NCBI GenBank assembly: GCA_964449215.1
Contig: CAYVAH010000001.1
Coordinates: 32,865-96,864, forward strand
Origin: Candidatus Undinarchaeota archaeon
GTDB lineage: Archaea; SpSt-1190
DNA: 64,000 nt
Reading direction: 5' to 3'
Shown here: one piece after another, positions 1 through 64,000 of the stretch
Layout: the number at the start of each line of letters is the position of its first letter
Position numbering within the stretch: position 1 is the stretch's first letter
Made by a program: the position numbers and the translations under genes
The notes under the pieces: model-generated
The model's input: the letters and a program-made list of their open reading frames with translations, nothing else
Databases searched by the model: none
What the model was told of the DNA's origin: nothing

Positions 1-1
1 C

Positions 2-3000
2 ACCACCCTGAACATCACAGAGATAAGATATACCTGGAAATATGGTATGCTCTTCAATGAAAGTCAAAATGCATTCACCAGGCTGAAAATATACGAGTAT
101 GTTCCCCTGATGGAAAATGCCACACTCTACATAAATGGAAACAGCAGCAGGACAACAGGGGGCTGGGGAGAAAACTTCACCCATTCACTCTGGGTAAGGG
201 ATCGCTTCGGGAGGAATGTATCGGTGTATTTCTGGCACAGGATTGTGGGCAATGAATGGGTGCTCGTGGACAACAGCACCTGTGCCTCCTGCGGAAGCTG
301 GACCCAGATGAATTTCAGCTACAACTACCAGCCGGATGACATAAACACCTGGGAATTCAAGTTCAACGCCACGAACGATGACGGGAACAACAGCCTTGAA
401 GGTTTTGTATATGTTGTCGAGAGGGACGACGTCATCCTGAACTTAAACAAGCCGGAGAATTATGAAATTGTAAACAGGAGCGGATCATATACATTCTCCA
501 CGCGGATATATGACACAGATAATCAGACATACCCGGATGGAACAATAGGAAAAATCTTTGTGTCAATATTCGACCAGAAAAACTTTGAAGACTCACCACC
601 GCCGCTATCCGCATCGGATGGCTGGCTGAACCGCACCGTAACCAATGATGACTGGTGCTCAAATGAAGGATGGTACTATCTGGGGAACCATAGCTGGTAT
701 ACCGCCACCACAGGGGACCAGTACATAAAGGACAACTCCAGCGCCGTAAGGAATTTCACCCTGATGGGAACCCTCAGTAACACAATCACCGAGTTGATAG
801 GGGAAAACGTGAGCAAAGAATACAACTCAACTGTAATAATAGAAGGGAATGTAACAACTGATTGTGGCGTGACTGTCACTTCACCAACCGCGAAGTTTAA
901 CCTCACCAATGGCCAGTATTACTGGGAGTGCACGGGGACTCCTGTCGGCAATACCTACCAATGCAACTTCCCAACATCTTCCGCACCCTATGGGTGGTAT
1001 AACATAACAATGCTTTCAAATCAGAGCCTTTATTGGGATGGATTTGCACAGCAAGTTGCTTCATTTTATCTGGCGAGCGTGCCGGATGTGAATGCAAGTG
1101 TTGACAACCTCGAGGCTCCCTGGGGGAAGAGCCCGTTCAATTTCACGTCATATGTCACGGACCAGGACAATGATACGGTGACCATCAGGTTCTGGCTCAA
1201 GAAAGGTTCAGGATCCTGGGACAATGAACACACAGACACCAAATCAAACACCAGCAACTATCTCACATATTACGAACGCACATTCACCTGCCCCGGCCCA
1301 AATGACGTTGGCACGTGGTACTTCAAAGTCAACGCAACAGATACGTCCGGCTACTGGAACGAAACCTCAATTATTCAGTTCAACGTCACCAAAGAGCCAA
1401 TCTGGGTGATGCACTACCTCGGCGATGGAAAAACAATCAACAGGAGCGATAACGAACCGGATACCCAAACACGGCTGGCCGTCAGGCTTTATGACTACAT
1501 TCTCAACACCAACCGCACAGATCTACTGGATTCAAATGTGCTCTTCTGGGTAAATGGCACATCATTCGTATCAACTCTGAACAGCAGTGGTAAAAACTAC
1601 TACCACGACTACAAACCGACCTGCTCATTCCCGGCAGGAAATCTCAGCTGGAAAGCCAATTTCTCGGGGGAATCCTGCTATGCTGACAATTCGAGTGTTA
1701 ACTTTAATATTGTTGTGATGGGGACTCTCAATGGCAGCCTCATCGTGCCAGACGGCAATACCAACTATTCGCAAGGCGAACTCTTCAACATCACCCTCAA
1801 CTTGACAGACGACTGCAATCAGACCATTGGGGATGCAGATGTGTGGTTTAACCTCACAAATACAAGAACGGGTGACTGGTATAGGTGCCCATCAAGTGGC
1901 TACGCACAATTCAACGGCACTTACTATCTATGCGAAGTCAATACTTCCGAATTCAAGGGCGGCTGGTTTGACATATATGTGAATGCAACAAGGCAGTATC
2001 ACTGGTCATACATCAAAAACTATCAAAATATCTATTTCCAGATAACGCCCGTTACTTTGAGTTCGCCACAACACAGCGCTCCGGGTGATGGCGGGTGGGG
2101 TGAGAACCACAGCTTCTCTGTGATAGTGGACCACTATGCGGATGTCCAGGTGTGCCTACTGGAAGACCTCGGAAGTGGATGGGAAATAACAGAGTGCAAG
2201 TCAATCCCGCAACCAACCAACCAGCAGGTCTTCTTCTACAGGACATACGACTGTGGGCCCGCGAGCAGCTTCGTTTCATATAAATTCAATGCAAGTGAAC
2301 CGGGAGTGCCAAGCACGCTCTCAAACACAACATCACAGAACCATTTCATCCAGAAGGATGACGTCCAGATTGTATACATAAAGGGCAATGAAAGCACGGT
2401 CAACAGGAGCAGTGGATACACCCCCTTCATCCTCCTGATAAACGACACAGACAAAGGAGAACCCGCTCCGTATGTCCAGAGCTATGATTCCCCAAGGGTC
2501 AGGTTCTTCGTCCACAATGGAACAACTTACCTTGAGGATGGAAGCAACGTGACAAACTCATCAGGTTATGTGGAATACAGATTCAACCCGAGTTGCAGCT
2601 ATGAGAGAGGTAGGGCAACCTGGTACGGATCAACAACCCTTGATGCCTGTTACAAAGCCGAGAACTCAGGCACCTACAACGTCACAATCCTGGCGGACAT
2701 TGCACCGAACATAACCTATCCAAATGGCGAAACTTTCTACAGGCTGGCTTCTCTGGTGATAAACATAACAGTTGAATACAAAGACGAATGTGGATTGCAT
2801 TACCTGAATGCAAGTGCTAACTACACCCTGATAAGCAGAGGGTTCGGAACCCACTATAACTGCACAAGCATAGATGACTACGAAAATGGCACTCAAATCT
2901 GCCATTTCGATGCGTCGTTTGCGGATCAGGGATACTATGATGTGAACATCACTGCATGGGGTGTTGAATACCACAACAATGCCACTTATCGGAAGAACAA

Positions 3001-6000
3001 GACATTCAACCTCATACAACTGTGGAAGCCACCAGTCCTCCAGAATGAGACAGTGACTCCTGAGCAGGATGGAGGTTGGGGAGAAAACTTCACGTTCTCC
3101 GTGAATGTAAGTGATGAGAACGCTGAAGACGTGAATGTTAGTTTGTGGCTGAGTCCGGACAACTCAACCTGGGAGTGGATCGAAACCCAGACCTGCTATG
3201 ACTGCGGTTCAATAACTCAACTTGATTTCAATTACAGGGATTATGACTGCTCTGATAAAGGGACGCAGTATTTCAAGTTCAACGCCACCGATTCCCACAA
3301 CTCAACTGACCGAACTGGATTGAACTTCACCGTATATGCCGATGATGTCCAGTTCTTATATGAGGGCCTCTCCACAGGAAACGATACAACTGTGAACAGG
3401 TGGGCGGGACAGTTGCTGAAAATAAGGGTCTATGACCCTGACAATGAAACCTATCTGCCAGATTCTGAAAACACACGATTCTGGGTCACCACTGATGGAT
3501 CGTCCTGGGGTGCCCCGATGGACTCTCAGACAGACAGCAGTTACACCAACGTTACCTTTACACCCGACTGCAACTATCAAGTCGGTCCACAGCTCTGGAA
3601 GGTCGGGACATTCGGAAATAACTGCTACAAAGACACCAATTCCACACTCCATCTCACCACGACAATAACTGGCTACATGTCACTCACAATTGACCAGCCC
3701 TCAGGTGAAATGTTCTTTGAAGGTGATAACGTCACAACCCGTGCGAACATCACAGATGAGTGCGGGTCCCCAACAATAGCAGATGCCACCGTAGCGTTCA
3801 ACGTCTCTCATGACAGTTTTTCAGCCCAGTGCAAACCCGTGCAGAACGAAGGAACAGGATGGTATAACTGCACCTGGAACGTCACCGGGTCTCCCGGCGG
3901 CTGGTACAGCGTGGGAATGAACGCAAGCAGGCAGTATTACAACAACGCCTCCACTATCAAGACAAATGCATTCTTCCATGAGATTGCACCTGTCCTGAGC
4001 GGTGAATATGTCACACCGAATGAAAGTCACTGGGGGACGGAATACACCTTCAAAGTGAATGTGACTGATGAAGATGACACGGTAAGAGTGAAGCTGTACC
4101 ACCGAAAATGGCCATCAACGCTGTGGTCCGAAGTCGAAACGCAGTATTGCAGCGACTGTGTAAACAAGACGCTGACCTTCAAGAGGACCTACACCCAGAC
4201 CGAGATAGGGACATGGGAATGGAAGTTCACCTCAACCGACGATGATCTCTGGTTCAACACGAGCGTCCACAACCTGACTGTGAATAAGAGGAATGTTATA
4301 GTGGAATACTACAGAGGAAACGAAAGCAACGTAACAAGATACGGCGATAATTCAACGCTGTTAACACTCGTGGTCAAGGACGCCGTCTCTAACTCCCCAA
4401 TAGGTCAGGGTCTGGATGGTGGTTTTTGGGTCACGACCAACGGCACAAGTTGGGGACCCAAAATCCCGGAGTCCACCGAAGAGGGAAGCTATCTCAACCA
4501 CAGCTTCAAGCCGGACTGCACCTATCAGACAGGAAAACAGAAATGGAAGGGCGGTGTCGATGAAAGCACGTACTACTACGCCGGTAACTCCTCGGAATAT
4601 AACGTGAGCATATACTCAATAATCAACGGAACCATAAATATCCCGAATGGCACCCGAATGGTGAGGGGCAGCGTTCTGGAAATCTATGGAGATGTCGGAG
4701 ACGAGTGCCCAGGTCTTACCAAGGGTGCAACAGTGAAATACAGGATATACAAGGGAATTGAGTTCATCCCGTCACCTGACCCGGCAAACGACCTGAACAA
4801 CGGCACATACAACGCCAGCTGGGACACCACAGGAGCAGCCCTGGGATGGTACAATATTACAATGAACATCTCAAAGGAATATCATTTCGATTATTACAGG
4901 AAGAAAGTTAATGCGTTCTATCTTGGATCGGGCACGGAGCTGCGCAATCCCTGGGTGGACAACTCACAGGACGGGTGGGGGTACAACTACACCTTCAAAG
5001 TTGAGGTCAGGGATGTTGAAAACGACGTGACAAATGTGAGCCTGTGGTATTCCAATTCATCCAGCGGGCCGTGGAAGTTGATAGACTGGCAGGAGATTCA
5101 GACCACCGTGTTCGAGAATGTTACATTCCACCACAGCTTCGAGTGCCAGGACTATTTTGACGGACCCACCACATATTACAAGTTCCTGGCAAATGACTCG
5201 AATGGTTTCATGGACGAAACTTCCCCACAGACAATCATACTCGAGCAGGATGACCTAGGATTCATAATAGAATCTGGATCAGGGGCCAGCATAGACAGGG
5301 AAGGAATCAACCCGTTTACATTCATAGTCAGCATAAACGACACAGATGCTGGAAAACTCGTTGGGGAGGGATTAAATGGCAGTTTCTACTTCACATACGA
5401 TTCCACGGAATTTGATGCAGGTCACAACACGACAACCAACGCCACCGGACAGATTCTCTACGACCACGACCCGAACTGCACATACACCACAGGGGTCCAG
5501 CTGTGGTATGTATCAATGCATGACAATGCCTGCTACAAGGACACGGATATGGGAACAAGCACATATTCCGTGATAGGCCAGCTAAAGAACAACATAGACA
5601 TTCCTATATTTGGTTCGGAGTTCAACGTCACGAACCGGATACTTATAAGATTCAACGTAACATCGGACTGTGAAGAGGAAGGAGGAATAAATGACACCAG
5701 CTCTGTGGAAATAACACCGAAGCATAATGGCACAGGAACGGAATACTCCTGCAGCGAGAATAATGAAGGTGATGGTTACTACAACTGCAGCTGGGACAGC
5801 ACAGGAAAACCGGAAGGAAACTACACCATAATTCTTCAGAGTTCCAAGGGCTCCTACAATTCCAACACCACAATACTGATGAACTGGTTCTGGCTGGAAA
5901 ATCTACCAACAAACTACACCCGCCAGTGGGTCAGCCCCAGCACTGGAGGTTGGGGTGAGAAATTCCAGTTCAACGTAACCGTGAATGACACGGAAGGGGA

Positions 6001-9000
6001 CACGGTCACCTGCAAGCTCTATGTGAACACGAGTGATGGCTTCGTTTACAAAGGGACGGACACAATCACAGGCACTGCCGGAATTGACACGGTAGGAAAC
6101 TGCTCTGTGGAAGTGAATGACTTCTCCTGTGGAGAGCAAGGGACTGCCGAATTCAAGTGGGAAATAACTGACGGAACAGCAAGCAATCCGTTGAACACCA
6201 CTGTGACGAGCGGACCCACCATAGAGCAGGACGATACCGTGACAGAATATCTCCTCGGAAACGGCTCCTATGTCAACAGATCAGGAGGTGTGACCGAACT
6301 TATTTTGAGGATAAATGACACCGATAGAGGAATTTATGTCCAGTCAAACGGAACTGTCTGGGTGTATGACGGTTCATACTTCCCGTGGAGCAACCGCTCC
6401 AACTCGACAGGACACCTGAAAATAGAGTTCACACCCGATTGTTCCTATTCCGCTGGGCTGTGGAACTGGGTTGGAGGCGCACATGGCGATGACTGCTACA
6501 AGGACTCCAACGTCAGCGGATACCTGGTCGTGAACATAACTGGGTGGATGAACACCAATGTGATAAACCCGGATGGAGAAAAATTCCTCAGGGGAACCAA
6601 CATAACAATATGGGCGAATGTGAGTGATGAGTGCAACAACTCGGTGGTTGGAGTCGCCCTCAACTTCACCATGAGAAGTGACCAGACCGGAAGCCTCTAC
6701 TACTGTGCCCCAATATATGATGAAGGAACGGGATACTACAACTGCACTTTCAACACCAGTGGAATGGACACGCAGTGGTATGACATAATCAGCAATTCCT
6801 CACGCCAGTACTTCAACCCGGCCAGTGACACCAAGGATAACGCGTTCTGGGTTGAAACTGCACCATTCCTGTTCGCACCTTTAGTGGACCCGGGTGTTGG
6901 AGGTTGGGGAGAAACATTTTCACCGAAGGTCAATGTAACGGATTATGACTATGATGATCTTACAGTAACCTGCGAGAAACGAAAGAACGGGACCAGCACA
7001 TGGTACTCCTGCGGCGCTCAAGGCAAGAAAGGAATAAACCAGCAAGCGGTGTTCTCCACCACATTTTCATCCGCCGATATAGGCAACTGGACAATCCGGT
7101 TCAATGTTACCGAGGATGACGGTGACATATGGAATGACACAATCGAAACCAACTTCACACTCGAGAAGGATGATACTGAAATACATTATGTGGATGGCAA
7201 TGAGAGCAGTGTAAACCGTGTATCCGGAATAGCTCAGCTCAAGCTCAAAGCAGTGGATACGGACAATTCCGGGCAGCAGATATCCTCCCAGCCAGCGGCA
7301 ATCTGGGTAACCACCGACGGATCCACTTGGGGGAGTGCATGGACGACCTCAACCCTCACAGATGGAACCATATCCGTTGACTTCAATCCCGGTTGCGAAT
7401 ATGATGTGGGCAAGCAAAAATGGAGGGGAGGACTCCGGCTGAATGATTACTGGAAGATGTCCAACTCCAGCGAGTTTAATGTGACCATAACCTCGGAAGC
7501 CAAGCCATACATAATAAAGCCGAAGAGCAAAATAGCCCTGAGAGGTGTAAATGATATTGAGCTGAAGGGGAACCTTACCGACCTGGGTGACTGCGGGCTG
7601 GTTTCCGGAGGTTCACTGAGCTTCTTTGTTCCAAGTGAGAATTACTATGAATGCTCTGCCACGGACCTCGGGAACGGGAACTACAGCTGCACAATACCTG
7701 CTGCAACCACGGGGAGCTGGGCATACGGCTGGCATAACCTGACATTCAACGGGACCCGCGAATATTTTGCCGTGTATAATGACACCGTGGTGGATTCGTT
7801 CTACCTTGCGGACGACCCCGAGCTGATAAATCCACATGTGAGTCAATCAAGCGTCCCGTGGGGAACCCAGCTAAACTTTGACGTAACCTTGATAGACCTC
7901 GATCCAGACAACAAGACGGTATATTTCTGGATAAAGAGACCCGGGCAGGACTGGAAACTCGAGAACAGCACTCTATATGTTGGAGCTACTGATGGTGACG
8001 GGGAGCTCATACAGTTCCCATTCATGACAAACTGCTCCGATGTTGGAACTGACTACTTCAAGTTCAACGTTACAGACACCTCCGGGTATAATGATACCAC
8101 TTCAGGGACGGACCAGTTCACAATACAGGAGCACGGAGCATTGCTGATAATAGAAGGTGGTGCAGGGGACGATGTCAGAAGAGAGGGAGACAACTTCGCC
8201 AACCTGAGTGTCAGGGTAAGAGACCAGACCACCGCAGAATATGTCGGCGCGGGAGTGAACGGAAGTTTCTGGATACCCAACAAGACAGAAAATGAAACAA
8301 TATTTGTCCAAACCAATGGGTCAGGGTATTTCAACTACCAGTTTAACCCGAACTGCACTCATGACATAGGCACACTGAACTGGAAGGTTGGGGTGGTCAA
8401 TGACATGTGCTATGTCGATGTTAACACAAGCTCCACCGTAAATGTTTATGGGCAGCTGAAGAACAATTTGCTGCTGCCGGCTTATGATGATAGCTACAAT
8501 GTGATGGACCCTGTGCCGGTGAGGTTCAACGTCTCGACAGACTGCCCGGGAGAAGGGCTTGTGGAGAATGCGACCACAACCGTGGAAATGGTGTCTCCAG
8601 GGTCCGGGGCGTTCGCATGCACACCTGTGCATAATGAAAGCGGCGGGTGGTACAACTGCACCTGGGACAGCACGGGAATGGAAGAGGGATACTGGGACAT
8701 TCGGCTGAACAGCAGCAATGAGTATTTTGACGACAACTCAAGCACATATGGGAACTGGTTCTGGCTGGAGAATGTGCCGGTGACGGCAGAAAACAGCACC
8801 GTCTGGGTGATGAACTGGACGGTGGGGGGGTGGGAATCCGCCAATCTGAGTGAGAGGCATGGGTGGACCAGAGAATTCAATTTCACCATAAACGTCAATG
8901 ATACAGAAGGCGATAATGTTACCTGCAGGCTCTGGATAAAACACAATTCTACGGGAGAGTGGAGCATTGCCGGGAGTGACGCCATTCAGGGCACACCCGG

Positions 9001-12000
9001 GATCCCAACCCAAGGGGAATGCAACGTCAGTTACCAGGGATTCTCCTGTGCGGATATAGGCACGAACGACTTCCTGTGGGAACTACAGGACGGGGAAACC
9101 GCAAACTACTGGAACACCAGCATAGAAAGTTTGAAGCTCAGGGAATCGGAAACAAATATAACAATAAGCGCAGGAGACGGCATGCAGATAGACAGGAACT
9201 ATGAGACTCTACCAATGACCGTTTTCGTATTCGACAAGGACAACAATGAATGGACCAGTGGAGTAAATGTAAGTTTCTGGGTCAGTCATGATAATCTGAA
9301 TCCTGAGCTTGACACCGTAAAGAAAACATCCGCTGGAAATGCCACATACTGGTTCTCCCCCGATTGCTCATATACCGTTGGCATCCAGAACTGGATGGCC
9401 GGGGTAAGTGATGGTTGCTTCCAGGACGTCAACACCAGCCAGTCAACAGCAACAATCTTTGGAACCCAGACACACTACCTGCTCTCGCCTGATGGAGAAG
9501 CCAGTCTGCGCGGAACTAACGTGACAATTCGAGGCAACATCACAGACGACTGTGGAAACGGACTGGACGATGCATATGTGAACTTCACGATGACCAGTGA
9601 TTTCACGGGAGAAATGTTCTATTGTGCACCGATAAGCAACGAAGGAACCGGATACTACAACTGCACCTTCAACACCAGCGGGATGCCAGCACGCTGGTAT
9701 GACGTAACGCTCAACGCCTCGAGGGATTATCACCACGATGGAAACGAGAGCTGGGACAACAGCTTCTTTGTCTCGACCGAGCCCATACTCACAACACCAA
9801 AGGTCAACACAAGCACCTATGATGGGGATGATGGACCCGTCGGTGGATACTCTGAATTCTTCAATTTCTCCGTGGTTGTCACGGATGAGGATGGCGACAC
9901 TGTCACCGCGGATCTCTGGCTGCGGTTCTGGAACAAGACAACAAACAGCTGGAATAGCTGGACTCATGAAGGGTTAAAAATATGTGCAGACTGCAACAAC
10001 ACCGTGCTTTCATACACAAAATACAACTTCTTATGTGAAAATATGGGAACCTGGCAATACAAGTGGAACGCGACCGACCAGTCGGACAATCCACCGGGTG
10101 AGGGGATAGAATACTCTGATGAGGTCTCACCAAACAACTTTACTGTAGAAGAGGACGACATACTGATAGAATATTATGCGGGAAGCGGGGGGTGGATATG
10201 GAGAAACGGAACAGAAACTGCAACCCTCAGCACAAAAGTCTGGGACGTTGATGACCAGAGATACCTCTCTACAGGAGAGGCAAGCGGCACTATATGGATA
10301 ACAAGGGATGGAACCAACTGGGATGATGGAAACCTCCTTAGTGTGCTGGCAGGCTTCTTTAACTTCACGTTCCAGCCGGACTGCACAAACAATTACAGCG
10401 TAGGGTTACAAAACTGGATCTCGGGAACCACCGGAAACTCATGCTTCAAGAATGCAAACTCCTCCACTCACAACATTACACTGAAAACGTATATGACCGG
10501 CCAGAAAGACTATCCGGATGGTGATGCCTACGAGCGCGGGAAGCTTGTAAACTTCAGTTACTATGTGGAGGACGAGTGCTCAGTCGGTATAACTGAATTA
10601 ACAAGAACACTGAAACTCAAATCGGGAACTACAACATACACGATAACTTCCGGAATAACTGACCACGGCAACGGCACATACACATACAGCTGGGATTCTG
10701 AAGGTAAGGTCCTGGGGTGGTATAACACCTCATTTGAGGTCAGCAAGGAACATTACGTGCCACTTAACATATCTGATAGCGATGTTTTCTACCTTGGAGA
10801 ACCACCGGAGCTTCAACTCGAGAGTGTTGATAAAATACTTGGGGGTTGGGGGGAAAGCTGGCATTTCCAGGTTCAGTGCAGGGACCTCGAGGGAGACACA
10901 GACATGGTCTACCTCTGGCTTAAAAAGAACTCCACAGCCCAGTGGGAGCTCCGCTCTCAACAATCCTGCACATCCACATCCTTCCTCATCCTGGACTTCT
11001 ATGACAATTACACCTGTGACTACATAACCCCACAAGCAGATAACACACTGTGGAAGTTCAACGCGAGTGATCAGTGGAACTTCACAGACGAAACCCCCGA
11101 ACACACAATAACCATAGAAAAGGATGATGTCAGCATAGAGCACGTATCAGGACATCTTGGCAACGTTGATAGAGAAGGTTTTGGCACAGTGACCCTTGCA
11201 GTGCGCGCCTACGACCCGGATAAGCTTGAATATCTCCCGGCTGGCAGGAGTGGAACAGTTTATGTAACAACGGACGGCTCCAGCTGGGACTCCGGAAACA
11301 CCAACAGCACGGACTCTTCCGGGAACGTCTATTTCATATTCAACCCCAACTGCTCCTATGGAACAGGAATCCAGAAGTGGCGGGGTGGAATAGAGGGAGA
11401 CTCCTGCTATAAGGATAGCTTCAGTCCTGACTTCACCCTGACAGTTTATGGTCAGCTAAAGATAGCACTTGACCAGCCACCGGAAGGAAGCACCTACCAG
11501 ACAACGGAAATCGTTGATATTCGACTGAATGTGAGCACTGATTGCCAGGATGAAGGACTCCTGAACGACTCCACGGTCAATATCACGTTGAACTCGCCGC
11601 TGGATGATTCAGAGTCCTGCACCCCTGTGAATAATGAAGGCGATGGTTACTACAACTGCAGCTGGGACACAACACTCAAGATGCCCGGATACTGGGACAT
11701 TTTCACCAACGCCTCGAGGGAGTATTACCATCACAACTACACGCAATACAACGACTGGATAGAGCTGAAGAACTCCCCGACCCAATACAGCGATATGAAT
11801 GTCACTCCCCAAGTCTCCGGGTGGGGAGACCTTTATAACTACTCTGTCAACATCAGCGATCCGGACTTCGACTCCGTAAACTGCACCCTGTATATATCCA
11901 CAAACGGTGGATCAAGCTATCAATCAATCGACACGATGATCCTGCCGGGTGGTAATGGAACCTGCTATTTCGAGAAGGAATACTCCTGTGATGACATTGG

Positions 12001-15000
12001 CGAGGACAACTATTTCTATTTCGTACTGAAGGACGGTTATAACTTGGTCCAAACGGATACCGTGCAGGGACCAAACATAACAAAGGACACACTGTCCATA
12101 CAGCATGAAACCGGGGACGGTGGAGAGGTCAACAGGAGCGTTAACTCTCTCACACTGAGGGTCAACGTAACGGACCTCGACAAAGAAACAATCGCTGATG
12201 ACAACATAGTTGTGTATTTCAATATCACCACCGACGGCACGAACTACATACTTGAGGACCAGGATAACACCACCCAGGGTAAAGCAAGCATAGATTTCGG
12301 TCCGGACTGCACCTATGATGTTGGGAACCAGAAATGGTTCGCATACACCGAAAACACCACCTGCTACTACCCGGCCAACACCAGCGAATTCAACCTCACA
12401 ATCATTGGCAAGCTCCAGAACACAGTAATTCTGCCAAATGGAACCGAACACTATATTGGTGAGGATAATGTCACCATACGGGTAAATGTGACAGATGACT
12501 GCGGTGACCTGATAGATGCTGAATACATAAACTTCAGTTCAATAAATCAGGACAGTTCGCAGAAATTTTACTGCTCGCCGATAGTTCATGAAGGGACGGG
12601 CTACTACAACTGCACCTTCAACACCAGCGGGATGCCAACAAGATGGTATGACGTCGAGGTGCACTCAAACCTGACATTCCACACCCTGAGCACAGCCACA
12701 CGAACAAGCGCGTTCTGGATAGAAACGCGACCAACGATATCCCTTGTGTCTGTAACCTCAGAACAGGGCGGATCGGTCGGCGGCTGGGGAGAAACATGGA
12801 CATACAAGGTGAACATAACGGACCTCGACAAGGACGAGGTAAAGGCATACCTTTGGGAGAGACCTGCCGGTGGGGAATTCCATCTGATATCTCCGTCAGG
12901 CAAGAGTAAGCCAGCCGGGATAGCCACACAGATTGTCACATTCACATATGCAGGGTATTCCTGCACCGACCTCACCACAAGCGCCAACAGGGAGTGGTTC
13001 GTGAATGGAACAGATGATCCGTCCGGAGAAATCAAGGATCCCGCCAACACATCTGTCGGCAGCTTTACCCTTGAGAGAAATGACATATTGATCTCACTTG
13101 ATCAGGGGAATAACTCAATGCTCAACCGCAGCAACGTGACCAACGGAGAACGCGCCAAGCTACGGGTTCACATACAGGATACCGACAGGGGCAGTTCAAT
13201 AAACACACAAGACACCGCGAAATTCTGGGTAACCACTGACGGGTCCAGCTATGCACTTGATAAGCAGACAACAACCGTTGAGCCTGGTGGGTATGTCAGT
13301 GACAATTTCCCAACTGCCAACAAATGCAATTATGATATTGGACCACAGAAATGGAAGGTTGACTTCGGGGAAACCTGCTACAAACCAACCATGAGTGATG
13401 AATGGAACATAACGCTATTCACCAATCCGCTAATGGTGACCTTGTACGAGCCAGATGGTGGAACATACAGGCAAAGTGAAGATGACATAAATTTCACGGG
13501 AATGGTTTCCGACGACTGTGGTGGAGTCGCAGGAGCAACTGTTGAGTTCAAGGCAAAACAGGGTCCCGAGACCAAATCGTGCACCTCCATCAACGACAAA
13601 GGAAACGGTAATTACAGCTGCACAATCCCCGCTTCCTCGACATCAACCTGGATTCTTGGATTTTACAACACGACGATAAACGCAAGTAAGCAATACTATA
13701 ACTCAAGCGATGTTCTACAAATTGATGATGGTCTGAAACTCGTAACGGATCCTTCTATAGAAAACATGCAAGTTTCAACGAGTGACTCCAACAATCCATT
13801 TGGGTGGGGGGAACTATGGACCTTCGAAGTCCAGCTATATGACAGTGACCAGGACACATACAACTTCGAAAAGGTGAACGTCAGTCTGAACTACTACAAC
13901 GGAACAAAATGGGTTGTTCTGAACACAACAATATGCAGTGCTCCAGACTGCGCAACAACATCTTTCATCGACTTCTACAGGTACTTCACCTGCGACAACA
14001 TTGGAACGGACATACCATTCAGCTTCACAGCCGAGGACTACTGGGGTTACAAAACAACCTACAACTTCACACAGACCATAACAAAAGATGACGCAGAGAT
14101 AACAATAACCCTGCAGCCTTCAAGCGTTGACAGAGAAGGTGGGATGGAAACGTTGCAGGCGCGTGTGTTTGACAAAGATCATTTCGTGTATCCGGGTACC
14201 GGTGTCAACACAAGCTTTGAAGTCACCTACGATGGCAGTAACTTCGACACACCTGTGTATAAGGCCACAGATTCGGGAAGTTACGCCTCTTACGATTTCA
14301 ATCCAAATTGCAGCTATGGAGTTGGCCAGCAGACATGGAAAGTAAGCGTACTGACTGACAGGTGCTACTCCTCATCATTCCTTGGATCTCCCTCGGCATT
14401 CATCACAGTGCTCGGTCAACTCAAGAATAACCTCATGGAACCTGAGAATGGATCAAGCTTCAACATACTTGTGGATTCTGTCTTCCTGAGGCTCAACATA
14501 AGCACCGACTGCCAGGGCGAAGGTCTCCAAGAAAATGCCACCACCACTATCGAGCTAATCTCTCCATATGGTCAGGTCTATAACTGTACTCCTGTGAAAA
14601 ACGAAACAGGAGGGTACTACAACTGCACCTGGGACACAACAGGAAAAGCTGAAGGGTGGTGGGATGTACGACTGAATTCAAGCAAGCAGAACTACAACAA
14701 GAATTCCACAACATACTGTGATAGATTCTGGCTCGAGAATTCCCCGCCAACCACCCAGAATGAAACCATACGGGTATTCAACTACAGCTCGGGAAGCTGG
14801 TACAACAGCCTCACCGGAGCCTGGAGCGCCCTCTACAATTATTCCATAAACGTGACAGACTTTGAGGGAGATGAAATAAACTGCAGCCTGTGGATAAGTA
14901 AGGACAACGGAACCAGCTGGGAGATGGTAGGTTATGACTTCCACTCGGCAACATACGGAACCACGAACAATGTCTATTGCTCCGTGGTGTATCAGGGCTT

Positions 15001-18000
15001 TGACTGTGGTGACATAGACACACCTGAAAACGGGTCATGGATCCCTGAGAAGGCAAAGAAGTTCAAGTGGACCATAATGGACAGCACCCCGGGGAACACT
15101 TATAACACGAGTTACAGATGGGGACCGAATGTTACGGAGGCCCGGGCTAGAATCGAACACATGGAAGGCAACAACAGTCTGTTCATAAGAAATCAGGATA
15201 CCAAACCACTTGTAGTGAATGTGTTCGACCTGGATAAAAATGCCTCTGCCACAAGCAATGTGTCATTCTGGGTAACCACCGATGCCTCATCATTCCGCCT
15301 TGAACTCACCAACAGGTCGGGCCCGGACGGCAACGCAACCTACTGGTTTGCCCCGAACTGCGACCACCTCGTTGGACCGAGCTACTACTACCAGAAGTGG
15401 AAAGCCATGATCAATGATGGGTGCTATCTCGAGAAAAACACCACAGAGTTCCAATATCGTCTTGTTGGATTCCTATCACCACAGATAACAGCCACAAGAA
15501 ATGAAACTCTTGATGCGAGAACAATCTTCCTGCGCGGAACCAATGTAACTGTGAATATCAGTGTGGATGACGAGTGCTCCGTTAATGTGGACAATGTTGA
15601 AATGAACGTAAGCCTCGTCAGCCAGTACGGAAATACATTCACATGCTCTCCGATTGATGAGCTCGGATCAGGGGAGTATAGCTGTGAACAAAACACAACG
15701 GGGATGCCAGCTCGCTGGTACAACATAACCGCCAGCTTCACATACCAGCCGTGGTACCTTGACGCTAATGCAAGCAAGACCTCTCCAATGAGTGGATACG
15801 GGTATGGTGCATTCTTCATAGAAACCAAGCCAATTCTCTCACTCGAAAAAGTAAACACGAGCAATTATGATGGAGATGATGGACCTGTCGGTGGGTACTC
15901 TGAATTATTCAATTACACTGTCAGGGTCACAGATGAAGATGGAGACCAGGTCAAGGTTCAACTCTGGTACAGCAAGTGGTTAGACCCCGGTTGGGGAGAC
16001 TGGGAGAAATTACTTACGACATCGACGAGCTCCGGAGGATCAGGGGTGAACTTCGCAACGTGCACCGACTGCAACAACACACTTGTATGGCTTGCAAAGG
16101 ACAATTACCTTTGCTCTGAGATGAGCAAATACAGATTCAAGATAAACGCAACGGATGAAATTGGATCCCCCGGAGGGTATGACTCTGAAAGCAATACATA
16201 TGGCTATGAAACCTCGGACCACAACTACACTGTTGAGGAAGATGATGTTGAAGTCCTGCACAGCAAAGGTAATGGATCCACAGTATGGAGAAACGGAACC
16301 GCCTCGACAACACTCGAGACGTATGTATTCGACATCGATGACCAGTCGAATCTCAGCGTGGGCGAAGCCCGCGGCAGACTGTGGATGACAAAGGACCACA
16401 GCAATTATGAGTTCATATCGACTCTTGACCTGCAGGGATCCCCGGGAGAAACAGGATATTTCACATATGACTTCTACCCGGACTGCACCTATGATGTCGG
16501 TAAACAGAAATGGATTGTGGAAACAGCCCCGATGCCGGGAACAACCTGCTATAAGTTCGTGAATTCCTCGGAGTTCGAAACGACACCAAGAGGTTTTCTC
16601 AACATGACAATAAACCTACCTGATGGTGAATATGTGGAGAGATATGAAGACAATGTCACTGTTGATTTCTATGTCTATGATGACTGTAATCAAGGAAAGA
16701 GCGGAACTGTAACTCAGATTAGGTTCATACACCCGCAGGAAACATACATCATCTATGATGCCTCAATAACCGACCACGGCAACGGCACATATACCTACGT
16801 CTGGGACCCGGACGTTGGAGGGGCGAAAATTGGACAGTACAATATAAGTATTGACTCGGACTACGAAAACTACTATGACCCCTACTATGAGAATACCACA
16901 GGATTCAAAGAGAAGGCATTCTGGATTCAGACAAGGCCAAGCCTCTGGAGCCCGACGGTGTTCAGCGTTGATGATGGCGGCTGGGGAGAGACGTGGACAT
17001 ACCAAGTGTATTGCAGGGACGAAGACTACGACAACATAAGCCTGTTGCTGTGGAAAAAGAAGGATTCAAGCTCAGAATGGGTGCTGATAGACACAAAATA
17101 CTGTCAATACTCGGGAATTGACGGCACCATAATCAGTTTCCAGAACAATTACTTCACCTGTGATGACGTAACACCCGAAGGGGAACAAACACTCTGGAAA
17201 ATAAACACAACAGACCCTTGGAACTTTAACCAAAGCACGGGAGACCAGACCCAGACAATACACAAGGATGACGTCAGTGTATTTCCATATTACCCGACAA
17301 AAACTGAAATTTCACGGGAAGGCCCGGACAATACAACATTCAAGTTCTCCATCTCGGATACAGACAGAGGGAATGCACCTGTAGGAGCAAACATAAGTTC
17401 TGTGGCCTGGGTCACATCCAACATAGCCTCAGAGTCGGGGGACTGGACAGTAGTTTCCCTGAACAAGACAGTAAGCGACTCTTCAGTCACATTCCTGTTC
17501 AATCCAAACTGCAGCCATAACGCCAGCTACCTGCTGTGGAAGGGTGGAACCTTCAACGACAGCTGCTACAAGGATGCCAACTTCTCAACCTCGTTCTACA
17601 GTTCCAAGAGCAAGATACACGTAATAGGACAGCTCAAGAACTTCATAAACCACCCGCCAAATGGAAGCAAGTTCTTTGTGGGAGAGCTCATAAACTTCAC
17701 CTTCAATGTAACAGATGAGTGCTACTCAAACTGGGGACCCATAGAGAACGCAACCGTGAACTTCAGCATAATTCTCCCGGGGATACAGCAGGACAACTAC
17801 ACTCAGGACGACTTGACTTATGTCGGTAATGGACTCTACAACTTCTCGTGGAACACCTACTTCCACAAGGGAGGGTACTGGGACATTGAGGTATTCACAA
17901 ACAAGACCCACTACTATGCGAATACCACCTATTTCGACAATTATCTCTATCTCAACAACACCCCACCACTTGTGGAAAACTTTTCCGTGACACCCGCTGT

Positions 18001-21000
18001 TGAAGGCTGGGGCAGAACCTTCACATACAGCGCGGACATCTACGACTCCCAGAAGGACAATGTAACCTGCAAACTCTTTGTCACCACAGACGGGGGATCG
18101 AACTGGGAATACAAAGGGGAACAGGTCATCTACTGGGGTAATGGAACCTGCGAAATTAACGTCACTGACTTCGACTGTTCTGACAGAGGGACTGACAACT
18201 ACTACCGCTTCCAGATAGATGATGGAACGGAAGGAAACCTCAGGAATACCACCGATATTTACGGGCCGAACATCACGGAGGACGATGTTGGTGTCTATTA
18301 TGCATACGGGAATGCCACAAATGTGAGCCGCAAGGGAACCAACTATACGAGCCTTTCATTTCTAGTCACGGATCTAGATAGAGGAAACATCACAGTGAGC
18401 GACGCTAACGGGACGTTCTGGATAACCCGAAATGGGGTAACATATGTCACACAACCTGTCGTCCAGACCAATTCGAGTGGATATGTGGTCTACCAGTTCA
18501 ACCCCGACTGTGACCCGCTGTATGAAACCATGGTCCAGAAATGGAAAGCAGGGGTTGTCGACGGCTGCTATGTGGACACCAACCTAACAGATACCTACGA
18601 ACTTACAGTGATGGGAGACCTCACCAACAATCTTGATTATATATACAAGAACAGCATACCCACAGCACCGCCAGTGAATCTGACAAAAGGCGAGGAGGAC
18701 CTGATAGCGGACATCCATGTGACGGACGATTGTGGACTCGACATAAGCTCGGCAAGCGTCAATATAAGCTGGATAAGCGAATATGGAAACAGGTACAATT
18801 GCACGGTGAGTGACAGCGGGAATGGCATATACAAGTGCAACATGCCAACCGACGCGATGAAGGCAAGGTGGTATGACATTGAAATAAATTCATCCAAGCA
18901 ACCCTATTATTATGACAGCCTGAACACCCTACAACAGAATGTGCTTTTCCTCGAGACCCGCCCGATAGTTACAAACCTCACGTGCCTCAACTGCCCGGGT
19001 GGGTGGGGCGAAACCTTCTATTTCGCCACCACACTCACCGACGAAGACCTTGACAACCTCACACTCAAGCTGTTTGTCCGCAAGCCAGGAACCGGCTTCT
19101 TCTACGAGATGAACTCAACAAACGTCACAGCTCCAATAATAAACAAGACCGTCGTGCTTTCAGTCCCGGATACCACCTTTGAATGCCCAACTCATCTTGG
19201 AACTGGAGAATTCCGCTTTGAGTCACAGGATGACAGAAAACTCACTCAGAGCAACACAACCAACTATACCGTGGAAAGGGACGACGTGAGATTCGAAGTC
19301 TCGGAAGGGGACGGAGACTTTGTGTGGAGGAACGGCACGGGAGCACTGAACCTCAGCCTTGTTGTGTGGGATGACGACAGAAACACCACAATATCTGGAA
19401 TACAGGGAACAGTATGGGTGACTGTGAACCAGAGCTCCTGGGACTCCGGCAAGGGTATTGGGACCAATGGTTCAGGATACCTTAACTATGAATTCATGAA
19501 TGAGCTCCCGCCAGGGGGGCAGAGATGTGACTATGAACTTGGACCACAGTGGTGGCGCGGGTGGGTGAATGACAGCTGCTACAAGGACACATACTCCCAA
19601 AACTACTCACTCACAATAAGGGCGGAACTCCTCCCAGTCATACATATCCCAGACGGCGAAGGTTATCTGCTCGGTGACCACATACTGGTGGCAGGAACCG
19701 TATCGGATGACTGCCCACCGCCTGTGGAAAATGCCACCGTGACCTACAAGCTCAAGAGGGGCAGCAACACATACACCTGCAGCCCAACAAACAGCTATAA
19801 CTGGACCGAGAATCTTGGGTGGTATAACTGCACCTGGGACGCCGGGTCGAGGGTGAAGGGCTGGTATGATATTGAAATGCAGACCAGCAAGGCATACTAT
19901 GCTGATAACTCGACAACCAAGGTCCAGGCATTCTTCCTTGGTGAAGCACCAACCCTGGAGAACCCGCAGGTGGATCACGACTATGGAGGCTGGGGCGAGG
20001 AGTATGTGTTCCAGGTAATATTCAGCGACCCCGATTACCACAGCAACAACGTCTCACTGTGGGTGAGCTCTGATAATGTGACATGGTGGCTAAAGGACTG
20101 GAAGAGTGCCATAGGCGTGGACACAACGGTCCAGTTCTTCGAAAGGTTCACCTGTGATGACATAAGCTCCTTCCCGGATGGTGTGAAATACTGGAAGGTT
20201 CGCGCTGTCGACCCGTTCAATTACAGTGATGAAACCCAGCCAAAGAACATAACATTCATAAGGGATGACGTGACCGTGACCCCGCAGGCAACAAGCAACT
20301 CGTCAATCAGGAGGATGGGAACTGGCGAAGCATACCTGGAATTCAGGATATATGACACCGACCTTGGGGTTTACCCGAATGAAAGTTCCACCAGAGTGTG
20401 GATAACCGAGAACTTCACGAATTACAGTGTGGTGAAGAGCTGCAACTCCACAAACGGGTATTGCAACGTCAGCTGGGACCCGACCTGCACTGCAGAAGCA
20501 GGTGTGCAAAACTGGGTGGCAGGAACCATGGACAAATGCTACCAGCAGGTCAACTCGACTCCAACGGACCTGGAGGTAATAGGCCAGCTCTACCTGCAGC
20601 CGAACCAGCCCGAGTATCACGAGATAGTGAACCGAAACACCACAACGGAGATGAACACCAGCGTAACGGATGAGTGTGGAAACTACGTGGAAAATGCAAC
20701 TGTCATCTGGTATAATGAGATATGGGACCAGATTGCCTCCGGCTATTACGCGAACTGGAGCATCGCCGCGGGCTACGAACTCGGATCGGAAACAATAAAC
20801 GTGAACGCCACCAAGACGCACTACGATGAGGGGACCAACTCCACAGTCGTGTATGTTTACGGGTGGAGCTCCATAACGGACATAAGTCCGGAAAGTGGAA
20901 GCGAGTTCGACGCAGGAAATTCCATCGTGGTTGACTGCACCGTGAAGGATGCCAACATAGGGAGCCCGATCCCGGGATACAGTGTTGATTTCTTCAAGAA

Positions 21001-24000
21001 CGGCACGTATCAAGACACAAAGGTCACACAACCAAATGGAGTGGCAACCTGGCAGTGGAACACCAACACTGAACCGCCCAGCTGGTTCAACATAAGCTGC
21101 CGCATAAATGACAGCTCCACCATGTTCTACAACACCTCGGTGGACACGGCATCGACAATGATCCGGATAAGGAGACCCTTGATATTCGAATACATAAGCA
21201 CTGTTCCGGGAACAATATACCGGAATGACTCTTATAACCCCCACGAAAGCAACATAAGTGTCAAGGTCGTAGAGGCACAGACAGGGCCAAGCGATGGTGC
21301 AAATGTAACATTCTACAACCAGACCTACTCACTCATAGACTACTGCATCACAAACTCTGACGGGAAGTGCTGGATACTTTACAATGCCACCAACACAATC
21401 ACCCCAGACATCTACAGGATATACCTGAATGCCACAAAGGATGGGACAGAGCCCTCTGTAACCAACTACACCTCCGTGAAGGTTATGGGTGTCCTGTATC
21501 TTAACATAACCAGCCCCGTGAACGGGAGTGAACACAACAAGGGAGAAACAATAGACCTGACAGTGGATGTGTGGGACGAAAACAACAACACCATAACTTC
21601 AGCAGATGCATACTGGTGGAATGAAACTGACATGGTGGGACAGGGGCTGTCAACCACTCTGAACCTGAAAACACAGCAGACGGGGTGGAGAAACATAAGC
21701 GTTGAGGTCAGAAAAGACTGCGCCAGCTATCCCGGAACGGAATGCTATGACAGGGCTTGGAACTATTCAATAATAAAAATAAACGGGCTCGCTGGGGTTA
21801 AGTGGGTATCCCCGCCAAGCTATGCGAACCCGCCGTGGTATGAGCTCACAATTTATGTCCCATACAACTTCACCTGCAATGTATATGATGAAATAACAGG
21901 CAATGGCATTTACAACTACACCACAAATGTCTGGTACCGATTCGGAACAGGACCATGGATCCACGCTGGAACCCTCCAGTCCAACATTGACGGGGACGTG
22001 AGCTACACATACGAGCCGAACCAAAAGGGAGACCTGACATTCAAGTGCAACATAACAGATGACCCGGACAAGCTGTATCAGGCAGGGGCGTCGGAAGCGA
22101 GTGCAACATTCAACGTTAAGGATAATGTGCTACCGACCATTGAGGATAATTACATCTACCCGACCTACGGGATTGAAGCTAACCTCAACCATACCACAAT
22201 CTACGCCACAATAAGTGACAATATAGGGATAAGTGCCACCTGGGTCTCTATAGAGCTGCCAAACGGGACATACTTCACGGACAGCATGGTAAGATACCCG
22301 GATGTCGTTGTTGACAAGAAAATCTCCGACCAGAACTCCACAGGATTCACCCACGTTGAGAATGCCAGTGAGCCTGGAGAAATGAAACATTTCAACGTGA
22401 CCATACACAACAATGAATCCTTCAATGTCTATTTCAACCTGACAATCAATGGAGAGCTTGTGTTCCCGAATGTGACAGCGAGCGCCGGAAGCAACACCAC
22501 CGTGGACGCCGTGGAGAATCACAGCTTTTCGCTTCCGGAGCCACTTGACGTGGAGGTCCAGTTCTTCAACGGAACAGGAGAACCAGTGAACGTGAGTCAT
22601 GTTGCATTCCTGGACTACCGGCTTAGCTCCTACAGATACAACTACAGTTATTACCCGGAAATCGGCGGAAACTACAATGTCACCATATATGCACAGGACC
22701 TGCCCCCTGAGAGCAATATACAGAGCAAGTTCACCGGCTCCTTCTATGTGTGGGGAACCACAAATGTAACAGCGAAAAACACGCCCAAGTTTGATGTTGC
22801 TGTGGGTATCACCCAGATCAATAGCTACACGTTCCAGCTGGTGGCAAACATAACCAACAATGGACCTGCAAACGCCTGGAATGTCAGCATGAACATAACG
22901 GACGATTCCTGGAACTACACGGAATACTGGAATGGCACCCACCAGCAAACGTATTTCTACTGCGGGAAGATTCCCGCAAACAAGTCGTGTGTAATCCCAA
23001 TAAACGTAACAATAAAGGAGAAAACCCCGCCTGTTGTCATCATTATAACCTCCAACGTCAGCTGGAGAAACCCGGACAAGAGCTGGAACTACACCTCGGA
23101 CACAACCGAGGTGGAAGTCGCCGACACGCCAGTAATAGAAATACTTGAAGATGAGCTGATCGCACAGGCACCACACGGTATGAGGAGCTATCTTGGCAAC
23201 CTAACAATAGCTTCCACGGGTAACTCGCCTGTGTTCGATCTGGAGGTCTTCCCGGTCGGTGGGAACCTGTTCTACGAGTGCCCCGAATGCAATTTAATAC
23301 TGTTCCCGGACTCCCAGGGGATAATGAATGCCGGAACGAATTACACGATGGACGTGGAACTCGACGTTCCGGGTGGCCAGACTCCCGGGGAATACTGGAC
23401 GGTAATCCGCGCAAACACTAGCAACGCCGCCTACGACGATGCATTATTGAATGTAACAATCCCGTGGAACAGTAGCTGGACCCGCTCGCCCTCTGGGCTC
23501 GGGACCATACTGGCACTGCTGAACACAAATGACACCATAGGGAATGTCACCATAAAGAACATAGGGAATGTCAGGGTGTATGTCACCACATACATAAGCG
23601 GTGCGGGAGCCACCCTCGTGACCGCGGAACCAAGGACCATGGGAATATCAAAGCTCACGTCGAGAAACCTCACAGTGAGTTACAGCATACCGCCGGATAT
23701 CTCGCAGGGACTTTTCCCCGTGCAACTAACACTAAGGGCAAAGGACGAAAAGGGAGACGATGCCGGACAGGAAACGGTCACATTCACTCTGAATGTCACG
23801 GACCTCCCACCAGCCATAGAAAACATCTATGTGGAACCACGGGACTTTGAAATATATCATGATGTTGTGAACATCTCCGCCACAATTACAGACAACTTTG
23901 AGGTCAGTCTGGCTTGGCTCAACATAACCCTTCCAAACGGCACATTTTACAGGAAATACATGAATAACACAGGGTCATTCTATTTCTCAGATTACAGCAC

Positions 24001-27000
24001 GAATATTACGGGCCTGTATATCCTCCGCATCTGTGCAAATGACAGCAGACAGCTGGAAGGATGCACAGCGCCCATAAACCTCACAGCCAACGCCAACACA
24101 AGCTTGAAGTTCCTGCCAAACAGGGAATTGGTAGTCGATAACGCCCGCTGGCTCGACCCCGTTAACTTTACACTCAATTACACCATAAAGAACGCCCGTT
24201 ACTCAAGAGCCTTCAACATAACTGCCAACTATTCAAGCCCCGATGGGTGGAACGTTTACCCACTGGGTGTGAACATCTCTCTGCTGTTGAAACAGGAGGA
24301 ATACAATGACACCCTGAACATTGAGGTACCGGCCGCCACCCTGCCAGGGAACTACAGCTTCAACGTCCTGCTCAACTGGACCAACCTCGATAACACCACC
24401 GGGTTGAACGACACGAACTTCACCATAGAAGTTCTTGAGAACCCACTCATAGAGTCCACTCCTGAAGAAATGAAGTTCACCATAATAAACAAGGAGTGGA
24501 AGAACAAGACGTTGTTTGTGGAGTCCGCAGGAAACGTTATTGTCAACGCTGTGAATGTTACTTGCTTCGGAGGAGTGGTATGCGAAAACATGAGCGTGAA
24601 CATCACCCCGAGCGTGCTTGGATCCATGCCACCGGGAACACTGGCACTTGTGGACATCAGAGTCCAGGTTCCGGAAATCTTTGAGACCGGACTGTATGAT
24701 GGCTACCTCTTCGTGAATGGCACGGAATCCAGCGACCTCACCCGCCTGTGGGTGAGGGTCCCACTCAACATTTCATGGGAGCACAACCCAACCAGCATTT
24801 ACAGGAAGCTTGTTCAAGGAGAAAGTGGAGAGTTCGGAGTTGTCACCATAAAGAACACAGGGAATGTTCTGACAAAACTGTGGCTCAATGTCACAGGGAA
24901 CATAACCGGTTACGTGTCCTTGAATGAAAGTTACCTCGAGATTCCAATCGAGGAGGAAAGATATGTGGCAATAAATTACAGCATGCCCCCAACATATGAC
25001 CAGCTCTATCTCAGCGGTGCCTTCATAAGTGAAAACAACAGCGCAAACATAACCCAACAGGCCACCTCGCTGGGGATGATGGTTCACCCGCTCTGGGTCA
25101 CCATAATTTCACCAACGCAGACCAGCCCAACAATAAATGTTAGCAACGGCACGACGATAAATGTAAACATAAGCGCCACCTATGGGTATTCGCTCATACA
25201 ATCCGGAATAACATTCAACGCATCACTCCACAGAAACGGAACATATTACGATGTGAATGAGAGCTACTACTACAATGACACGGATTTCCTCTGGCACCTG
25301 AACTTCACCGCACCGGACCTGAACCGGAGTACAGGCTACGACCTCGTGGTAACGGGCAACTATTCCCTCTATGATATTGCAAAGACGGACAGGGAAGACA
25401 AGGCAGTGATATACTATGATGTGATACCCCCGGTGGTTGACCTGAGACCGCCCGCGAAAGCGAGTGTCAACGGGACGGCCATGATAAGGCTGAACGCCAC
25501 AGATGCCGGTGGTGTGAAGGACGCCACCGCCACAATAACCTTCCCAGATGGGAACACTGTAAAGAGTTATGAAATGCATCTCGACTACATAGCTGGGGAC
25601 ACGTATGCGTTTTCACTGGCGTTCAACGAGACCTGGCAGGAAGGAATTTATGGGGTGTCCGCCAAAGCCTGTGACTATTCCGGGAACTGCGGATCCGACA
25701 CCGGTCAGTTCGCGACGTTCCAATACGCCAGGTTCTATGGCAGGACACTGGACCTCGAGAAGTCTGACGAGACTCCCATCAACCTGACATTCGACCTCTA
25801 TGAGGAAGGAACGATGAACCTGCTCCAGACAGTATATCCGAATGAAACTGGACATTACAACGAAACCATAGATGTGAGAACCTATGACATTGAAGCAGGC
25901 TTTTCGAATATGTCCTGCAAGTTCTACGGCGTTCCAATATTCACAGACGTTTATAACCCTGTCCAGATGGGCCGCATAAGTCCCAGCTTGATCGGGAAAG
26001 GCTCGCTGGTCGGGATGGAACTCGTCGAAAACCTGAGCTTCAGTTCCGCAAAAATAAAGTTCAGCTATGCGGGATATGAAGGAATAGATACCAGCAATCT
26101 GGCAGTATATACCTGCGAGGACTGGGTGAGGTTCAGTGGGTGTGCAAACAACAGCTGGGTCAGGAGCAACAGCACTGTGGTCGAACCCGGCACGGAAGAA
26201 GCCTACGTAATTGTAAGCGACCTTTCGGAAGCCTATGCCCTCGCAGAGTATGTTTGCGGGAACGATGTGTGCGAGACGCCCTATGGAGAAACGACTGCTG
26301 TGTGCCCGCAGGACTGCCCGGCAGGAGGGGCAGGAGCAGGGGGAGCAGCAGCAGGGGGTGGAGCCGGTGGGGGAGCAGCGGGAGGAGCAGCCGTCGCACC
26401 GGCTCCGACACCTACCATCCCGGCAGAAAAGTTCAAACCGGTACCTGTGGAGTTCAAGGCCCCTGTGATAGACATCACGATATACCCGGGTGAGTCAAAG
26501 GTCTTTGGAGTCGAAGTAACCAACAACATGGAAAATTCCACAACCGGGAGGACATATGCAGAGGGTCCTGTATGGACACTGCTGGAATTCCAGTTCGAAA
26601 ACTTCACCGTCGAGAACAAGTCAACAAGGACAGTGCAGATAAATGTTGTCCCAACTGCCAACGTGACTCCGGGTGTATATACAGGGGACATTGTCCTTGA
26701 AGTCGCGGGCATAAAGCACCGCATACCTGCTTCAGTAGCTGTGGAGATACTGGAAGAACCACTGCTCGACGTGAAGGTCAAAACACTCACAAAGAGGGTG
26801 GCACCCGGAGAGCCGTTGAAGTTTGAGGTCACCCTGATAAACATGGGTGGGACGGAGGAAATAGAGGACATAGTGGTCAACTACACGGTAATGACCCTCG
26901 AAGGGGAGGAAACCACAATAACAATAGCGGGAGAAACTGTAGCCGTTGAAAACCTGAACAGGTATGTCAGGGAGGTTACAATACCTGAAGATGTGCCTGA

Positions 27001-28387
27001 AGGGAGATATGTCGTTCAGGCAACCGCAAGCTACTGGTATGGCAGGAAATTCGCTCTGAGCACTGACAGCTTTGATGTTGTGATAGAACCGGCGCCCATA
27101 ACAGCAGTCAGAAGAATCTTTTCATCCTGGGTCACATGGGTGATATTCTTCATGCTGGCACCCATTGTATACTTCGCATACAGGTGGCTCTATCCATACT
27201 GGGTTAAGTGGAGGGAGAAGCAGAAATCCAAGCAGAGATACACCATGCCCATCGACATGGAAGAGCTTCCGAAAGAGGGACCGAGCTCCGTCAAGGTCGG
27301 GAAGCTTGCCGGGACGGATACTGATGCCTGGTTCGACCTCGATGACCTGATGACTCACGCCATAGTGGCGGGAGCCACAGGGTCCGGGAAGACCGTTTCG
27401 GCGATGGTGATAGCCGAGGAAGCACTGAAGAAGGGTAAGGCACTGGTGGTGTTCGACCCGACAGCCCAGTGGAGCGGCTTCCTTGCACCGGACAAAGACA
27501 AGAAGATGCTCAAGTTCTTCCCCAAGTTCGGGATGAAAGAAGAGGATGCGCGCTCATTCAAGGGGCTGATATTCGAAATAACTGACCCGGCACAGATATC
27601 CACAATAGACTTCAAAGAGTGGATAAGGCCCGGGGAAATAACGGTGTTCACACTCAACAAGCTCACAACCAGTCAGTTCGATGACGCCGTCAGGAATATC
27701 ATAACCACATTCTTCAACCAGGTCTGGGAGGAAAGTGCCGAGCTGAAAGTCCTGATTGTCTTCGACGAAGTTCACCGCCTGCTGGAGAAATACGGAGGTA
27801 AGGGTGGGTATGTTGCACTTGAAAAGGCTGCCAGGGAGTTCCGTAAGTGGGGCCTTGGAATGATGATGATATCGCAGGTCCTGAGCGACTTCAAGGAAGC
27901 TGTGAAGGGTAACGTGCTCACAGAGGTCCAGATGCACTCGAAGGGTCCGGACATAGAGCGTGTCAGGTCAAAGTATGGTGACGAATTCGCCGAGAGGCTG
28001 CTCCGCCAGGAAGTTGGTGTGGGCTTCGTCCAGAACCCGAAGTATAACAGGGGTAAACCCTGGTTCATAAACTTCCGCCCGCTTATCCACAGCCCGCACA
28101 AGCTACTTGAGGAGGAGCTCGACACTTATAAGCGGCTGGGAGCTATAATATGGGCAATCAGGGACAAGATAAAGGCCATGAAGGAGAAGGGCAAGGACAC
28201 AACAGACCTCGAGATGGAGCTCAAGCTCGCGGAGGACAAGCTCAAGACAGGAGCCTTCAGGATGGCCGAGATATATCTGGAAGGGCTGAGAAAGAGAGTG
28301 GGTGTCAAGGGAGAAAAACAGAAAAAAGAAAAACCAAAAAAAGGGACGGAAAAGAAGAAGAAAGCCAAAGGAGGTAAGAAGAAATGA
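2..28387 (+). CDS. Giant cell-surface repeat glycoprotein (>=9,461 aa in window, 5' end lies upstream of the window) with C-terminal TM helix and cytoplasmic HerA/FtsK-like (DUF87) P-loop ATPase domain
   Basis: Uninterrupted ORF of 28.3 kb. The frame is open from nt 2 with no upstream stop, and the first Met at 47 lies inside a repeat unit (NAF...GGWGE context), so the gene is truncated by the window. ~21 tandem ~320-aa units with conserved GGWGE, DxDxD, PDC..Y..G.Q.W, CYKD and YNCTW motifs. NxS/T sequons every ~10-15 aa. Ends with GA-rich linker, one TM helix, Walker A GATGSGKT and Walker B VLIVFDEVH, and a K-rich tail. Confidence 0.85.
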   Translation, partial: TTLNITEIRYTWKYGMLFNESQNAFTRLKIYEYVPLMENATLYINGNSSRTTGGWGENFTHSLWVRDRFGRNVSVYFWHRIVGNEWVLVDNSTCASCGSWTQMNFSYNYQPDDINTWEFKFNATNDDGNNSLEGFVYVVERDDVILNLNKPENYEIVNRSGSYTFSTRIYDTDNQTYPDGTIGKIFVSIFDQKNFEDSPPPLSASDGWLNRTVTNDDWCSNEGWYYLGNHSWYTATTGDQYIKDNSSAVRNFTLMGTLSNTITELIGENVSKEYNSTVIIEGNVTTDCGVTVTSPTAKFNLTNGQYYWECTGTPVGNTYQCNFPTSSAPYGWYNITMLSNQSLYWDGFAQQVASFYLASVPDVNASVDNLEAPWGKSPFNFTSYVTDQDNDTVTIRFWLKKGSGSWDNEHTDTKSNTSNYLTYYERTFTCPGPNDVGTWYFKVNATDTSGYWNETSIIQFNVTKEPIWVMHYLGDGKTINRSDNEPDTQTRLAVRLYDYILNTNRTDLLDSNVLFWVNGTSFVSTLNSSGKNYYHDYKPTCSFPAGNLSWKANFSGESCYADNSSVNFNIVVMGTLNGSLIVPDGNTNYSQGELFNITLNLTDDCNQTIGDADVWFNLTNTRTGDWYRCPSSGYAQFNGTYYLCEVNTSEFKGGWFDIYVNATRQYHWSYIKNYQNIYFQITPVTLSSPQHSAPGDGGWGENHSFSVIVDHYADVQVCLLEDLGSGWEITECKSIPQPTNQQVFFYRTYDCGPASSFVSYKFNASEPGVPSTLSNTTSQNHFIQKDDVQIVYIKGNESTVNRSSGYTPFILLINDTDKGEPAPYVQSYDSPRVRFFVHNGTTYLEDGSNVTNSSGYVEYRFNPSCSYERGRATWYGSTTLDACYKAENSGTYNVTILADIAPNITYPNGETFYRLASLVINITVEYKDECGLHYLNASANYTLISRGFGTHYNCTSIDDYENGTQICHFDASFADQGYYDVNITAWGVEYHNNATYRKNKTFNLIQLWKPPVLQNETVTPEQDGGWGENFTFSVNVSDENAEDVNVSLWLSPDNSTWEWIETQTCYDCGSITQLDFNYRDYDCSDKGTQYFKFNATDSHNSTDRTGLNFTVYADDVQFLYEGLSTGNDTTVNRWAGQLLKIRVYDPDNETYLPDSENTRFWVTTDGSSWGAPMDSQTDSSYTNVTFTPDCNYQVGPQLWKVGTFGNNCYKDTNSTLHLTTTITGYMSLTIDQPSGEMFFEGDNVTTRANITDECGSPTIADATVAFNVSHDSFSAQCKPVQNEGTGWYNCTWNVTGSPGGWYSVGMNASRQYYNNASTIKTNAFFHEIAPVLSGEYVTPNESHWGTEYTFKVNVTDEDDTVRVKLYHRKWPSTLWSEVETQYCSDCVNKTLTFKRTYTQTEIGTWEWKFTSTDDDLWFNTSVHNLTVNKRNVIVEYYRGNESNVTRYGDNSTLLTLVVKDAVSNSPIGQGLDGGFWVTTNGTSWGPKIPESTEEGSYLNHSFKPDCTYQTGKQKWKGGVDESTYYYAGNSSEYNVSIYSIINGTINIPNGTRMVRGSVLEIYGDVGDECPGLTKGATVKYRIYKGIEFIPSPDPANDLNNGTYNASWDTTGAALGWYNITMNISKEYHFDYYRKKVNAFYLGSGTELRNPWVDNSQDGWGYNYTFKVEVRDVENDVTNVSLWYSNSSSGPWKLIDWQEIQTTVFENVTFHHSFECQDYFDGPTTYYKFLANDSNGFMDETSPQTIILEQDDLGFIIESGSGASIDREGINPFTFIVSINDTDAGKLVGEGLNGSFYFTYDSTEFDAGHNTTTNATGQILYDHDPNCTYTTGVQLWYVSMHDNACYKDTDMGTSTYSVIGQLKNNIDIPIFGSEFNVTNRILIRFNVTSDCEEEGGINDTSSVEITPKHNGTGTEYSCSENNEGDGYYNCSWDSTGKPEGNYTIILQSSKGSYNSNTTILMNWFWLENLPTNYTRQWVSPSTGGWGEKFQFNVTVNDTEGDTVTCKLYVNTSDGFVYKGTDTITGTAGIDTVGNCSVEVNDFSCGEQGTAEFKWEITDGTASNPLNTTVTSGPTIEQDDTVTEYLLGNGSYVNRSGGVTELILRINDTDRGIYVQSNGTVWVYDGSYFPWSNRSNSTGHLKIEFTPDCSYSAGLWNWVGGAHGDDCYKDSNVSGYLVVNITGWMNTNVINPDGEKFLRGTNITIWANVSDECNNSVVGVALNFTMRSDQTGSLYYCAPIYDEGTGYYNCTFNTSGMDTQWYDIISNSSRQYFNPASDTKDNAFWVETAPFLFAPLVDPGVGGWGETFSPKVNVTDYDYDDLTVTCEKRKNGTSTWYSCGAQGKKGINQQAVFSTTFSSADIGNWTIRFNVTEDDGDIWNDTIETNFTLEKDDTEIHYVDGNESSVNRVSGIAQLKLKAVDTDNSGQQISSQPAAIWVTTDGSTWGSAWTTSTLTDGTISVDFNPGCEYDVGKQKWRGGLRLNDYWKMSNSSEFNVTITSEAKPYIIKPKSKIALRGVNDIELKGNLTDLGDCGLVSGGSLSFFVPSENYYECSATDLGNGNYSCTIPAATTGSWAYGWHNLTFNGTREYFAVYNDTVVDSFYLADDPELINPHVSQSSVPWGTQLNFDVTLIDLDPDNKTVYFWIKRPGQDWKLENSTLYVGATDGDGELIQFPFMTNCSDVGTDYFKFNVTDTSGYNDTTSGTDQFTIQEHGALLIIEGGAGDDVRREGDNFANLSVRVRDQTTAEYVGAGVNGSFWIPNKTENETIFVQTNGSGYFNYQFNPNCTHDIGTLNWKVGVVNDMCYVDVNTSSTVNVYGQLKNNLLLPAYDDSYNVMDPVPVRFNVSTDCPGEGLVENATTTVEMVSPGSGAFACTPVHNESGGWYNCTWDSTGMEEGYWDIRLNSSNEYFDDNSSTYGNWFWLENVPVTAENSTVWVMNWTVGGWESANLSERHGWTREFNFTINVNDTEGDNVTCRLWIKHNSTGEWSIAGSDAIQGTPGIPTQGECNVSYQGFSCADIGTNDFLWELQDGETANYWNTSIESLKLRESETNITISAGDGMQIDRNYETLPMTVFVFDKDNNEWTSGVNVSFWVSHDNLNPELDTVKKTSAGNATYWFSPDCSYTVGIQNWMAGVSDGCFQDVNTSQSTATIFGTQTHYLLSPDGEASLRGTNVTIRGNITDDCGNGLDDAYVNFTMTSDFTGEMFYCAPISNEGTGYYNCTFNTSGMPARWYDVTLNASRDYHHDGNESWDNSFFVSTEPILTTPKVNTSTYDGDDGPVGGYSEFFNFSVVVTDEDGDTVTADLWLRFWNKTTNSWNSWTHEGLKICADCNNTVLSYTKYNFLCENMGTWQYKWNATDQSDNPPGEGIEYSDEVSPNNFTVEEDDILIEYYAGSGGWIWRNGTETATLSTKVWDVDDQRYLSTGEASGTIWITRDGTNWDDGNLLSVLAGFFNFTFQPDCTNNYSVGLQNWISGTTGNSCFKNANSSTHNITLKTYMTGQKDYPDGDAYERGKLVNFSYYVEDECSVGITELTRTLKLKSGTTTYTITSGITDHGNGTYTYSWDSEGKVLGWYNTSFEVSKEHYVPLNISDSDVFYLGEPPELQLESVDKILGGWGESWHFQVQCRDLEGDTDMVYLWLKKNSTAQWELRSQQSCTSTSFLILDFYDNYTCDYITPQADNTLWKFNASDQWNFTDETPEHTITIEKDDVSIEHVSGHLGNVDREGFGTVTLAVRAYDPDKLEYLPAGRSGTVYVTTDGSSWDSGNTNSTDSSGNVYFIFNPNCSYGTGIQKWRGGIEGDSCYKDSFSPDFTLTVYGQLKIALDQPPEGSTYQTTEIVDIRLNVSTDCQDEGLLNDSTVNITLNSPLDDSESCTPVNNEGDGYYNCSWDTTLKMPGYWDIFTNASREYYHHNYTQYNDWIELKNSPTQYSDMNVTPQVSGWGDLYNYSVNISDPDFDSVNCTLYISTNGGSSYQSIDTMILPGGNGTCYFEKEYSCDDIGEDNYFYFVLKDGYNLVQTDTVQGPNITKDTLSIQHETGDGGEVNRSVNSLTLRVNVTDLDKETIADDNIVVYFNITTDGTNYILEDQDNTTQGKASIDFGPDCTYDVGNQKWFAYTENTTCYYPANTSEFNLTIIGKLQNTVILPNGTEHYIGEDNVTIRVNVTDDCGDLIDAEYINFSSINQDSSQKFYCSPIVHEGTGYYNCTFNTSGMPTRWYDVEVHSNLTFHTLSTATRTSAFWIETRPTISLVSVTSEQGGSVGGWGETWTYKVNITDLDKDEVKAYLWERPAGGEFHLISPSGKSKPAGIATQIVTFTYAGYSCTDLTTSANREWFVNGTDDPSGEIKDPANTSVGSFTLERNDILISLDQGNNSMLNRSNVTNGERAKLRVHIQDTDRGSSINTQDTAKFWVTTDGSSYALDKQTTTVEPGGYVSDNFPTANKCNYDIGPQKWKVDFGETCYKPTMSDEWNITLFTNPLMVTLYEPDGGTYRQSEDDINFTGMVSDDCGGVAGATVEFKAKQGPETKSCTSINDKGNGNYSCTIPASSTSTWILGFYNTTINASKQYYNSSDVLQIDDGLKLVTDPSIENMQVSTSDSNNPFGWGELWTFEVQLYDSDQDTYNFEKVNVSLNYYNGTKWVVLNTTICSAPDCATTSFIDFYRYFTCDNIGTDIPFSFTAEDYWGYKTTYNFTQTITKDDAEITITLQPSSVDREGGMETLQARVFDKDHFVYPGTGVNTSFEVTYDGSNFDTPVYKATDSGSYASYDFNPNCSYGVGQQTWKVSVLTDRCYSSSFLGSPSAFITVLGQLKNNLMEPENGSSFNILVDSVFLRLNISTDCQGEGLQENATTTIELISPYGQVYNCTPVKNETGGYYNCTWDTTGKAEGWWDVRLNSSKQNYNKNSTTYCDRFWLENSPPTTQNETIRVFNYSSGSWYNSLTGAWSALYNYSINVTDFEGDEINCSLWISKDNGTSWEMVGYDFHSATYGTTNNVYCSVVYQGFDCGDIDTPENGSWIPEKAKKFKWTIMDSTPGNTYNTSYRWGPNVTEARARIEHMEGNNSLFIRNQDTKPLVVNVFDLDKNASATSNVSFWVTTDASSFRLELTNRSGPDGNATYWFAPNCDHLVGPSYYYQKWKAMINDGCYLEKNTTEFQYRLVGFLSPQITATRNETLDARTIFLRGTNVTVNISVDDECSVNVDNVEMNVSLVSQYGNTFTCSPIDELGSGEYSCEQNTTGMPARWYNITASFTYQPWYLDANASKTSPMSGYGYGAFFIETKPILSLEKVNTSNYDGDDGPVGGYSELFNYTVRVTDEDGDQVKVQLWYSKWLDPGWGDWEKLLTTSTSSGGSGVNFATCTDCNNTLVWLAKDNYLCSEMSKYRFKINATDEIGSPGGYDSESNTYGYETSDHNYTVEEDDVEVLHSKGNGSTVWRNGTASTTLETYVFDIDDQSNLSVGEARGRLWMTKDHSNYEFISTLDLQGSPGETGYFTYDFYPDCTYDVGKQKWIVETAPMPGTTCYKFVNSSEFETTPRGFLNMTINLPDGEYVERYEDNVTVDFYVYDDCNQGKSGTVTQIRFIHPQETYIIYDASITDHGNGTYTYVWDPDVGGAKIGQYNISIDSDYENYYDPYYENTTGFKEKAFWIQTRPSLWSPTVFSVDDGGWGETWTYQVYCRDEDYDNISLLLWKKKDSSSEWVLIDTKYCQYSGIDGTIISFQNNYFTCDDVTPEGEQTLWKINTTDPWNFNQSTGDQTQTIHKDDVSVFPYYPTKTEISREGPDNTTFKFSISDTDRGNAPVGANISSVAWVTSNIASESGDWTVVSLNKTVSDSSVTFLFNPNCSHNASYLLWKGGTFNDSCYKDANFSTSFYSSKSKIHVIGQLKNFINHPPNGSKFFVGELINFTFNVTDECYSNWGPIENATVNFSIILPGIQQDNYTQDDLTYVGNGLYNFSWNTYFHKGGYWDIEVFTNKTHYYANTTYFDNYLYLNNTPPLVENFSVTPAVEGWGRTFTYSADIYDSQKDNVTCKLFVTTDGGSNWEYKGEQVIYWGNGTCEINVTDFDCSDRGTDNYYRFQIDDGTEGNLRNTTDIYGPNITEDDVGVYYAYGNATNVSRKGTNYTSLSFLVTDLDRGNITVSDANGTFWITRNGVTYVTQPVVQTNSSGYVVYQFNPDCDPLYETMVQKWKAGVVDGCYVDTNLTDTYELTVMGDLTNNLDYIYKNSIPTAPPVNLTKGEEDLIADIHVTDDCGLDISSASVNISWISEYGNRYNCTVSDSGNGIYKCNMPTDAMKARWYDIEINSSKQPYYYDSLNTLQQNVLFLETRPIVTNLTCLNCPGGWGETFYFATTLTDEDLDNLTLKLFVRKPGTGFFYEMNSTNVTAPIINKTVVLSVPDTTFECPTHLGTGEFRFESQDDRKLTQSNTTNYTVERDDVRFEVSEGDGDFVWRNGTGALNLSLVVWDDDRNTTISGIQGTVWVTVNQSSWDSGKGIGTNGSGYLNYEFMNELPPGGQRCDYELGPQWWRGWVNDSCYKDTYSQNYSLTIRAELLPVIHIPDGEGYLLGDHILVAGTVSDDCPPPVENATVTYKLKRGSNTYTCSPTNSYNWTENLGWYNCTWDAGSRVKGWYDIEMQTSKAYYADNSTTKVQAFFLGEAPTLENPQVDHDYGGWGEEYVFQVIFSDPDYHSNNVSLWVSSDNVTWWLKDWKSAIGVDTTVQFFERFTCDDISSFPDGVKYWKVRAVDPFNYSDETQPKNITFIRDDVTVTPQATSNSSIRRMGTGEAYLEFRIYDTDLGVYPNESSTRVWITENFTNYSVVKSCNSTNGYCNVSWDPTCTAEAGVQNWVAGTMDKCYQQVNSTPTDLEVIGQLYLQPNQPEYHEIVNRNTTTEMNTSVTDECGNYVENATVIWYNEIWDQIASGYYANWSIAAGYELGSETINVNATKTHYDEGTNSTVVYVYGWSSITDISPESGSEFDAGNSIVVDCTVKDANIGSPIPGYSVDFFKNGTYQDTKVTQPNGVATWQWNTNTEPPSWFNISCRINDSSTMFYNTSVDTASTMIRIRRPLIFEYISTVPGTIYRNDSYNPHESNISVKVVEAQTGPSDGANVTFYNQTYSLIDYCITNSDGKCWILYNATNTITPDIYRIYLNATKDGTEPSVTNYTSVKVMGVLYLNITSPVNGSEHNKGETIDLTVDVWDENNNTITSADAYWWNETDMVGQGLSTTLNLKTQQTGWRNISVEVRKDCASYPGTECYDRAWNYSIIKINGLAGVKWVSPPSYANPPWYELTIYVPYNFTCNVYDEITGNGIYNYTTNVWYRFGTGPWIHAGTLQSNIDGDVSYTYEPNQKGDLTFKCNITDDPDKLYQAGASEASATFNVKDNVLPTIEDNYIYPTYGIEANLNHTTIYATISDNIGISATWVSIELPNGTYFTDSMVRYPDVVVDKKISDQNSTGFTHVENASEPGEMKHFNVTIHNNESFNVYFNLTINGELVFPNVTASAGSNTTVDAVENHSFSLPEPLDVEVQFFNGTGEPVNVSHVAFLDYRLSSYRYNYSYYPEIGGNYNVTIYAQDLPPESNIQSKFTGSFYVWGTTNVTAKNTPKFDVAVGITQINSYTFQLVANITNNGPANAWNVSMNITDDSWNYTEYWNGTHQQTYFYCGKIPANKSCVIPINVTIKEKTPPVVIIITSNVSWRNPDKSWNYTSDTTEVEVADTPVIEILEDELIAQAPHGMRSYLGNLTIASTGNSPVFDLEVFPVGGNLFYECPECNLILFPDSQGIMNAGTNYTMDVELDVPGGQTPGEYWTVIRANTSNAAYDDALLNVTIPWNSSWTRSPSGLGTILALLNTNDTIGNVTIKNIGNVRVYVTTYISGAGATLVTAEPRTMGISKLTSRNLTVSYSIPPDISQGLFPVQLTLRAKDEKGDDAGQETVTFTLNVTDLPPAIENIYVEPRDFEIYHDVVNISATITDNFEVSLAWLNITLPNGTFYRKYMNNTGSFYFSDYSTNITGLYILRICANDSRQLEGCTAPINLTANANTSLKFLPNRELVVDNARWLDPVNFTLNYTIKNARYSRAFNITANYSSPDGWNVYPLGVNISLLLKQEEYNDTLNIEVPAATLPGNYSFNVLLNWTNLDNTTGLNDTNFTIEVLENPLIESTPEEMKFTIINKEWKNKTLFVESAGNVIVNAVNVTCFGGVVCENMSVNITPSVLGSMPPGTLALVDIRVQVPEIFETGLYDGYLFVNGTESSDLTRLWVRVPLNISWEHNPTSIYRKLVQGESGEFGVVTIKNTGNVLTKLWLNVTGNITGYVSLNESYLEIPIEEERYVAINYSMPPTYDQLYLSGAFISENNSANITQQATSLGMMVHPLWVTIISPTQTSPTINVSNGTTINVNISATYGYSLIQSGITFNASLHRNGTYYDVNESYYYNDTDFLWHLNFTAPDLNRSTGYDLVVTGNYSLYDIAKTDREDKAVIYYDVIPPVVDLRPPAKASVNGTAMIRLNATDAGGVKDATATITFPDGNTVKSYEMHLDYIAGDTYAFSLAFNETWQEGIYGVSAKACDYSGNCGSDTGQFATFQYARFYGRTLDLEKSDETPINLTFDLYEEGTMNLLQTVYPNETGHYNETIDVRTYDIEAGFSNMSCKFYGVPIFTDVYNPVQMGRISPSLIGKGSLVGMELVENLSFSSAKIKFSYAGYEGIDTSNLAVYTCEDWVRFSGCANNSWVRSNSTVVEPGTEEAYVIVSDLSEAYALAEYVCGNDVCETPYGETTAVCPQDCPAGGAGAGGAAAGGGAGGGAAGGAAVAPAPTPTIPAEKFKPVPVEFKAPVIDITIYPGESKVFGVEVTNNMENSTTGRTYAEGPVWTLLEFQFENFTVENKSTRTVQINVVPTANVTPGVYTGDIVLEVAGIKHRIPASVAVEILEEPLLDVKVKTLTKRVAPGEPLKFEVTLINMGGTEEIEDIVVNYTVMTLEGEETTITIAGETVAVENLNRYVREVTIPEDVPEGRYVVQATASYWYGRKFALSTDSFDVVIEPAPITAVRRIFSSWVTWVIFFMLAPIVYFAYRWLYPYWVKWREKQKSKQRYTMPIDMEELPKEGPSSVKVGKLAGTDTDAWFDLDDLMTHAIVAGATGSGKTVSAMVIAEEALKKGKALVVFDPTAQWSGFLAPDKDKKMLKFFPKFGMKEEDARSFKGLIFEITDPAQISTIDFKEWIRPGEITVFTLNKLTTSQFDDAVRNIITTFFNQVWEESAELKVLIVFDEVHRLLEKYGGKGGYVALEKAAREFRKWGLGMMMISQVLSDFKEAVKGNVLTEVQMHSKGPDIERVRSKYGDEFAERLLRQEVGVGFVQNPKYNRGKPWFINFRPLIHSPHKLLEEELDTYKRLGAIIWAIRDKIKAMKEKGKDTTDLEMELKLAEDKLKTGAFRMAEIYLEGLRKRVGVKGEKQKKEKPKKGTEKKKKAKGGKKK
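47..20250 (+). repeat. Intragenic tandem array of ~21 divergent ~0.96-1.0 kb coding repeats (tri-domain Ig-like/beta-sandwich units) of the giant protein
   Basis: GGWGE-type motif recurs at nt ~161, ~1115 (degenerate), 2091, 3070, 4030, 4975, 5945, 6898, 7858, 8830, 9845, 10845, 11820, 12785, 13805, 14825, 15895, 16980, 18010, 19000, 19990. Each unit then contains DDV..Y..GN.S.VNR.G, F.PDC.Y..G.Q.W..G..CYKD.N and GQLKNN..D.C..EG.GYYNCTW..G..WYD motifs. Units are divergent, not identical at DNA level. Confidence 0.7.
26321..26420 (+). other. Gly/Ala-rich low-complexity linker of giant protein (AGGAGAGGAAAGGGAGGGAAGGAAVAPAPTPT) encoded by purine/GC-rich tract
   Basis: Read directly: gcaggaggggcaggagcagggggagcagcagcagggggtggagccggtgggggagcagcgggaggagcagcc. 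Confidence 0.8.
27115..27190 (+). other. Single predicted transmembrane helix of giant protein (IFSSWVTWVIFFMLAPIVYFAYRWL)
   Basis: ~24 hydrophobic residues followed by a positively charged stretch (YWVKWREKQKSKQR), consistent with extracellular N-side and cytoplasmic C-side. Confidence 0.65.
27215..28320 (+). other. HerA/FtsK-superfamily (DUF87-like) P-loop ATPase domain, C-terminal cytoplasmic portion of giant protein, followed by Lys-rich tail
   Basis: Walker A HAIVAGATGSGKT (nt ~27368-27393) and Walker B KVLIVFDEVHRLL (nt ~27749-27775). The downstream EFRKWGLGMMMISQVLSDF...VLTEVQMH matches the arginine-finger/sensor region typical of HerA/VirB4/DUF87 ATPases. Tail is KQKKEKPKKGTEKKKKAKGGKKK. 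Confidence 0.7.
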
Positions 28388-29085
28388 AATGTCTGGTGGC
28401 GATGATGCTCCTGGCCGGAACATTCGCCCTCAGCTTCAGTTATGATGGCGAAGTTTTCGTGACCCCCGGTGAGGAAAGAGTGGTGAAGATATACCTGCAG
28501 AGCGAAAATGAAAGTGGAGTTTACCCTGTCACCTGCTCCTCAAGTATTTCTGTGAAATGTCCGAACTACGTGAGGATAAACCCGGGATCGGAAACCTTCG
28601 TTGCCCTGGAGCTCACAGCGGGAATCGGGCGGCATCTGGTGAATGTCTCGATAGGAGGGAGACCAATACGGTTTGTCGTTGAGTCTTCGAACCACACAGA
28701 TGTGTTTTACAATATGCTCCAGAGATACAACAACAGTTTTTTCAGGCTCGAAGCAAGGTATGGAAAGAGTGAACTCCTTGACCTGGGGAAGCTCCTGGTT
28801 TCGGAGGGGTTCTCCCACTACAAAAAAGGGGAATATCCTGCAGTCAAAGGAATTCTGGAAAATCTCGAGACGCTGCTCGGTGAATATTATGCCTCCATTG
28901 GAACCGTGGAGGAACAGCCAGCCAGACTTGAGCTGTCTTTCATTCCCCTCCTCCTAGTTGGAGGAATGCTCGGGGCTTACACCATTGCAACAAGGAAGCC
29001 GAAGAGAAACTCCGGGGCAGGGGAACTGAGCAAACTTATGGAAAAGGAGTTTGGAGGTGGAGTTGTTGGCAAAAAAGAAGACTAA
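28384..29085 (+). CDS. Small secreted/membrane-anchored protein (N-terminal signal peptide, C-terminal TM anchor), translationally coupled to the giant gene
   Basis: ATGA start/stop overlap with the giant ORF. N-terminus MKCLVAMMLLAGTFALS is signal-peptide-like. C-terminal LSFIPLLLVGGMLGAYTIATRKPKR is a TM plus stop-transfer. No recognisable family. Confidence 0.6.
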   Translation: MKCLVAMMLLAGTFALSFSYDGEVFVTPGEERVVKIYLQSENESGVYPVTCSSSISVKCPNYVRINPGSETFVALELTAGIGRHLVNVSIGGRPIRFVVESSNHTDVFYNMLQRYNNSFFRLEARYGKSELLDLGKLLVSEGFSHYKKGEYPAVKGILENLETLLGEYYASIGTVEEQPARLELSFIPLLLVGGMLGAYTIATRKPKRNSGAGELSKLMEKEFGGGVVGKKED

Positions 29086-30229
29086 GCCGAAGAAAGTCAA
29101 AAAGGAGGAAGAAAAGCCCGCGGAAGAGGCCCCAGAAGAAGAAGGCGGGGAACCGGCAGCAGAGGAAGGAGAAAGAACAATAGGAGATATTGTTGAGGAG
29201 GAGGGGCTTGTTTCCGAACCTGAAAGGGAGTCAATGCTCAAGCAGCAGGGGACACCTGAGCTCTCTGAAGTTCTGATGCGCATTGACAGAATTGACGGGA
29301 AGCTGGAGCTCTTCAAAGGGATGCTCGATTCCTTCAACGAAAGACTCATAGAACTCAATGAACGCCTCGGGGACACCCGCAGGATGGTCTTCGACAGGGA
29401 AAAATGGGCCTCAAAGCTCGAAACGGAGTTCGAGAAAGTGGCAGGCATTGTGAAGGAACTTGACCCGGAGAAAATCGTAATGAGGTTCGAGAAGTTCAAG
29501 ACAAGCATTGAAAAACAGAATGCAACCCTGGAAAAGCTCAACGACCTCCTGAAGAACCTATCGGAGCGGATGAAGATTGCGGAGGGGAAACTCGAGAACG
29601 TTAAGAGCCTCGAAAACGTGATGAAGGCCGGAAAGACCGTTGAGGAGAAATTGAAGAAGATTCAGGAAGCGAAGACATATACGGACAAAATATCCGCGAA
29701 GATAGAGGCGATGTTCCTCGAAACGAATGAAAGGGTCGCCATGATGAAGGAAAACCTTGATAAGATTGAAAAGCATGAGTCGATGCTGGGCGACCTGCTG
29801 AAGGAAATTGAATCACTGAAGTTCAAGATAGATGAAGAGCTCGTGAAAAAGAGGGAGGTTGAGGAACTTATTGAGTCCGCAAAAGACGTAATCATAGAAG
29901 AAATCGTTGGGATAAACCCAGTTGCTTTTGACAACCTTCGAAGGAGGGTCGCGATATTGGAGAACAAGGGAAAAAGCACCAGAGAGCTCGAAGAGGAGCT
30001 GAAGAAATACCAGACACTTATGGATCAGGTTGAAAGGGATTTCCAGATGGGGCGGATAAAGGACGAAGCCAGGAACGAGCTGAAGGCCAGCACGGAGAAA
30101 AAGATAGAAGAAATCCGGCTGGTCCTTGAGAGCAGAAAGGGTCCAAAAAAGGTTGAGGGGAAGAAAGCAAAGGGAAAGGAAACCAAGTTGAAGGAAAAAC
30201 TTCTGAGCATGGGAAAGAAATCTACTTGA
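29051..30229 (+). CDS. K/E-rich cytoplasmic coiled-coil protein (start uncertain: TTG/GTG at 29051-29066; first ATG at 29234)
   Basis: Long ORF with heptad-like K/E/L-rich sequence throughout and no TM. Overlaps the previous gene across an A-run (ggcaaaaaagaag). SD-like GGAGGTGG at 29053-29060. Confidence 0.55.
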   Translation: MEVELLAKKKTKPKKVKKEEEKPAEEAPEEEGGEPAAEEGERTIGDIVEEEGLVSEPERESMLKQQGTPELSEVLMRIDRIDGKLELFKGMLDSFNERLIELNERLGDTRRMVFDREKWASKLETEFEKVAGIVKELDPEKIVMRFEKFKTSIEKQNATLEKLNDLLKNLSERMKIAEGKLENVKSLENVMKAGKTVEEKLKKIQEAKTYTDKISAKIEAMFLETNERVAMMKENLDKIEKHESMLGDLLKEIESLKFKIDEELVKKREVEELIESAKDVIIEEIVGINPVAFDNLRRRVAILENKGKSTRELEEELKKYQTLMDQVERDFQMGRIKDEARNELKASTEKKIEEIRLVLESRKGPKKVEGKKAKGKETKLKEKLLSMGKKST

Positions 30230-33200
30230 AAACCCTCTTCAGTTCCTCGAAGGTCTCGCGGGATATCAGCCCCTCTTCATATTGGCTCTTCAGTGTTTGA
30301 AGAACGTCAGATCCCCCTTCTGCTTCCCTTTTCTTCTTCACTATTTCCTCGAGCTTCTTCATCGCCCTCCTCTGCTCCCTCCCTTTCAGTATCTTGAACT
30401 TGTTTATGGCTATCACAATCAGGAGAATCAGAGCAAATATGGAAACGGCAATCACATACCAGTTCGGTGGAACCTCCGGGAGCGTGACTGTCGGCAGATA
30501 CCTCGGTTTTGAAATCTCCAGCCGGTATTTTATCTCCTCGATGGTGTTCTCCACATCAGATATCGTCTTGATTGCATCAACAGTCTGGTCCTTCTCGAGG
30601 TAGGTTTCAGCCACATCGAGCATTTCCCTGGATTTCCTGAGGAGGGAAAGAATCTTGGTAACATCACCCCCCCTCGCAGCAACCTTACCCGCCTGGTCCT
30701 CCAGATCCATAAGCTCCTCCCGGAGGGAAGCAATCCTCGCCCGGAGAGCCTCCTCCTGTGTCTTAAACACTATAACCTTGTAGAACTCCGAAACCTCCAC
30801 TTCACGGGAAATTATACGCATCTTGGTCACGTAGGTTCGGGCCGTGGCGTCCTCAGGGATCGTGAACTTCACGACAAGGTATCCACTTGACCCGGGAGAG
30901 AGGGATGCCACCTCCCTGACAACCTCGAACCAGTCCTTGTCTATGTCCTCAAAGAAAACTGTTATGTCGGAAAGGCCAACATCCCCTGTGTTCTTCACCT
31001 CGATGGTGAGATAACCCACCGAACCGCGGTTTATTATCATCTCATCCGGGAAGACGTTGGTTATTGTGAGCTCCATCACAGCAGCCTCAACCGGTGTTAT
31101 AATCTCAGGGGGGACCTCCTCCGGCGCAGCAGCTTCCACCACCCTGAAACCCCTCGAAACCTCAAGCGGGGGGTACACTGTCGAGTAGTTCAGAAGGACG
31201 TGGAGCGAGTAGCCCCCCGCTGACTGGTTGGAGTATATGGAAAGATTTGCAGTTAACGTGCGGTTGCCCCTGGCAGGAACGAATGTCGGCCTGTCATGGA
31301 CATAGGCATAAGTTCGATTCTGTGAATCCTCAATCCAGTATGAGAGAAGAACATCCTGGTCAACATCCCCGTAGTTCTCGAGCAGTATGGTGAAATTCAG
31401 GTCCTCACCCTGTGGCACCTCTGGGTCTATGCTGATTATATCAACGTCATAGGGTCCGCCAAAACTGACGCGGAAAGCCTTGAGCTTCCTCACCTGCCTC
31501 CCCCCTTGCTCAACTATAAGCTCCGCCAGATAGTATCCGGTGGTCGTTGGGAGGCTGTGCTTCGTCTGGTAGAGCCTGCTATTGTTCGTGACGTTGAAAA
31601 GCGAAAGCGAGCTGTTCGTGAAATAAAGATTCTCGGCCGAGTCATACACGTTCAGCGTGACTTCGTCCGGTTCCACCATAGGACCATCAGTATAGACGAG
31701 AGCGTAAAAGTGTGCCTGTATCGGCTGGCTTGAGTACCACACATATCCTACATCAAACTCAACATTATATTCCTCCCTGACGGAGAAGGAATACGTGGTG
31801 CTGTGATTAACTGTCTTGTTCGCCACCGGGTCCCGGTGCGAGGCATTCACAGTTATGGTGTAGTTGCCCAAGGGAGCATCATCGGGAATTGAAAATGTTG
31901 GTATCGGCAGCACCGTTCCATCGGACTGGAGCTCGTCGTGATATCGCAGGTATCCGAGCGAGTCGTTGAGCTTTAGAGAAACATTTGCAGGTATGGGAAT
32001 CCCGGACTCATCAGTGGTGTTTATGTATATGGATGCCGTTTCTCCCGTGTAGTATGTCCGGAAACCCGTTCCCACACTCGTGTGGAGTATTGGATAAACA
32101 TACAAGGTCAGGTTCTGACGGGAATAAAGCCCAAGGTTGTCTCTCGTCTCAACCTGCAAGGTGTAGTAACCGAACTCGTTGCTGTTCCCCCAGGTCCCGG
32201 GGTATGTGAGCTCGTAGTAGTAAGTCTCATTTGATTGATTCACGAGGTTCATGTCAGATGCCTGCACCGAGCCCCGGGGAAGAAACACAACGAGTCTGGT
32301 GAAGCTCAACCCCTGCCCGGATTTATCAGTGATATTCGCATAAACCGTTATGTCTTCAAGCTCCTGCGTAATATTCTTTGACAGTGTGGCATTTATCTCG
32401 GCAAGCTCTCTTGGTATCATACTCACGTTCAAATATCTCCAGGAGGGCTGTGCGACGCCAGCACTCACATTGTATGTGGCATTATAATAGTCCCTCGCGA
32501 CTCCGGTGAGATTCCAGAGTATGACAAAGAGGTGCACGCCCTGCGCTGGAACGGTGAAGTTGGTCTCATTGGTGTATGTATAGTTGGCGCTTTCCGGGGA
32601 AACGGTGAAGTTCAGTTCCACGTTACCCGTGTTGTTGACCATAACGTCGCACATCTTCCCCTCATCGAAAGCTACCTCGGTTGTGCAGTTCTCCGGGTGG
32701 AGCTCCCAGGTCCGGGAAACGGGAACTGTAATATTCAGGTACACAAAATCGTAACCATCATCGGAGCTTGTGTAATTGGCAGTTCCGGTATAATTGCCGG
32801 GGGAATAGCCGGGGGAGACATTCACATTCGCAGTCACATCAATCACAGAGCCAACAGGAATGAAGTCTATCTCGGGATAAAACGTTATGTTGAAATCATC
32901 CAGCCCAAGCACCGTTACACTCACCCCATTCACCTGGTCATTACCGGTGTTCCTGACGGTGAAGCCACCGATATCCGTGCTCTGACCGTGTGGCGCCGAA
33001 CCGGCCACATACGCTTCGTCTATCTGAAACTCCTTGTTCGAAAGAACTTCCACAGTGATGTTCGTGGTGTTGTATGTCACCCCTATTCCGGGATTCGCCC
33101 AAGAAACATTGACAACAACAGTGTAGTTCCCGGGCGTGCTCCGCTTCACAGCAAGCTCAAATGTCCTGAAACAGAACCCACCCACCGGCACGTCACCGCA

Positions 33201-35903
33201 GTTATACCTGTTGCCAGAAACGTTCGTGAGCCAGTAGGCCTCCGGGAGCTCCAGGGTGATGTTTGTGTCGAGGGCCGGAGAAGACCCTATATTCGTCGTG
33301 TTCACAGAAACCGTGAAATTCTGAAATTTATACCACCTCATCCTGTCAGAGGTGAGGGCGGAGGGCGTGGCGTTCACGCTCATAAAAGTCTCTATTATGC
33401 TAACCTGGACAGGTATGGAATCCCAGACGCCATTCTCCGAGGACGCATTTAGAGTACCATCAAAGGTACCACGCTCATGGTCACTTGGCATATACACCCA
33501 GACCTCCACAGAAGCATTTTCACCCTGGAAAATCAAGGAAACATTTGAAGGGGTGAAATTGAAAGTCATGGTGGGTATTCCTGTGACGTTGAACGTCACA
33601 TTCTGCAACTCGAAGTTTCCTTCGGATAAGACGGTTATATTCCCCATATAGTTCCACTCGCCTGGAGCGGCAGTTATGGAAATGTTCTCCTCGGCAATCC
33701 TGAGTGAGGGATTCGGGTCCACGGAAATGTTGAACGTGGTGTTGTAGCTGTCGGTGGTGTTGTCGGAGTTCAACCAGTCCACTGTGGCATTCACAAGATA
33801 AAACCCTGGAGTTTCATTTTCGGGGACCCACACATCAAAAAACCTGATGGAAGATTGAAAGAGGTCTATCGTACCAAGCTGTTCGAAGCTCGTGTTCACC
33901 CACCAATTCCCGGGGAGATTCAGGGTAATGTTGGTCGCGTAGGCGGTGCCGTTCCCGAGGTTGGTCACATTCGCCACCATCGTGAAGTTCTGTCCTTCAG
34001 AAAGGGTCACGTTATCTATGGACTCCCTGCCGCCTGTGAAATTCAGACCGACAGTCACATCCGTCACATACGTCACTGAGGTAAAGGTGTCCTGCGCCGT
34101 CCCTGTGTTGCCAAGTCTCGTAGCATTACAGACAAGTGTGAACACACCATAGTATGAGGGGGACACGAATTCTATCAGGTATGTGCCGTTCCCATAGTCA
34201 GTTACATTTGGGTTCGCATCTGTGGAGTCATACACACAGCTTATATTCGCCCCGGGGATGTATGTGTCATTACGGTAGTTGGTAACCTCCATGGTCGCAT
34301 TTATGGTGCGATTAACGAACCCGTAGTCATTTGAAATATTGAGTGACGCAGTGTAGGTATCAAACACAAAAAAGCTGGCGGTGGTCGTGTTCAGGAGCAC
34401 GTTCTTCTGGTCCCAGGCATAAGCCGTGATATTCCACTGACCTGTCGAGTTCGACTCGTTCAGGATGAAATAATTTGTGTAGAGGTCGTCCCCTGCCTGC
34501 GAATCCCCATGACTCCCGTCGTCATAAAGGGTCAGCGACAGGTCGCCCCCCTCAGACACAATGGTCGCATTCACGAGGGTTATCAGCCCGGAATCCACGG
34601 TGGCATTAACAAAAACTGTTACATTCTCCCCGCGGTTATAGCTTGAGTGTTCCGTTGAAGCGTTCAGGAACACCTCCCATTTTTCCGAAAGAGTCTTTGA
34701 CGTTTCCTCCCTGAAAAGCAACCTGTTCCTGAGGTTCCTGACTTGGGCGTCAGTCGGAGATCCCTTGATCGCGGAAGGGCTGTTGAAATGAAGTGCTGTC
34801 ACCTCATATAGGGTCTCATCTGGCTGAACCGTCACATTGGAAAGTTCAATACCCCCCCTCCCCCAGCTGTTGTTCCTGTTGACGGAAGCATAGGGACCCG
34901 AATCCTCAACATTTATGATACCAACGTGGAAGTTCGCGAACTCCGCGGCAAACCAGAACCACGAGGCAGGCTCGGAGGCATTCCCGATTATTATGCTGTT
35001 CGTCCCTGCCCTTTTAACATCAAAGAGCAAAGCACCAGCAGGAGTGGAATTGCGGGTTATGTTATAGTCCGCCGTGTTCTTGTAAATTTGCTCCACCTTT
35101 ATCCACTGGCTCTGATTGTAGAATATGTAACGCTTCACAATTTCACCTTCTGTCTGGTTTGTGGAGTTCCATACAACTTCCTTCCCTCTTTGCTCCACCA
35201 CGAGCCTTGCAGGACCCTGATAGAGAACTGTCATGTTGTTGCGAAGGTCGAACGTAAAGTTGTGTGTGTCATTGGAATACTGCATATACTCAATGGGGTT
35301 CTCCCCCTCAGACGGAGGAGACCAGAACTCATTCTCAGCATAGTCCTTTATTCTATAGATGCCTGAAACGTTGGCGCCCCGGGAGGTGTCTATCCAGTAT
35401 TCAAGACCTTTTGTGGTTCCGGAATCCTCAATGGTCACGTTGACCTGCAGCTCCTCGCCATCCCAGCTGTACGGGATGACAGTGTAGTTGATGGCGGGCT
35501 TGCTGTCGGTGTCATAGTAGAGACAAAAGACCCTCAGCTCGTTGGCCGCGAGGGTACCGTTCATTATGAACGCCAGCGTTCCGTGAAAATTCATCGAGGC
35601 GTTGAACCCCTGACCCTCATCGAACTGGCTCGGCAGCTCGAACATGGCACTCCCGCTGGAGGGATCCTGCTCTATGAGGCGGAGTGAAGTGGCGTTGATA
35701 GTCCCGCTTCCCCCAGAAGCATTCAGCTCAGCAGTAAGGTTCAGCGGGAACTCTATTGGCCAGTCTTCGCGGGAATACTTGGAAGCATTTACTTCGATAC
35801 ACACACGGTAATCCCAGCTGGAATCCCACCACTCCAGCTTCGCAAAAGCCGGGAGAACCAAAAGAAGCAGCAGCAGGGCTACCCGAAACCTCACGGAATT
35901 CAA
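30222..35903 (-). CDS. Large surface (S-layer-like) glycoprotein, 1,893 aa, with N-terminal signal peptide, C-terminal coiled-coil stalk, TM anchor and short cytoplasmic tail (start codon TTG at 35903 or GTG at 35894)
   Basis: N-terminus (M)NSVRFRVALLLLLLVLPAFA is signal-peptide-like. Very high NxS/T density. Coiled-coil segment at aa ~1720-1810. TM is WYVIAVSIFALILLIVIAINKF. TATA-like GGCTTAAATTAAAAGCC at 35909-35925. Convergent with the giant-gene operon, with 3' ends overlapping by 8 nt. Confidence 0.75.
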   Translation of the reverse strand: MNSVRFRVALLLLLLVLPAFAKLEWWDSSWDYRVCIEVNASKYSREDWPIEFPLNLTAELNASGGSGTINATSLRLIEQDPSSGSAMFELPSQFDEGQGFNASMNFHGTLAFIMNGTLAANELRVFCLYYDTDSKPAINYTVIPYSWDGEELQVNVTIEDSGTTKGLEYWIDTSRGANVSGIYRIKDYAENEFWSPPSEGENPIEYMQYSNDTHNFTFDLRNNMTVLYQGPARLVVEQRGKEVVWNSTNQTEGEIVKRYIFYNQSQWIKVEQIYKNTADYNITRNSTPAGALLFDVKRAGTNSIIIGNASEPASWFWFAAEFANFHVGIINVEDSGPYASVNRNNSWGRGGIELSNVTVQPDETLYEVTALHFNSPSAIKGSPTDAQVRNLRNRLLFREETSKTLSEKWEVFLNASTEHSSYNRGENVTVFVNATVDSGLITLVNATIVSEGGDLSLTLYDDGSHGDSQAGDDLYTNYFILNESNSTGQWNITAYAWDQKNVLLNTTTASFFVFDTYTASLNISNDYGFVNRTINATMEVTNYRNDTYIPGANISCVYDSTDANPNVTDYGNGTYLIEFVSPSYYGVFTLVCNATRLGNTGTAQDTFTSVTYVTDVTVGLNFTGGRESIDNVTLSEGQNFTMVANVTNLGNGTAYATNITLNLPGNWWVNTSFEQLGTIDLFQSSIRFFDVWVPENETPGFYLVNATVDWLNSDNTTDSYNTTFNISVDPNPSLRIAEENISITAAPGEWNYMGNITVLSEGNFELQNVTFNVTGIPTMTFNFTPSNVSLIFQGENASVEVWVYMPSDHERGTFDGTLNASSENGVWDSIPVQVSIIETFMSVNATPSALTSDRMRWYKFQNFTVSVNTTNIGSSPALDTNITLELPEAYWLTNVSGNRYNCGDVPVGGFCFRTFELAVKRSTPGNYTVVVNVSWANPGIGVTYNTTNITVEVLSNKEFQIDEAYVAGSAPHGQSTDIGGFTVRNTGNDQVNGVSVTVLGLDDFNITFYPEIDFIPVGSVIDVTANVNVSPGYSPGNYTGTANYTSSDDGYDFVYLNITVPVSRTWELHPENCTTEVAFDEGKMCDVMVNNTGNVELNFTVSPESANYTYTNETNFTVPAQGVHLFVILWNLTGVARDYYNATYNVSAGVAQPSWRYLNVSMIPRELAEINATLSKNITQELEDITVYANITDKSGQGLSFTRLVVFLPRGSVQASDMNLVNQSNETYYYELTYPGTWGNSNEFGYYTLQVETRDNLGLYSRQNLTLYVYPILHTSVGTGFRTYYTGETASIYINTTDESGIPIPANVSLKLNDSLGYLRYHDELQSDGTVLPIPTFSIPDDAPLGNYTITVNASHRDPVANKTVNHSTTYSFSVREEYNVEFDVGYVWYSSQPIQAHFYALVYTDGPMVEPDEVTLNVYDSAENLYFTNSSLSLFNVTNNSRLYQTKHSLPTTTGYYLAELIVEQGGRQVRKLKAFRVSFGGPYDVDIISIDPEVPQGEDLNFTILLENYGDVDQDVLLSYWIEDSQNRTYAYVHDRPTFVPARGNRTLTANLSIYSNQSAGGYSLHVLLNYSTVYPPLEVSRGFRVVEAAAPEEVPPEIITPVEAAVMELTITNVFPDEMIINRGSVGYLTIEVKNTGDVGLSDITVFFEDIDKDWFEVVREVASLSPGSSGYLVVKFTIPEDATARTYVTKMRIISREVEVSEFYKVIVFKTQEEALRARIASLREELMDLEDQAGKVAARGGDVTKILSLLRKSREMLDVAETYLEKDQTVDAIKTISDVENTIEEIKYRLEISKPRYLPTVTLPEVPPNWYVIAVSIFALILLIVIAINKFKILKGREQRRAMKKLEEIVKKKREAEGGSDVLQTLKSQYEEGLISRETFEELKRVFK

Positions 35904-35979
35904 AAACGGCTTAAATTAAAAGCCTTGCACCGAAAAAAACACGCTCCGCCAGAATTTTAGCTACTCTTGCATTTAAACA

Positions 35980-36168
35980 TCAGTTCAGCCTTGTAAAGCT
36001 CTCCTCCTCTTCCTGTCCGGGAAAAGGATGCTCCGGAAGCTCCTCCTCATAGAGGTCGCTTACCAGTATGTTCAACACAGCGTCGAGCTTTCTCTCGAGC
36101 CCCTTAATGCGGGACTCAAGTTCCTCAAGCTGCTTTTCCAGGGTCATATGGACAAGAGCAAAAGCCAA
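35980..36168 (-). CDS. Small coiled-coil hypothetical protein (62 aa)
   Basis: ORF with LEELESRIKGLERKLDAVLNIL heptads. No family recognised and it could be non-coding. Confidence 0.25.
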   Translation of the reverse strand: MAFALVHMTLEKQLEELESRIKGLERKLDAVLNILVSDLYEEELPEHPFPGQEEEESFTRLN

Positions 36169-36192
36169 ATATAAGTTTATCTACGCAATTCC

Positions 36193-36621
36193 GTGCTTAA
36201 AGAATTTCTCACTCTGGTCCTCCTGTTAGCCGTTGTGGTATTTGTGGGGAGCGGGGAAGAACAATACTACAAGGCGGAGCTGCGGAAAGTCACAATATAC
36301 CCGCAGGTCGCCTATCTCACCCTCGAAACAAGGGATGGAAACCTTTCAATGACCGTGTCCCCATCGCAGGGTGTGGCAATAAGGGACGCCCTGAACGAGG
36401 CGAGCCACCCGAGACCCACCACTCATGACCTGGCCGCAGAACTGGCAAGACTTTCAGGGGTGAAAAAGCTTGTGGTTCACGACCTTGTGAACGGGACTTA
36501 CATTGCAAGCCTGCATCTTGGGGCGGGAGTGGTAGATATCCGACCGAGTGATGGGATTGTAGTGTGCATCCGAGATGGTTGCCCAATCTACGTGTCCCGT
36601 GAACTCATTGCCGGCGGCTAA
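36193..36621 (+). CDS. Bifunctional-nuclease (BFN/DUF151) domain protein with N-terminal TM segment (GTG start)
   Basis: Motifs GVAIRDALNE and RPTTHDLAAEL resemble the conserved core of the DUF151/BFN family. N-terminal hydrophobic segment LTLVLLLAVVVFVG. Confidence 0.5.
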   Translation: MLKEFLTLVLLLAVVVFVGSGEEQYYKAELRKVTIYPQVAYLTLETRDGNLSMTVSPSQGVAIRDALNEASHPRPTTHDLAAELARLSGVKKLVVHDLVNGTYIASLHLGAGVVDIRPSDGIVVCIRDGCPIYVSRELIAGG

Positions 36622-37153
36622 AAATGACAAGGCTGTAGAGCCGATACAAAAATGAATAGAGTGCTATTGCCGAAATAACAAAAAGCGTTTCGATACCCTT
36701 ACCAAAAAAGATGCCTGTGGCTATAACTAGTATTCTTAGTGGCCTTAGGGTTGTCTTTTCAACAAATCTTCCTCTAGCAAGTCCCTCCATGATAGCCCCG
36801 GAATAGCTGGAGAGGAGTGTGAGGAGAACTGTCATCATACCTATTAAAGGAGAGTACATAATTCCCATTCCCACAACTATTATGCTGTCACTTATACGGT
36901 CACACAATCTATCTACAGCAGACCCCACGGAAGAGACCATCCCGTATTTCCTCGCCACCGTCCCATCAATAACATCAAGCATCCCGGAAATCAACACAAA
37001 AATTGCTGAGAGGGTTGTGTGACTCATAAAAAGCAGTACTCCTGCAATTGCCATTGAAACAGCCCCCAAAACCGAGATTTTTATCGGGTCAATCTTCGGG
37101 AGGACCTTCCCCATCTTCGGCTCAAGAAATCTTTTCACAGTCAGCATATTCAC
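36605..37153 (-). CDS. CDP-alcohol phosphatidyltransferase family protein (archaeal phospholipid head-group synthase-like)
   Basis: Signature D-G-x2-A-R-x8-G-x3-D-x3-D present as DVIDGTVARKYGMVSSVGSAVDRLCDRISD. Multiple TM segments. Confidence 0.7.
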   Translation of the reverse strand: MNMLTVKRFLEPKMGKVLPKIDPIKISVLGAVSMAIAGVLLFMSHTTLSAIFVLISGMLDVIDGTVARKYGMVSSVGSAVDRLCDRISDSIIVVGMGIMYSPLIGMMTVLLTLLSSYSGAIMEGLARGRFVEKTTLRPLRILVIATGIFFGKGIETLFVISAIALYSFLYRLYSLVIFSRRQ

Positions 37154-37196
37154 AATATTCCCTAGACATGTAATAGTTAAATGTTACCACGCCAAA

Positions 37197-37210
37197 ACTT
37201 TTTAAGAAAA
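37197..37210 (+). promoter_or_regulatory. TATA/BRE-like promoter element of tRNA-Asn (ctTTTTAAGAAAAG), ~25 nt upstream of tRNA 5' end
   Basis: AT-rich TTTTAAGA box at the canonical archaeal distance. Near-identical element (TTTTAAGAAAAGCTCGACCAAAAG) precedes tRNA-Ser. Confidence 0.55.
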
Positions 37211-37229
37211 GCTTGACCAAAACTTGTAA

Positions 37230-37331
37230 GCCCCGGTAGCTTAGCGGCAGAGCGCCTGGCTGTTACCCCGTTTCGGGTCACGGAGCGGGACAGAAACCAG
37301 GCGGTCGCAGGTTCGAATCCTGCCCGGGGCG
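37230..37331 (+). tRNA. tRNA-Asn (anticodon GTT) with a 30-nt intron at the canonical 37/38 position (37266-37295)
   Basis: Hand-folded. Acceptor GCCCCGG/CCGGGGC, D-stem GCTT/GAGC, anticodon stem CCTGG/CCAGG, loop CU-GTT-A, intron ccccgtttcgggtcacggagcgggacagaa, T-arm GCAGG-TTCGAAT-CCTGC, discriminator G, no encoded CCA. Confidence 0.75.
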
Positions 37332-37376
37332 CTTCCGCCCCCAACAAAATCCCCAACAATCTGAAGTCAATAAAAT

Positions 37377-37400
37377 GCCGGGATGGCCGAATGGTAAGGC
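37377..37400 (+). repeat. Exact 24-nt duplicate of the 5' half (acceptor + D-arm) of the downstream tRNA-Ser, followed by a duplicated promoter element containing an 8-bp-stem hairpin (GAGCTTTT-AAG-AAAAGCTC)
   Basis: gccgggatggccgaatggtaaggc occurs at 37377-37400 and again at 37437-37460. The intervening 36 nt carry the TTTTAAGAAAAGCTCGACCAAAAG promoter motif. Confidence 0.8.
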
Positions 37401-37436
37401 ACCGAGCTTTTAAGAAAAGCTCGACCAAAAGTGGAT

Positions 37437-37517
37437 GCCGGGATGGCCGAATGGTAAGGCGCTAGCCTGGAGAGCTAGTTCCCTCTGGGATTAGGGGTTC
37501 GAATCCCCTTCCCGGCG
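37437..37517 (+). tRNA. tRNA-Ser (anticodon GGA), type II with long variable arm
   Basis: Acceptor GCCGGGA/TCCCGGC, anticodon stem CTAGC/GCTAG with loop CT-GGA-GA, 14-nt variable arm TTCCCTCTGGGATT, T-arm AGGGG-TTCGAAT-CCCCT, discriminator G. Confidence 0.8.
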
Positions 37518-37518
37518 T

Positions 37519-37854
37519 ATGCGTGTGTTCTGCCCCTCCAAGGCGAAGGAACCATATCGGAAGGTTATTGAGGAACTTTCAAGGAGGGCGAGGGTTGAAG
37601 TGATATTCTCCAAAAGACTTCCCGATGATGGAGTGGTCCTGGACGAGAAGGGGGAACCACTGACAATGGAATTGCTGGAGAAACTTGTGGAGTCCGGGAA
37701 AGACCTTATAGTTGGCGGACCTGATGGAACCAACGCAAAGGGAAGAAGAATCTCCCTCGGGGACTACACGCTCAATCATCAGATAGCAATAATAGTCCTG
37801 CTGGACCTTCTGTTCCGTGTCAGGTTTCCCAGGCATCCATACAACAGGCACTAG
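37519..37854 (+). CDS. rlmH: RlmH-like SPOUT rRNA (pseudouridine) methyltransferase, short form (111 aa) starting 2 nt after tRNA-Ser
   Basis: C-terminal half aligns to bacterial RlmH: LIVGGPDG...ISLGDYTLNHQIAIIVLLDLLFRVRF...HPYNRH versus LLIGGPEGL...[23 protein letters not shown]...HPYHRE. Lacks the first ~15-40 aa of typical RlmH. Confidence 0.6.
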   Translation: MRVFCPSKAKEPYRKVIEELSRRARVEVIFSKRLPDDGVVLDEKGEPLTMELLEKLVESGKDLIVGGPDGTNAKGRRISLGDYTLNHQIAIIVLLDLLFRVRFPRHPYNRH

Positions 37855-39227
37855 GGCTCGAACTTTATTTTGGGTCCTTCATTCGTGTCCTCTATCCTGA
37901 TTCCTTCCTTGGAAAGCCGCTCGCGGATTGAATCACTCAGGGAAAATTTCCGGTCCCTTCTCAGCCTCTCGCGAAGCTCCGCCAATTCCTCCGCAAGCCT
38001 AAGCTCCCTCGGGGTCCATGACTTCCCCGGAAGGAAAGCAAAAATCTGATCAACCTTCCCAAAAGCTTCATACGCCTTCTCGACAGACTTCCTGTCCGGA
38101 TCGTTCGAAAGCACAAGAGAAGCCATGAAGCTTATATTTGCATATGCCTCGGGGGTTTTGAGGTCATCCTCAAGCGCTTCCACAGCGCGCTCGAACTCTG
38201 TTTCAATTTCCCGGGAGATGTCATCCGCACCATAAAGGCCCCTTTCCTTCCTCTGCAGAATCTCAAACCAGGCCCTGGCAACCTTCCACCACTGCTCCTG
38301 TCCCTTCTTCAGTTTCTCCCAAGTAAAATCGAGCTGGGTGCGGTAATGAGCGCTCAGGAGATAATAGCGGAGAACCTCGGGGGGAAAAGAGTCAAGTATT
38401 TCATCTATGCCTATTATGTTTTTCAGGGACTTGCTCATCTTTTCCTTGGCTATCGTGAGGAAGGCTGTGTGGACCCAGTACCTGACCCAGGGCTTCTTGC
38501 CAAAAGCCGCCTCGCTCTGGGCAATTTCATTTTCGTGGTGTGGAAATATGAGGTCAGAACCACCACCGTGAATGTCAAACTGCTTCCCGAGGTACCGGAC
38601 GCTCATGGCAGAGCATTCTATATGCCAGCCCGGACGGCCATCACCAAAAGGCGCATACCAGTAGGGCTCCCCTCCCTTACGGAACTTCCACAGAGCAAAA
38701 TCCGCCGGGCTCCGCTTTCCAGGGGCCGGTTCAATTCTGGCAACCTTTGGGTCCTCAAGACCCACCCCACTGAGCTTACCGTAGTCGGGAAATTTGCCAA
38801 CATCAAAGTATATCCCGTCATCCAGCTTATAGGCAAACCCGCCATCAAGGAGGGTCTGGACAAGCTCTATAATTTCTGGCATGTGGCCAGTAACTGTTGG
38901 AAAAACCAATGGCTCCTTTATTCTGAGCTTCTCAAGGACCTTGAAGAAATGCCTTGAATAAATGTCAGGAACCATCTGCCAGCTGTCAAACTCCCGCGCC
39001 CGTTTGATTATCTTGTCGTCGATGTCCGTGAGATTTATCACCATCTTCACCTTGTTCCCTTTAAACTCAAGAAACCTGCGGAGGAAGTCAAAGAACACAT
39101 AGGTGCGGGCATGACCAACATGTGTTCTGTCGTAAGGGGTCGGACCACAAACATACATCCTGACCTCCCCTTTTTTCATGGGTTTGAAATCTTCCACCTT
39201 CCTGCTGAGGGTGTTGTATATTTTCAT
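37851..39227 (-). CDS. cysS: Cysteinyl-tRNA synthetase
   Basis: Class I HIGH motif ([11 protein letters not shown]) and KMSKS motif (KMSKSLKN), ~458 aa. Confidence 0.9.
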
Positions 39228-39526
39228 CTTACCACCTTGACCTTGATTGATGAAAGCAGTTCAGAAAGAGCCCCGCTCTCCGGTTCCCTGGTAGCCAGAA
39301 CATCCTTTCCGAAGTAGTCCGCCAGAATCATGGTGACCACAAGCTCCGGGGACACCTCACCGCCATCGTTCACCACAAGGATTGCATCGGAATCAATAAC
39401 AGCCTTCAGATATTTTTTGATTCCTCCAGAAACCCTGCTGACCAAGTGCCCCTTCTCCCGGAGATTGTTGGCTATTTTTATGGAAGTCTCCCGGGACTCC
39501 GGGCCGGAACACACGGCAATCATCAC
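39224..39526 (-). CDS. Hypothetical protein (100 aa), ATGA-coupled to cysS
   Basis: ORF in the operon. Pattern (MMIAVCSG...ILVVNDGG) may be Rossmann-like. No family recognised. Confidence 0.4.
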   Translation of the reverse strand: MMIAVCSGPESRETSIKIANNLREKGHLVSRVSGGIKKYLKAVIDSDAILVVNDGGEVSPELVVTMILADYFGKDVLATREPESGALSELLSSIKVKVVR

Positions 39527-39559
39527 CGAATGCCCTGTCGGGAAGGTATAAAAAACTAA

Positions 39560-40954
39560 TCAAGCACGCCATACCACCGTTTTCAGCGTGGTCATTTCCT
39601 CCATCGTCTTTAACAATCCTTCCCTTCCCATCCCGGCACCGGGAGCCTCACCATACGGGAACACCCCAAGGCTGTGGAAGGGCGCACCGTTTATGTGAAC
39701 AGAGCCAACATCCAGTTTTTTCACGACCTCAAAAATCTGCTTGGCGCTGCTGCCGAACACAGAAGAGTCGAGGCGGTATGGGAGGGAATTGAAGTGTCCC
39801 ACGAGCCAATTTATGTCCCGGAACTGCATCACAGGTATAACAGGACCGAATGTCTCCTCATTTGCTATCCTCATGTGCTCATTGACCCCGTCAAGCACCA
39901 AGGGGTGGAAAAGATTTCCTTCCACCCTGTATTCCGTCATGGCCCTGGCACCTTTCGAAAGGGCGTCATCAACAAGGGACTTCACATTCTCAACCGCCTT
40001 GGCATTTATTAAGGGACCGACGTCCACTTCCTTGCTCAACGGGTCGCCAACCTTCCACTTCCCCACCTCCTTAACAATCAGCTCCTCAAGAGGTTCCTTG
40101 ACTTCATCATGCACCGCAACTGCCGAGATGGCATCACATCTCTGCCCGGAAAGGGTCAGTGCACCCTTGGCAATTTCCTTGGCAGCAAGCTCAAGGTTCG
40201 CATCAGGAAGGACTATTGCAGGCGCCTTACCGCCGAGCTCGAGCTGGAGCTTCTTTATCCCGGCATTCTCAGCAATCCACTTCCCCGCCCTGTAGCTTCC
40301 CGTAAATGCAACCATCTTCACAAGTTCACTCTTGACAAAAGAACCACCGACAACACTCCCCCGGCCCGTAACAGCATTCAGAACACCGGGAGGAAGAATC
40401 TCCTTGGAAGCAGCGGCGAAGTCCATAAACACCAGAGGGTCATCGCTTGGTGGCTTCGCCACAACGGTGTTCCCCGCGGCTATTGCCGGAGCCACCTTTG
40501 CCACCAGGGTAAAGAAAGGATAATTGAAAGGACCTATGGTGGCTATCACCCCAAGTGGTTCCCTAAAAACTGTGGCAGTAACACCTTTCGTCTCGACGGT
40601 TTCCCCTTTCAGGAAGAACATTTCAGAAGCAGCCACGTTAAGCCTTTCGGCAGCCCCGTGGACCTCAGCGTCACAGTGTTTCAGGGGCTTCCCGCTCTCA
40701 AGGGCCATAAGCTTCGCCAGTCTTGACCTGTTTTTCTTCACCCATTCGGAAAGCTGGAGCAGCATCTCACGGCGATCCTCCGGCTTCGTCCGCTCAAACT
40801 CCAGAAAGGCTGAATGTGAAGAACGGATGGCCCTGTCAAGCTGTTCTGGAGAAGCCGAGAAGACCGCCCCAACAACCTCACCGTCGTAAGGATTGAAAAC
40901 ATCCATCCGCTCCCCGCGTTCTTCCCTTCCATCAATAACCATGGGTTTTTCCAT
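39560..40954 (-). CDS. NAD(P)-dependent aldehyde dehydrogenase family protein
   Basis: ALDH signatures: FTGSYRAGKWIAENAG (cofactor-binding region), ELGGKAP (catalytic Glu motif), GQRCDAISAV (catalytic Cys). Confidence 0.85.
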   Translation of the reverse strand: MEKPMVIDGREERGERMDVFNPYDGEVVGAVFSASPEQLDRAIRSSHSAFLEFERTKPEDRREMLLQLSEWVKKNRSRLAKLMALESGKPLKHCDAEVHGAAERLNVAASEMFFLKGETVETKGVTATVFREPLGVIATIGPFNYPFFTLVAKVAPAIAAGNTVVAKPPSDDPLVFMDFAAASKEILPPGVLNAVTGRGSVVGGSFVKSELVKMVAFTGSYRAGKWIAENAGIKKLQLELGGKAPAIVLPDANLELAAKEIAKGALTLSGQRCDAISAVAVHDEVKEPLEELIVKEVGKWKVGDPLSKEVDVGPLINAKAVENVKSLVDDALSKGARAMTEYRVEGNLFHPLVLDGVNEHMRIANEETFGPVIPVMQFRDINWLVGHFNSLPYRLDSSVFGSSAKQIFEVVKKLDVGSVHINGAPFHSLGVFPYGEAPGAGMGREGLLKTMEEMTTLKTVVWRA

Positions 40955-41002
40955 GAAAAACCAAAGAGCACAGAAATTTAAGAGAGATTAAGGACTCTGG
41001 AG

Positions 41003-41737
41003 TTACATCCCTGTCGGGAAATCTATGAATCTCACAGGGATATTGAACAGTCCTGCAAGCTTCTTCCCGAGCGCCTTCACACCGAAACTTTCGGTGAAGT
41101 AGTGCCCCATGGCAACAACATTTATTCCCCTTTCTCTCGCGTAGTGATAACCATAGTGCGAGAATTCCCCCGTTATGAAAGTCGAACCGGGACGGAGGGA
41201 ATGAATCTCAGAGGTTCCTGCCCCCGCACACACATAAATTTCATTCACATCCTCGGGACCGAAACCCAGAACCAGCAATGGATCAGAAAGACGTGTGAGT
41301 TTTTTCAGAAGCATGTCAAAGCTCCCGTCGAATCTCGCTCTCCACACCAGGCCAGGAGCAGGTTCGGGTTTGAGGGAGAGGGCACTTATCAGCTGGACAT
41401 TGTTACCGACCTCCGGATGAGCATCGAGCGGGAGATGGCAGGCATAAAGGCTCATTTTCTTTTTCAGCAGGGTTTTCACCCTGGAAAGCATCTCCATCTT
41501 TATGGCGGGCGAAACGCCCCTCCAGTAAAGCCCATGATGAACAATGAGCAGGTCCGCCTCAGCTTCCCGGAACACCGGGTTACAGGCATCAACAGCCACC
41601 GCCACACTGCCAACCTCGTCCCCGGACTCCACCTGAAGACCGTTCAGGGCCTGATCCTCAGGGAATTTACCTATATCAAGGTAATCGTTGAGCCATCCAA
41701 CAATCCTATGGAGACCCGGCATGTCCGGCCAATCCAC
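41003..41737 (-). CDS. Nif3-family dinuclear metal-centre protein (YqfO/GTP cyclohydrolase 1 type 2-like)
   Basis: Length ~244 aa. N-terminal LNGLQVESGDEVGSVAVAVDA...ADLLIVHHGLYW and C-terminal metal-ligand His/Glu pattern are typical of Nif3. Confidence 0.7.
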   Translation of the reverse strand: MDWPDMPGLHRIVGWLNDYLDIGKFPEDQALNGLQVESGDEVGSVAVAVDACNPVFREAEADLLIVHHGLYWRGVSPAIKMEMLSRVKTLLKKKMSLYACHLPLDAHPEVGNNVQLISALSLKPEPAPGLVWRARFDGSFDMLLKKLTRLSDPLLVLGFGPEDVNEIYVCAGAGTSEIHSLRPGSTFITGEFSHYGYHYARERGINVVAMGHYFTESFGVKALGKKLAGLFNIPVRFIDFPTGM

Positions 41738-41751
41738 AGGTGGTTAAAACA

Positions 41752-42042
41752 CTATCCAAAAAGCATCCCGACGCCGGTGGCCGCGGCATCATCAAGCTCC
41801 CTGACCCTCCTCAGTATCTCTTCCCTGTTCTTGGCCTCCTCAAGTCCCTTAAGGAGCTCGAGGGAGAAAACCCGATCGTCCCCCCGGACCACCAGCACAA
41901 CAGACCCACCGCCAAGCCCCAGAACTCCGGGGTCAAACTTCCTGGCCTCACCGAACCTTTTAACATCCGGATTCTCTAAAATTTCATCCGCCACATCTTT
42001 CCCAACCATATAAACCCTGGTTTCCACAAACACACTTCCCAC
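41752..42042 (-). CDS. Hypothetical protein (96 aa)
   Basis: ORF between nth and the Nif3 gene on the same strand. No family recognised. Confidence 0.35.
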   Translation of the reverse strand: MGSVFVETRVYMVGKDVADEILENPDVKRFGEARKFDPGVLGLGGGSVVLVVRGDDRVFSLELLKGLEEAKNREEILRRVRELDDAAATGVGMLFG

Positions 42043-42057
42043 CCGAAATAATAAGCT

Positions 42058-42705
42058 TTACCTGTGTTTTTTCACACCCACCTTGGGGCATTGCTCCTCC
42101 AAAGGGCAGGAGCTACAAAAGGGGCTTGTCGGTCTGCAAACCTCCCTCCCGAAGGGAACCAGGAGGGCGTTTATCCTGTGCCACAACCGCCGGGGAACCG
42201 CTGCACGGAGAGCAACCTCCGTCTCGTTGGGCTTCTTCGTCCGGACCAAACCCCACCGGTTGCATATCCTGTGAACGTGGGTGTCAACACAGACCCCTGG
42301 CTTCCCAAAAGCAACAATCAGCACAAGGTTCGCTGTCTTCCGCCCTACCCCGGGGAGGGACACCAGCTCCCCAAGGGTGTCCGGGACCCTACCGCCATAC
42401 TGCTGGAGTAAAACTTCAGCCAATCTCTTCAGAGACCTCGCCTTTGTCCTGTAAAACCCCGCGGGATAAAGAAGGCGCTCCAGCTCGGAGAGGGGAATAC
42501 CTGCAAGGTCATTTGCATTTCGCACCCTGGAAAGGAGCCTCTCAGAAACCTCCTTTGTAGTCTCATCCTTGGTCCTGGCAGACACCACGGTGGAAACCAG
42601 CACCCTGAATGGATCGCGGAGGCCCGAGACGTATGGATGCACATGGATTGCCTTCTCCACAGCATCAAGCGTCCTCTCAAGGGTCTCCGGCGCAATCACA
42701 ACCAA
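42058..42705 (-). CDS. nth: Endonuclease III (DNA glycosylase/AP lyase, HhH-GPD with [4Fe-4S] cluster)
   Basis: HhH-GPD motif LPGVGRKTANLVL plus C-terminal C-x6-C-x2-C-x5-C (CRPTSPFCSSCPLEEQC). Confidence 0.9.
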   Translation of the reverse strand: MVVIAPETLERTLDAVEKAIHVHPYVSGLRDPFRVLVSTVVSARTKDETTKEVSERLLSRVRNANDLAGIPLSELERLLYPAGFYRTKARSLKRLAEVLLQQYGGRVPDTLGELVSLPGVGRKTANLVLIVAFGKPGVCVDTHVHRICNRWGLVRTKKPNETEVALRAAVPRRLWHRINALLVPFGREVCRPTSPFCSSCPLEEQCPKVGVKKHR

Positions 42706-42740
42706 AATAAAAGGCGATGATTATATTGTTTCTATTCCCG

Positions 42741-42815
42741 GGGGACCGTAGTGAAGCTTGGTTATCATGCCAGCCTTGGGAGCTGGTGGTCCGGGGTTCG
42801 AATCCCCGCGGTCCC
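42741..42815 (+). tRNA. tRNA-Pro (anticodon TGG)
   Basis: Acceptor GGGACCG/CGGTCCC, anticodon stem CCAGC/GCTGG with loop CT-TGG-GA, T-arm CGGGG-TTCGAAT-CCCCG, discriminator A. AT-rich TTATATT box ~20 nt upstream. Confidence 0.8.
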
Positions 42816-42947
42816 AAACAACATATATCGCACCACCTCCGTCAACGGCTTCGAGGTGAGCCCGCACGAGCGGAGCGAGTAAGGGCGACAACGAGAAGCG
42901 GTTGATTGAAAACGCAAATTATATAACGGAAGAGTAGTTAACTGGGC

Positions 42948-43427
42948 ATGAAAAGTCTGGCTGAAAAAAGGTACCTGAAATTGGGGGACTTTGGAGTAAA
43001 AAACCCAGAAAAAGACGCGAGGCAAATAATAGCCGAATGCCAAAAAGCGGGTATCAAACCCGGAAGGATCTTGAAAGACGCCGCAAAGTATTGCAAGAAC
43101 CTGTCAAAATATGCACTCAATGGAAATGAACTCGCCAACTGGTTTTCCAGATATGCGGGGGATATCGTTGGAAGTTTGAAGAATGAAAAAACAATCAGAG
43201 AGTTCTTCAAGGAATTGTATGAACAAACAGAGGCTCTATCATACAAATCAAGGGGTATGGCACTAAATCAAATTCTGTATGCACCATTAGTAATAAGGAT
43301 GTATGCAGAGAAAGGAAAGAACCCACTGCAGGAATTCAATGAAAGGCACCGGAAATTGTGGGAGACCACAAATCATAAACCTGTGTTGCATGGATATTCG
43401 TGGGGGCCCGCCGGGATGAGAGGATGA
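42948..43427 (+). CDS. Hypothetical lysine-rich protein (159 aa), visibly lower GC than neighbours, immediately downstream of tRNA-Pro
   Basis: Clean ORF with ATG start and no TM. AT-rich codon usage differs from flanking genes by eye. Confidence 0.45.
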   Translation: MKSLAEKRYLKLGDFGVKNPEKDARQIIAECQKAGIKPGRILKDAAKYCKNLSKYALNGNELANWFSRYAGDIVGSLKNEKTIREFFKELYEQTEALSYKSRGMALNQILYAPLVIRMYAEKGKNPLQEFNERHRKLWETTNHKPVLHGYSWGPAGMRG

Positions 43428-43482
43428 ACTTATCAGTTACAGAATCATCCAACAGGGAGCCCCGACACTCGTGTTTGAGTGA

Positions 43483-44001
43483 CTATACGGGAACACATTG
43501 AGTTTCCTGGCAGGTGTTAACCAGGTGGTCAACGGAGTGCTCGTTTCCCAGGAAGAACCCGCTGGGTAGCTTGCAGAACAAATAGCTTCCATCAACCAAA
43601 TAAGGGGTTCCTCCCCTGGACTGACAGAGCTGTTGCTCGAACTCCCTACCCATAAAATAACCATCAACATCCTGCGACTCAGTCGGGAATCCCTCCAGCC
43701 CGATAAAATTCCCGCCGGCTATGGCAAACATCATGGGGACCCCGAAGTCCCACTTAACCCCGTACCGGTCCAGCACCTCTTTGAACGCAGCACCATTGGT
43801 CGTCTTTACCAGCTTTACTCCTTCATGCCGGGACTCAAGGTAGTTCATCAGGGTGTGACAGTGGGGACATGCCTCAGAATAAATGAGGTATATCACACTA
43901 TCATTTCCAGTCACGTTAAATGACTGCCCCATGGATTTCCTGCTGAAAGACAGGGCTCCCAGCACGAGAAATATCAGCAGGGCAAGCTTCCATTTCTCCA
44001 T
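43483..44001 (-). CDS. Secreted thioredoxin-fold thiol-disulfide oxidoreductase with DsbA-type CPHC active site
   Basis: N-terminal signal peptide MEKWKLALLIFLVLGALSF. CxxC motif is EACPHCHTL. Cys-rich C-terminal extension. Confidence 0.6.
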   Translation of the reverse strand: MEKWKLALLIFLVLGALSFSRKSMGQSFNVTGNDSVIYLIYSEACPHCHTLMNYLESRHEGVKLVKTTNGAAFKEVLDRYGVKWDFGVPMMFAIAGGNFIGLEGFPTESQDVDGYFMGREFEQQLCQSRGGTPYLVDGSYLFCKLPSGFFLGNEHSVDHLVNTCQETQCVPV

Positions 44002-44004
44002 CTC

Positions 44005-44658
44005 TCACACCATAAACAGCACGGCTATAAGCAGAATCCCCGCAATAAGGTGAAGTTCCTTGATATATTTCTCTTTCAACTTCATTATTCTTTGTGGACT
44101 TGTTCCAAAAGCAACCAAGACTGTAAGCACCACCATCGGCAGGGTAAAGAGAATGTTATAGTATATTAGAAAAGGAAGCATCACAAAAAAGGGGTACTTG
44201 GCCAGGATCCCCAGCGCAAGGACATACGGCCCAGAAGAGCATGGGAGCAGAAGAATTGAGCAGAGTGCAGCCACCGGAATGGCCATCAGCGGACTTTCCA
44301 CGGACTGAACCACCTTCTTTGCCAGGGGCCGGAAAGACATGGGCATTTCCATGGATGCAAACCCTGGCTTGTAGGAGAGATATGCATTGAACTCGACAAG
44401 GGCCATCACAATTAGAAGGACCTTCAAGACAAGTTGAATCTCCCTTTGAATCCCAAAGGCATACACCACCTGGAGAAGACCTGCACCATACAGGGCATAC
44501 ATCACGAACACCGTAACTGTGAAAAGCATGCCGCCCAAGAGGACATCTCTGCAACCTTTCCTGATGACCAAAGCTGAGAGCAAAAGAGCCATGACTGAAA
44601 TCGTGCACGGATTGAAGGCATCAACCAGGGCAAGTGAAGTTATCTGAGCCAGCACCAT
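44005..44658 (-). CDS. ccdA: CcdA/DsbD-family transmembrane thiol-disulfide electron transporter
   Basis: Six predicted TM segments. Conserved Cys in TM1 (DAFNPCTISV) and TM4 (LLLPCSSGPY) are typical of DsbD_2/CcdA. Adjacent to the thioredoxin-like gene. Confidence 0.7.
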   Translation of the reverse strand: MVLAQITSLALVDAFNPCTISVMALLLSALVIRKGCRDVLLGGMLFTVTVFVMYALYGAGLLQVVYAFGIQREIQLVLKVLLIVMALVEFNAYLSYKPGFASMEMPMSFRPLAKKVVQSVESPLMAIPVAALCSILLLPCSSGPYVLALGILAKYPFFVMLPFLIYYNILFTLPMVVLTVLVAFGTSPQRIMKLKEKYIKELHLIAGILLIAVLFMV

Positions 44659-44695
44659 ATAAACAACAAATTGAAACCATATATATCAATTGGTT

Positions 44696-45244
44696 TCAAT
44701 CCTTGGAACCTTCTATCAAAACAGGCTTCCGGGGAAATGAAACCCAGTTGCTTTCGGGATCAAAGAATCTGAGTGGTTCTGGAAGGTCCGCAGTGACACC
44801 AATACGGAAACTCCTCGCCAGCTTCCGTGGGGAATCGCCGGGTTCAACCCATACCCCTGTCGATTCGCAGAGAGGCAAACCATTCAAAGAGCGGTCAATC
44901 CCAAGTGCCACTGTCAATCTTCCGGGCCCGCGAGTATCAGCTTCAAAATTGAGAGGCTCAACGGCACGGATGAGAACTGCAGAGACCGGGCGGGTGGTGA
45001 AGTTCAACATCCAGTATCTGTGAACATTGTAAACAAAGAGATGCCCGGCTCCATCAAACATCGGAGCATTATACCTCTTTTTCCCGTGACGGGCCCTACT
45101 CGCCGGGTCATCACCAGAGTAATATGCCTCAGTTTCTACAATTTTCCCCCTGTATTCTTTGCCTTCAAGCCTGCGGACCAGAGTCATACCAAGAAGTTCC
45201 CTGGCAACTATCTTCGGATCCCTGTGAAAAAACTGAGCTTCCAC
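44696..45244 (-). CDS. mpg: DNA-3-methyladenine glycosylase (Mpg/AAG family), GTG start
   Basis: GKIVETEAYYSGDDPASRARHGKKRYNAPMFDGAGHLFVYNVHRYWMLNF aligns with the AAG core (IVETEAY...PGTLYVY...YGM..C.N). Confidence 0.8.
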   Translation of the reverse strand: MEAQFFHRDPKIVARELLGMTLVRRLEGKEYRGKIVETEAYYSGDDPASRARHGKKRYNAPMFDGAGHLFVYNVHRYWMLNFTTRPVSAVLIRAVEPLNFEADTRGPGRLTVALGIDRSLNGLPLCESTGVWVEPGDSPRKLARSFRIGVTADLPEPLRFFDPESNWVSFPRKPVLIEGSKD

Positions 45245-45266
45245 GTGAACTCAAAAGGAAAGCAGA

Positions 45267-46346
45267 TTATAAAGCTTGAAGTATCAGCAGGAACCACGTA
45301 ACTGAAGTAAATGTTATCATGGCGTGGGGGAGATAACCAAGTTTTCTCGCCCTGAGTGCGGCGAGCGAAACTATGAAGGCAAATACAGTAACTCCAAACC
45401 CGGCAGAGGCAACAACAAGATGAAATGGGGCATTTATGAAGAATGCTATGAAGTAAAGAAAGAAAACACCCAAGAGAGTGGCAGTAACTCCCCTCTTCCT
45501 GTCAGCAAATTTGCCAACCAGATGGAGCCCAATCAGGATAAATGACGTGTAGAAGATTACCACGGAGAAAAGGTCTATTATGGAAGAAAGCGGTTCTGAA
45601 AAGACCCCGGCAAGGTAACGGGTGGCGAGGCCGTCCACACCAGTCCCAGAAACTGCAACCGCGAACGGAAGATAGAGCAGAAGGATTATAGACATTGTCA
45701 TATAAAACGCCTTTTTCGTTGACTCCTTGCTGCGAAGAATGTTCCTGACCCTTGGAATCATATTGTGACCGAAAAACGCCAGGGCGGACACGAGGAACAG
45801 GGGAACCATCGAGTCAAAACCGACTAGGGGGGAGGAAACCGTGGAAGCGGGAGGGGTGGTTGCAGTCGTCCTCAAAAATATCTGCACAGGCAACTCCATT
45901 CTCGGGATGGTTATGAGAGTCAGGAGGGAAACAAAGAAAAGCGTGAAAAACGAAAGGAAGCTTGTGAACTCGGCGGGGAAATGAAGGTCCATCACCAGAG
46001 GAACCAGAAGTATTGACATCACAAGAAGGTGGGAAACACCAAGGTGAATCTTCAGTCCAAGGGCGTATGACACAAGGGCCAGAAACACCACTGTCAGCTC
46101 TGACACCACTAGAGCTTTCTTGGCATGGGGGCCAAGATAAGTCTCAACTTCCTCCTCAACAGTCCCGGGGGTCATATCAATTATCAGATAGCCCAGACCA
46201 AGCATATACACGAACCCTGCAAATATCACGAAAACTGAAAGCAGACCGACCTCCTTGGCCAGCACTGGAAGAGCAAAGACCCCTGCCCCAACAATAGCCG
46301 AAATTAAAAGGGATACCGAGGTATCAAATCTATCCACGTAACCCAT
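45267..46346 (-). CDS. Amino-acid permease (APC/Trp-Tyr permease-like), ~11 TM segments
   Basis: N-terminal SAIVGAGVFALP motif typical of APC transporters. Highly hydrophobic throughout. Confidence 0.55.
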   Translation of the reverse strand: MGYVDRFDTSVSLLISAIVGAGVFALPVLAKEVGLLSVFVIFAGFVYMLGLGYLIIDMTPGTVEEEVETYLGPHAKKALVVSELTVVFLALVSYALGLKIHLGVSHLLVMSILLVPLVMDLHFPAEFTSFLSFFTLFFVSLLTLITIPRMELPVQIFLRTTATTPPASTVSSPLVGFDSMVPLFLVSALAFFGHNMIPRVRNILRSKESTKKAFYMTMSIILLLYLPFAVAVSGTGVDGLATRYLAGVFSEPLSSIIDLFSVVIFYTSFILIGLHLVGKFADRKRGVTATLLGVFFLYFIAFFINAPFHLVVASAGFGVTVFAFIVSLAALRARKLGYLPHAMITFTSVTWFLLILQAL

Positions 46347-46356
46347 AAAGCAGGCA

Positions 46357-47895
46357 CTATAAAATCCTTTCCAGGTTCAGCTCAAAGGCTGCCATCGGCA
46401 TCCCAATTCTCTCAGAGATTCCAGGGAAGACCTCACCATATACACCGAAGTCAGAAACGGCAGTGCGGCCGGGCATAAAAAATGGATGTTCTCCCTGCTC
46501 CCATTTCGCATTGATGGAAAACACGGAAAGGAACCGGTCCACCACCGCTTTTATCCCCGAAAAGCCCGCACCGGCGTGAGCAACCATACCGGCAAGCCTG
46601 AGCTCCTCGGAGGGGGTGAAAACCTTCCCAATCTCAAACACCCTCTGGGGGTAATCCGCATCCTTGTTCGCCAAAAAGACATCGAATATTCCAGGGAGGA
46701 GGCTCTGCCGGAGCGCTGAATACTCACTGCTCTTTGGATTTGACACACCCAGCTCATATGGACCACAAAGAGCGAGCAAGAGGGGGGATGTCAGCATAAA
46801 TGTTTTCAGCTCGACAAACCCAAAACCAACCATCAGTTTCCGGACCTCATTTTCCAGCTCCTTCTCTCCCATGGGCTCACCCACGGAGAAGGAGTGTGGT
46901 ATCTCCCCTTTGAATTTTTCATATCCGTGTGCTATTGCAACCTCTTCAGCGATATCAATCTGACCAAAAATGTCAAGGCGATACGGGGGGACAAGAACAT
47001 CACCATCAAAACCAAGCCTCATCCTTTCCAGCCTCTCAACAACCTCATTCTTCTTCAGCTTCAAGCCAAGTATTCGGTTCACATACGAAAGATTGAGCTT
47101 CATTCTCCTTGGCAGGTAGGACGGACCTGGCGTAACAACCCCGAGCCTTCCTCCCCTTTCAGCAAGAGCCGTCGCGACAATAGCCACAATACCATCAGTT
47201 CCCTCAACGGTCCCTGTTGAGTCTATGAAAAAATTCCTGGTTTTGGGAGTAACCTTACAGAAATCGGCGTTAATTATGGGGGGCATCGAAAGAACCTGTC
47301 CCTCTGAATCCACAAGCACTGGTGCCTTCCCCTTCCCCACCAAGTGCGCGTACGCTCTCCCCTTGGCATTTGACTTCAGTATTTCCTTCCCGGTCATCTC
47401 GGACTCTTCCTCGAGGGGCTGGAACTTTATACTGTTAAGGGAAAGCTCCTTGTAAGTTATGGGGGGCTCAATCTTATCGAGGTCATAGATACCTATGCTG
47501 TATTTTTTTCTGTTCCTCCCCACGGTGGTGTGAAGCTTTTCCTGCATCTGCATGAGAGACTTTACAGCTTCACCAGACAACCTGGATCCAAGAACTGTTG
47601 AGAAGCTCAGGAACGGGCGGATTGTTGACTTTTTGACCCGGACCTCAACATCTGATGGCTCAACTTTCCAGAGAGGATACCCCGTCTCTGCCCCCAAGAA
47701 ACCGTTTAGCGAACGAGCAATCCCCTCCGTGCAGACCATGTCCATTCTGTTTGGTGAGACCTCAACCCGAAGGCCATTCTCGTCAAAGCTATCCACAGGG
47801 GTCCCGAACATGTCTAAAGCCTCGATCACCCCTTCAAGCGATTGCCTGGCCTTCAGCAAACCTGCAAGCTCCTTGAAGTTCACATCGATTATCAA
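46357..47895 (-). CDS. pheT: Phenylalanyl-tRNA synthetase beta subunit, archaeal type (revised TTG start overlapping pheS stop)
   Basis: ORF extends to 48003. The archaeal PheT N-terminus (MPxxDV.K.DLERL) aligns to (L)IIDVNFKELAGLL, which begins at TTG 47895 preceded by SD GGAGGTG. TTGA overlap with the pheS stop. Confidence 0.8.
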   Translation of the reverse strand: MIIDVNFKELAGLLKARQSLEGVIEALDMFGTPVDSFDENGLRVEVSPNRMDMVCTEGIARSLNGFLGAETGYPLWKVEPSDVEVRVKKSTIRPFLSFSTVLGSRLSGEAVKSLMQMQEKLHTTVGRNRKKYSIGIYDLDKIEPPITYKELSLNSIKFQPLEEESEMTGKEILKSNAKGRAYAHLVGKGKAPVLVDSEGQVLSMPPIINADFCKVTPKTRNFFIDSTGTVEGTDGIVAIVATALAERGGRLGVVTPGPSYLPRRMKLNLSYVNRILGLKLKKNEVVERLERMRLGFDGDVLVPPYRLDIFGQIDIAEEVAIAHGYEKFKGEIPHSFSVGEPMGEKELENEVRKLMVGFGFVELKTFMLTSPLLLALCGPYELGVSNPKSSEYSALRQSLLPGIFDVFLANKDADYPQRVFEIGKVFTPSEELRLAGMVAHAGAGFSGIKAVVDRFLSVFSINAKWEQGEHPFFMPGRTAVSDFGVYGEVFPGISERIGMPMAAFELNLERIL

Positions 47896-49277
47896 AGGAA
47901 CACCTCCCTGTCCCTGAGCCACTTCAGGTCGCTCCTGTAAAGTTCCCTTATGTCCCTCAATCCATATTTCAACATAGCTATTCTCTCTATACCCAACCCC
48001 CACGCAAGGACATGAGTATCCTTCCCGGTGAGCGGCTTCACCACCTCGGGGCGGAAGATTCCAGACCCCCCAAGTTCAATCCAGCTTTTCTTTGATTCAA
48101 ACCACACATCAACCTCTGCGGAAACCTCTGTGTAGGGGAAGTACCCCGGTCTCACACGGATCTTTGGGAAACCCAGCTTCCTGAAGAAGCTCTTCAGATA
48201 CCCAACAAGGTTGTTGAAATTCACACCCTCATCAAAAACAATTCCATCAACCTGATAAAACTCGGCAAGGTGTTTGTAATCAACAGTCTCATTCCTGAAT
48301 GCCCTGCCTATGGAAAAGACCTTGGCGGGTGGCTCCAGTTTTGAGAGCATCCTGGCCGAAACCCCGGTCATGTGGGTCCTCAAAAGTTTCCTGGTGGCTT
48401 CCTTCGGGTCCCATCCCCCCCATAAACCTTCATGAACCTTGGATACCGCCGCCGCCACCTCCGGGAGCTCTGCCTCACCCTCCATGTAGAAAGTGTCCTG
48501 CATCTCCCTTGCAGGGTGGTCCTGAGGGACGAAGAGGGCATCAAAACACCAGAACCCGCTCTCCACGTGGGGACCATCAGCCTCCATAAAACCCATCTCA
48601 AGGAAAACCCTGCGAATCTTCTCAATGATATCGGAGAGGGGATGATAGCGGCCCGCATATTTGGGTGGGACGGGAGTGTTGGGTGAAAAGGGAAGAAACT
48701 CCTTTTTCCTCCACTTCCCCCCCTTCAGAAGCCCGGGGGTGAGTTGAGTGATTGCCCCTTTCGCCTCGACCTTTTCCCCTTCTTCGGTGAGTCTGACGAG
48801 ATAATCAACTTCTTTCTTTTCCCTTGCCCACTTGCGCTTCTTTAACAGGGCCGCCTCCTTGCTCCCGGGAAGAACCTTTTTCTTCAGCGCTATCTCCTCC
48901 TCGGTCAAAGGGGGATTCTCGACAGCGGCCACAACCTTCTTTCCCTTTATCTCAACCCATTTCCTCTTCAACGCCCAGTTGAGCGCGAGCCTGTCTTCCA
49001 CCTCATCAAGTTTCTTCGGCAGTTGTTTCAACAACACCCGTTCCGGGACCCCTCTCCTGGCAACTGCCTCACCCTCCCCCGTAAGGACAATAGAAGACTT
49101 CGAAAGCTTTTCAACCTCGACCGCGCCCTTCTTACTCAAGCTGTATGCTATCCTCCCAACAGCAGACTTATCAACACCCATCTCCGGAGAAAGTTCCGAA
49201 GCAAGAGCTTCCGGCTTTCCTGTTTCCTCTTTCCTTTTTTTCAACAGCTTGACCAGTTTTGCCTCTGAGGGGTGCAC
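47892..49277 (-). CDS. pheS: Phenylalanyl-tRNA synthetase alpha subunit, archaeal/eukaryal type
   Basis: Class II motifs: motif 2 region GSGIFRPEV and motif 3 GLGIERIAMLKYG. ~461 aa with an N-terminal wHTH-like region. Confidence 0.85.
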   Translation of the reverse strand: MHPSEAKLVKLLKKRKEETGKPEALASELSPEMGVDKSAVGRIAYSLSKKGAVEVEKLSKSSIVLTGEGEAVARRGVPERVLLKQLPKKLDEVEDRLALNWALKRKWVEIKGKKVVAAVENPPLTEEEIALKKKVLPGSKEAALLKKRKWAREKKEVDYLVRLTEEGEKVEAKGAITQLTPGLLKGGKWRKKEFLPFSPNTPVPPKYAGRYHPLSDIIEKIRRVFLEMGFMEADGPHVESGFWCFDALFVPQDHPAREMQDTFYMEGEAELPEVAAAVSKVHEGLWGGWDPKEATRKLLRTHMTGVSARMLSKLEPPAKVFSIGRAFRNETVDYKHLAEFYQVDGIVFDEGVNFNNLVGYLKSFFRKLGFPKIRVRPGYFPYTEVSAEVDVWFESKKSWIELGGSGIFRPEVVKPLTGKDTHVLAWGLGIERIAMLKYGLRDIRELYRSDLKWLRDREVFL

Positions 49278-49294
49278 AAAAAGGAGTGTGTAGG

Positions 49295-49306
49295 TTCTAT
49301 AAAAGG
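49295..49306. promoter_or_regulatory. Shared TATA-like box (TTCTATAAAAGG) between divergent pheS and the regulator gene at 49325
   Basis: Located ~20-30 nt from both start codons (49277 minus, 49325 plus), consistent with leaderless divergent transcripts. Confidence 0.4.
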
Positions 49307-49324
49307 TTGTTGCGAAAGAAATAA

Positions 49325-50038
49325 GTGAAATTCACAAAGAAGCTCGGAAGGTCGGGGAAGGTCGCGGAGGTCACTGATGAACGGTCCCGCGCCTTTGACA
49401 TAGCATACTCCGGGGAGAAGGCATACCTGATAAAGGTCGTCCACAACATTGAGAGTGTCAACAGGGAGCAGGCGGAAACCATAAAGAAATGTGCCTCAGT
49501 CGTGGGTGCCGAACCCCTTTTTATAAGCGGGCACGGGAAAACCCCATTAAAGGAAAACGTCGTCTATAGGAGGCACGGAATTCCCGTTATGAAGGATAAG
49601 ACCTTCCTGAAGTTCATGAAAGGCGAAAGGACATTCTTGGCCGACCGCGGGGGCATCAAGGTCCCCATCAAGGGGCTCGGACATGCCATGAGGAAGGTTG
49701 GGATGAGCAGGTCAACACTTGCCAAGCTCGTTGGGGTAAGCGTGGAGATGGTGAGAAAATATGAAAAGGGCATGGCGCATCCGGGGGAGAAGGTGGCCGG
49801 ACGGCTGATAGACATTTTCGGGGATGGGATAGTCGAAAAACTCCATTATGAGCAGAAGGAAGTCAGGAAGGTGTATATAGGGAAGGCCCCTTTCGAAATG
49901 GCTGTGAAAAGAAAAAAGCCCATCCTGATAAGTTTCAAGTCCAGCCCGGAAAGGGTCAAGAACCTTGAAGCTGTCTCGGATGTGCTGGACGCCGAACCTG
50001 TGGTCACCAAGGACCTTGAAGGAATTGACCTGGAATAA
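49325..50038 (+). CDS. Putative archaeal transcriptional regulator with C-terminal XRE-type HTH (COG1395-like), GTG start
   Basis: HTH_XRE-like segment MSRSTLAKLVGVSVEMVRKYEKG in the second half. Overall layout resembles the conserved archaeal COG1395 family. Confidence 0.5.
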   Translation: MKFTKKLGRSGKVAEVTDERSRAFDIAYSGEKAYLIKVVHNIESVNREQAETIKKCASVVGAEPLFISGHGKTPLKENVVYRRHGIPVMKDKTFLKFMKGERTFLADRGGIKVPIKGLGHAMRKVGMSRSTLAKLVGVSVEMVRKYEKGMAHPGEKVAGRLIDIFGDGIVEKLHYEQKEVRKVYIGKAPFEMAVKRKKPILISFKSSPERVKNLEAVSDVLDAEPVVTKDLEGIDLE

Positions 50039-50048
50039 ATTTTTAAAC
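50038..50048 (+). promoter_or_regulatory. TATA box (AATTTTTAAAC) of thermosome gene
   Basis: AT-rich box ~50 nt upstream of the ATG. SD-like AGGTGA at 50083-50088. Confidence 0.45.
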
Positions 50049-50094
50049 AACCGTTTTCCCATCTAAAGTGATAGGAATTCAATAGGTGATTAAA

Positions 50095-51720
50095 ATGGCA
50101 GAAGGAAATATCAGACAGCCGGTGGTAATACTGCCGGAAAATGCACAAAGGATACTCGGGCGGGATGCCCAGAGGATAAACATAATGGCAGCCAAGGCTG
50201 TTGCGGAAGTTATACGCAGCACCCTGGGACCGAAGGGAATGGACAAAATGCTGGTGGACAACCTCGGCGACGTTGTAATAACAAATGACGGGGTGACCAT
50301 ACTTGAGACAATGGACATTGAGCACCCTGCGGCCAAGATGATAGTCGAGGTGGCAAAGGCACAGGAAGACGAGGTGGGCGATGGAACGACCACAGCCACT
50401 GTGCTGGCCGGTGAGCTGCTCAAGAGAGCAGAGGACCTTCTGGACCAGGACATACACCCCGCTGTGATAGCCCATGGATACAAGCTGGCTGCCGAGAAGG
50501 CCATGGAAGTCGTGGACAAGATAAGTTTCGAAGTAACGCTGAACGATCTGGAACTCCTGAAGAAGATTGCAAAGACCAGTATGAATGGAAGGGGAACAGA
50601 GATGGGAATAGACTACCTCGCCAAGCTATCTGTTGAAGCCATAATGAAAATAGCTGATGAGGGAGAGATAGACGTTGAAAACATAAAGATTGAAAAGAAA
50701 GCTGGCGGGAGCATGGAGGACAGCGAACTCATAGACGGGATCGTGCTCGATAAGGAAAGGGTCCACAGCGGAATGCCGCGGGTTGTCGAAGACGCCAGGA
50801 TAGCCCTGCTGAACCTCGCCCTCGAAGTGAAGGAGCCGGAGACGGACGCGCAGATACAGATAACCTCTCCAACCCAGCTGGAAACCTTCCTCGAAAAGGA
50901 GGAGGAAATGATAAAGAAAATGGTCAACAAGCTCAAGGAAGCAGGAGCAACTGCTGTCTTCTGTCAGAAGGGCATTGACGACCTGGCACAGCATCTTCTC
51001 GCAAAGGAAGGTATATTCGCCGTGAGGCGAGTGAAGAAGAGCGACATGACAGCACTGGCCAGGGCAACAGGAGGCAAGATAGTGACAGATATAAGGGACA
51101 TAAGTGAGTCAGACCTCGGGTTTGCAAAGAAAGTTGAGGAGAAGAAGGTTGCAGGGGAATCGATGACCTTTGTCGAGGGCTGCAAGGATCCGAAGGCCGT
51201 TACAATACTCCTGCGCGGTGGAACGGAGCACGTAACTGACGAAGCGGAGCGCGCCCTGAAGGACGCCATAAAAGTGCTTGCCACTGCCCTGGAAGATGGC
51301 AAGGTCGTTGCCGGCGGTGGCGCAACAGAAATCAGCGTTGGGGCGGAGCTGCTGAAGATGGCCCCGAAGGTCGGGGGAAGGGAACAGCTGGCAATCGAGG
51401 CCTTCGCGAGGGCCATGGATGTCATCCCGAGAAGCCTCGCGGAGAACGCAGGACTGAATGCAATAGACCTCCTGGTAAAGGCAAAGAGTGACCATGGATC
51501 CGGAAAAATCAGGAATGGTATAGACGTCAACAGCGGAACTGTGAAGAACATGGCGAACCTTGGAGTCATAGAACCATCAAGAGTGAAGAAACAGGCGATA
51601 AAGAGTGCAAGTGAAGCCGCGACAATGATACTCAAAATAGATGACGTCATTGCCGCGAGCAAGCTTGACAAGGGAACAGGCGACAAGGAGAATATGGGTG
51701 ATATGGGCGGCGGCTTCTAG
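50095..51720 (+). CDS. ths: Thermosome subunit (group II chaperonin)
   Basis: N-terminus [19 protein letters not shown]...[10 protein letters not shown]...ITNDGVTIL...[10 protein letters not shown] and C-terminal GDMGGGF are hallmark group II chaperonin motifs. The ORF track started at GTG 50086; ATG 50095 is preferred. Confidence 0.95.
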
Positions 51721-51732
51721 CCGCGGCAAACC

Positions 51733-51743
51733 TTTTTTATTTT
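51733..51743 (+). terminator. Oligo-T tract (TTTTTTATTTT) just after thermosome stop; archaeal intrinsic terminator candidate
   Basis: T-run 13 nt downstream of the stop codon. Confidence 0.4.
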
Positions 51744-51759
51744 CATTTCCTTTCCTTAT

Positions 51760-52578
51760 GTGATCTCGGATTATCTCAAGGAAATGAGACTGACCCATTG
51801 GTATAAAGCCTTGATAGTTTTTTCAGGACCTCTTTTCGGTGGAGCCCTGCTTTCCTCAAGTCTCCTGAGGCTCATAATGAGCTTTTTTGCCTTTGGACTC
51901 GTGGCGAGCTCCATATATGTGATAAATGACCTCAAGGACGCTGAAAAGGACAGATTGCACCCAAAGAAGAAAGAACGACCGATAGCAAGCGGAAAAATCG
52001 ACGCAAAGAACGCAGTTATCTTCAGCAGTGCACTCCTCCTCTCTTCACTCTTACTGGCCTGGGCAGTGGATAGAACTGTCCTGTGGCTGGTTCTTTGTTA
52101 TTTTTTCCTCATGCTACTCTACACATTTTTCCTGAAGGAAATTGCTGTCATCGACGCCTTTGCGATAGCAGGGGGCTTTGTAATCAGGGCACTCGCAGGT
52201 TGCTTCGCCGCTGGGATCGAGGTGACCACATGGTTCTACCTGGTAATATTCTTCTTTGCGATATACCTGGCATTCTGCAAGAGACTGACAGAGCTGTCCC
52301 TCGCCGGGAAGGAACACAAAAACAGCCTGGCCGTCTATGAGCACCTGTCGGAAATCGGGATAGCAATCTCCGGCTCCGCAACCCTTTCAATGTATGCGAT
52401 ATACACGCTCGAAAAGAGCGGGCTGGTTATGTGGTCAGTCCCCCTCGCCTTCCTTGGGATGTTGCTGCACCTCAGGGAAACCTTTGCAGGGAAGGAAGTC
52501 CATGAAAGCCTGAAGAGCCCAGAACTCATACTGACCGGCCTTGCCTTTATCGTTATTGTTCTTCTAAGCCTTTATTAA
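51760..52578 (+). CDS. UbiA-family polyprenyl transferase, decaprenyl-phosphate phosphoribosyltransferase (DPPR synthase)-like (GTG start; alternative ATG at 51784)
   Basis: Motif VINDLKDAEKDRLHPKKKERPIASG matches the NDxxDxxxD...HPxKxxRPIAxG signature of the DPPR-synthase subgroup rather than DGGGP synthases (NKPNRPIPSG). ~8 TM segments. Confidence 0.7.
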   Translation: MISDYLKEMRLTHWYKALIVFSGPLFGGALLSSSLLRLIMSFFAFGLVASSIYVINDLKDAEKDRLHPKKKERPIASGKIDAKNAVIFSSALLLSSLLLAWAVDRTVLWLVLCYFFLMLLYTFFLKEIAVIDAFAIAGGFVIRALAGCFAAGIEVTTWFYLVIFFFAIYLAFCKRLTELSLAGKEHKNSLAVYEHLSEIGIAISGSATLSMYAIYTLEKSGLVMWSVPLAFLGMLLHLRETFAGKEVHESLKSPELILTGLAFIVIVLLSLY

Positions 52579-52648
52579 ATCGGGCGATTTCTCTGGTGGT
52601 GATGAAAAGAGGGTCGTCTGACAGGTGATGAGACCTCACTGAAACTGA

Positions 52649-55615
52649 CTAAATCAGCTCTTCTTCCTTGTCCCTGCTCGAGTAAATTCCATACGCAAGA
52701 ACAGCAAGGGCGAGTATCACACGGAAGTCCAGATTCAGCTTGACCGTGGACTTCAACAAAGCATACCGGGAATAATACATGGAGGTTATGTAGTCTCCGT
52801 GCTCATATGCATCCCTGGCTTTCTCTATATAGCCCGAAGCAAGCCTTGAACTGAGCGGGTTCAGGCTCTCAACCTGCGCAAGGAGCTCCTTGGCCTGCCC
52901 CCTGTGCTTCAATGAACGCGAGAGAAAGCTCTCAAGCCCTGCGCTCCTCACCAGGCTCATATACTTTTTCACTGCAGTCTCATCATCACCCAAGTCATGC
53001 AGTCTCTTGACCTCCTCGAGCTCTGGCAAGCGAATGCACTTTAATGGTGGAAGCCTGAAATTCTCCAGCACCTCAGAAACAACATTCGCTTCGACACACC
53101 CATATGTTGTGTAGTCAATTTTATCAGACAGGTGCTCATAGGCTTCTCCGTAGCTGGAGTACCCAAAAAGGAGGGAAGAATTCAGGGAACCATTCTGGAG
53201 TCTGAGTGGTTCACCCGGGGGTTCCAACTCGAAGTTTGATCTGAGTGCCACCCGCTTCTCCTCAAGCGGGTCAAGGGCAACCCCCACCATAGCAGGCATA
53301 TCACCGGAAACATACCTGGCAGGAATCTCAAACGACAGCTCCGCAGTTGAGTTTATAAGATTCTTCACAGTCAGTTCATCCCCGGAAGACAGGACCTCAA
53401 CAGATGGACCGAAGAAACTCACATTATGCTCGCCACAAGGAACCTCCACAAGCACTTCGGAACCGTCATAGAAGAAGGGCGCTGTTGAATTCATCCTCCT
53501 GCCACTGAATGGGTGTTCTATTGGGACAAGAACAGTCTCAAACTCACAGCCCGAAATGAAAACACACCTGGCCTCAGCTTCAAGACCATCAACAGAGTAG
53601 CTACAGTGGTGGTATGCCGGGTCCAGCAAGGACTCGTAACTTACATTGAAAATCACAATGGGCCCAACGTCCTTCAAGTTCAACCGGACAGTGTCACCGG
53701 AAAAACTCACAGAGGACAGGTAGGAGGTATCACCAACAAAGTTCTGGGAGTCTATATGCCTTGGGGGGAAGGGAAGATCCAGCACCGAGCTCGCCGAATC
53801 AAGCTGAACCCCCCAGCTGTTGTTCACGAGAACCGCGCAGTGCACATCAAAGGGCCTGCCAAGGACCGGTTTTTCAGGGTAGCACAAAACCCTGGAAGGA
53901 AGGTTTGAACTGAAGTCTTTCAGCAATTCGTCATACTTTTCCCTCATTTCCTCAAGGTATGGCTCTCTGGAAAGGTAATAGATAATGCTGTCAACATAAC
54001 CGGAAAATGCTGAAATCTTTCTGTCCTCAACCTTCACATCAACCCCCCTGTCCCTAAGAAATTGGGATAGACTCAGCAGCTCCGCCTTAATCTTCATGGC
54101 GCGATCCCTGTATTTCTCAAAAAACCTTTCCTCCACGTGATCCTTGAATGCCCTGACACCCGCAAGAACCTCGCTGGCACCTTCCCCACCGAGATTCCCA
54201 GAAAGACCGACCTTCCGCTGAAGAACCCGCAACTCATCTTTGAACTCCATAAGTTCAGAAACATCAAGATAAGGTTCAATCCTTTCCAGGAGTTCCAAGG
54301 TGAAGTTCAACTCGGATTCCGCCAGCTCCAGACTGAGCCTGTCGGCCTCATCTTGAAGCTGGTTTTCCTCAAGATATTCAATTCTCGCATCCAGGAATGC
54401 CTGGGATGTTAGGAGAAGCCTCTGTGGCAGTTCCCCGTCATACTCGCACGGCCGCCCGTATGACCTGCAAAGGGCTTCCATTGTCTCAACCTGCCCGGTG
54501 AGGTATGACCAGGCAGATGCCACCAGTCCATCCATGTAGGATCCCTCAACCAGCACCCTTTCGTACCCCAGAAACTTCTCGCCTGAACTTTTCGAAACCC
54601 GAGCGGCCTCCATCGCCCTGAAGAGCTTTTCATACGCCTCCTTCACTCCTGAAAGTGTCGGCACATCCCAGCTCGACGCCACCAACTCACCGGATCCCTG
54701 AAGCAAGGAGAGTGCCAGCCTGACTGATGAGTTTGAAAGGATTGAGTTAAGGGCCTCCGCCTGCGAAACAACCAGCGACTCCTGATCCAATTTTTTCACA
54801 GCTTCCCTTTCCCTGGAACCGAGAAACTCTGATACAGCAAGCAAGTAATCTTTCAAGTCCCGGACCCATAAAAGTCTTCTGCGGAACTCAGACATATCAG
54901 GTCTCAACAGTGCATCTTCCAGCTGACCTCTTGTGTAAAAACCCTCAGGTGTGCAGGGGGAAGTCACACCAGGAAAGTAAACAGCCAGGAGGTATCTGGG
55001 AATCGAAACGGTACCATTAGAAGTTTCTATTGAGCATGAAGGCTCAAGAGGCCTGGGAAGAATTGTCGGGGAAGACTCCAAGGGGTCCATGCCTTCCACC
55101 CTCATACGCAGATCCATGTAGGTGACCCCATTTGGGAGGGCTACCCTCCCCGAAAACTCCGAAAGATCCTCTTCTTCATCCAGCAGCTCCATAAGGAGTT
55201 CGAGGTCATTTTGCATGAACTTCCCCTGAGCTGTGTCCAGCTTATAGGCAGTTCCAACAAGACGCTCTATGCCGGACCTGAGACCCCTGCCGAAGAAACT
55301 GAGGACCATGTTTTTTATGAAGGGAACCTTCTTCTTCATAGAAAGGGAGTCCTCCTGAACCTCCCTGGCAAGCACAACTGCCTCACTCCGGAGTTTGCGG
55401 AGCTCGGCGACATCCTGCTGGAGCGAATCATAGTAAAACGCCGCCCTCCCATCAATTCCAAGTTCCCCGGCACTTGGGAGGTACGGGACCTCGGGAAGGG
55501 AAGCGAACTGTGAAGCATACTCATATGCCATGTCGCTGTCCCAGAAAAGTTGGTCCACGAGCGTTCCAGTGTAGGCAAATACAGCCAGGAACAGGAAAAT
55601 GCTAACCTTTTTCAC
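52649..55615 (-). CDS. Large extracellular protein (988 aa) with N-terminal signal peptide and C-terminal TM anchor
   Basis: N-terminus MKKVSIFLFLAVFAYTGTL. C-terminal hydrophobic ILALAVLAYGIYS followed by charged tail. Several sequons. No family recognised. Confidence 0.6.
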   Translation of the reverse strand: MKKVSIFLFLAVFAYTGTLVDQLFWDSDMAYEYASQFASLPEVPYLPSAGELGIDGRAAFYYDSLQQDVAELRKLRSEAVVLAREVQEDSLSMKKKVPFIKNMVLSFFGRGLRSGIERLVGTAYKLDTAQGKFMQNDLELLMELLDEEEDLSEFSGRVALPNGVTYMDLRMRVEGMDPLESSPTILPRPLEPSCSIETSNGTVSIPRYLLAVYFPGVTSPCTPEGFYTRGQLEDALLRPDMSEFRRRLLWVRDLKDYLLAVSEFLGSREREAVKKLDQESLVVSQAEALNSILSNSSVRLALSLLQGSGELVASSWDVPTLSGVKEAYEKLFRAMEAARVSKSSGEKFLGYERVLVEGSYMDGLVASAWSYLTGQVETMEALCRSYGRPCEYDGELPQRLLLTSQAFLDARIEYLEENQLQDEADRLSLELAESELNFTLELLERIEPYLDVSELMEFKDELRVLQRKVGLSGNLGGEGASEVLAGVRAFKDHVEERFFEKYRDRAMKIKAELLSLSQFLRDRGVDVKVEDRKISAFSGYVDSIIYYLSREPYLEEMREKYDELLKDFSSNLPSRVLCYPEKPVLGRPFDVHCAVLVNNSWGVQLDSASSVLDLPFPPRHIDSQNFVGDTSYLSSVSFSGDTVRLNLKDVGPIVIFNVSYESLLDPAYHHCSYSVDGLEAEARCVFISGCEFETVLVPIEHPFSGRRMNSTAPFFYDGSEVLVEVPCGEHNVSFFGPSVEVLSSGDELTVKNLINSTAELSFEIPARYVSGDMPAMVGVALDPLEEKRVALRSNFELEPPGEPLRLQNGSLNSSLLFGYSSYGEAYEHLSDKIDYTTYGCVEANVVSEVLENFRLPPLKCIRLPELEEVKRLHDLGDDETAVKKYMSLVRSAGLESFLSRSLKHRGQAKELLAQVESLNPLSSRLASGYIEKARDAYEHGDYITSMYYSRYALLKSTVKLNLDFRVILALAVLAYGIYSSRDKEEELI

Positions 55616-56684
55616 GCTCCCACCCCCTGCGACCCCACCAGATAAGAAGCACTGCCAGAGGTAACAACATGAGATAATTTACACCAAGCTCTCTCCTTAC
55701 AGGAGTCTTTTCCACCCAAAAATTTTCCCCCTTCAAAGGAAGGGGCCTGGAGTGAAAGCTTATATTGAGTTCCGGAAGCTTTTCAACAACCCTGGGGTGT
55801 CCATCCCCAGAAACCAGAAGAAGCGGCAATTTTTCCTCTCCTTTGGAAAATATGAGGGTTTCTTCATCTATGCTATCCAAGACATAGCCGGAAAAGCTGA
55901 GGGGGCAGTCCCTCTCAAATTCGAGAAGAGCATCATAAAGTGCAAAGAACTGGGGATCCTCAACGGAAGCCATTCTCATCAGCTCGTCCCTGTAGTCCAG
56001 AACAACTTCGTGACAAAGCGGGTATCCCTCAAGCTTCCCGGCCAGAAGCTCAAGAGCCTTCCTGCCACTTATCTTCCCTTTCATGAGAGCCTCCCCAATG
56101 GAACTGTCCCGCTCATAGACTCTGGAAGGGAAGTCCGGCACCGACCAGCTGGAAACCGCCACAAGCGACTGTGGGCGGGATTTCTCCAGGAGACCCAACA
56201 AGGTCCGCAGCGAGTTTTTACCATCACAGACATCCACCAGATAATCGTCCCAGCCATACTCATAGTATATCCTCGCCGCGGATTCAATGGAATCACAGGA
56301 ATAATTCGATGAAATTGCCGTCCCAATTGCGGCTTCCATCGCTCTCTTCGTTTCCTCATACCCGAGAGCCTCGGGAGAAAGCGAGTCAGAAACCATTCTG
56401 GACAGGAACTCCGAGCTGACCGCCCCACCGCTGTTCTTGAAAAACAGGGAATTAATGAAAAATTCTGTGGCTTTCTCAAGGGAGCGAAGGGGTTTTCCAG
56501 GGCATACTGACTTGAAAAGACCATAACTCAACCGGTCATACAAATCCGGATATGTCAACGCCGCAACCCTTGGGTCGCCGGGGGGGTATGCCCTGTGCTC
56601 CTCCTGAAAAATCACAGCATAGGGCGAGTCGCAGGCAAGAACAGAAGTTAGCACAAGAACAAAGGCGATGAACGGTTTATGCAT
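55602..56684 (-). CDS. Extracellular protein (360 aa) with signal peptide and C-terminal TM anchor
   Basis: N-terminus MHKPFIAFVLVLTSVLAC. C-terminal LMLLPLAVLLIWWGRRGWEREKG. Overlaps the downstream gene by 14 nt (operon). Confidence 0.55.
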   Translation of the reverse strand: MHKPFIAFVLVLTSVLACDSPYAVIFQEEHRAYPPGDPRVAALTYPDLYDRLSYGLFKSVCPGKPLRSLEKATEFFINSLFFKNSGGAVSSEFLSRMVSDSLSPEALGYEETKRAMEAAIGTAISSNYSCDSIESAARIYYEYGWDDYLVDVCDGKNSLRTLLGLLEKSRPQSLVAVSSWSVPDFPSRVYERDSSIGEALMKGKISGRKALELLAGKLEGYPLCHEVVLDYRDELMRMASVEDPQFFALYDALLEFERDCPLSFSGYVLDSIDEETLIFSKGEEKLPLLLVSGDGHPRVVEKLPELNISFHSRPLPLKGENFWVEKTPVRRELGVNYLMLLPLAVLLIWWGRRGWEREKG

Positions 56685-57094
56685 ACCGTAGATACTACTA
56701 CGCCGTAGGTTTTAAAATATTGATGTCGGACCTCTGCGGCCAAGCAGGACCTCCCTGTCATGAGTGGGGAAAAGATGAGAGTATTTCCCCTCTGCAGAAT
56801 GGTCATATTCAGGAACTCATCAAGGCTCACATTCACCTGAACACATCTACCGTCCTGCCAGTTACCATATGTGAAATTCCATCTCTCTTTGAAGTTCTCC
56901 ACCTCCCCATCCACAACCGCCCTCCTGAAGTCATACTCAAAGTTTCTCGCCATGTAGAAAGCCTCATCCGCATCCATCAGCACCCCTTGATTTTTCAGCT
57001 CAGATGAAACAAGCGTGCCATAGATAGCATATAGATTCACGAGAGTGGATGCGAGAAGGAAGAACCATGTTATGGCAAACACTCCGCGACGCAT
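56648..57094 (-). CDS. Putative type IV pilin-like protein (class III signal peptide-like N-terminus MRRG/VFAITWFFLLASTLV)
   Basis: Short charged leader ending in Gly, followed by a ~22-aa hydrophobic segment. Paralogous N-terminus to the upstream 97-aa ORF. Overlaps neighbours in the operon. Confidence 0.4.
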   Translation of the reverse strand: MRRGVFAITWFFLLASTLVNLYAIYGTLVSSELKNQGVLMDADEAFYMARNFEYDFRRAVVDGEVENFKERWNFTYGNWQDGRCVQVNVSLDEFLNMTILQRGNTLIFSPLMTGRSCLAAEVRHQYFKTYGVVVSTVCINRSSPLFLC

Positions 57095-57363
57095 ATTCTG
57101 TGCTCACCTCCACCAAAAACTCTGTTGGTGCAGTAACGGAACCTGTAAGGGCATTTGTGGAACTCCTCCCCGTCCACCCAGATAGCAAAACTTCCCGCAG
57201 GGAGTTCCTGAGGTGAATGCCCGTACATAAGCATCTGGGCGACGTCCTGTGCATATACCTCTGTCTCCCTGAGAACCGGAACAGGCTCTGATTCCATAAC
57301 ATAGAACAGGTAAGGTAGGAGAAATATCACCAGCAGAATCTCTATTGAAAAGAAACCCCTCAC
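57070..57363 (-). CDS. Putative type IV pilin-like protein (MRG/FFSIEILLVIFLLPYLF)
   Basis: Leader MRG, then F+1 and E+4 followed by a hydrophobic stretch, reminiscent of prepilin/archaellin N-termini. First gene of the minus-strand operon. Confidence 0.4.
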   Translation of the reverse strand: MRGFFSIEILLVIFLLPYLFYVMESEPVPVLRETEVYAQDVAQMLMYGHSPQELPAGSFAIWVDGEEFHKCPYRFRYCTNRVFGGGEHRICVAECLP

Positions 57364-57382
57364 ACAAAGAACTGCAAATAAG

Positions 57383-57418
57383 CCTTAAATACCTAATGAA
57401 CCTCCAAATGCTTAAATT
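57383..57418. promoter_or_regulatory. Divergent promoter region with two TATA-like boxes (CCTTAAATA at 57383-57391; GCTTAAATT at 57410-57418)
   Basis: Each box is ~22-30 nt from the adjacent start codon (57363 minus, 57440 plus). The same GCTTAAAT motif precedes the 1,893-aa gene at 35909-35925. Confidence 0.45.
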
Positions 57419-57439
57419 CTCCCCCGGACAGATAATTCC

Positions 57440-59020
57440 GTGGCAGACTGGGTCGATGAAGTCAGACAGGGCAGGGAAGAACTCTCAATAGGTTATCTGA
57501 TAAAAGCGAAGGGAAAGCGGGGCAATGTCGTCAAGAGCTACAAGAAGAACCTGGAAGCCCATATGGTGAATATGAAGGTCGATAAAGGAATCAACACGGG
57601 ACTCGTCCCACCGATGCAACCGATGATGGTCCTGCTCGAAGGGGACAACCTTGACTTTGAATCCTTCTCAAGGGACTGGATACTGAAGTTCTCCGGGACA
57701 GGTGGGTTCAGACTAAAGGCTGTGCAACTCTTCGAGAAATTTTACTACAGTGAAGCCTCACAGGTCCACGGAACGATGCTTCAAAAAATAACATACCAGA
57801 GAAACCAGGCCAAGGAGTTCCTCGCCTCCATCCAGAACCTCAAAACCGCCATAATAAACATAGAAAGCGACCTAGAAAAGCTCAACGAGCAGTTGAAGGC
57901 CTTCCAGGACGGGGACTGGGAACAGATAAAGGGGCTGTTCATAGACAACTATGGTGGACCGCAGAGGAGCTGGACCGCCATCGCAAGGAATGTCCCCCTC
58001 GTGAGAATGGCCATGACCTGGTTCCTCCGTCTGAAGGTGAAGAAATCCAGTGAGGAAGACATGCCCATAAAGGAATTTTCCAGGCTGAAGATAAACGAAA
58101 AAACCAGCCCGGATGACCTCAAGAAAATTTCCAGGAGGATAGATGAGTGCAAGAAAAGACTCGAAAAGGGTGCGAAGGAAAACAAGAAACTCATGCTCGA
58201 GGAGATTGACAAACTCGTGAAGGACGAACAGATGAACCCGGCGATAGCAAATTATCTGAAGAGAAAGATTGAGGAATTCTGGAACTGGGTGGTTGACTAT
58301 GTGAGCTGGCTTTCGCGGACCCGAAACAACATAATGAACAATCTCATCCAGCAGAAAGCCAACCTGAAGCTCTACATGAAATGGGCAGCGGACCACATAA
58401 TACAGGCCAAGAGGATGGAAATGAAACCGGAGGATGTCGTGGGGGATTTCCCGGAATTCAGTTTCAAGGGAGCACCAAAGGAAGTGCTGGCATCAGACTA
58501 TGTATTTTATGCTGATGAGGAACATAGACCGGACATATACGAGCTGTGCAGACCCTGGACACCTGTAATAATGACCTCCATTGTTATGGCAACGACCATC
58601 GAGCTTCAGAAAAAATTCATGGAAATGGGATTCATAACCTTTCATGGGTATATGCACCACCATGATGCTGAGATGCTTCCGGAACTGGCAAAGAGTGGAG
58701 GAAAGAGCCTGCTGGATGTGATGCGTGACTCCGGGGCGATAACCGATGATGAGCTGCCAAAAATATTTACACCGGAGGAAATAGAGGAGATGAAGTGGAA
58801 GGAGAAAAAAGGGAAAGAAACTTTCAAGGATAAACTCTGGTGGCTCGGGAGCGAACTGTGGGACAACTTCCAGGGTGTGCTAAGCATCTTCGGGATGGAA
58901 CTTCCGAAGCAGAGCCTTCCCTGGACCAGGGAGCGCAGGGCGGCCTCCATGGCAGCTGATCTCGCACTGAAGGGCGTAAGAGACTTCAAAAAGAGTAAAG
59001 GAATGCTGGTGGTTGAGTAA
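57440..59020 (+). CDS. Hypothetical cytoplasmic protein (526 aa) with central coiled-coil region
   Basis: Clean ATG ORF with no TM and no recognisable catalytic motifs. Confidence 0.55.
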   Translation: MADWVDEVRQGREELSIGYLIKAKGKRGNVVKSYKKNLEAHMVNMKVDKGINTGLVPPMQPMMVLLEGDNLDFESFSRDWILKFSGTGGFRLKAVQLFEKFYYSEASQVHGTMLQKITYQRNQAKEFLASIQNLKTAIINIESDLEKLNEQLKAFQDGDWEQIKGLFIDNYGGPQRSWTAIARNVPLVRMAMTWFLRLKVKKSSEEDMPIKEFSRLKINEKTSPDDLKKISRRIDECKKRLEKGAKENKKLMLEEIDKLVKDEQMNPAIANYLKRKIEEFWNWVVDYVSWLSRTRNNIMNNLIQQKANLKLYMKWAADHIIQAKRMEMKPEDVVGDFPEFSFKGAPKEVLASDYVFYADEEHRPDIYELCRPWTPVIMTSIVMATTIELQKKFMEMGFITFHGYMHHHDAEMLPELAKSGGKSLLDVMRDSGAITDDELPKIFTPEEIEEMKWKEKKGKETFKDKLWWLGSELWDNFQGVLSIFGMELPKQSLPWTRERRAASMAADLALKGVRDFKKSKGMLVVE

Positions 59021-59050
59021 CCCATATAAATTTTTCATTCTGGGCGTTTC

Positions 59051-59260
59051 ATGTCCAACAAGTTGGTTCCCTCCGCAGCGGTTGAGAGACTCGCAAGGAA
59101 GGCAGGAGCAGAAAGAATAAGCGCAGATGCTGTTAAGGCCATCTCGGATATTCTCGAAGAATACGCAGAGCAGGTTGCCAGACGGGCAGTAAAGTACACC
59201 AAGTACGCAAAGAGGAAAACTATAAAGCGCGAGGATATTGAATTATCGGCGTCGGAATGA
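59051..59260 (+). CDS. Archaeal histone (HMf-type histone fold)
   Basis: 69 aa. LARKAGAERISADAVKAISDILEEYAEQVARRAVKYTKYAKRKTIKREDIEL aligns with HMfB ([52 protein letters not shown]). Confidence 0.9.
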   Translation: MSNKLVPSAAVERLARKAGAERISADAVKAISDILEEYAEQVARRAVKYTKYAKRKTIKREDIELSASE

Positions 59261-60267
59261 AGACACTCATAGTTTGTATAGATAGGGATGACGATTTGGG
59301 TAGGAAAGCTTCTATAGAAGGCCCTGTGATCGGGAAACGGGCCGCACTCAATGCTGCCGTAAAACTCCTTATGGTGGATCCATCGGAAACGGACGCAAAC
59401 GCAATATTTGCCGGATTGAAGCTCTATGATGAAATAAAGGACGAAAAGGAAATCGCTGTGCTGACCGGGTCGGTGAAGGTAGGGTATCAGAGTGACATCC
59501 GGATAAAGAAGCAGCTTGACTCAGTTTTAAAGAAATTCAAGGCTGATGGAGTTATTTTGGTGAGTGACGGGAAGGAGGATGAGATGGTCCTCCCAATAGT
59601 TGAGTCCGTTTCCCCCGTCATAAGTCTGCACAGAATAACAGTTCACAGTGGAGAGGAGCTCAAGGGAGTTTATTATTCGCTGGCAAACTTCCTCAAGAGA
59701 GCAACGGAGGACAGAGACCTCGCCAAGCTCATCTTTGGCGTCCCTGGCATAGTAGCCCTTACATATGCCATCCTTGGGGCACAGAGCTGGAGATTGATAT
59801 CCGGGGTCCTGGCGGCATATCTGATAGTCAAGGGTCTTCAGCTCGAAAGGCCGGTGGGGGGTCTCTTCAATTATTTCAAAAGGTCCTTCCTGAACCTGAG
59901 TCTGTCCTTCTTTCTCTACCTGGTTTCGATGGTCCTTGTCGTGATAGCAACCGTCAAGACAACATATATTCAAGCGACCTCAACCATGGAGCTGGTGGCG
60001 CGAATCTCAGTTGACACAGGACCTCTCTTCTTTTACAGCGTGCTATCCCTTCTCGTCGGACTCGCCATAGACTCCTTGCCCAACCGGCAGAAAGCCTATA
60101 GCTTCATCAGTGCTGGTGTGGGACTTGGCGTCGTTTCCCTGGTCGCGAGAAGCGTGGGCTCCTGGGTTTTAGACCCCACTTACCCGTTGTCATATGTTGT
60201 TACTACGACCCTGTTGGGTCTTATTGTCGTAACTCTCGTTAAGCTATCATCTAAATTCATAAGATAG
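59257..60267 (+). CDS. DUF373-like archaeal integral membrane protein, ATGA-coupled to the histone gene
   Basis: N-terminal MKTLIVCIDRDDDLGRKA resembles the conserved start of the archaeal DUF373 family. C-terminal half has multiple TM helices. Confidence 0.5.
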   Translation: MKTLIVCIDRDDDLGRKASIEGPVIGKRAALNAAVKLLMVDPSETDANAIFAGLKLYDEIKDEKEIAVLTGSVKVGYQSDIRIKKQLDSVLKKFKADGVILVSDGKEDEMVLPIVESVSPVISLHRITVHSGEELKGVYYSLANFLKRATEDRDLAKLIFGVPGIVALTYAILGAQSWRLISGVLAAYLIVKGLQLERPVGGLFNYFKRSFLNLSLSFFLYLVSMVLVVIATVKTTYIQATSTMELVARISVDTGPLFFYSVLSLLVGLAIDSLPNRQKAYSFISAGVGLGVVSLVARSVGSWVLDPTYPLSYVVTTTLLGLIVVTLVKLSSKFIR

Positions 60268-60344
60268 TAGTTACGTAATACTGCACTAAAACAGTTACTT
60301 TCTAAAATACATAACATATTAAAACATAAACAAAAAAGCATCAC

Positions 60345-60632
60345 GTGGGAAGCAAACAGATTGACGGAATGTTCCTGCACGAGAAGCCAGCAAGGCTGCT
60401 AATAAAGATAAAGGAAGGAAAGGGAACAAAGTATGCTTCTGTTCTGGCAAAGGAAGTGGACTGCACATATTCCCACTGCATCAGGATTTTACAGAGCATG
60501 GAAAAACTCGGGCTCATTTCCTTCAAAAAAGGTGGCAGGACGAAGATGGTGTCCATGACAAAATTCGGTGAGGACGTCGCCTTCGCACTCGAAAACATCT
60601 ACCGCCTTTTTGACCGCTCACCTAAGAGATGA
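60345..60632 (+). CDS. Small winged-helix DNA-binding protein / putative transcriptional regulator
   Basis: 95 aa with helix-turn-helix-like core ASVLAKEVDCTYSHCIRILQSMEKLGLISFKKGG. Confidence 0.45.
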   Translation: MGSKQIDGMFLHEKPARLLIKIKEGKGTKYASVLAKEVDCTYSHCIRILQSMEKLGLISFKKGGRTKMVSMTKFGEDVAFALENIYRLFDRSPKR

Positions 60633-61103
60633 AATCTCGGTCACATAGGACTCTATTCTGTCCAGCAGTTCCTCCAGGACATACCGCCGAAAGACCCTGA
60701 AAGCCACTGAAAGATCCCCTTCTGCCAGCCTGTAATTCTTTCTCCCCTCAACAAGCCTCAGGGCCTTCAGCCGTTCGAGATGATACCTGACTGCAGATGG
60801 TGTTATTTTTGCCATTTGGGCCAGTTCAGTGACCGAAACAGAGCTTTTCTGTAGAAACGCCCGGAATATTGCCTCCAGGGGGCTCTTTGAGTCACCCGGG
60901 CGGATAAGCCCCATAGAAAGCAAAAAAACACGCAAATCTCTTTCAGCATTCCCGCTCGGGGGTTCATATTTTCTCAGTGTAATTTCAAATATTGGCGAAT
61001 CTCCCATAATATTTCGCAGGTCGGCGAAACTATTAAGGTTTGCCTCCAGAGCACGCCTAAAGGTGATTGTGCGTGAGCCATTCCCGGGAACCCTATTCCG
61101 CAC
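60618..61103 (-). CDS. ArsR-family winged-HTH transcriptional regulator
   Basis: VSVTELAQMAKITPSAVRYHLERLKALRLVE matches the ArsR/SmtB HTH signature. Confidence 0.7.
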   Translation of the reverse strand: MRNRVPGNGSRTITFRRALEANLNSFADLRNIMGDSPIFEITLRKYEPPSGNAERDLRVFLLSMGLIRPGDSKSPLEAIFRAFLQKSSVSVTELAQMAKITPSAVRYHLERLKALRLVEGRKNYRLAEGDLSVAFRVFRRYVLEELLDRIESYVTEISSLR

Positions 61104-61119
61104 AACCCTGAAAAAGTAT

Positions 61120-61215
61120 TTATATGTGCGAAAATTTACACATTATGTCCGAAAAATGCTGTTTTACCAAGAGGGGGTAGAAATTTCGGAAAAACAGCGA
61201 AAAATTTCGCGGAAC
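61120..61215. promoter_or_regulatory. Divergent promoter/operator region between ArsR-family and wHTH regulator genes with repeated CGAAAAAT/AAATTTCG motifs and strong SD (GGGAGGTGG)
   Basis: Direct and inverted copies read directly: gcgaaaattt (61127), ccgaaaaatg (61150), gaaatttcggaaaaacagcgaaaaatttcgcgg (61180-61212). Confidence 0.4.
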
Positions 61216-61226
61216 AGGGAGGTGGT

Positions 61227-61613
61227 TTGATGCTCGAAATAGCTGTAAATGAAGTGCCACTTTCTGGAATAAAGTCTGCTGAACAGCTTGCGGCCTTCGT
61301 GCTGAAGTCTCTCGGTCTATCAGATCTCAATGACGAAAGGGATGTGGACATCCTGATAGCCTTCATAAGGAATAAAGGAGGGTTGAAGGTATACGAGCTA
61401 AAGGAGATTGCCGGGCTGGGGCAGACCGCCACATACTCAAGAATAAAGAAGTTCCTGAATGCGGGGCTCATCTACAAGGCCAAAGGCTCAGTCTATCGCC
61501 TCCGGGAAAGAACCCTGAAGGACACCCTGGACTTCCGCGTGCGCAAGGATATTGAAAGAGTTTTTAACAGCATAGTGGAGGTTAGCGAGGAACTGGAAAA
61601 GAAAATCAAGTAA
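61227..61613 (+). CDS. Winged-HTH transcriptional regulator (128 aa)
   Basis: HTH-like LKVYELKEIAGLGQTATYSRIKKFLNAGLIYKAKG. Confidence 0.5.
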   Translation: MMLEIAVNEVPLSGIKSAEQLAAFVLKSLGLSDLNDERDVDILIAFIRNKGGLKVYELKEIAGLGQTATYSRIKKFLNAGLIYKAKGSVYRLRERTLKDTLDFRVRKDIERVFNSIVEVSEELEKKIK

Positions 61614-61780
61614 ATTTCCACAAAAAACTATTTTGTTTTTACAAATAGATGTTTGCCACAAAACTTGAAAAGTTGCTGAAAAACACATATAATTCCTGCG
61701 AGCTATACGAAAAATAGGCAAAACTGTAAGCACTTGGAAAGGACAAACGAAGGCAGCGGCACACAAAAAACACGGCTGAC

Positions 61781-61853
61781 AGCCCCGTGGTGTAGTGGTC
61801 AAGCATGCGGGACTTTGGATCCCGAGACCCCGGTTCGAATCCGGGCGGGGCTA
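61781..61853 (+). tRNA. tRNA-Gln (anticodon TTG)
   Basis: Acceptor AGCCCCG/CGGGGCT, anticodon stem CGGGA/TCCCG with loop CT-TTG-GA, T-arm CCCGG-TTCGAAT-CCGGG, discriminator A. Confidence 0.7.
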
Positions 61854-61924
61854 TCCCGGACAGGGCGCACCCGGAGTCACAAGTTCTTATAAAAAACAAA
61901 AAACTTTTTAGAGCAGACTCTTTG

Positions 61925-62030
61925 AGCTTCGTTGACATCAATTAACCCAGATTGACGCTCAATAACGTCAAAAATCAAACCAATTTGACGTCATTTGCGC
62001 TCATTGCAGGGATTTGATGTTAATATCAAT
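61925..62030. repeat. Iteron-like array of TTGAC...CAAT(A/T)AAC direct repeats and a TGACGTCA palindrome downstream of tRNA-Gln and upstream of the helicase gene
   Basis: TTGACatCAATtAAC (61932), TTGACgctCAATAAC (61952, 20 bp later), TTGACGTCAtttgcgctCATTGC (61985, containing palindrome TGACGTCA). Inverted repeat TTGACG-n8-CGTCAA at 61952-61971. Confidence 0.5.
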
Positions 62031-62173
62031 CTCAAATAAGGGCAAATAAGGTCAAGTAAGCGTAAAAGAGCTCAATGATGTTAGTGATTTCTGTTTCTGT
62101 TAAGTGAATTTTTGCATGTCACCATCAGGTAGATTATTCCACTTATAAAGAACCCCAATTTGTGAGAGTTATT

Positions 62174-64000
62174 ATGAGTGGTGATGATGTCTTTGAGCTC
62201 GTTGGACACAGAATTGTGAGAGCTTTTGGGCTGGAAAGGCCCACCAGGGTGCAGAAAGTGAGCATTCCGGAGCTTTTGAGAGGGAAAGAATGCCTCATTG
62301 TGGCAGAAACTGGAAGCGGAAAAACAGAAGCGGTAATGATACCAATACTAAAAATGCTTCCAAGAGAGCCCCTGGCCTGCATTTATGTAACTCCCCTGCG
62401 CGCGCTGAATCGGGATATATTCACCCGGATGAAAAAAGCCTGTGAATCCCTGGACTTCAAAATAGAAACCCGCCATGGAGACACCAGCCAACGTGCACGC
62501 CATGAACAGCTCAAAGATCCGCCAAACATACTGGTTACAACTCCTGAAACCCTGCAGGCAATACTCGTCGCACCAAAGTTCCGGCAATACCTGAGAAACA
62601 CCCGCTTTGTTGTCGTTGACGAAATTCATGAACTTCTGGACAACAAGCGCGGGCCGCAGCTCGCATGTGCCATCGCCAGATTGAGACGCGTGGCCAACTT
62701 CAAATTACACGGGCTGTCCGCAACAATCTCGGAACCAAAAAAGGTTGCCGCATACTTCTGGGGTGAAAATGTCAAAACGATAGTCAGCAAAGATGAAAAG
62801 GTTAAGGAAATCACGGTCGAAGTTCCAGGATGCACGGAAGAAGATTCCGCAACCTCAAGAGAGTCAGGTATGCCGCTGCAAACTGTGGCAAAACTGCGAC
62901 GCATCAATGAGCTCATTTCAAGAAGCACAATAATCTTCACAAACACAAGAAGCACGGCTGAGATTTTAACCAGCCGGTTGAAAAGATTAATTAACATCAA
63001 AGTGCATCACGGAAGTCTCAGCAAGGAACACAGGGAGTCTGTGGAGAAGGAATTCAAAGAGGGTATAATTGACAAAGTCGTTTCCACCAGCTCACTCGAG
63101 CTCGGGATTGATGTGGGCCACGTGGAGCAGGTAATACAATATGGCTCACCCCGCAGGGCGGATGCATTCACACAAAGGGTCGGGAGGAGCGGACACTTCA
63201 TCCACAGAAAATCGCGGGGGGTCATCATATGTGATGTTGGAGAGGCTGCGGAAAGCGCTGTGATCGCAAGAAGAGTTTTGAGCGGGGAACTCGAACCAAT
63301 CGAAACCATGGAGTGCCCCCTGGATGTCCTGGCGCATCAGCTCGTCGGACTAGTACTGGAAGAACGCGAAGTGTCCATTCCCGAGGCAGTCCAACTCTTC
63401 AAGTCCACCTGGGTTTTCAGAAAACTGACCATGGAAGATTTCATGAGAACTCTCACACTACTCGAACAGCTGGGGTATATCAGAAGAGATGGGGACTTCT
63501 ACCGGAGACGGGTAAGGGCGTGGAAATACTACTACAACAACATATCAACAATCCCAGATGAACGAAAGTGCAAGCTCATAGACAGCACCACAAGAAGGCC
63601 CATCGCCACCCTGGATGCTGAATTTGTTGAAGAGCTGCAACCTGGAGAGCGCTTTGTGGTCGCGGGCACCACATGGAGTGTCGTGAGCAAGGAAGGGGAC
63701 CGCCTGTTCGCCACAAACACCGGGGAAACTGATGCAGTAGCCACGTGGTCCGGGGAGCTCATCCCCGTGGACTTCTCAGTCGCCAGGGAGATCCCGGACG
63801 CCATAAACTCGCCAGAAAAATATCCCCTTGAAAAAAGGACCGCCGAAGAGGTAAAAAAGCTGGGGGAATACTCTAAAAACATCAGGGTAGAGACCCACAG
63901 AGACCTCACCATAATAATTACCTGGGCGGGGAACAAGGTCAACAACACACTTGCTCACATTATAGGGGCTTTCCTCGCAGCACAGTTTGGAGAAAACGTG
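62174..64000 (+). CDS. lhr: Lhr-type ATP-dependent DEAD/DExH-box helicase (3' end beyond window; not in supplied ORF track because no in-window stop)
   Basis: Translated by hand from ATG 62174. Motif I AETGSGKT, Ib TPLRAL, DExH VVVDEIHEL, motif VI QRVGRSGH. ~609 codons open to the window end. Confidence 0.8.
   Translation, partial: MSGDDVFELVGHRIVRAFGLERPTRVQKVSIPELLRGKECLIVAETGSGKTEAVMIPILKMLPREPLACIYVTPLRALNRDIFTRMKKACESLDFKIETRHGDTSQRARHEQLKDPPNILVTTPETLQAILVAPKFRQYLRNTRFVVVDEIHELLDNKRGPQLACAIARLRRVANFKLHGLSATISEPKKVAAYFWGENVKTIVSKDEKVKEITVEVPGCTEEDSATSRESGMPLQTVAKLRRINELISRSTIIFTNTRSTAEILTSRLKRLINIKVHHGSLSKEHRESVEKEFKEGIIDKVVSTSSLELGIDVGHVEQVIQYGSPRRADAFTQRVGRSGHFIHRKSRGVIICDVGEAAESAVIARRVLSGELEPIETMECPLDVLAHQLVGLVLEEREVSIPEAVQLFKSTWVFRKLTMEDFMRTLTLLEQLGYIRRDGDFYRRRVRAWKYYYNNISTIPDERKCKLIDSTTRRPIATLDAEFVEELQPGERFVVAGTTWSVVSKEGDRLFATNTGETDAVATWSGELIPVDFSVAREIPDAINSPEKYPLEKRTAEEVKKLGEYSKNIRVETHRDLTIIITWAGNKVNNTLAHIIGAFLAAQFGENV

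Follow-up and report, generated by a model that had tools for sequence, protein, structure and literature searches.

The gene at positions 51760 to 52578 on the plus strand of the 64,000-nucleotide window (the whole stretch of archaeal DNA analyzed here) encodes a UbiA-superfamily membrane protein of the DPPRS/PPPRS (decaprenyl/polyprenyl-phosphate phosphoribosyltransferase) branch, rather than a DGGGP synthase (DGGGPS), UbiA, MenA, or a heme O synthase, judging from profile scores, sequence motifs, and a structural model. Its closest relatives transfer phosphoribose from PRPP, an activated ribose phosphate of the cell, to a carrier lipid and so yield a sugar donor for surface glycans. Its likeliest function, which we propose with good confidence from sequence, modeling, and analogy, is PRPP-dependent synthesis of a polyprenyl- or dolichyl-phosphate ribose donor. 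The protein is an expected type of enzyme in a known family, and no new mechanism or system is involved.

The gene and its neighborhood

The DPPRS-like gene is the sole open reading frame at 51760 to 52578, an interval that includes the stop codon, and it encodes 272 amino acids from a GTG start. An alternative ATG start corresponds to Met9 (window position 51784), and several orthologs are annotated from the equivalent of this residue (263 amino acids), which makes the first 8 residues of the target less certain. The GTG start is backed by residues conserved N-terminal to Met9 in orthologs (…DYLKEMR…), and the active-site residues Arg10 and Lys16 are retained whichever start is used. The upstream neighbor is a thermosome subunit gene (50086 to 51720, plus strand; PF00118, 601.9 bits), separated from the target by a T-rich 39-nucleotide spacer (51721 to 51759, plus strand; …ccttttttattttcatttcctttcctta-t/GTG) that may be a terminator, a promoter, or both. 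The same-strand adjacency of the two genes was kept in every Altiarchaeota locus examined, and the UbiA gene is vertically conserved in Altiarchaeota, with at least 29 clusters, 51 to 100% identity, and fixed synteny.

The N termini of the proteins predicted from the convergent neighbor genes resemble type IV pilin signals; a pilin identity was rejected, as these proteins had no Pfam or NCBIfam match even at E ≤ 1. The envelope proteins of the window are strongly enriched in N-glycosylation sequons, and nothing ties them to the DPPRS-like gene.

Family placement

The product matched the Pfam UbiA family (PF01040; E = 2.3e-30, 106.1 bits against a gathering cutoff of 34.2), and the top models in an NCBIfam search were all DPPRS models, namely, NF008977 (173.4 bits), NF008978 (162.2 bits), and NF008976 (122.8 bits), whose curated equivalog cutoffs (234, 207, and 474, respectively) it missed. 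Models for DGGGPS, heme O synthase, UbiA, and MenA gave 19 to 53 bits at most against cutoffs of about 180 to 440, the DPPRS scores being threefold higher. The weaker matches included the following: the DGGGPS models NF009523, NF009521, and NF009522 (53, 44, and 38 bits; cutoffs of 269, 296, and 353); TIGR01473 and TIGR01474 (49 and 39 bits; cutoffs of 210 and 275); and a MenA-type model (20 bits; cutoff of 346).

A sequence search of the PDB returned Mycobacterium tuberculosis Rv3806c, a decaprenyl-phosphate 5-phosphoribosyltransferase, at E = 1.6e-28 (8j8j; its structures are PDB 8J8J/8J8K), versus E = 9e-6 for the Methanocaldococcus jannaschii DGGGP synthase (MjDGGGPS). Identity to Rv3806c was 32%, and characterized DPPRS/PPPRS members are 31 to 34% identical to each other (PMC11127046). 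Escherichia coli CyoE, UbiA, and MenA were 17 to 19% identical to the target; the MjDGGGPS fragment was slightly closer to the target (24% identity) than to Rv3806c (18%). The AlphaFold model of the target (pLDDT of 95.4) has nine long transmembrane (TM) helices in a UbiA-like fold, and its best structural match was chain A of 8j8j (TM-score of 0.87/0.82, rmsd of 3.0, E = 3.7e-11), followed by the Archaeoglobus fulgidus UbiA homolog AfUbiA (0.76), with DGGGPS structures at 0.64 to 0.72.

In a neighbor-joining tree of 86 sequences (outgroups, the MjDGGGPS fragment and the three E. coli proteins CyoE, UbiA, and MenA), the Altiarchaeota clade was monophyletic in about 80% of bootstraps, and the DPPRS-like proteins of methanogens and Thermococcus formed a clade separate from it; deep nodes were not resolved, and the split between outgroups and ingroup appeared in only 35 to 40% of bootstraps because the distances are saturated at 17 to 24% identity. 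The placement therefore rests not on branching order but on HMM scores, motifs, and fold. An earlier, sequence-only reading of the gene had assigned it to the DPPR-synthase subtype instead of DGGGP synthase, UbiA, or MenA, and the profiles and the fold support this, as do the active-site residues and the loss of the second Asp-rich motif described below.

Active-site residues

The first motif and its DPPRS extension, Y53-x-x-N56-D57-x-x-D60-x-x-x-D64-x-x-H67-P68-x-K70-x-x-R73-P74-I-A-x-G78 (51916 to 51993, plus strand), are invariant across the family at every named position; in the target, residues 54 to 78 (51919 to 51993) are VINDLKDAEKDRLHPKKKERPIASG, and the extension ends in R73-P74-I-A-S-G78. 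The predicted ligands in this stretch are N56 and D60 for Mg2+, Y53 for ribose 5-phosphate, and K70 and R73 for pyrophosphate. The HPxKxxRPIAxG extension had been read as a mark of DPPR synthases, and direct alignment bears this out: it is present in Rv3806c and all 91 other family homologs examined, and the outgroups (MjDGGGPS and E. coli UbiA, MenA, and CyoE) are without a Y53 equivalent, HPxK, or RPIA.

In TM1, Arg10 and Lys16 (51787 to 51807, plus strand) are equivalent to Rv3806c Arg22, which contacts the PRPP beta-phosphate, and Lys28, which contacts both ribose 5-phosphate and the lipid phosphate (PMC10994848). Both are invariant in the sequences covering the site (28/28 Altiarchaeota orthologs and 88/88 other homologs). 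The TM4-TM5 segment (52111 to 52188, plus strand) contains R143 and, by alignment, the counterparts of Rv3806c Gln135 (M118), Tyr138 (Y121), Lys143 (K126), and Tyr157 (F140). A loop motif, K174-R175-L-T-E178 (52279 to 52293, plus strand), conforms to the DPPRS-type KRxxE pattern, whose K, R, and E show little or no variation in the family. It occupies the place of the second Asp-rich motif of prenyltransferases, which is DRDDD in E. coli UbiA and KDFEDMEGD in MjDGGGPS, and its K174 is equivalent to the lipid-phosphate ligand Lys191 of Rv3806c.

Ten Rv3806c residues (R22, K28, Y70, N73, D77, K87, R90, Y138, K143, and K191) bind PRPP, Mg2+, or decaprenyl phosphate, according to mutagenesis and cryo-electron microscopy (PMC10994848), and the same ten residues occur in the target and in every Altiarchaeota ortholog covering the positions. 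They include the Mg2+ ligands, the pyrophosphate cluster (R22, K87, R90, K143, and Y138, corresponding to R10, K70, R73, K126, and Y121), and the phosphoribose and lipid-phosphate contacts K16, Y53, and K174. Overall, 10 of the 12 Rv3806c contacts to PRPP, Mg2+, or lipid phosphate are invariant in the target clade, and the other two also vary across the family. The first of these, Tyr157, is replaced by F140, the family majority state. The second, Gln135, which contacts ribose O3, is replaced by Met118 (M in 22 of 29 clade members); this position is N in 42, S in 14, Q in 12, and M in 10 family members and hence is not diagnostic.

The M. jannaschii DGGGP synthase (PDB 6M31/7BPU) and the UbiA homologs of A. 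fulgidus and A. pernix share the superfamily, the nine-TM architecture, and the first motif (NDxxDxxxD) with the target. They differ from it in possessing the second Asp-rich motif; KRxxE, the Arg/Lys pair of TM1, and the HPxK extension are absent from them, and their resemblance to the target is low (only 17 to 24% identity, with lower fold scores than Rv3806c).

A divergent Altiarchaeota subfamily

The target and its Altiarchaeota orthologs are a divergent, Altiarchaeota-specific subfamily that is still recognizable as part of the family by sequence. All Altiarchaeota-clade proteins tested scored 161 to 176 bits, under the curated DPPRS cutoffs of 234 and 207, whereas methanogen, Thermococcus, and bacterial homologs passed them (247 to 344 bits). 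The clade is also isolated, with scores of 220 to 420 bits inside it and 162 bits for the next relative.

The divergence is concentrated in the C-terminal TM8-CL4-TM9 region (52420 to 52575, plus strand), where identity between clade members and the other family proteins is 19%, compared with 34% for those other proteins among themselves; in the N-terminal bundle, clade-to-family identity is as high as family-internal identity. For the target, as for most of its clade, the curated HMM matches end ahead of the C-terminal region. The pair at the cytoplasmic end of TM8, which is R-Y in the rest of the family (R in 48 of 52 and Y in 52 of 52), is L236-H237 in the target (L in 27 of 29 and H in 29 of 29 clade members), and the L-H pair was seen in none of 147 other family representatives. 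E246 stands in place of a Pro, and Asn17, adjoining the catalytic Lys, has become Ala in the clade. The protein is also about 30 residues shorter than Rv3806c.

In Rv3806c, TM8 and TM9 hold the lipid tail and form a lateral entrance (PMC10994848), and the remodeled TM8-TM9 sequence points to a lipid-binding side, or a trimer interface, unlike that of canonical members. Given the scores below the cutoffs and the remodeled C terminus on the lipid side, the protein may not be strictly equivalent to Rv3806c in function.

Partner genes and comparison with known systems

Rv3806c works with the phosphatase Rv3807c, DprE1/DprE2, and GT-C arabinosyltransferases (PMC11127046). Phosphatase, epimerase, flippase, and GT-C genes were sought in the 64-kb window and in the loci of the five closest Altiarchaeota genomes, and none was found. 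Likewise, tblastn searches of the window and six loci (about 170 kb, partly redundant) gave no match to GT-C, DprE1, DprE2, HAD, PHP, LPG_synthase_TM, DUF362, GT2, or Wzx, and iterated HMM searches of 80 genome loci detected none of these partners in the four Altiarchaeota loci included. Partner genes were undetectable within 10 kb in 48 of the 80 family loci. A second UbiA-family gene was also sought in the window and related Altiarchaeota loci, and none was found; the literature searched contained no report that Altiarchaeota have a canonical DGGGP synthase of their own besides it.

One Altiarchaeota locus (L090/L091) presents an operon linkage: the UbiA ortholog overlaps, by 8 nucleotides, an LPG_synthase_TM gene, whose product is MprF-flippase-like. 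LPG_synthase_TM also accompanies the canonical DPPRS genes of methanogens and Thermococcus. The uncharacterized DPPRS-like proteins of Methanolobus bombayensis, Methanobacterium sp. UBA176, Thermococcus sp. JdFR-02, and Methanomethylovorans are 33 to 38% identical to the target and have all its active-site residues but, unlike it, pass the curated DPPRS cutoff (247 to 272 bits) and keep the R-Y pair. Their genes, again unlike the target, cluster with genes for GT-C (PMT_2), LPG_synthase_TM, and DUF362; this holds for the Methanobacterium, Methanolobus, and Thermococcus loci, and the two methanogen clusters additionally contain a PHP phosphatase gene. The nearest non-Altiarchaeota homologs are bacterial and lie within DprE1/DprE2/HAD/GT-C operons.

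In bacteria, a three-component pentofuranose system of Citrobacter youngae comprises the PPPRS-HAD fusion ORF15, a MATE flippase, and a GT-C of family GT136, and arabinosylation of Pseudomonas aeruginosa pilin employs a PPPRS (Kelly et al. 2024, PMC11127046). The target falls in the same branch as these enzymes and has the same predicted reaction, between PRPP and polyprenyl phosphate, and the LPG_synthase_TM gene that overlaps the ortholog at the L090 locus recalls the flippase requirement of the bacterial systems. It differs from them in having no fused HAD domain, MATE flippase, or adjacent GT-C and in being a conserved core gene beside housekeeping genes and outside any variable glycan locus.

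The polyprenyl-phosphate-pentose donor proposed in the sequence-only reading, with ribose or an arabinose-like sugar as the pentose, is reasonable in view of the DPPRS placement. The arabinose-type product is unsupported and ribose is the default, because the search for a DprE1/DprE2 pair or GT-C suggested in that reading, and for a phosphatase, came back empty over the window and the related loci. An arabinose-specific (DprE1/DprE2) product was rejected, as no DprE1/DprE2 gene turned up close to the archaeal members examined, whether from Altiarchaeota or not. The further proposal of that reading, that the donor might supply sugars for the envelope proteins of the window, is hypothetical.

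Proposed function and alternatives

We infer the donor, the acceptor lipid, the downstream steps, and the final glycoconjugate as follows, by analogy with Rv3806c. The protein would be a nine-helix phosphoribosyltransferase of the inner membrane that binds PRPP-Mg2+ at the cytoplasmic face, with the metal held by Asn56 and Asp60, the pyrophosphate by Arg10, Lys70, Arg73, Lys126, and Tyr121, and the ribose 5-phosphate by Lys16 and Tyr53. The phosphate of an isoprenoid phosphate would be gripped by Lys16, Phe140, and Lys174; the natural carrier of Rv3806c is decaprenyl phosphate, whereas the target would most likely use archaeal dolichyl or polyprenyl phosphate. Attack of the lipid phosphate on ribose C1, with departure of pyrophosphate, would yield lipid-P-beta-D-ribofuranose-5-phosphate. 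This product would then be dephosphorylated and flipped, possibly by the MprF-flippase-like LPG_synthase_TM protein, and would donate its pentofuranose to a glycan, glycolipid, or protein beyond the cytoplasmic membrane. No biochemical evidence for any archaeal DPPRS-type member was found in the literature searched.

Instead of a polyprenyl or dolichyl carrier, the same PRPP chemistry could act on an ether-lipid phosphate with two chains, for example archaetidic acid (DGGGP), or on GGGP, placing a phosphoribosyl head group directly and without CDP-archaeol. We regard this as unlikely, although it would fit the retention of the PRPP-side residues and lipid-phosphate ligands alongside specific remodeling of TM8 and TM9 in the clade, as well as the core, syntenic, housekeeping-like position of the gene beside the thermosome gene and outside any glycan island. 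Unusual glycosyl archaeols, including one with a pentose, dominate Altiarchaeota membranes according to two lipid studies (PMC7242380; PMC4460559), but the lipids reported there are glycosidic (hexose-pentose archaeol and diglycosyl archaeol), not phospho-pentose. Use of a diether or diacyl lipid phosphate is known for no family member, and the operon link to a flippase-like protein at the L090 locus fits a carrier-lipid donor better.

It is similarly improbable that the clade has acquired a new function, in which the diphosphate-binding scaffold was kept for another activated donor or acceptor or for a role unrelated to glycan synthesis. The failed equivalog cutoffs, the loss of the R-Y pair, the Asn17-to-Ala change, the isolation of the clade, and the failure to find canonical partner genes in most genomes would agree with such a shift. 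Against it, there is no variation in the ribose 5-phosphate contacts K16 and Y53, which are specific to a phosphoribose donor and which prenyltransferases lack, the N-terminal bundle is as similar to the family as the family is to itself, and the LPG_synthase_TM linkage is common to canonical clusters.

It is very unlikely that the protein is an ordinary prenyltransferase, either the DGGGP synthase of this organism or an enzyme of the quinone or heme type. Such an activity is suggested by the Pfam UbiA match, by public annotations of orthologs as "UbiA prenyltransferase family protein" or "4-hydroxybenzoate polyprenyltransferase," by the slightly higher identity to the MjDGGGPS fragment, and by the failure to find a separate Altiarchaeota DGGGP synthase in the literature searched or in the window and related loci. 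It is already disfavored by the replacement of the second Asp-rich motif, which binds Mg2+-prenyl diphosphate, with KRLTE, by the low scores of the prenyltransferase models, by the clearly better fold match to Rv3806c than to DGGGPS or AfUbiA, and by the complete PRPP-specific Lys/Arg cluster.

Significance

PRPP-derived lipid-linked pentofuranose donors are established in mycobacteria, where the pathway is an antituberculosis drug target, and newer work has established them in many O-antigen and pilin systems of Gram-negative bacteria. No studied archaeal example was found in the literature searched. The sequence of the target, together with the clearer GT-C/flippase-like/DUF362 clusters of methanogens and Thermococcus, indicates that a PRPP-based lipid-linked pentofuranose pathway exists in Archaea. 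The DPPRS placement also corrects the public annotations of orthologs as 4-hydroxybenzoate polyprenyltransferase or generic UbiA prenyltransferase, which are misleading.

The target is a candidate for supplying the pentose of the hexose-pentose archaeol reported for Altiarchaeota (PMC7242380) and possibly that of surface glycoconjugates. More speculatively, and with considerable doubt, the subfamily could be the entry enzyme of an undescribed archaeal lipid-linked pentofuranose pathway that supplies the pentose of the hexose-pentose archaeol in the double membranes of Altiarchaeota and possibly decorates surface or pilin-like proteins, with TM8-TM9 adapted to an archaeal carrier or a two-chain acceptor. 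If this is true, it would be the first functional assignment of an archaeal DPPRS-type enzyme and would give a genetic handle on an unexplained glycolipid.

Identity and family placement of the UbiA-superfamily gene

The gene at window positions 51760..52578 (+) is a single ORF with a GTG start, encoding a 272-aa protein that matched Pfam UbiA (PF01040) at E=2.3e-30; residues 54-78 are the peptide VINDLKDAEKDRLHPKKKERPIASG cited in the sequence-only reading. A thermosome subunit gene (50086..51720, +; PF00118, 602 bits) ends 39 nt upstream on the same strand, confirming the UbiA-family gene and its thermosome neighbor as first described. Public data hold a protein identical to the target, and about 28 further 90%-identity clusters, several labeled Candidatus Altiarchaeota, share 51-90% identity with it; beyond these, identity falls sharply to 41% or less. 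HMMER, run exhaustively over 1.84 billion representatives, gave a matching drop, with three Altiarchaeota-type clusters at 220-420 bits and the next relative at 162 bits. Pipeline labels of the orthologs differed, including "decaprenyl-phosphate phosphoribosyltransferase," "4-hydroxybenzoate polyprenyltransferase," and a generic UbiA protein.

Assignment to the decaprenyl-phosphate phosphoribosyltransferase (DPPRS) subtype, proposed earlier in preference to DGGGP synthase, UbiA, or MenA, was borne out by profile scores, by sequence and fold matches to the Mycobacterium tuberculosis enzyme Rv3806c (PDB 8j8j), and by active-site residues. Three NCBIfam DPPRS models scored 173, 162, and 123 bits, and 160 bits was reached by a model for HAD-UbiA fusions, whereas models of DGGGP synthase, heme O synthase, UbiA, and MenA reached only 19-53 bits. 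In a sequence search of solved structures, Rv3806c was matched at E=1.6e-28, compared with 9e-6 for M. jannaschii DGGGP synthase. The target and Rv3806c are 32% identical, and DPPRS-type members with characterized biochemistry share 31-34% pairwise identity (PMC11127046). An AlphaFold model computed from a 49-sequence alignment was very confident (pLDDT 95.4), with nine long helices; its closest structure was 8j8j_A (TM-score 0.87, rmsd 3.0), and weaker matches were obtained to the A. fulgidus UbiA homolog (0.76) and DGGGP synthase (0.64-0.72). In a neighbor-joining tree, the Altiarchaeota clade (the target and its orthologs) was monophyletic (~80% bootstrap) within the DPPRS-like family and apart from the methanogen/Thermococcus clade; the phylogenetic check suggested earlier gave a placement within the family, with deep nodes unresolved. 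In the literature library searched, no described archaeal DPPRS-type member was found. The target is a new, divergent member of a kind of enzyme well established in bacteria.

Conservation of the active site

Residue roles in Rv3806c were set by cryo-EM and mutagenesis by Gao et al. (PMC10994848): Mg2+ and ribose are liganded by Asn73, Asp77, and Gln135; pyrophosphate by a cluster of Arg22, Lys87, Arg90, Lys143, and Tyr138; ribose 5-phosphate by Lys28, Tyr70, and Tyr157; and decaprenyl phosphate by Lys28, Tyr157, and Lys191. When the target was aligned with 28 Altiarchaeota orthologs, 91 other homologs, and Rv3806c, 10 of these 12 residues were identical in the target (R10, K16, Y53, N56, D60, K70, R73, Y121, K126, and K174) and in all Altiarchaeota orthologs covering them. 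Judged from the alignment, the two mismatches are not diagnostic: Gln135 corresponds to Met118, at a variable position where family members have N, S, Q, M, or T, and Tyr157 to Phe140, Phe being the family majority state.

Compared directly with the target, four outgroups (E. coli UbiA, MenA, and CyoE, and M. jannaschii DGGGP synthase) have neither the TM1 Arg/Lys pair nor the TM5 Arg, and are also missing the HPxK extension and the Tyr that precedes motif 1; the HPxK-type extension, originally picked out as characteristic, does distinguish DPPRS from them. The second Asp-rich motif of the outgroups (DRDDD, KDFEDMEGD) is replaced by KRLTE in the target and KRYAE in Rv3806c. Because two-metal binding of prenyl diphosphate needs this motif, a conventional prenyltransferase role, DGGGP synthase included, is unlikely.

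Divergence of the Altiarchaeota clade

All Altiarchaeota-clade proteins tested scored 161-176 bits, under the curated NCBIfam DPPRS cut-offs of 234 and 207; the Methanolobus, Methanobacterium, Thermococcus, and bacterial homologs cleared them with 247-344 bits. For most of the clade, the target included, the match to the profile ended at about model position 220-245 of 297. Compared region by region, TM1-TM5, the PRPP-binding part, was about as similar between the clade and the rest as within the rest (37 versus 40%, 57 versus 56%, and 32 versus 33% identity), and over TM8-CL4-TM9 the clade was 19% identical to the other family members, versus 34% among those members themselves. The near-invariant R-Y pair of TM8 is L236-H237 in the clade, with Y in 52/52 others and H in 29/29 clade members; the L-H pair was seen in none of 147 other representatives. 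Further clade-specific replacements of near-invariant residues included Pro by E246, Trp by F263, and, beside the catalytic Lys, Asn by A17. In Rv3806c, the tail of decaprenyl phosphate is contacted by TM6 and TM8, and lipid enters through the cleft between TM1 and TM9 (PMC10994848). Since TM1-TM5 is kept and the divergence falls where Rv3806c contacts its lipid, we infer that the clade probably retained donor chemistry and changed on its lipid-facing side or at the trimer interface. In the broad sense, the target belongs to the DPPRS-like branch on every catalytic criterion tested; its equivalence to Rv3806c in the strict sense is not established, given scores below the curated cut-offs and the absence of the TM8 R-Y pair.

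Genomic neighborhood

Gene order was fixed in five distinct Altiarchaeota genomes: membrane protein, PheRS beta, PheRS alpha, HTH/PDDEXK protein, thermosome, UbiA, a convergent cluster (~950-990, 360, 150, and 95 aa), a 526-aa protein, and DUF373, with a histone gene called between the last two in loci L001 and L002. In L092, the most divergent member, the thermosome-UbiA adjacency is kept and the remaining neighbors differ. The UbiA gene is core and vertically inherited, and no part of a variable glycan island.

The HTH protein gene (49325..50038, +) encodes 237 aa with an HTH_3 domain, to which orthologs add a PDDEXK_19 nuclease-like domain; it is kept between PheRS and thermosome in L001, L002, L006, L007, and L090/L091 and not in L092. 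The four-gene cluster convergent with UbiA (52649..57363, -) has orthologs in L001, L002, L006, L007, and L090, and its products had no match in Pfam or NCBIfam even at E<=1. Its 90-97-aa protein begins with M(R/K)G-FFSIE(I/L)LL, which resembles a type IV pilin signal and has Glu at +5; the ~150-aa protein begins with MRRG-VFA(I/L)TWF, the ~360-aa protein has a lipobox-like …AC(D/G)SPY, and the fourth is 950-1035 aa long. P. aeruginosa pilins are arabinosylated via a DPPRS pathway (PMC11127046), which may, speculatively, be a relevant parallel. Two extra genes by the cluster in one Altiarchaeota genome (L001, 14779..17104), neither present in the window, encode an alkaline-phosphatase-superfamily protein (PF01663, Phosphodiest) and a protein with a weak Polysacc_synt (Wzx-like) match.

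Partner genes

No GT-C, DprE1, DprE2, HAD, PHP, DUF362, or flippase-like gene was found in the window or the loci of the five Altiarchaeota genomes, so the DprE1/DprE2 pair or GT-C enzyme for which a search had been suggested was not recovered there. This absence, in a search confined to the window and loci, is weak evidence, because iterated HMMs likewise detected no partner within 10 kb in 48 of the 80 loci surveyed family-wide.

The nearest bacterial homologs lie in operons of the order DprE2-like/UbiA/DprE1-like and GT-C/DprE1/DprE2/HAD/UbiA/LPG_synthase_TM. Clusters whose DPPRS-like gene passes the curated cut-off were found in Methanobacterium sp. UBA176 (L014, 8338..13511), Thermococcus sp. 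JdFR-02 (L019, 1841..6661), and Methanolobus bombayensis DSM 7082, a cultured organism (L023, 4048..12535). The Methanobacterium and Methanolobus clusters contain GT-C (PMT_2), LPG_synthase_TM, DUF362, and PHP phosphatase genes (the last detected in Methanolobus by tblastn only), with GT2 and a Wzx-like protein additionally in Methanolobus; the Thermococcus locus contains GT-C (PMT_2), LPG_synthase_TM, and DUF362. These clusters look like an archaeal counterpart of bacterial pentofuranose systems. DUF362 lay beside DPPRS-like genes in 10 of the 80 loci, bacteria among them.

In a divergent Altiarchaeota lineage (L090/L091), an LPG_synthase_TM (PF03706) gene overlaps the stop codon of the UbiA ortholog by 8 nt (ATGCGTAA), indicating operonic coupling. 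PF03706 spans the MprF transmembrane region, flippase domain included; the protein may plausibly be a flippase for the lipid-linked sugar. The same loci (8979..11699) have a gene for a 303-aa soluble protein without a Pfam match inserted between thermosome and UbiA, and a GT2 gene lies ~8 kb upstream.

Surface glycans and proposed function

The double membrane of Altiarchaeota consists of glycosyl archaeols, and a hexose-pentose archaeol is one of the most abundant of the archaeal lipids assigned to the group (PMC7242380; PMC4460559); its hami are presumed to carry glycans (PMC4460559). The pentose glycolipid, hami, and envelope proteins are possible sinks of the target's product. Heavy glycosylation of the window's envelope proteins, as first suggested, is plausible from their N-X-S/T sequons, of which a 9446-aa ORF has 480 and an 1893-aa ORF 102, ~3.5 times the composition expectation, with 0-2 in each cytoplasmic protein of the window.

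The 9446-aa protein is encoded by a single ORF (47..28387, +) with 5.1 sequons per 100 aa, where 1.5 would be expected, and a single hydrophobic segment around residue 9023. Its N-terminal 4700 aa had no Pfam match, and Ig-like, MG2, NPCBM_assoc, and Big_7 domains are found in its C-terminal half. Some 300-500 residues before the C terminus, it has a HerA/DUF87-type P-loop ATPase domain (PF01935, E=1.6e-9), an unusual fusion to a giant, sequon-rich, surface-type protein. The convergent 1893-aa ORF (30222..35903, -; 5.4 sequons per 100 aa) has NPCBM_assoc and MG2 domains and hydrophobic segments at both termini; two ORFs of 233 and 392 aa without Pfam matches (28384..30229, +) lie between the two. 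A 182-aa CDP-alcohol phosphatidyltransferase (PF01066; 36605..37153, -) is presumably an archaeal-lipid polar head-group enzyme.

For the target, we infer the donor, acceptor, product, and final glycoconjugate as follows. PRPP-Mg2+ would be bound at the cytoplasmic face, the phosphate of dolichyl or polyprenyl phosphate would attack ribose C1 with inversion, and pyrophosphate would depart to leave lipid-P-beta-D-ribofuranose-5-phosphate. Completing a pentofuranosylation pathway of the kind seen in mycobacteria and bacterial three-component systems (PMC11127046) would next take a phosphatase, a flippase, and an extracytoplasmic transferase. Of the ribose or arabinose-like lipid-linked donor envisaged initially, the PRPP-derived ribose form fits the DPPRS placement; nothing favors an arabinose-specific product, because no DprE1/DprE2 was found near any archaeal member examined. 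The target and its archaeal homologs would extend PRPP-derived lipid-linked pentose donors to Archaea, and the target gives a testable hypothesis for where the Altiarchaeota pentose glycolipid originates.

Follow-up and report, generated by a model that had tools for sequence, protein, structure and literature searches.

Minor pilins can act together with a large non-pilin protein, as do FimU-PilVWXE with PilY1 in Pseudomonas and the pilins associated with PilC1/2 in Neisseria, and complexes of this minor-pilin/PilY1 type are proposed assembly primers sited at the filament tip. Prepilins are described by the PilFind rule as having the motif G↓FxxxE, at least 14 uncharged residues, one transmembrane (TM) helix, and a length below 350 aa (PMC3244431), and archaeal class III signals require a charged residue at position −2 (PMC4371748). 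Type IV pilins and class III signal-peptide proteins have Gly, Ala, or Ser at −1, next to the hydrophobic helix, and Glu or Asp at +5 is near-universal among them in bacteria and present in a subset in archaea. In the pilin fold, a helix of ~50 residues at the N-terminus packs on an antiparallel β-sheet; the leader is cut by a PibD/FlaK/EppA/PilD peptidase, and a PilB/FlaI ATPase with its PilC/FlaJ platform assembles the filament. Archaeal pilin loci are known that have neither ATPase nor TadC genes (PMC4858521; PMC4371748); in the pilin-only T4P loci of Makarova et al. 2016, predicted pilins occur with membrane and cytoplasmic proteins, and the partner ATPase was inferred from elsewhere in the genome (PMC4858521). 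Altiarchaeota, abundant subsurface carbon fixers and among the few two-membrane archaea, have outer-membrane and appendage-anchoring components that reviews call unknown (PMC4500143, PMC4460559). Their hami, described in Ca. Altiarchaeum hamiconexum, are built of a soluble, β-rich protein (~56 strands; Gly 9.7%, Thr 9.5%) with an S-layer-like N-terminus, whose assembly the authors speculatively likened to that of pilins (PMC4460559). No full-length hamus homolog turned up in the other genomes compared, nor did any White Oak River Alti-2 genome have a homolog with an S_layer_N domain (PMC4975002).

The window analyzed here, a stretch of 64,000 nucleotides, carries four overlapping genes on its minus strand: g1 (57070–57363; 97 aa, GTG start), g2 (56648–57094; 148 aa), g3 (55602–56684; 360 aa), and g4 (52649–55615; 988 aa). 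The overlaps in the ORF list, 25 nt for g1/g2, 37 nt for g2/g3, and 14 nt for g3/g4, are those given by the initial annotation, which had recognized an overlapping operon, and public assemblies hold identical gene calls. We read g1–g4 as an Altiarchaeota-specific, translationally coupled envelope-module operon around two type IV pilin-like proteins, with a probability of roughly 0.5; its most likely identity would be a lineage-specific module of minor pilins and anchored proteins belonging to a type IV filament system.

The same gene order recurs in at least eight divergent Altiarchaeota contigs (loci include L007, L010, L017, L019, L021, L023, and L026), at protein identities of 22–70% for g1 to g3 and 19–43% for g4, so that the order persists down to roughly 20–25% identity. 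A related genome record and several homologs carry the label Candidatus Altiarchaeota, and on sequence searches the operon appears restricted to this lineage, the only one in which it was found. Searches of Pfam, NCBIfam, PHROG, PADLOC, and PDB sequences assigned none of the four proteins to a family, their families have no match among the arCOG, Pfam, and NCBIfam entries tested, and of 1.84 billion representative proteins just 15 are related to g4. Since g1 and g2 are short and alternative-frame ORFs overlap them, a skeptical reading would make both chance ORFs upstream of g3, or else take g4 for the known Altiarchaeota hamus subunit; we regard this pair of options as very improbable. Compared with L012, a relative 82–90% identical, differences at codon positions 1/2/3 number 5/5/20 in g1, 16/11/40 in g2, and 35/36/124 in g3, and this third-position excess indicates that g1–g3 are coding. 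Together with orthologs of g1 and g2 that retain invariant Cys patterns down to 22–28% identity, the substitution bias led us to reject the chance-ORF option.

The first protein, g1, begins MRG-FFSIEILLVIFLL, as initially claimed, with one N-terminal hydrophobic segment by hydropathy. Ortholog alignment, motif rule, and hydropathy place a class III signal, comprising leader, cleavage motif, and hydrophobic helix, at aa 1–24 (57292..57363, minus strand): the leader M-R-G precedes a predicted mature N-terminus FFSIE..., with Glu at +5 followed by 15 uncharged residues, and after the helix comes a small Cys4 domain (C71, C78, C91, C95). E8 and the four Cys are invariant in 11/11 aligned sequences. 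A [KR][GA] pair at residues 2–6, starting at residues 2–5 and followed by xxxxE and at least 14 uncharged residues, occurs in 10 of 11 orthologs, and the PilFind-type rule is satisfied in 9/10 orthologs, plus L026 (MKA↓QIIIE). The window’s g1 has the charged residue at −2 and Gly at −1 directly ahead of the helix, as does g2; one TM helix in its first 50 residues, an uncharged stretch of 14 or more residues after the motif, and a length under 350 aa; and the +5 acidic residue (Glu in 11/11 orthologs), which g2 lacks. The rule was applied through our own regex and Kyte-Doolittle implementation in place of the original PilFind/FlaFind programs. In a control, 11 of 300 window ORFs fit its loose core, so the simple motif is not uncommon on its own; the strict form was found in two, one being g1.

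These signals had been annotated as archaeal prepilin-like. The motif itself holds in g1 and g2, and the word ‘archaeal’ proves too narrow because the g1 motif, with Glu at +5, is of bacterial/EppA type. The full EppA-type pattern (+1 Gln with +5 Glu) is confined to two g1 orthologs, L017 (RA↓QVMLE) and L026 (KA↓QIIIE); the window’s g1 has Phe at +1. Curated pilin and archaellin profiles (PF07963 N_methyl, TIGR02532, PF04021 Class_IIIsignal, PF07790 Pilin_N, and PF01917 archaellin) matched neither g1 nor g2 at E-values up to 1, nor any of 11 g1 orthologs at E-values up to 10. The absence of profile matches is compatible with a less likely explanation, in which g1 and g2 would keep their N-termini as ordinary signal-anchor (type II) membrane proteins, uncleaved, and form a non-filament membrane or envelope complex with g3 and g4. 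Basic residues ahead of a hydrophobic helix are expected anyway from the positive-inside rule, and the L019 g1 ortholog, devoid of any leader, is still conserved and retains the Glu. A plain anchor, however, fails to explain the invariant Glu five residues into the g1 helix or the invariant Gly/Ala directly ahead of it.

The second protein, g2, starts with MRRG-VFAITWFFLLASTL, also as described before, and hydropathy again shows a single N-terminal hydrophobic segment. Its leader M-R-R-G is followed by 27 uncharged residues without Glu at +5, and the protein has four invariant Cys (C84, C117, C138, C148) and four N-x-S/T sequons. By regex, Arg-Gly followed by 15–27 uncharged residues is found in 8/9 orthologs, L017 being excluded solely by a Glu at +6; L026 reads MCRG, and R-G lies within residues 2–4 in 10/10 orthologs. 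The start of g2 falls in the dual-coding overlap with g1 (57070..57094, minus strand; 25 nt), where one set of bases gives both I-C-x-A-x-C-... at the g1 C-terminus and M-x-R-G-V at the g2 start; 8 of 10 loci retain the 25-nt overlap. Within it the g2 Arg is encoded by CGC, AGG, or CGG and the Gly by GGA, GGC, or GGG, and the same bases give varying residues in g1; this codon pattern indicates that the g2 Arg-Gly is under selection, which a plain signal-anchor does not account for. The predicted model of g2, built on an alignment of only seven sequences, tentatively suggests a pilin-like architecture. The Foldseek search returned no match, which agrees with the signal-anchor explanation.

The initial annotation gave g3 and g4 an N-terminal signal peptide and a C-terminal anchor, and hydropathy bears this out, with a signal-like segment in each and TM helices at aa 333–351 (g3) and 966–980 (g4). 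Sec-type signal peptides and C-terminal anchors are conserved in the orthologs, and the sequons and even Cys counts of both proteins fit exported proteins. At the end of the g3 signal peptide the Cys is invariant; the strict lipobox [LVI][ASTVI][GAS]C occurs in 1/9 orthologs (L010, VSAC) and fails in the other eight, and g3 was rejected as a lipoprotein. In g4 there are 12 Cys and 10 N-x-S/T sequons. Its predicted cytoplasmic tail is SSRDKEEELI, and the very C-terminus (52652..52675, minus strand), in which EE[EP]L[IL] comes after a basic stretch, is kept in 8/8 orthologs. At ~110 kDa, g4 is near the apparent size of the hamus protein (PMC4460559). It is Leu/Glu-rich (Leu 13.8%, Glu 9.9%, Gly 6.1%, Thr 2.7%), membrane-anchored, and without a Pfam match to S_layer_N, NosD, or FKBP_C, in contrast to the soluble, Gly/Thr-rich hamus protein, and its assignment as the hamus subunit was discarded. 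A PilY1/PilC-type tip adhesin was likewise dismissed, g4 having a conserved C-terminal TM helix, no Neisseria_PilC, β-propeller, or vWA match in Pfam/NCBIfam, and no PDB sequence match. Each of g1–g4 has one membrane helix, compatible with a four-helix membrane complex of the signal-anchor kind, possibly a structural or tethering complex for the unusual double-membrane envelope of Altiarchaeota.

The window had been said to hold no assembly ATPase or PilC-like gene, and none was seen among the scanned ORFs. A Pfam scan of most window ORFs of at least 150 aa, leaving out a partial ORF of ~631 aa at the 3′ end, found no T2SSE, T2SSF, or Peptidase_A24; the only secretion-type P-loop domain is HerA/DUF87, at the C-terminus of a 9446-aa ORF. 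Besides the operon, six ORFs of at least 150 aa lack a Pfam match (28384–29085, 29051–30229, 42948–43427, 43483–44001, 45267–46346, and 57440–59020), so the family scan cannot exclude these as assembly genes. The ORF at 45267–46346 encodes a 10-TM protein with an N-terminus that looks amino-acid-permease-like by eye. Gene calls in the regions flanking the related loci (up to 10 kb) include no PilB, PilC, or prepilin peptidase. This suits a signal-anchor complex; in the pilin reading, the filament motor genes are probably sited elsewhere than the operon. The core genomes of Alti-2 reportedly include ‘flagellar proteins’ (PMC4975002), and their presence would imply that the lineage has a class III peptidase.

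Set against the described systems, g1 resembles bacterial type IV pilins and T2SS pseudopilins in fitting the PilFind rule (PMC3244431), but g1 and g2 differ from these in lacking an N_methyl/TIGR02532 match, in head domains unrelated in sequence, in an archaeal host, in a leader of just 2–5 residues, and in the absence of PilB, PilC, PilD, and secretin genes nearby. With PibD/FlaK substrates and the EppA-dependent Epd pilins of M. maripaludis (PMC4371748, PMC3875500), they share the charged −2 residue and the Gly/Ala at −1, and two g1 orthologs also share the +1 Gln/+5 Glu pattern of EppA-dependent pilins; unlike archaeal class III proteins, neither g1 nor g2 matches DUF361, Class_IIIsignal, or Pilin_N. 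The pilin genes of M. maripaludis and H. volcanii are clustered together, away from the ATPase/platform genes, as here, whereas two large, C-terminally anchored co-operonic partners are found only here when compared with the described Epd, Aap, Ups, and PilA loci. The pilin-only loci of Makarova et al. likewise lack ATPase and TadC genes; they come from lineages that include Thermoproteales, and the main text names ‘Altiarchae’ nowhere but in its reference list (PMC4858521). By analogy, PilY1/PilC complexes may offer a parallel, since there too a ~1000-aa Sec-exported protein is expressed along with several small pilin-like ones; g3 and g4 differ in their C-terminal membrane anchors and cytoplasmic tails and in having no sequence or domain similarity. 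Hami belong to the same phylum as the operon-bearing relatives and are surface appendages, but their β-rich, S-layer-like subunit has no similarity to g1–g4.

Upstream of g1 lies a divergent intergenic region of 76 bp (57364..57439), in which direct reading reveals the A/T-rich, TATA-like boxes TATTTAAG and GCTTAAAT, ~20–30 nt upstream of each start codon. Viewed in light of general archaeal promoter architecture, boxes at this distance from both starts suggest two back-to-back promoters producing leaderless or short-leader mRNAs. The gene on the other side (57440..59020, plus strand) encodes a 526-aa protein without TM helices or sequons, which is probably cytoplasmic. The initial annotation had overlooked this conserved neighbor, the conserved cytoplasmic tail of g4, and the Altiarchaeota lineage. 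The 526-aa gene adjoins g1 in every examined Altiarchaeota locus whose contig extends far enough, with spacers of 36 bp in L023, 50 bp in L021, 76 bp in the window, and ~180–215 bp in L007, L010, L017, and L019. Its confident model combines an α/β head with long helical hairpins and matches no known fold.

Whether the 526-aa gene belongs to the g1–g4 module is uncertain. It is doubtful, though conceivable given the consistent divergent placement with short spacers, that all five genes form a unit, in which the coiled-coil 526-aa protein would bind the acidic g4 tail, and possibly the g3 tail, in an Altiarchaeota-specific trans-envelope apparatus that would link a cytoplasmic scaffold with the pilin-like assembly outside the cell; the conserved tail and the TM-free, hairpin-rich model would suit such a contact, which is itself putative. 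Against it, histone and DUF373 genes beyond the 526-aa gene are equally syntenic, so its adjacency to g1 may be plain inherited gene order, and homologs at 28–37% identity in other archaea (L018, L022, L024, L027) have no g1–g4 nearby. Still less likely is an undescribed trans-envelope apparatus of all five genes in which g1 and g2 would form a short pseudopilus-like stalk held by g3 and g4, with the EE[EP]L[IL] tail of g4 reaching a cytoplasmic scaffold. Its role might be to hold or build surface appendages, or to tether the outer membrane, without a dedicated neighboring PilB/PilC pair.

For the preferred reading, a minor-pilin and anchored-protein module, the following sequence of events can be proposed. 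Sec would insert g1 and g2, and a FlaK/PibD/EppA-type class III signal peptidase, encoded elsewhere, would cut their 2–5-residue leaders after Gly or Ala, exposing the hydrophobic N-terminal helices. G1 would retain its Glu at +5, a residue that pairs, in type IV filaments, with the adjacent subunit’s N-terminus; g2, without that Glu, would resemble tip-located subunits such as GspK. With one protein carrying the Glu and the other not, both would most likely be low-abundance ‘minor’ or initiator pilins and not the bulk fiber subunit. G3 and g4 would be exported by Sec, held in the cytoplasmic membrane by their C-terminal helices, and produced in fixed proportion with the pilins, onto which they may dock, forming either a priming or base complex or cargo exposed at the surface; it is the operon structure that suggests this physical link. 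The assembly ATPase, the platform protein, the peptidase, and any major pilin would all come from outside the locus. A minor pilus with anchored accessory proteins, as first proposed, stays an inferred and partly supported reading, with pilin-type motifs in its favor and no curated HMM or Foldseek match.

The operon supplies four envelope proteins that are conserved within one lineage and have no family assignment, at least one of which bears a bacterial/EppA-type pilin signature. Were these merely anchored membrane proteins, it would be an ordinary lineage-specific operon of unassigned function. Should they instead build a pilin-based complex, they would provide concrete candidates for how Altiarchaeota build or anchor their surface structures, and the type IV filament superfamily would gain two pilin and two partner families.

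The operon comprises four overlapping genes on the minus strand: g1 (57070-57363, 97 aa, GTG start) and g2 (56648-57094, 148 aa), which encode small pilin-like proteins, followed by g3 (55602-56684, 360 aa) and g4 (52649-55615, 988 aa), which encode the large anchored products. The ORF coordinates bear out the arrangement proposed in the initial annotation, with overlaps of 25, 37 and 14 nt. An artefactual origin is rejected: g1-g4 are real genes, because more than one public assembly, among them that of a 113-kb NCBI contig, has the same proteins annotated, and because substitutions relative to a related locus (L012, 82-90% identical) are concentrated at the third codon position, with counts at positions 1, 2 and 3 of 5/5/20 in g1, 16/11/40 in g2 and 35/36/124 in g3.

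The gene content of the window is archaeal (thermosome, histone, archaeal-type PheRS and a DUF373 gene), and the label ‘Candidatus Altiarchaeota archaeon’ is attached to the nearest genome record as well as to several of the named homologs. One of four tRNA matches, at 37230-37331 (+), extends over 102 nt where the model has 71 positions, which suggests an intron-containing archaeal tRNA. Related loci on other contigs (L007, L010, L017, L019, L021, L023 and L026) share one gene order: a divergent gene for a 526-aa protein in the window, then g1, g2, g3 and g4. The four products measure 104/158/502/1131 aa in L017, 94/157/373/803 aa in L019, 110/159/348/1035 aa in L021, 99/153/347/1013 aa in L023 and 107/156/439/1101 aa in L026, and identity to the window proteins falls in ortholog alignments as low as 22% (g1), 27% (g2), 22% (g3) and 19% (g4). 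The overlap of g1 with g2 is 25 nt in eight of ten loci, and the complete 25/37/14 pattern recurs in the window, L010 and L021. Downstream of g4, UbiA and thermosome genes follow in the window, L007, L010, L021, L023 and L026, with an LPG_synthase_TM gene intervening in the last three, and an Asn-synthase-like gene and TFIIB follow in L017; since these neighbors vary, g1-g4 move as a unit. Candidate operon-bearing MAGs are the assembly of the 113-kb contig, GCA_053993315.1, GCA_053994035.1, GCA_011049195.1, GCA_964549355.1, GCA_018220955.1 and JAUUZA01. The family is narrow. A word-indexed search returned seven g2 relatives, pattern scans found one GTDB species genome and six JGI contigs, and an exhaustive phmmer search of 1.84 billion representatives gave 15 g4 relatives, consistent with orthologs or fragments, some of which were compared with the loci.

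The N-terminus of g1 reads MRG/FFSIE in the window (slash, predicted processing site), MKG/FFSIE in other close relatives, MKG/FWTLE in L023, MTARRG/LFTLE in L021, MLMRA/QVMLE in L017 and MKA/QIIIE in L026. All six forms combine a charge at -2 with Gly or Ala at -1, and in each the Glu at +5 precedes 14 or more uncharged residues. They match the PilFind rule ([GAS]-x4-[DE], 14 uncharged residues, one N-terminal TM segment, fewer than 350 aa; PMC3244431) and carry the charged -2 residue that archaea require (PMC4371748). The Glu is invariant in 11/11 orthologs, L019 included. The L019 copy (9502-9786, minus strand of its contig) starts with MEILDL and has neither a [KR][GA] leader nor an in-frame start codon upstream, yet retains the Glu and the Cys pattern; the gene is either decaying, translated from a non-canonical start codon, or a leaderless variant with no need for a peptidase. 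A plain membrane complex, in which g1 and g2 would stay in the bilayer as uncleaved anchors, is the strongest competing explanation but a doubtful one, as the conserved acidic residue within the g1 membrane helix is hard to account for in a plain anchor.

In g2, the motif M-x-R-G precedes 15-27 uncharged residues, and Glu is absent at +5. Codons 1-8 of g2 fall within the 25-nt overlap with g1, and both reading frames were compared across loci. The g2 Arg is encoded by CGC, AGG or CGG and the Gly by GGA, GGC or GGG, while the g1 residues read from the same bases vary (E/A/P and A/G), so it is Arg(-2) and Gly(-1) of g2 themselves that are under selection. An AlphaFold model of g2 (7-sequence alignment, pLDDT 77.7) places a helix at residues 4-62 ahead of a multi-stranded sheet, a predicted architecture resembling the ‘lollipop’ of pilins; a Foldseek search of the PDB with this model gave no match. 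The prepilin reading of the N-termini in the initial annotation is upheld in part: the g1 motif and the g2 Arg-Gly with its uncharged stretch stand, but curated pilin and archaellin profiles matched no g1 or g2 ortholog searched. Two further findings weigh against a pilin identity: the bare pilin regular expression has a background of 2-11 hits per 300 random window ORFs, and by hhalign g1 and g2 have nothing in common, and show no paralogy, outside the six-residue predicted processing site (RGFFSI/RGVFAI). Neither g1-g4 nor the 526-aa protein had a meaningful match in Pfam, NCBIfam, PHROGs or PADLOC, and PDB-sequence profile searches with all five families returned chance-level matches only.

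Hydropathy and ortholog alignments agree with the earlier assignment of N-terminal Sec-type signals and C-terminal TM helices to g3 and g4; both features are conserved, and the TM helices carry short basic tails. An invariant Cys lies where the g3 signal peptide ends; a lipoprotein assignment is unsupported, with a strict lipobox in only one of nine orthologs. The g4 protein contains 12 Cys and 10 N-x-S/T sequons. Its extreme C-terminus (52652-52675, minus strand) consists of a basic stretch and then EE[EP]L[IL] in 8/8 orthologs, with an ectodomain 19-43% identical, and resembles a short linear motif that would bind a putative cytoplasmic partner. No paralogy between g3 and g4 was found by hhalign. 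The proposal that g4 is a subunit of the hamus, the grappling-hook appendage of Altiarchaeota, is rejected: the hamus subunit is described as soluble, beta-rich, Gly/Thr-rich and S-layer-like (PMC4460559, PMC4975002), whereas g4 is Leu- and Glu-rich, membrane-anchored and without a Pfam match.

A second large surface-protein cluster may occupy the start of the window. A single ORF of 9446 aa (47-28387, +) has no Pfam match in its first 4718 aa, domains of Ig-like and macroglobulin type (Big_7, NPCBM_assoc, MG2) in its second half, and a HerA/DUF87-type P-loop ATPase domain near its C-terminus (E 1.6e-9; ResIII and T4SS-DNA_transf also match weakly); such a fusion of a giant protein, apparently of surface type, to a HerA/FtsK-like ATPase is unusual. 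Two ORFs without Pfam matches follow (28384-30229, +), overlapping the giant gene and each other: one of 233 aa with hydrophobic segments at both termini and one of 392 aa with a highly charged N-terminus. The cluster would also include a convergent 1893-aa ORF (30222-35903, -) with NPCBM_assoc and MG2 domains.

The 526-aa gene (57440-59020, +) adjoins g1 in all Altiarchaeota loci examined. Two A/T-rich TATA-like boxes lie in the 76-bp intergenic region, one ~20-30 nt upstream of each start codon, as would fit putative back-to-back promoters with short or absent leaders; scans for sigma-70 promoters and intrinsic terminators gave background counts, these models being uninformative for an archaeon. 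Neither TM segments nor sequons occur in the 526-aa protein. Its model is confident (pLDDT 80.4) and combines an alpha/beta head with long helical hairpins; a structural search with it returned no informative neighbor. The histone and DUF373 genes beyond it are equally syntenic, and its homologs in other archaea (28-37% identical; L018, L022, L024, L027) lack g1-g4 nearby; the 526-aa protein is therefore only a possible partner. A five-gene trans-envelope apparatus that includes it, which partly overlaps the pilin reading, is unlikely; a version with g1/g2 as a stalk held by g3/g4 and coupled to the 526-aa protein as cytoplasmic scaffold is slightly less probable still.

We favor, at a probability of about one half, g1 and g2 as minor or initiator pilins with class III signal peptides, served by anchored g3 and g4 partners and an unlinked motor. 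A FlaK/PibD/EppA-type peptidase encoded elsewhere would trim both after Gly, at residue 3 of g1 and residue 4 of g2, to give mature N-termini of FFSIE and VFAITW; g1 carries Glu5 and g2 does not. The tip pseudopilin GspK also lacks Glu5, a likeness to g2. Translational coupling would keep the exported g3 and g4 in fixed proportion, and the motor, platform and any major pilin would be unlinked to the operon. Among the other window ORFs scanned with Pfam, T2SSE, T2SSF and Peptidase_A24 had no match, so the reported absence of an assembly ATPase or PilC gene holds for these. A 359-aa ORF (45267-46346, -) is predicted to cross the membrane ~10 times and gave no Pfam match at E 1e-3; by eye its N-terminus (..GAGVFALP..) is amino-acid-permease-like, and PilC or peptidase likeness is not obvious. 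Unlinked motor and platform genes are common for archaeal pilins (PMC4371748, PMC4858521), and since the Alti-2 core gene set reportedly includes ‘flagellar proteins’ (PMC4975002), a class III peptidase in the lineage would be plausible.

A literature search on Altiarchaeota and pilins found nothing relevant. Pilin-like proteins as a kind, and pilin-only loci, are already known; what is new here are two pilin-like and two partner families, none with an existing family assignment, the fixed overlapping operon architecture that joins them, and their restriction to Altiarchaeota.

Follow-up and report, generated by a model that had tools for sequence, protein, structure and literature searches.

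A conserved array of 10-bp palindromic boxes upstream of an archaeal lhr helicase gene as a candidate multi-site operator

Introduction

How genes are regulated is scarcely known in the uncultivated archaeal lineages with compact genomes to which the DNA described here belongs. The MetJ operators of Escherichia coli are composed of tandem 8-bp "metboxes" with the consensus AGACGTCT, and the archaeal Lrp-type regulator Ss-LrpB recognizes the palindrome TTGYAW-WWW-WTRCAA. The Ss-LrpB boxes are 15 bp long with a 5-bp A/T center, occur in three copies at the regulator's own gene, and are bound cooperatively. The core of the MetJ box is ACGT (PMC3413123). ParG-like ribbon-helix-helix proteins coat short degenerate box arrays at fixed spacing, in centromeres and in operators (PMC3413123). 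The dimers of ParG (TP228), ParR (R1 parC), and omega (pSM19035) coat such arrays cooperatively in direct and inverted orientations; an array may act as an operator, as a centromere, or in both roles (for ParG, PMC3413123). All three systems belong to partition loci of plasmids, where the genes of a parA/parF-type ATPase and of the binder lie next to the array. The ORB/mini-ORB repeats of archaeal origins carry perfectly conserved TTCC and GAA motifs, for example TTCCAGTGGAACT (PMC1904270). For the archaeal Lhr (aLhr1-type) helicase family, neither a conserved genomic context nor an element of the kind described below has been reported in its literature (PMC8301817).

Here, we describe an array of 10-bp palindromic boxes in the spacer between tRNA-Gln and lhr in a 64,000-nt stretch of DNA (hereafter, the window). 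The array resembles the MetJ operators in that short palindromic boxes lie head to tail with an ACGT-type center (here TTG-ACGT-CAA and variants), and presumably also in the binding of one dimer per box with cooperativity between neighbors. It differs from them in its unit (9–10 bp instead of 8 bp), in its copy number (about 12 instead of 2–5), and in its position upstream of the promoter instead of over it; moreover, the host is archaeal, and a MetJ-like or other ribbon-helix-helix gene was not found nearby. The ParG, ParR, and omega arrays likewise consist of short degenerate boxes at fixed spacing, but the present locus is chromosomal, has a different box sequence, and has neither a partition ATPase nor a ribbon-helix-helix gene within reach. 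Like the ORB/mini-ORB clusters at oriC, the array is an intergenic, A/T-rich, lineage-conserved group of repeats, some of them inverted, near replication genes. In contrast to the ORB-type dyads (TTCC...GAA, 13–36 bp; PMC1904270), its units are 10-bp palindromes, and the ORB core and an adjacent orc1/cdc6 gene are absent. With the Ss-LrpB regions it shares half-sites that start with TTG and several regularly spaced palindromic boxes 5′ of an archaeal promoter, whereas its boxes are 10 bp long with a 2-bp center, are present in about 12 copies, and have no adjacent Lrp gene.

The array is thus a known kind of cis-element that is new at this locus, and the factor reading its boxes is putative. 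We place about even confidence in a reading in which the core of the spacer (61932–62099) is a cis-acting double-stranded DNA array that would allow cooperative docking of a protein at multiple sites, stereospecifically coupled to the lhr promoter. It has a clear cis-element grammar (a 10-bp palindrome, about 12 copies, and a fixed promoter distance), serves as a concrete bait for finding its candidate binding protein, and provides a first handle on the control of an archaeal aLhr1-type repair helicase.

Results and Discussion

Genomic context of the spacer

The window is archaeal chromosomal DNA, with genes for a thermosome, a histone, several aminoacyl-tRNA synthetases, and DNA glycosylases. 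It is very compact: only 1932 of the 64,000 nt lie between genes, leaving about 97% coding. The tRNA-Gln/lhr spacer (320 nt) is the longest intergenic stretch of the window, with a G+C content of 37% compared with about 50% for the window as a whole. The retention of the longest intergenic stretch in such a compact genome argues for a function.

The left edge of the spacer is formed by tRNA-Gln (anticodon UUG; 61781..61853, plus strand), which was detected by ARAGORN and by the Rfam tRNA model (66.4 bits) and occupies the same position in eight relatives. The gene of a 127-aa winged-helix protein (61230–61613, plus strand) lies 5′ of the tRNA. On the right, lhr (62174..64000, plus strand) continues beyond the end of the window; its translation, with the Pfam domains DEAD, Helicase_C, and WH_Lhr, identifies an archaeal Lhr-type SF2 helicase, whose homologs are about 878 aa long.

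Past the tRNA there is an A/T-rich trailer, TTCTTATAAAAAACAAAAAACTTTTTAGAG (61884..61912), with T5 on the plus strand (61905–61909) and T6GT6 on the minus strand. The trailer is an inverted copy of the hairpin and T-run 3′ of the upstream gene (61622–61644; inverted repeats I1 and I3), and its block TTTGTAAAAACAAAAAAGTTTTT is conserved in alignment A2. It is probably a bidirectional terminator. A 19-nt direct repeat (D1; 61919 and 62190) is a chance match; its second copy codes for the residues VFELVGH of Lhr, and relatives lack the repetition.

The repeating unit and its excess over chance

When words were counted and a position matrix was compiled for the spacers, the repeating unit emerged as a 10-bp palindrome, T-T-R-A-n-n-T-C-A-W, with the ideal form TTGA-NN-TCAA. 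The earlier note had described several separate repeats in this spacer, and direct reading confirmed the TTGAC starts at 61932, 61952, and 61985, the inverted repeat TTGACG-n8-CGTCAA at 61952–61971, and the 8-bp palindrome TGACGTCA at 61986–61993. The three GCTCA(A/T)T words that it mentioned were located at 61957, 61999, and 62070. Its composite element TTGAC-n3-CA(A/T)T-AAC is exact in the second copy, whereas the first copy has n2 (TTGAC-AT-CAAT-TAAC) and the third lacks AAC. TTGAC, CAAT, GCTCAAT, TTGACG-n8-CGTCAA, and TGACGTCA are all pieces of one box or of two adjoining boxes. The description of the repeats as iteron-like does not fit, because the units are short palindromes and not 17–22-bp direct repeats. 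We also rejected plasmid-type iterons (direct repeats of about 17–22 bp beside a rep gene) as a candidate system: the units are 10-bp palindromes, neither the window nor the flanking DNA of the relatives has a rep gene, and no plasmid or phage similarity was found.

The spacer of the window contains 8 boxes with at least 7 of 8 matches and 12 with at least 6 of 8 (61932–62075). In shuffles, boxes with at least 7 of 8 matches numbered 1.35 on average and 6 at most. The loci of nine relatives have 6–14 such boxes each, and the expectation from dinucleotide shuffles over the 10 species-level loci was 0.9–2.4 (P ≤ 0.001 for each locus). In 5000 dinucleotide-preserving shuffles of the window spacer, the individual words also exceeded chance, with P values from 0.006 to <0.0002: TTGAC was seen 3 times (0.33 expected, P = 0.004), TTGAC or GTCAA 5 times (1.05 expected, P = 0.004), GCTCAWT 3 times (0.05 expected, P < 0.0002), TGACGTCA once (0.01 expected, P = 0.006), and T[AG]A-NN-TCA 5 times (0.37 expected, P < 0.0002). 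Because these word tests are post hoc, we took conservation as the decisive support.

The cluster is unique in its neighborhood. The box density reaches 8 per 200 nt in the spacer and does not exceed 3 anywhere else in the 64 kb. In the loci of the relatives (about 10 kb each), the spacer holds 6–12 boxes per 200 nt compared with at most 4 elsewhere. The repeats that the earlier note proposed to look for elsewhere have no comparable cluster in the 64 kb, and no plasmid, phage, or viral match went beyond chance. Within the window, the DNA-repair genes (glycosylases and a nuclease) have promoters without boxes, and thus no regulon is visible.

Architecture of the array

The first box on the tRNA side is TTGACATCAA (61932..61941), with 8/8 matches to TTRA-NN-TCAW; L010, L013, and L014 have a box at the same column. 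The 20-bp dyad TTGACGCTCAATAACGTCAA (61952..61971) consists of two adjoining boxes at 61953–61962 (6/8) and 61962–61971 (7/8). Two tandem boxes that are 10 bp apart follow at 61985..62004, namely TTGACGTCAT (8/8), which holds TGACGTCA, and TTGCGCTCAT (7/8), and this stretch is the left arm of inverted repeat I2. The 16-bp palindrome TTGATGTTAATATCAA (62014..62029; I2 and I11) contains overlapping boxes at 62014 and 62020, and it centers an imperfect dyad of about 70 bp (61985–62055). In I2, 21-nt imperfect arms surround a 29-bp A/T-rich center. The center is short for an unwinding element, and arms of this kind are expected wherever boxes are palindromic. Long imperfect inverted repeats are present in all loci as a consequence of the palindromic boxes.

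In the segment 62025..62075, we designated the most conserved box, ATCAATCTCAA (62025–62035), as the anchor. The units after it, TCAATCTCAA, ATAAGGGCAA, ATAAGGTCAA, GTAAGCGTAA, and AAGAGCTCAA, continue in exact 10-bp register to 62075 (direct repeat D11), and 10-nt bins over the segment show 74–92% identity in six species. A conserved promoter-proximal block, AAGAGCTCAATGATGTTAGTGATTTCTGTTTCTG (62066..62099; consensus GAGCTCAWTGATGTYAKTGWTTTCCGTATCT), is seen in alignment A2 and was also found in the partial contigs L017 and L018; its identity is 58–78%.

Most copies of the box abut or overlap, and neighbors lie mostly 9–10 bp apart. The 89 spacings between adjacent boxes include 17 of 9 bp, 20 of 10 bp, and 12 of 19–20 bp. 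The distances from TCAW to TCAW peak at 10, 20, and 30 bp, and also at 6, 16, and 26 bp. The run of five units at 62026–62075 keeps an exact 10-bp register, whereas Fourier analysis gave no array-wide 10-bp peak; the phasing is local, in runs of 2–5 boxes with slips between them. A perfect tandem pair of boxes (TTRANNTCAWTTRANNTCAW) is absent from every locus; the array is built of degenerate boxes. The 10-bp period and the presence of indels that are not multiples of three exclude coding, and no conserved small ORF was found in the array.

Conservation in relatives

Homologs of Lhr with 43–73% identity led us to contigs of nine other species-level relatives, and all nine have the box cluster upstream of lhr. 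Scans of a genome collection and of metagenomes with Lhr peptides matched only the same strain or an unrelated bacterium. Two contigs, L002 and L003, were uninformative because they match the window with 100% identity. The NCBI labels of the relatives are inconsistent (Aenigmatarchaeota, Altiarchaeota, or Bathyarchaeota). The array is retained from 73% down to 43% Lhr identity in genomes that leave almost no non-coding DNA.

The linkage of tRNA-Gln and lhr, whose synteny the earlier note had singled out for comparison, holds in eight relatives. Their common gene order is a 526-aa protein, a histone, a DUF373 protein, a small winged-helix protein, an ArsR-like protein on the opposite strand, the 127-aa winged-helix protein, tRNA-Gln, a spacer of about 300–355 nt, lhr, NAC, a 56-aa protein, TruD, and PolD DP2. 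The most distant relative, L063, departs from it: its tRNA has the opposite orientation, a gene separates this tRNA from the array, and a D-aminoacyl-tRNA deacylase gene has been inserted, but the box array is still upstream of lhr.

This distribution bears on the proposal of the earlier note that the spacer is an attachment or recombination site. In such a case, the spacer would be the attachment site or scar of an integrative element targeting tRNA-Gln, and it does adjoin a tRNA gene at a place where the contigs of some relatives end. However, the 3′ end of the tRNA is single-copy in the 64 kb, Pfam scans of the window genes found no integrase, every relative keeps the array in place (10 of 10 loci have it), and in L063 it stays with lhr and not with the tRNA. 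Blastn searches against plasmids and phages gave no similarity. A scan of viral contigs with an invariant 16-mer gave 41 matches, which are chance matches because none of them has a box cluster. We consider this explanation effectively refuted.

Selection on the half-sites

The four-fold degenerate sites of lhr are only 27–38% identical between the window and its relatives, indicating that silent sites are saturated. Nevertheless, the spacer aligns with those of L010–L015 at z = 15–65 over shuffles. In the six aligned species, identity to the window is 77% at the half-sites of the boxes, 47% at the central NN, 53% at other positions of the array, and 42% in the linker (62100..62141), compared with 77% for the segment from TATA to ATG and 92% for the tRNA. 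Lack of conservation, which the earlier note gave as a refuting outcome, is not what we observe: the boxes are conserved, with an array upstream of lhr in nine relatives. As judged from these alignments, the half-sites are under purifying selection. The 19-nt stretch AATATCAATCTCAAATAAG is nearly invariant. In L019, L062, and L063, which are too distant to align, boxes persist at new positions; such movement with persistence is the turnover that would be expected of clusters of binding sites.

The column of TGACGTCA illustrates the free center. In the six species, the two central bases are CG, TG, GC, TA, CG, and GC, while TGA-NN-TCA is kept. A CRE/bZIP site, which TGACGTCA resembles as a candidate, was rejected for this reason: the 8-mer itself is not conserved, and only TGA-NN-TCA is retained at the orthologous column. 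Archaea are not known to have bZIP factors.

Positioning of archaeal histones might also select for a repeated 10-bp unit. The array would then act through shape and flexibility and not through base-specific reading, with A/T-rich half-sites and G/C-richer centers every 10 bp wrapping a histone multimer upstream of lhr. The clade carries histone genes, and the runs of units are 10-bp periodic with AATT at the junctions and GC, CA, TG, or TA at the centers. The conservation is nevertheless tied to individual bases (all three of TCA and the A of TTRA), at the 77% and 47% given above for half-sites and center; AATATCAATCTCAAATAAG is near-invariant over its 19 nt, the phasing is interrupted every few boxes, and a comparable array exists nowhere else in the 64 kb. 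We regard histone positioning as highly improbable.

A non-coding RNA is another conceivable source of conserved repeats. The spacer would encode an RNA of about 190 nt, with the repeats as structural or protein-binding RNA motifs. A transcript of the plus strand would be initiated from the TATA-like TTATAAAA at 61887; one of the minus strand would diverge from the symmetric lhr TATA and end at T6GT6 near 61895–61908. The array is indeed flanked by TATA-like and T-rich stretches, and a long hairpin (61985–62005 with 62035–62055) is predicted on both strands, with a few pairs changing on both sides. These apparent long-range pairs arise automatically, since both arms contain palindromic boxes. 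The tRNA is the sole Rfam match in the window and in the nine relatives, the folding z-scores are only −1.9 and −1.7, and the consensus fold reaches −14 to −19 kcal/mol over about 210 nt with a positive (unfavorable) alifold covariation term. The conserved 10-bp palindrome with its 2-nt center cannot form a hairpin of its own, a spacing of 9–10 bp is a property of duplex DNA, and the T-rich stretch past the array is interrupted, not pure oligo-T, in most relatives. Such an RNA appears improbable to us.

Coupling to the lhr promoter

The putative lhr promoter lies at the right end of the spacer. The sequence TTATAAA (62143..62149, plus strand), located 31 nt 5′ of the ATG, is invariant in the six aligned species and, from archaeal promoter architecture, would act as the TATA box of lhr. 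Five species share the 31-nt distance from TATA to ATG. The sequence TTTGTGAGAG (62159..62168, plus strand), which surrounds the expected start of transcription, is conserved, with GTGAGAG starting 19 nt after the start of the TATA box, and this element may be an initiator or a proximal operator.

The array lies 45–210 bp upstream of the TATA box, not over it. The anchor box and the lhr TATA are 118–120 bp apart in six species, and this distance is fixed although 42 bp of the interval diverge in sequence; the linker mentioned above is conserved in length and not in sequence. Toward the tRNA, by contrast, the interval between the tRNA end and the anchor box is variable (171–193 bp). L063 also has a TATA-like sequence, TTTAAATA, after the array and GTGAGTG 19 nt later, with the same spacing as in the window. 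The annotated lhr start of L063 is about 340 nt past this promoter-like block and about 430 nt from the array. Most relatives preserve the gene order of the entire block. The evidence that ties the array to lhr in particular comes mainly from the fixed spacing and from L063. Among the possibilities raised by the earlier note, a multi-site operator for the helicase gene is the one favored by the palindromic units, their free center, the 9–10-bp spacing, and the 118–120 bp to the TATA box.

The fixed spacing also bears on a replication or partition role. According to this alternative, the array is a non-ORB replication origin or a centromere-like or architectural site, on whose boxes an initiator, partition, or chromatin protein polymerises, and its adjacency to lhr is incidental or secondary. 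The array does lie in the longest intergenic region of 64 kb that are 97% coding, and this region is A/T-rich (the 37% against about 50% G+C given above). More than 10 repeated boxes that look like protein sites form one cluster, which is conserved across a deep clade and contains the imperfect dyad of about 70 bp (I2 and I11) around an A/T-rich center; long imperfect inverted repeats occur in all relatives. A histone, a histone-fold-like 56-aa protein, and, in the relatives, PolD DP2 about 4.5 kb downstream are encoded nearby. Arrays of short boxes coated by ribbon-helix-helix proteins are known as plasmid centromeres (PMC3413123), and the contigs of three relatives break here.

On the other hand, the ORB core TTCC...GGAA (PMC1904270) is missing throughout the window (0 matches to the pattern TTCCNNNGGAA on both strands of the 64 kb), and an ORB/mini-ORB form of the origin-like element that the earlier note suggested is not supported. 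The genes orc1/cdc6, parA, and segA were not found by Pfam scans of the window genes or among the called genes within 4 kb in the nine relatives. At 29 bp, the A/T-rich center of the dyad would be short for an unwinding element, and the cumulative GC skew reflects gene-orientation effects and nothing more. A rigid spacing of 118–120 bp to a TATA box is expected of a promoter element but is not required of an origin or a centromere. We consider this alternative unlikely. Its more specific form, in which the array is the chromosomal origin of the clade or a centromere-like partition or chromatin-nucleation site, with TTGA-NN-TCAA boxes replacing ORB and a reader other than Orc1/Cdc6, seems to us somewhat less likely still. 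If an origin or centromere were present, the fixed lhr spacing would reflect helicase expression coupled to that site, and the array would represent a new type of archaeal chromosome element.

Candidate reader of the boxes

In the multi-site operator model, a putative dimeric, sequence-specific protein would recognize both 4-bp half-sites of a box within a single helical turn. Adjacent dimers would touch each other and form a cooperative nucleoprotein complex over about 170 bp. The complex would end at a fixed distance 5′ of the lhr TATA box and set the activity of the promoter, either by activation or by repression. The sequences themselves show the motif, its enrichment, its local uniqueness, the purifying selection on half-sites, and the constant distance to the promoter; we infer the binding of a protein to the boxes, its identity, and the sign of the regulation. 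Points against the operator reading are the unusual length of the array for an archaeal regulator, its position upstream of the TATA box and not over it, the lack of an array-wide 10-bp peak, and the distance to the annotated lhr start in L063.

By analogy with known readers, this geometry would suit a ribbon-helix-helix-like or similarly compact protein better than a classical helix-turn-helix dimer, because the half-sites are 6 bp apart from center to center, fitting within one groove-width, and the units recur every 9–10 bp. The box spacing (37 of 89 at 9 or 10 bp) and the selection on the half-sites both agree with an array of the ribbon-helix-helix type. A ribbon-helix-helix gene was not found in the window (Pfam) or within 4 kb in the relatives, and the binder may be encoded elsewhere in the genome.

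The synteny of three neighboring winged-helix genes is conserved. The product of one of them, the 127-aa protein, is a Lrs14/MarR/TrmB-like winged-helix protein with 62–87% identity and is better conserved than Lhr. Its candidacy as the box binder is weakened by its own promoter region: the divergent control region of the ArsR-like gene and the 127-aa gene (61008–61229) carries a different conserved palindrome, GCGAAAWWTTTCGC, and has zero boxes. Two boxes precede a distant homolog of the 127-aa gene in L063 only.

Transcription unit of tRNA-Gln

The only conserved TATA-like element on the 5′ side of tRNA-Gln(UUG) (61781-61853, plus strand) is ACATATAAT (61685-61693), which lies approximately 95 nt ahead of the mature 5′ end. 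The leader implied by this position is approximately 65 nt long and includes a conserved block, CACTTGGAAAGGACAAAC (61731-61748). The region 61685-61780 could hold a long leader of tRNA-Gln or a small RNA that is co-transcribed with it. An A/T-only hairpin followed by a T-run (ACAAA...TTTGTTTTT) is present in inverted copies at 61622-61644 and 61887-61909, on either side of the unit. These bracketing copies are conserved among the relatives and look like intrinsic terminators that are partly bidirectional.

The independent assemblies of three relatives end within or beside the region formed by tRNA-Gln and the array of 10-bp palindromic boxes (TTRA-NN-TCAW) ahead of the helicase gene lhr, namely at the start of contig L011, at 1-98 of L017 and at 1-165 of L018. 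Strain heterogeneity, repeats or the tRNA itself could account for these breaks. In two distant relatives, the tRNA-Gln carries the anticodon CUG instead of UUG; it occupies the orthologous position in L062 (3606-3681) and is encoded on the opposite strand in L063 (2519-2591). The PolD DP2 of L062 contains inteins.

The lhr upstream region of L063

In L063, the most distant relative, a stretch of approximately 340 nt that is rich in G+C and purines (3640-4000) separates the array and the TATA-like element that follows it from the annotated start of lhr, for which an alternative GTG start is present at 3905. The stretch holds additional copies of GTGAG(A/T)G and two further boxes (3769-3787), and an Rfam search with it gave no match. 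It could represent a duplicated promoter, an insertion or a long leader.

Neighboring genes and intergenic elements

Another palindrome, of the form GCGAAA(W)(W)TTTCGC, occurs in several copies, such as GAAATTTCGG...GCGAAAAATTTCGCG, at 61008-61229, in the divergent promoter region between the gene of an ArsR-like protein (minus strand) and that of a 127-aa winged-helix protein (plus strand). This palindrome is distinct from the array box and is conserved, being found in nine relatives. It is probably an operator for one of these two regulators.

A conserved 56-aa gene is flanked by NAC on one side and TruD on the other (L014 7126-7296, minus strand), with orthologs in L011, L013, L015, L017, L018, L020 and L062. 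Its product, which ends in ...NGRKTLKAVDL at the C-terminus, showed weak matches to both DUF1931 and the archaeal histone fold, and may be a truncated histone-fold protein.

The syntenic block is headed by a gene for a 526-aa protein (57440-59020, plus strand), which is kept in all relatives and has no family match in Pfam or NCBIfam. Two long reading frames were also observed in the window. The minus-strand one (30222-35903) encodes 1893 aa with NPCBM_assoc/MG2-like domains. The other (2-28387, plus strand) is uninterrupted over at least 9461 codons, with its left end open at the window edge, and is a gene of more than 28 kb for a giant protein.
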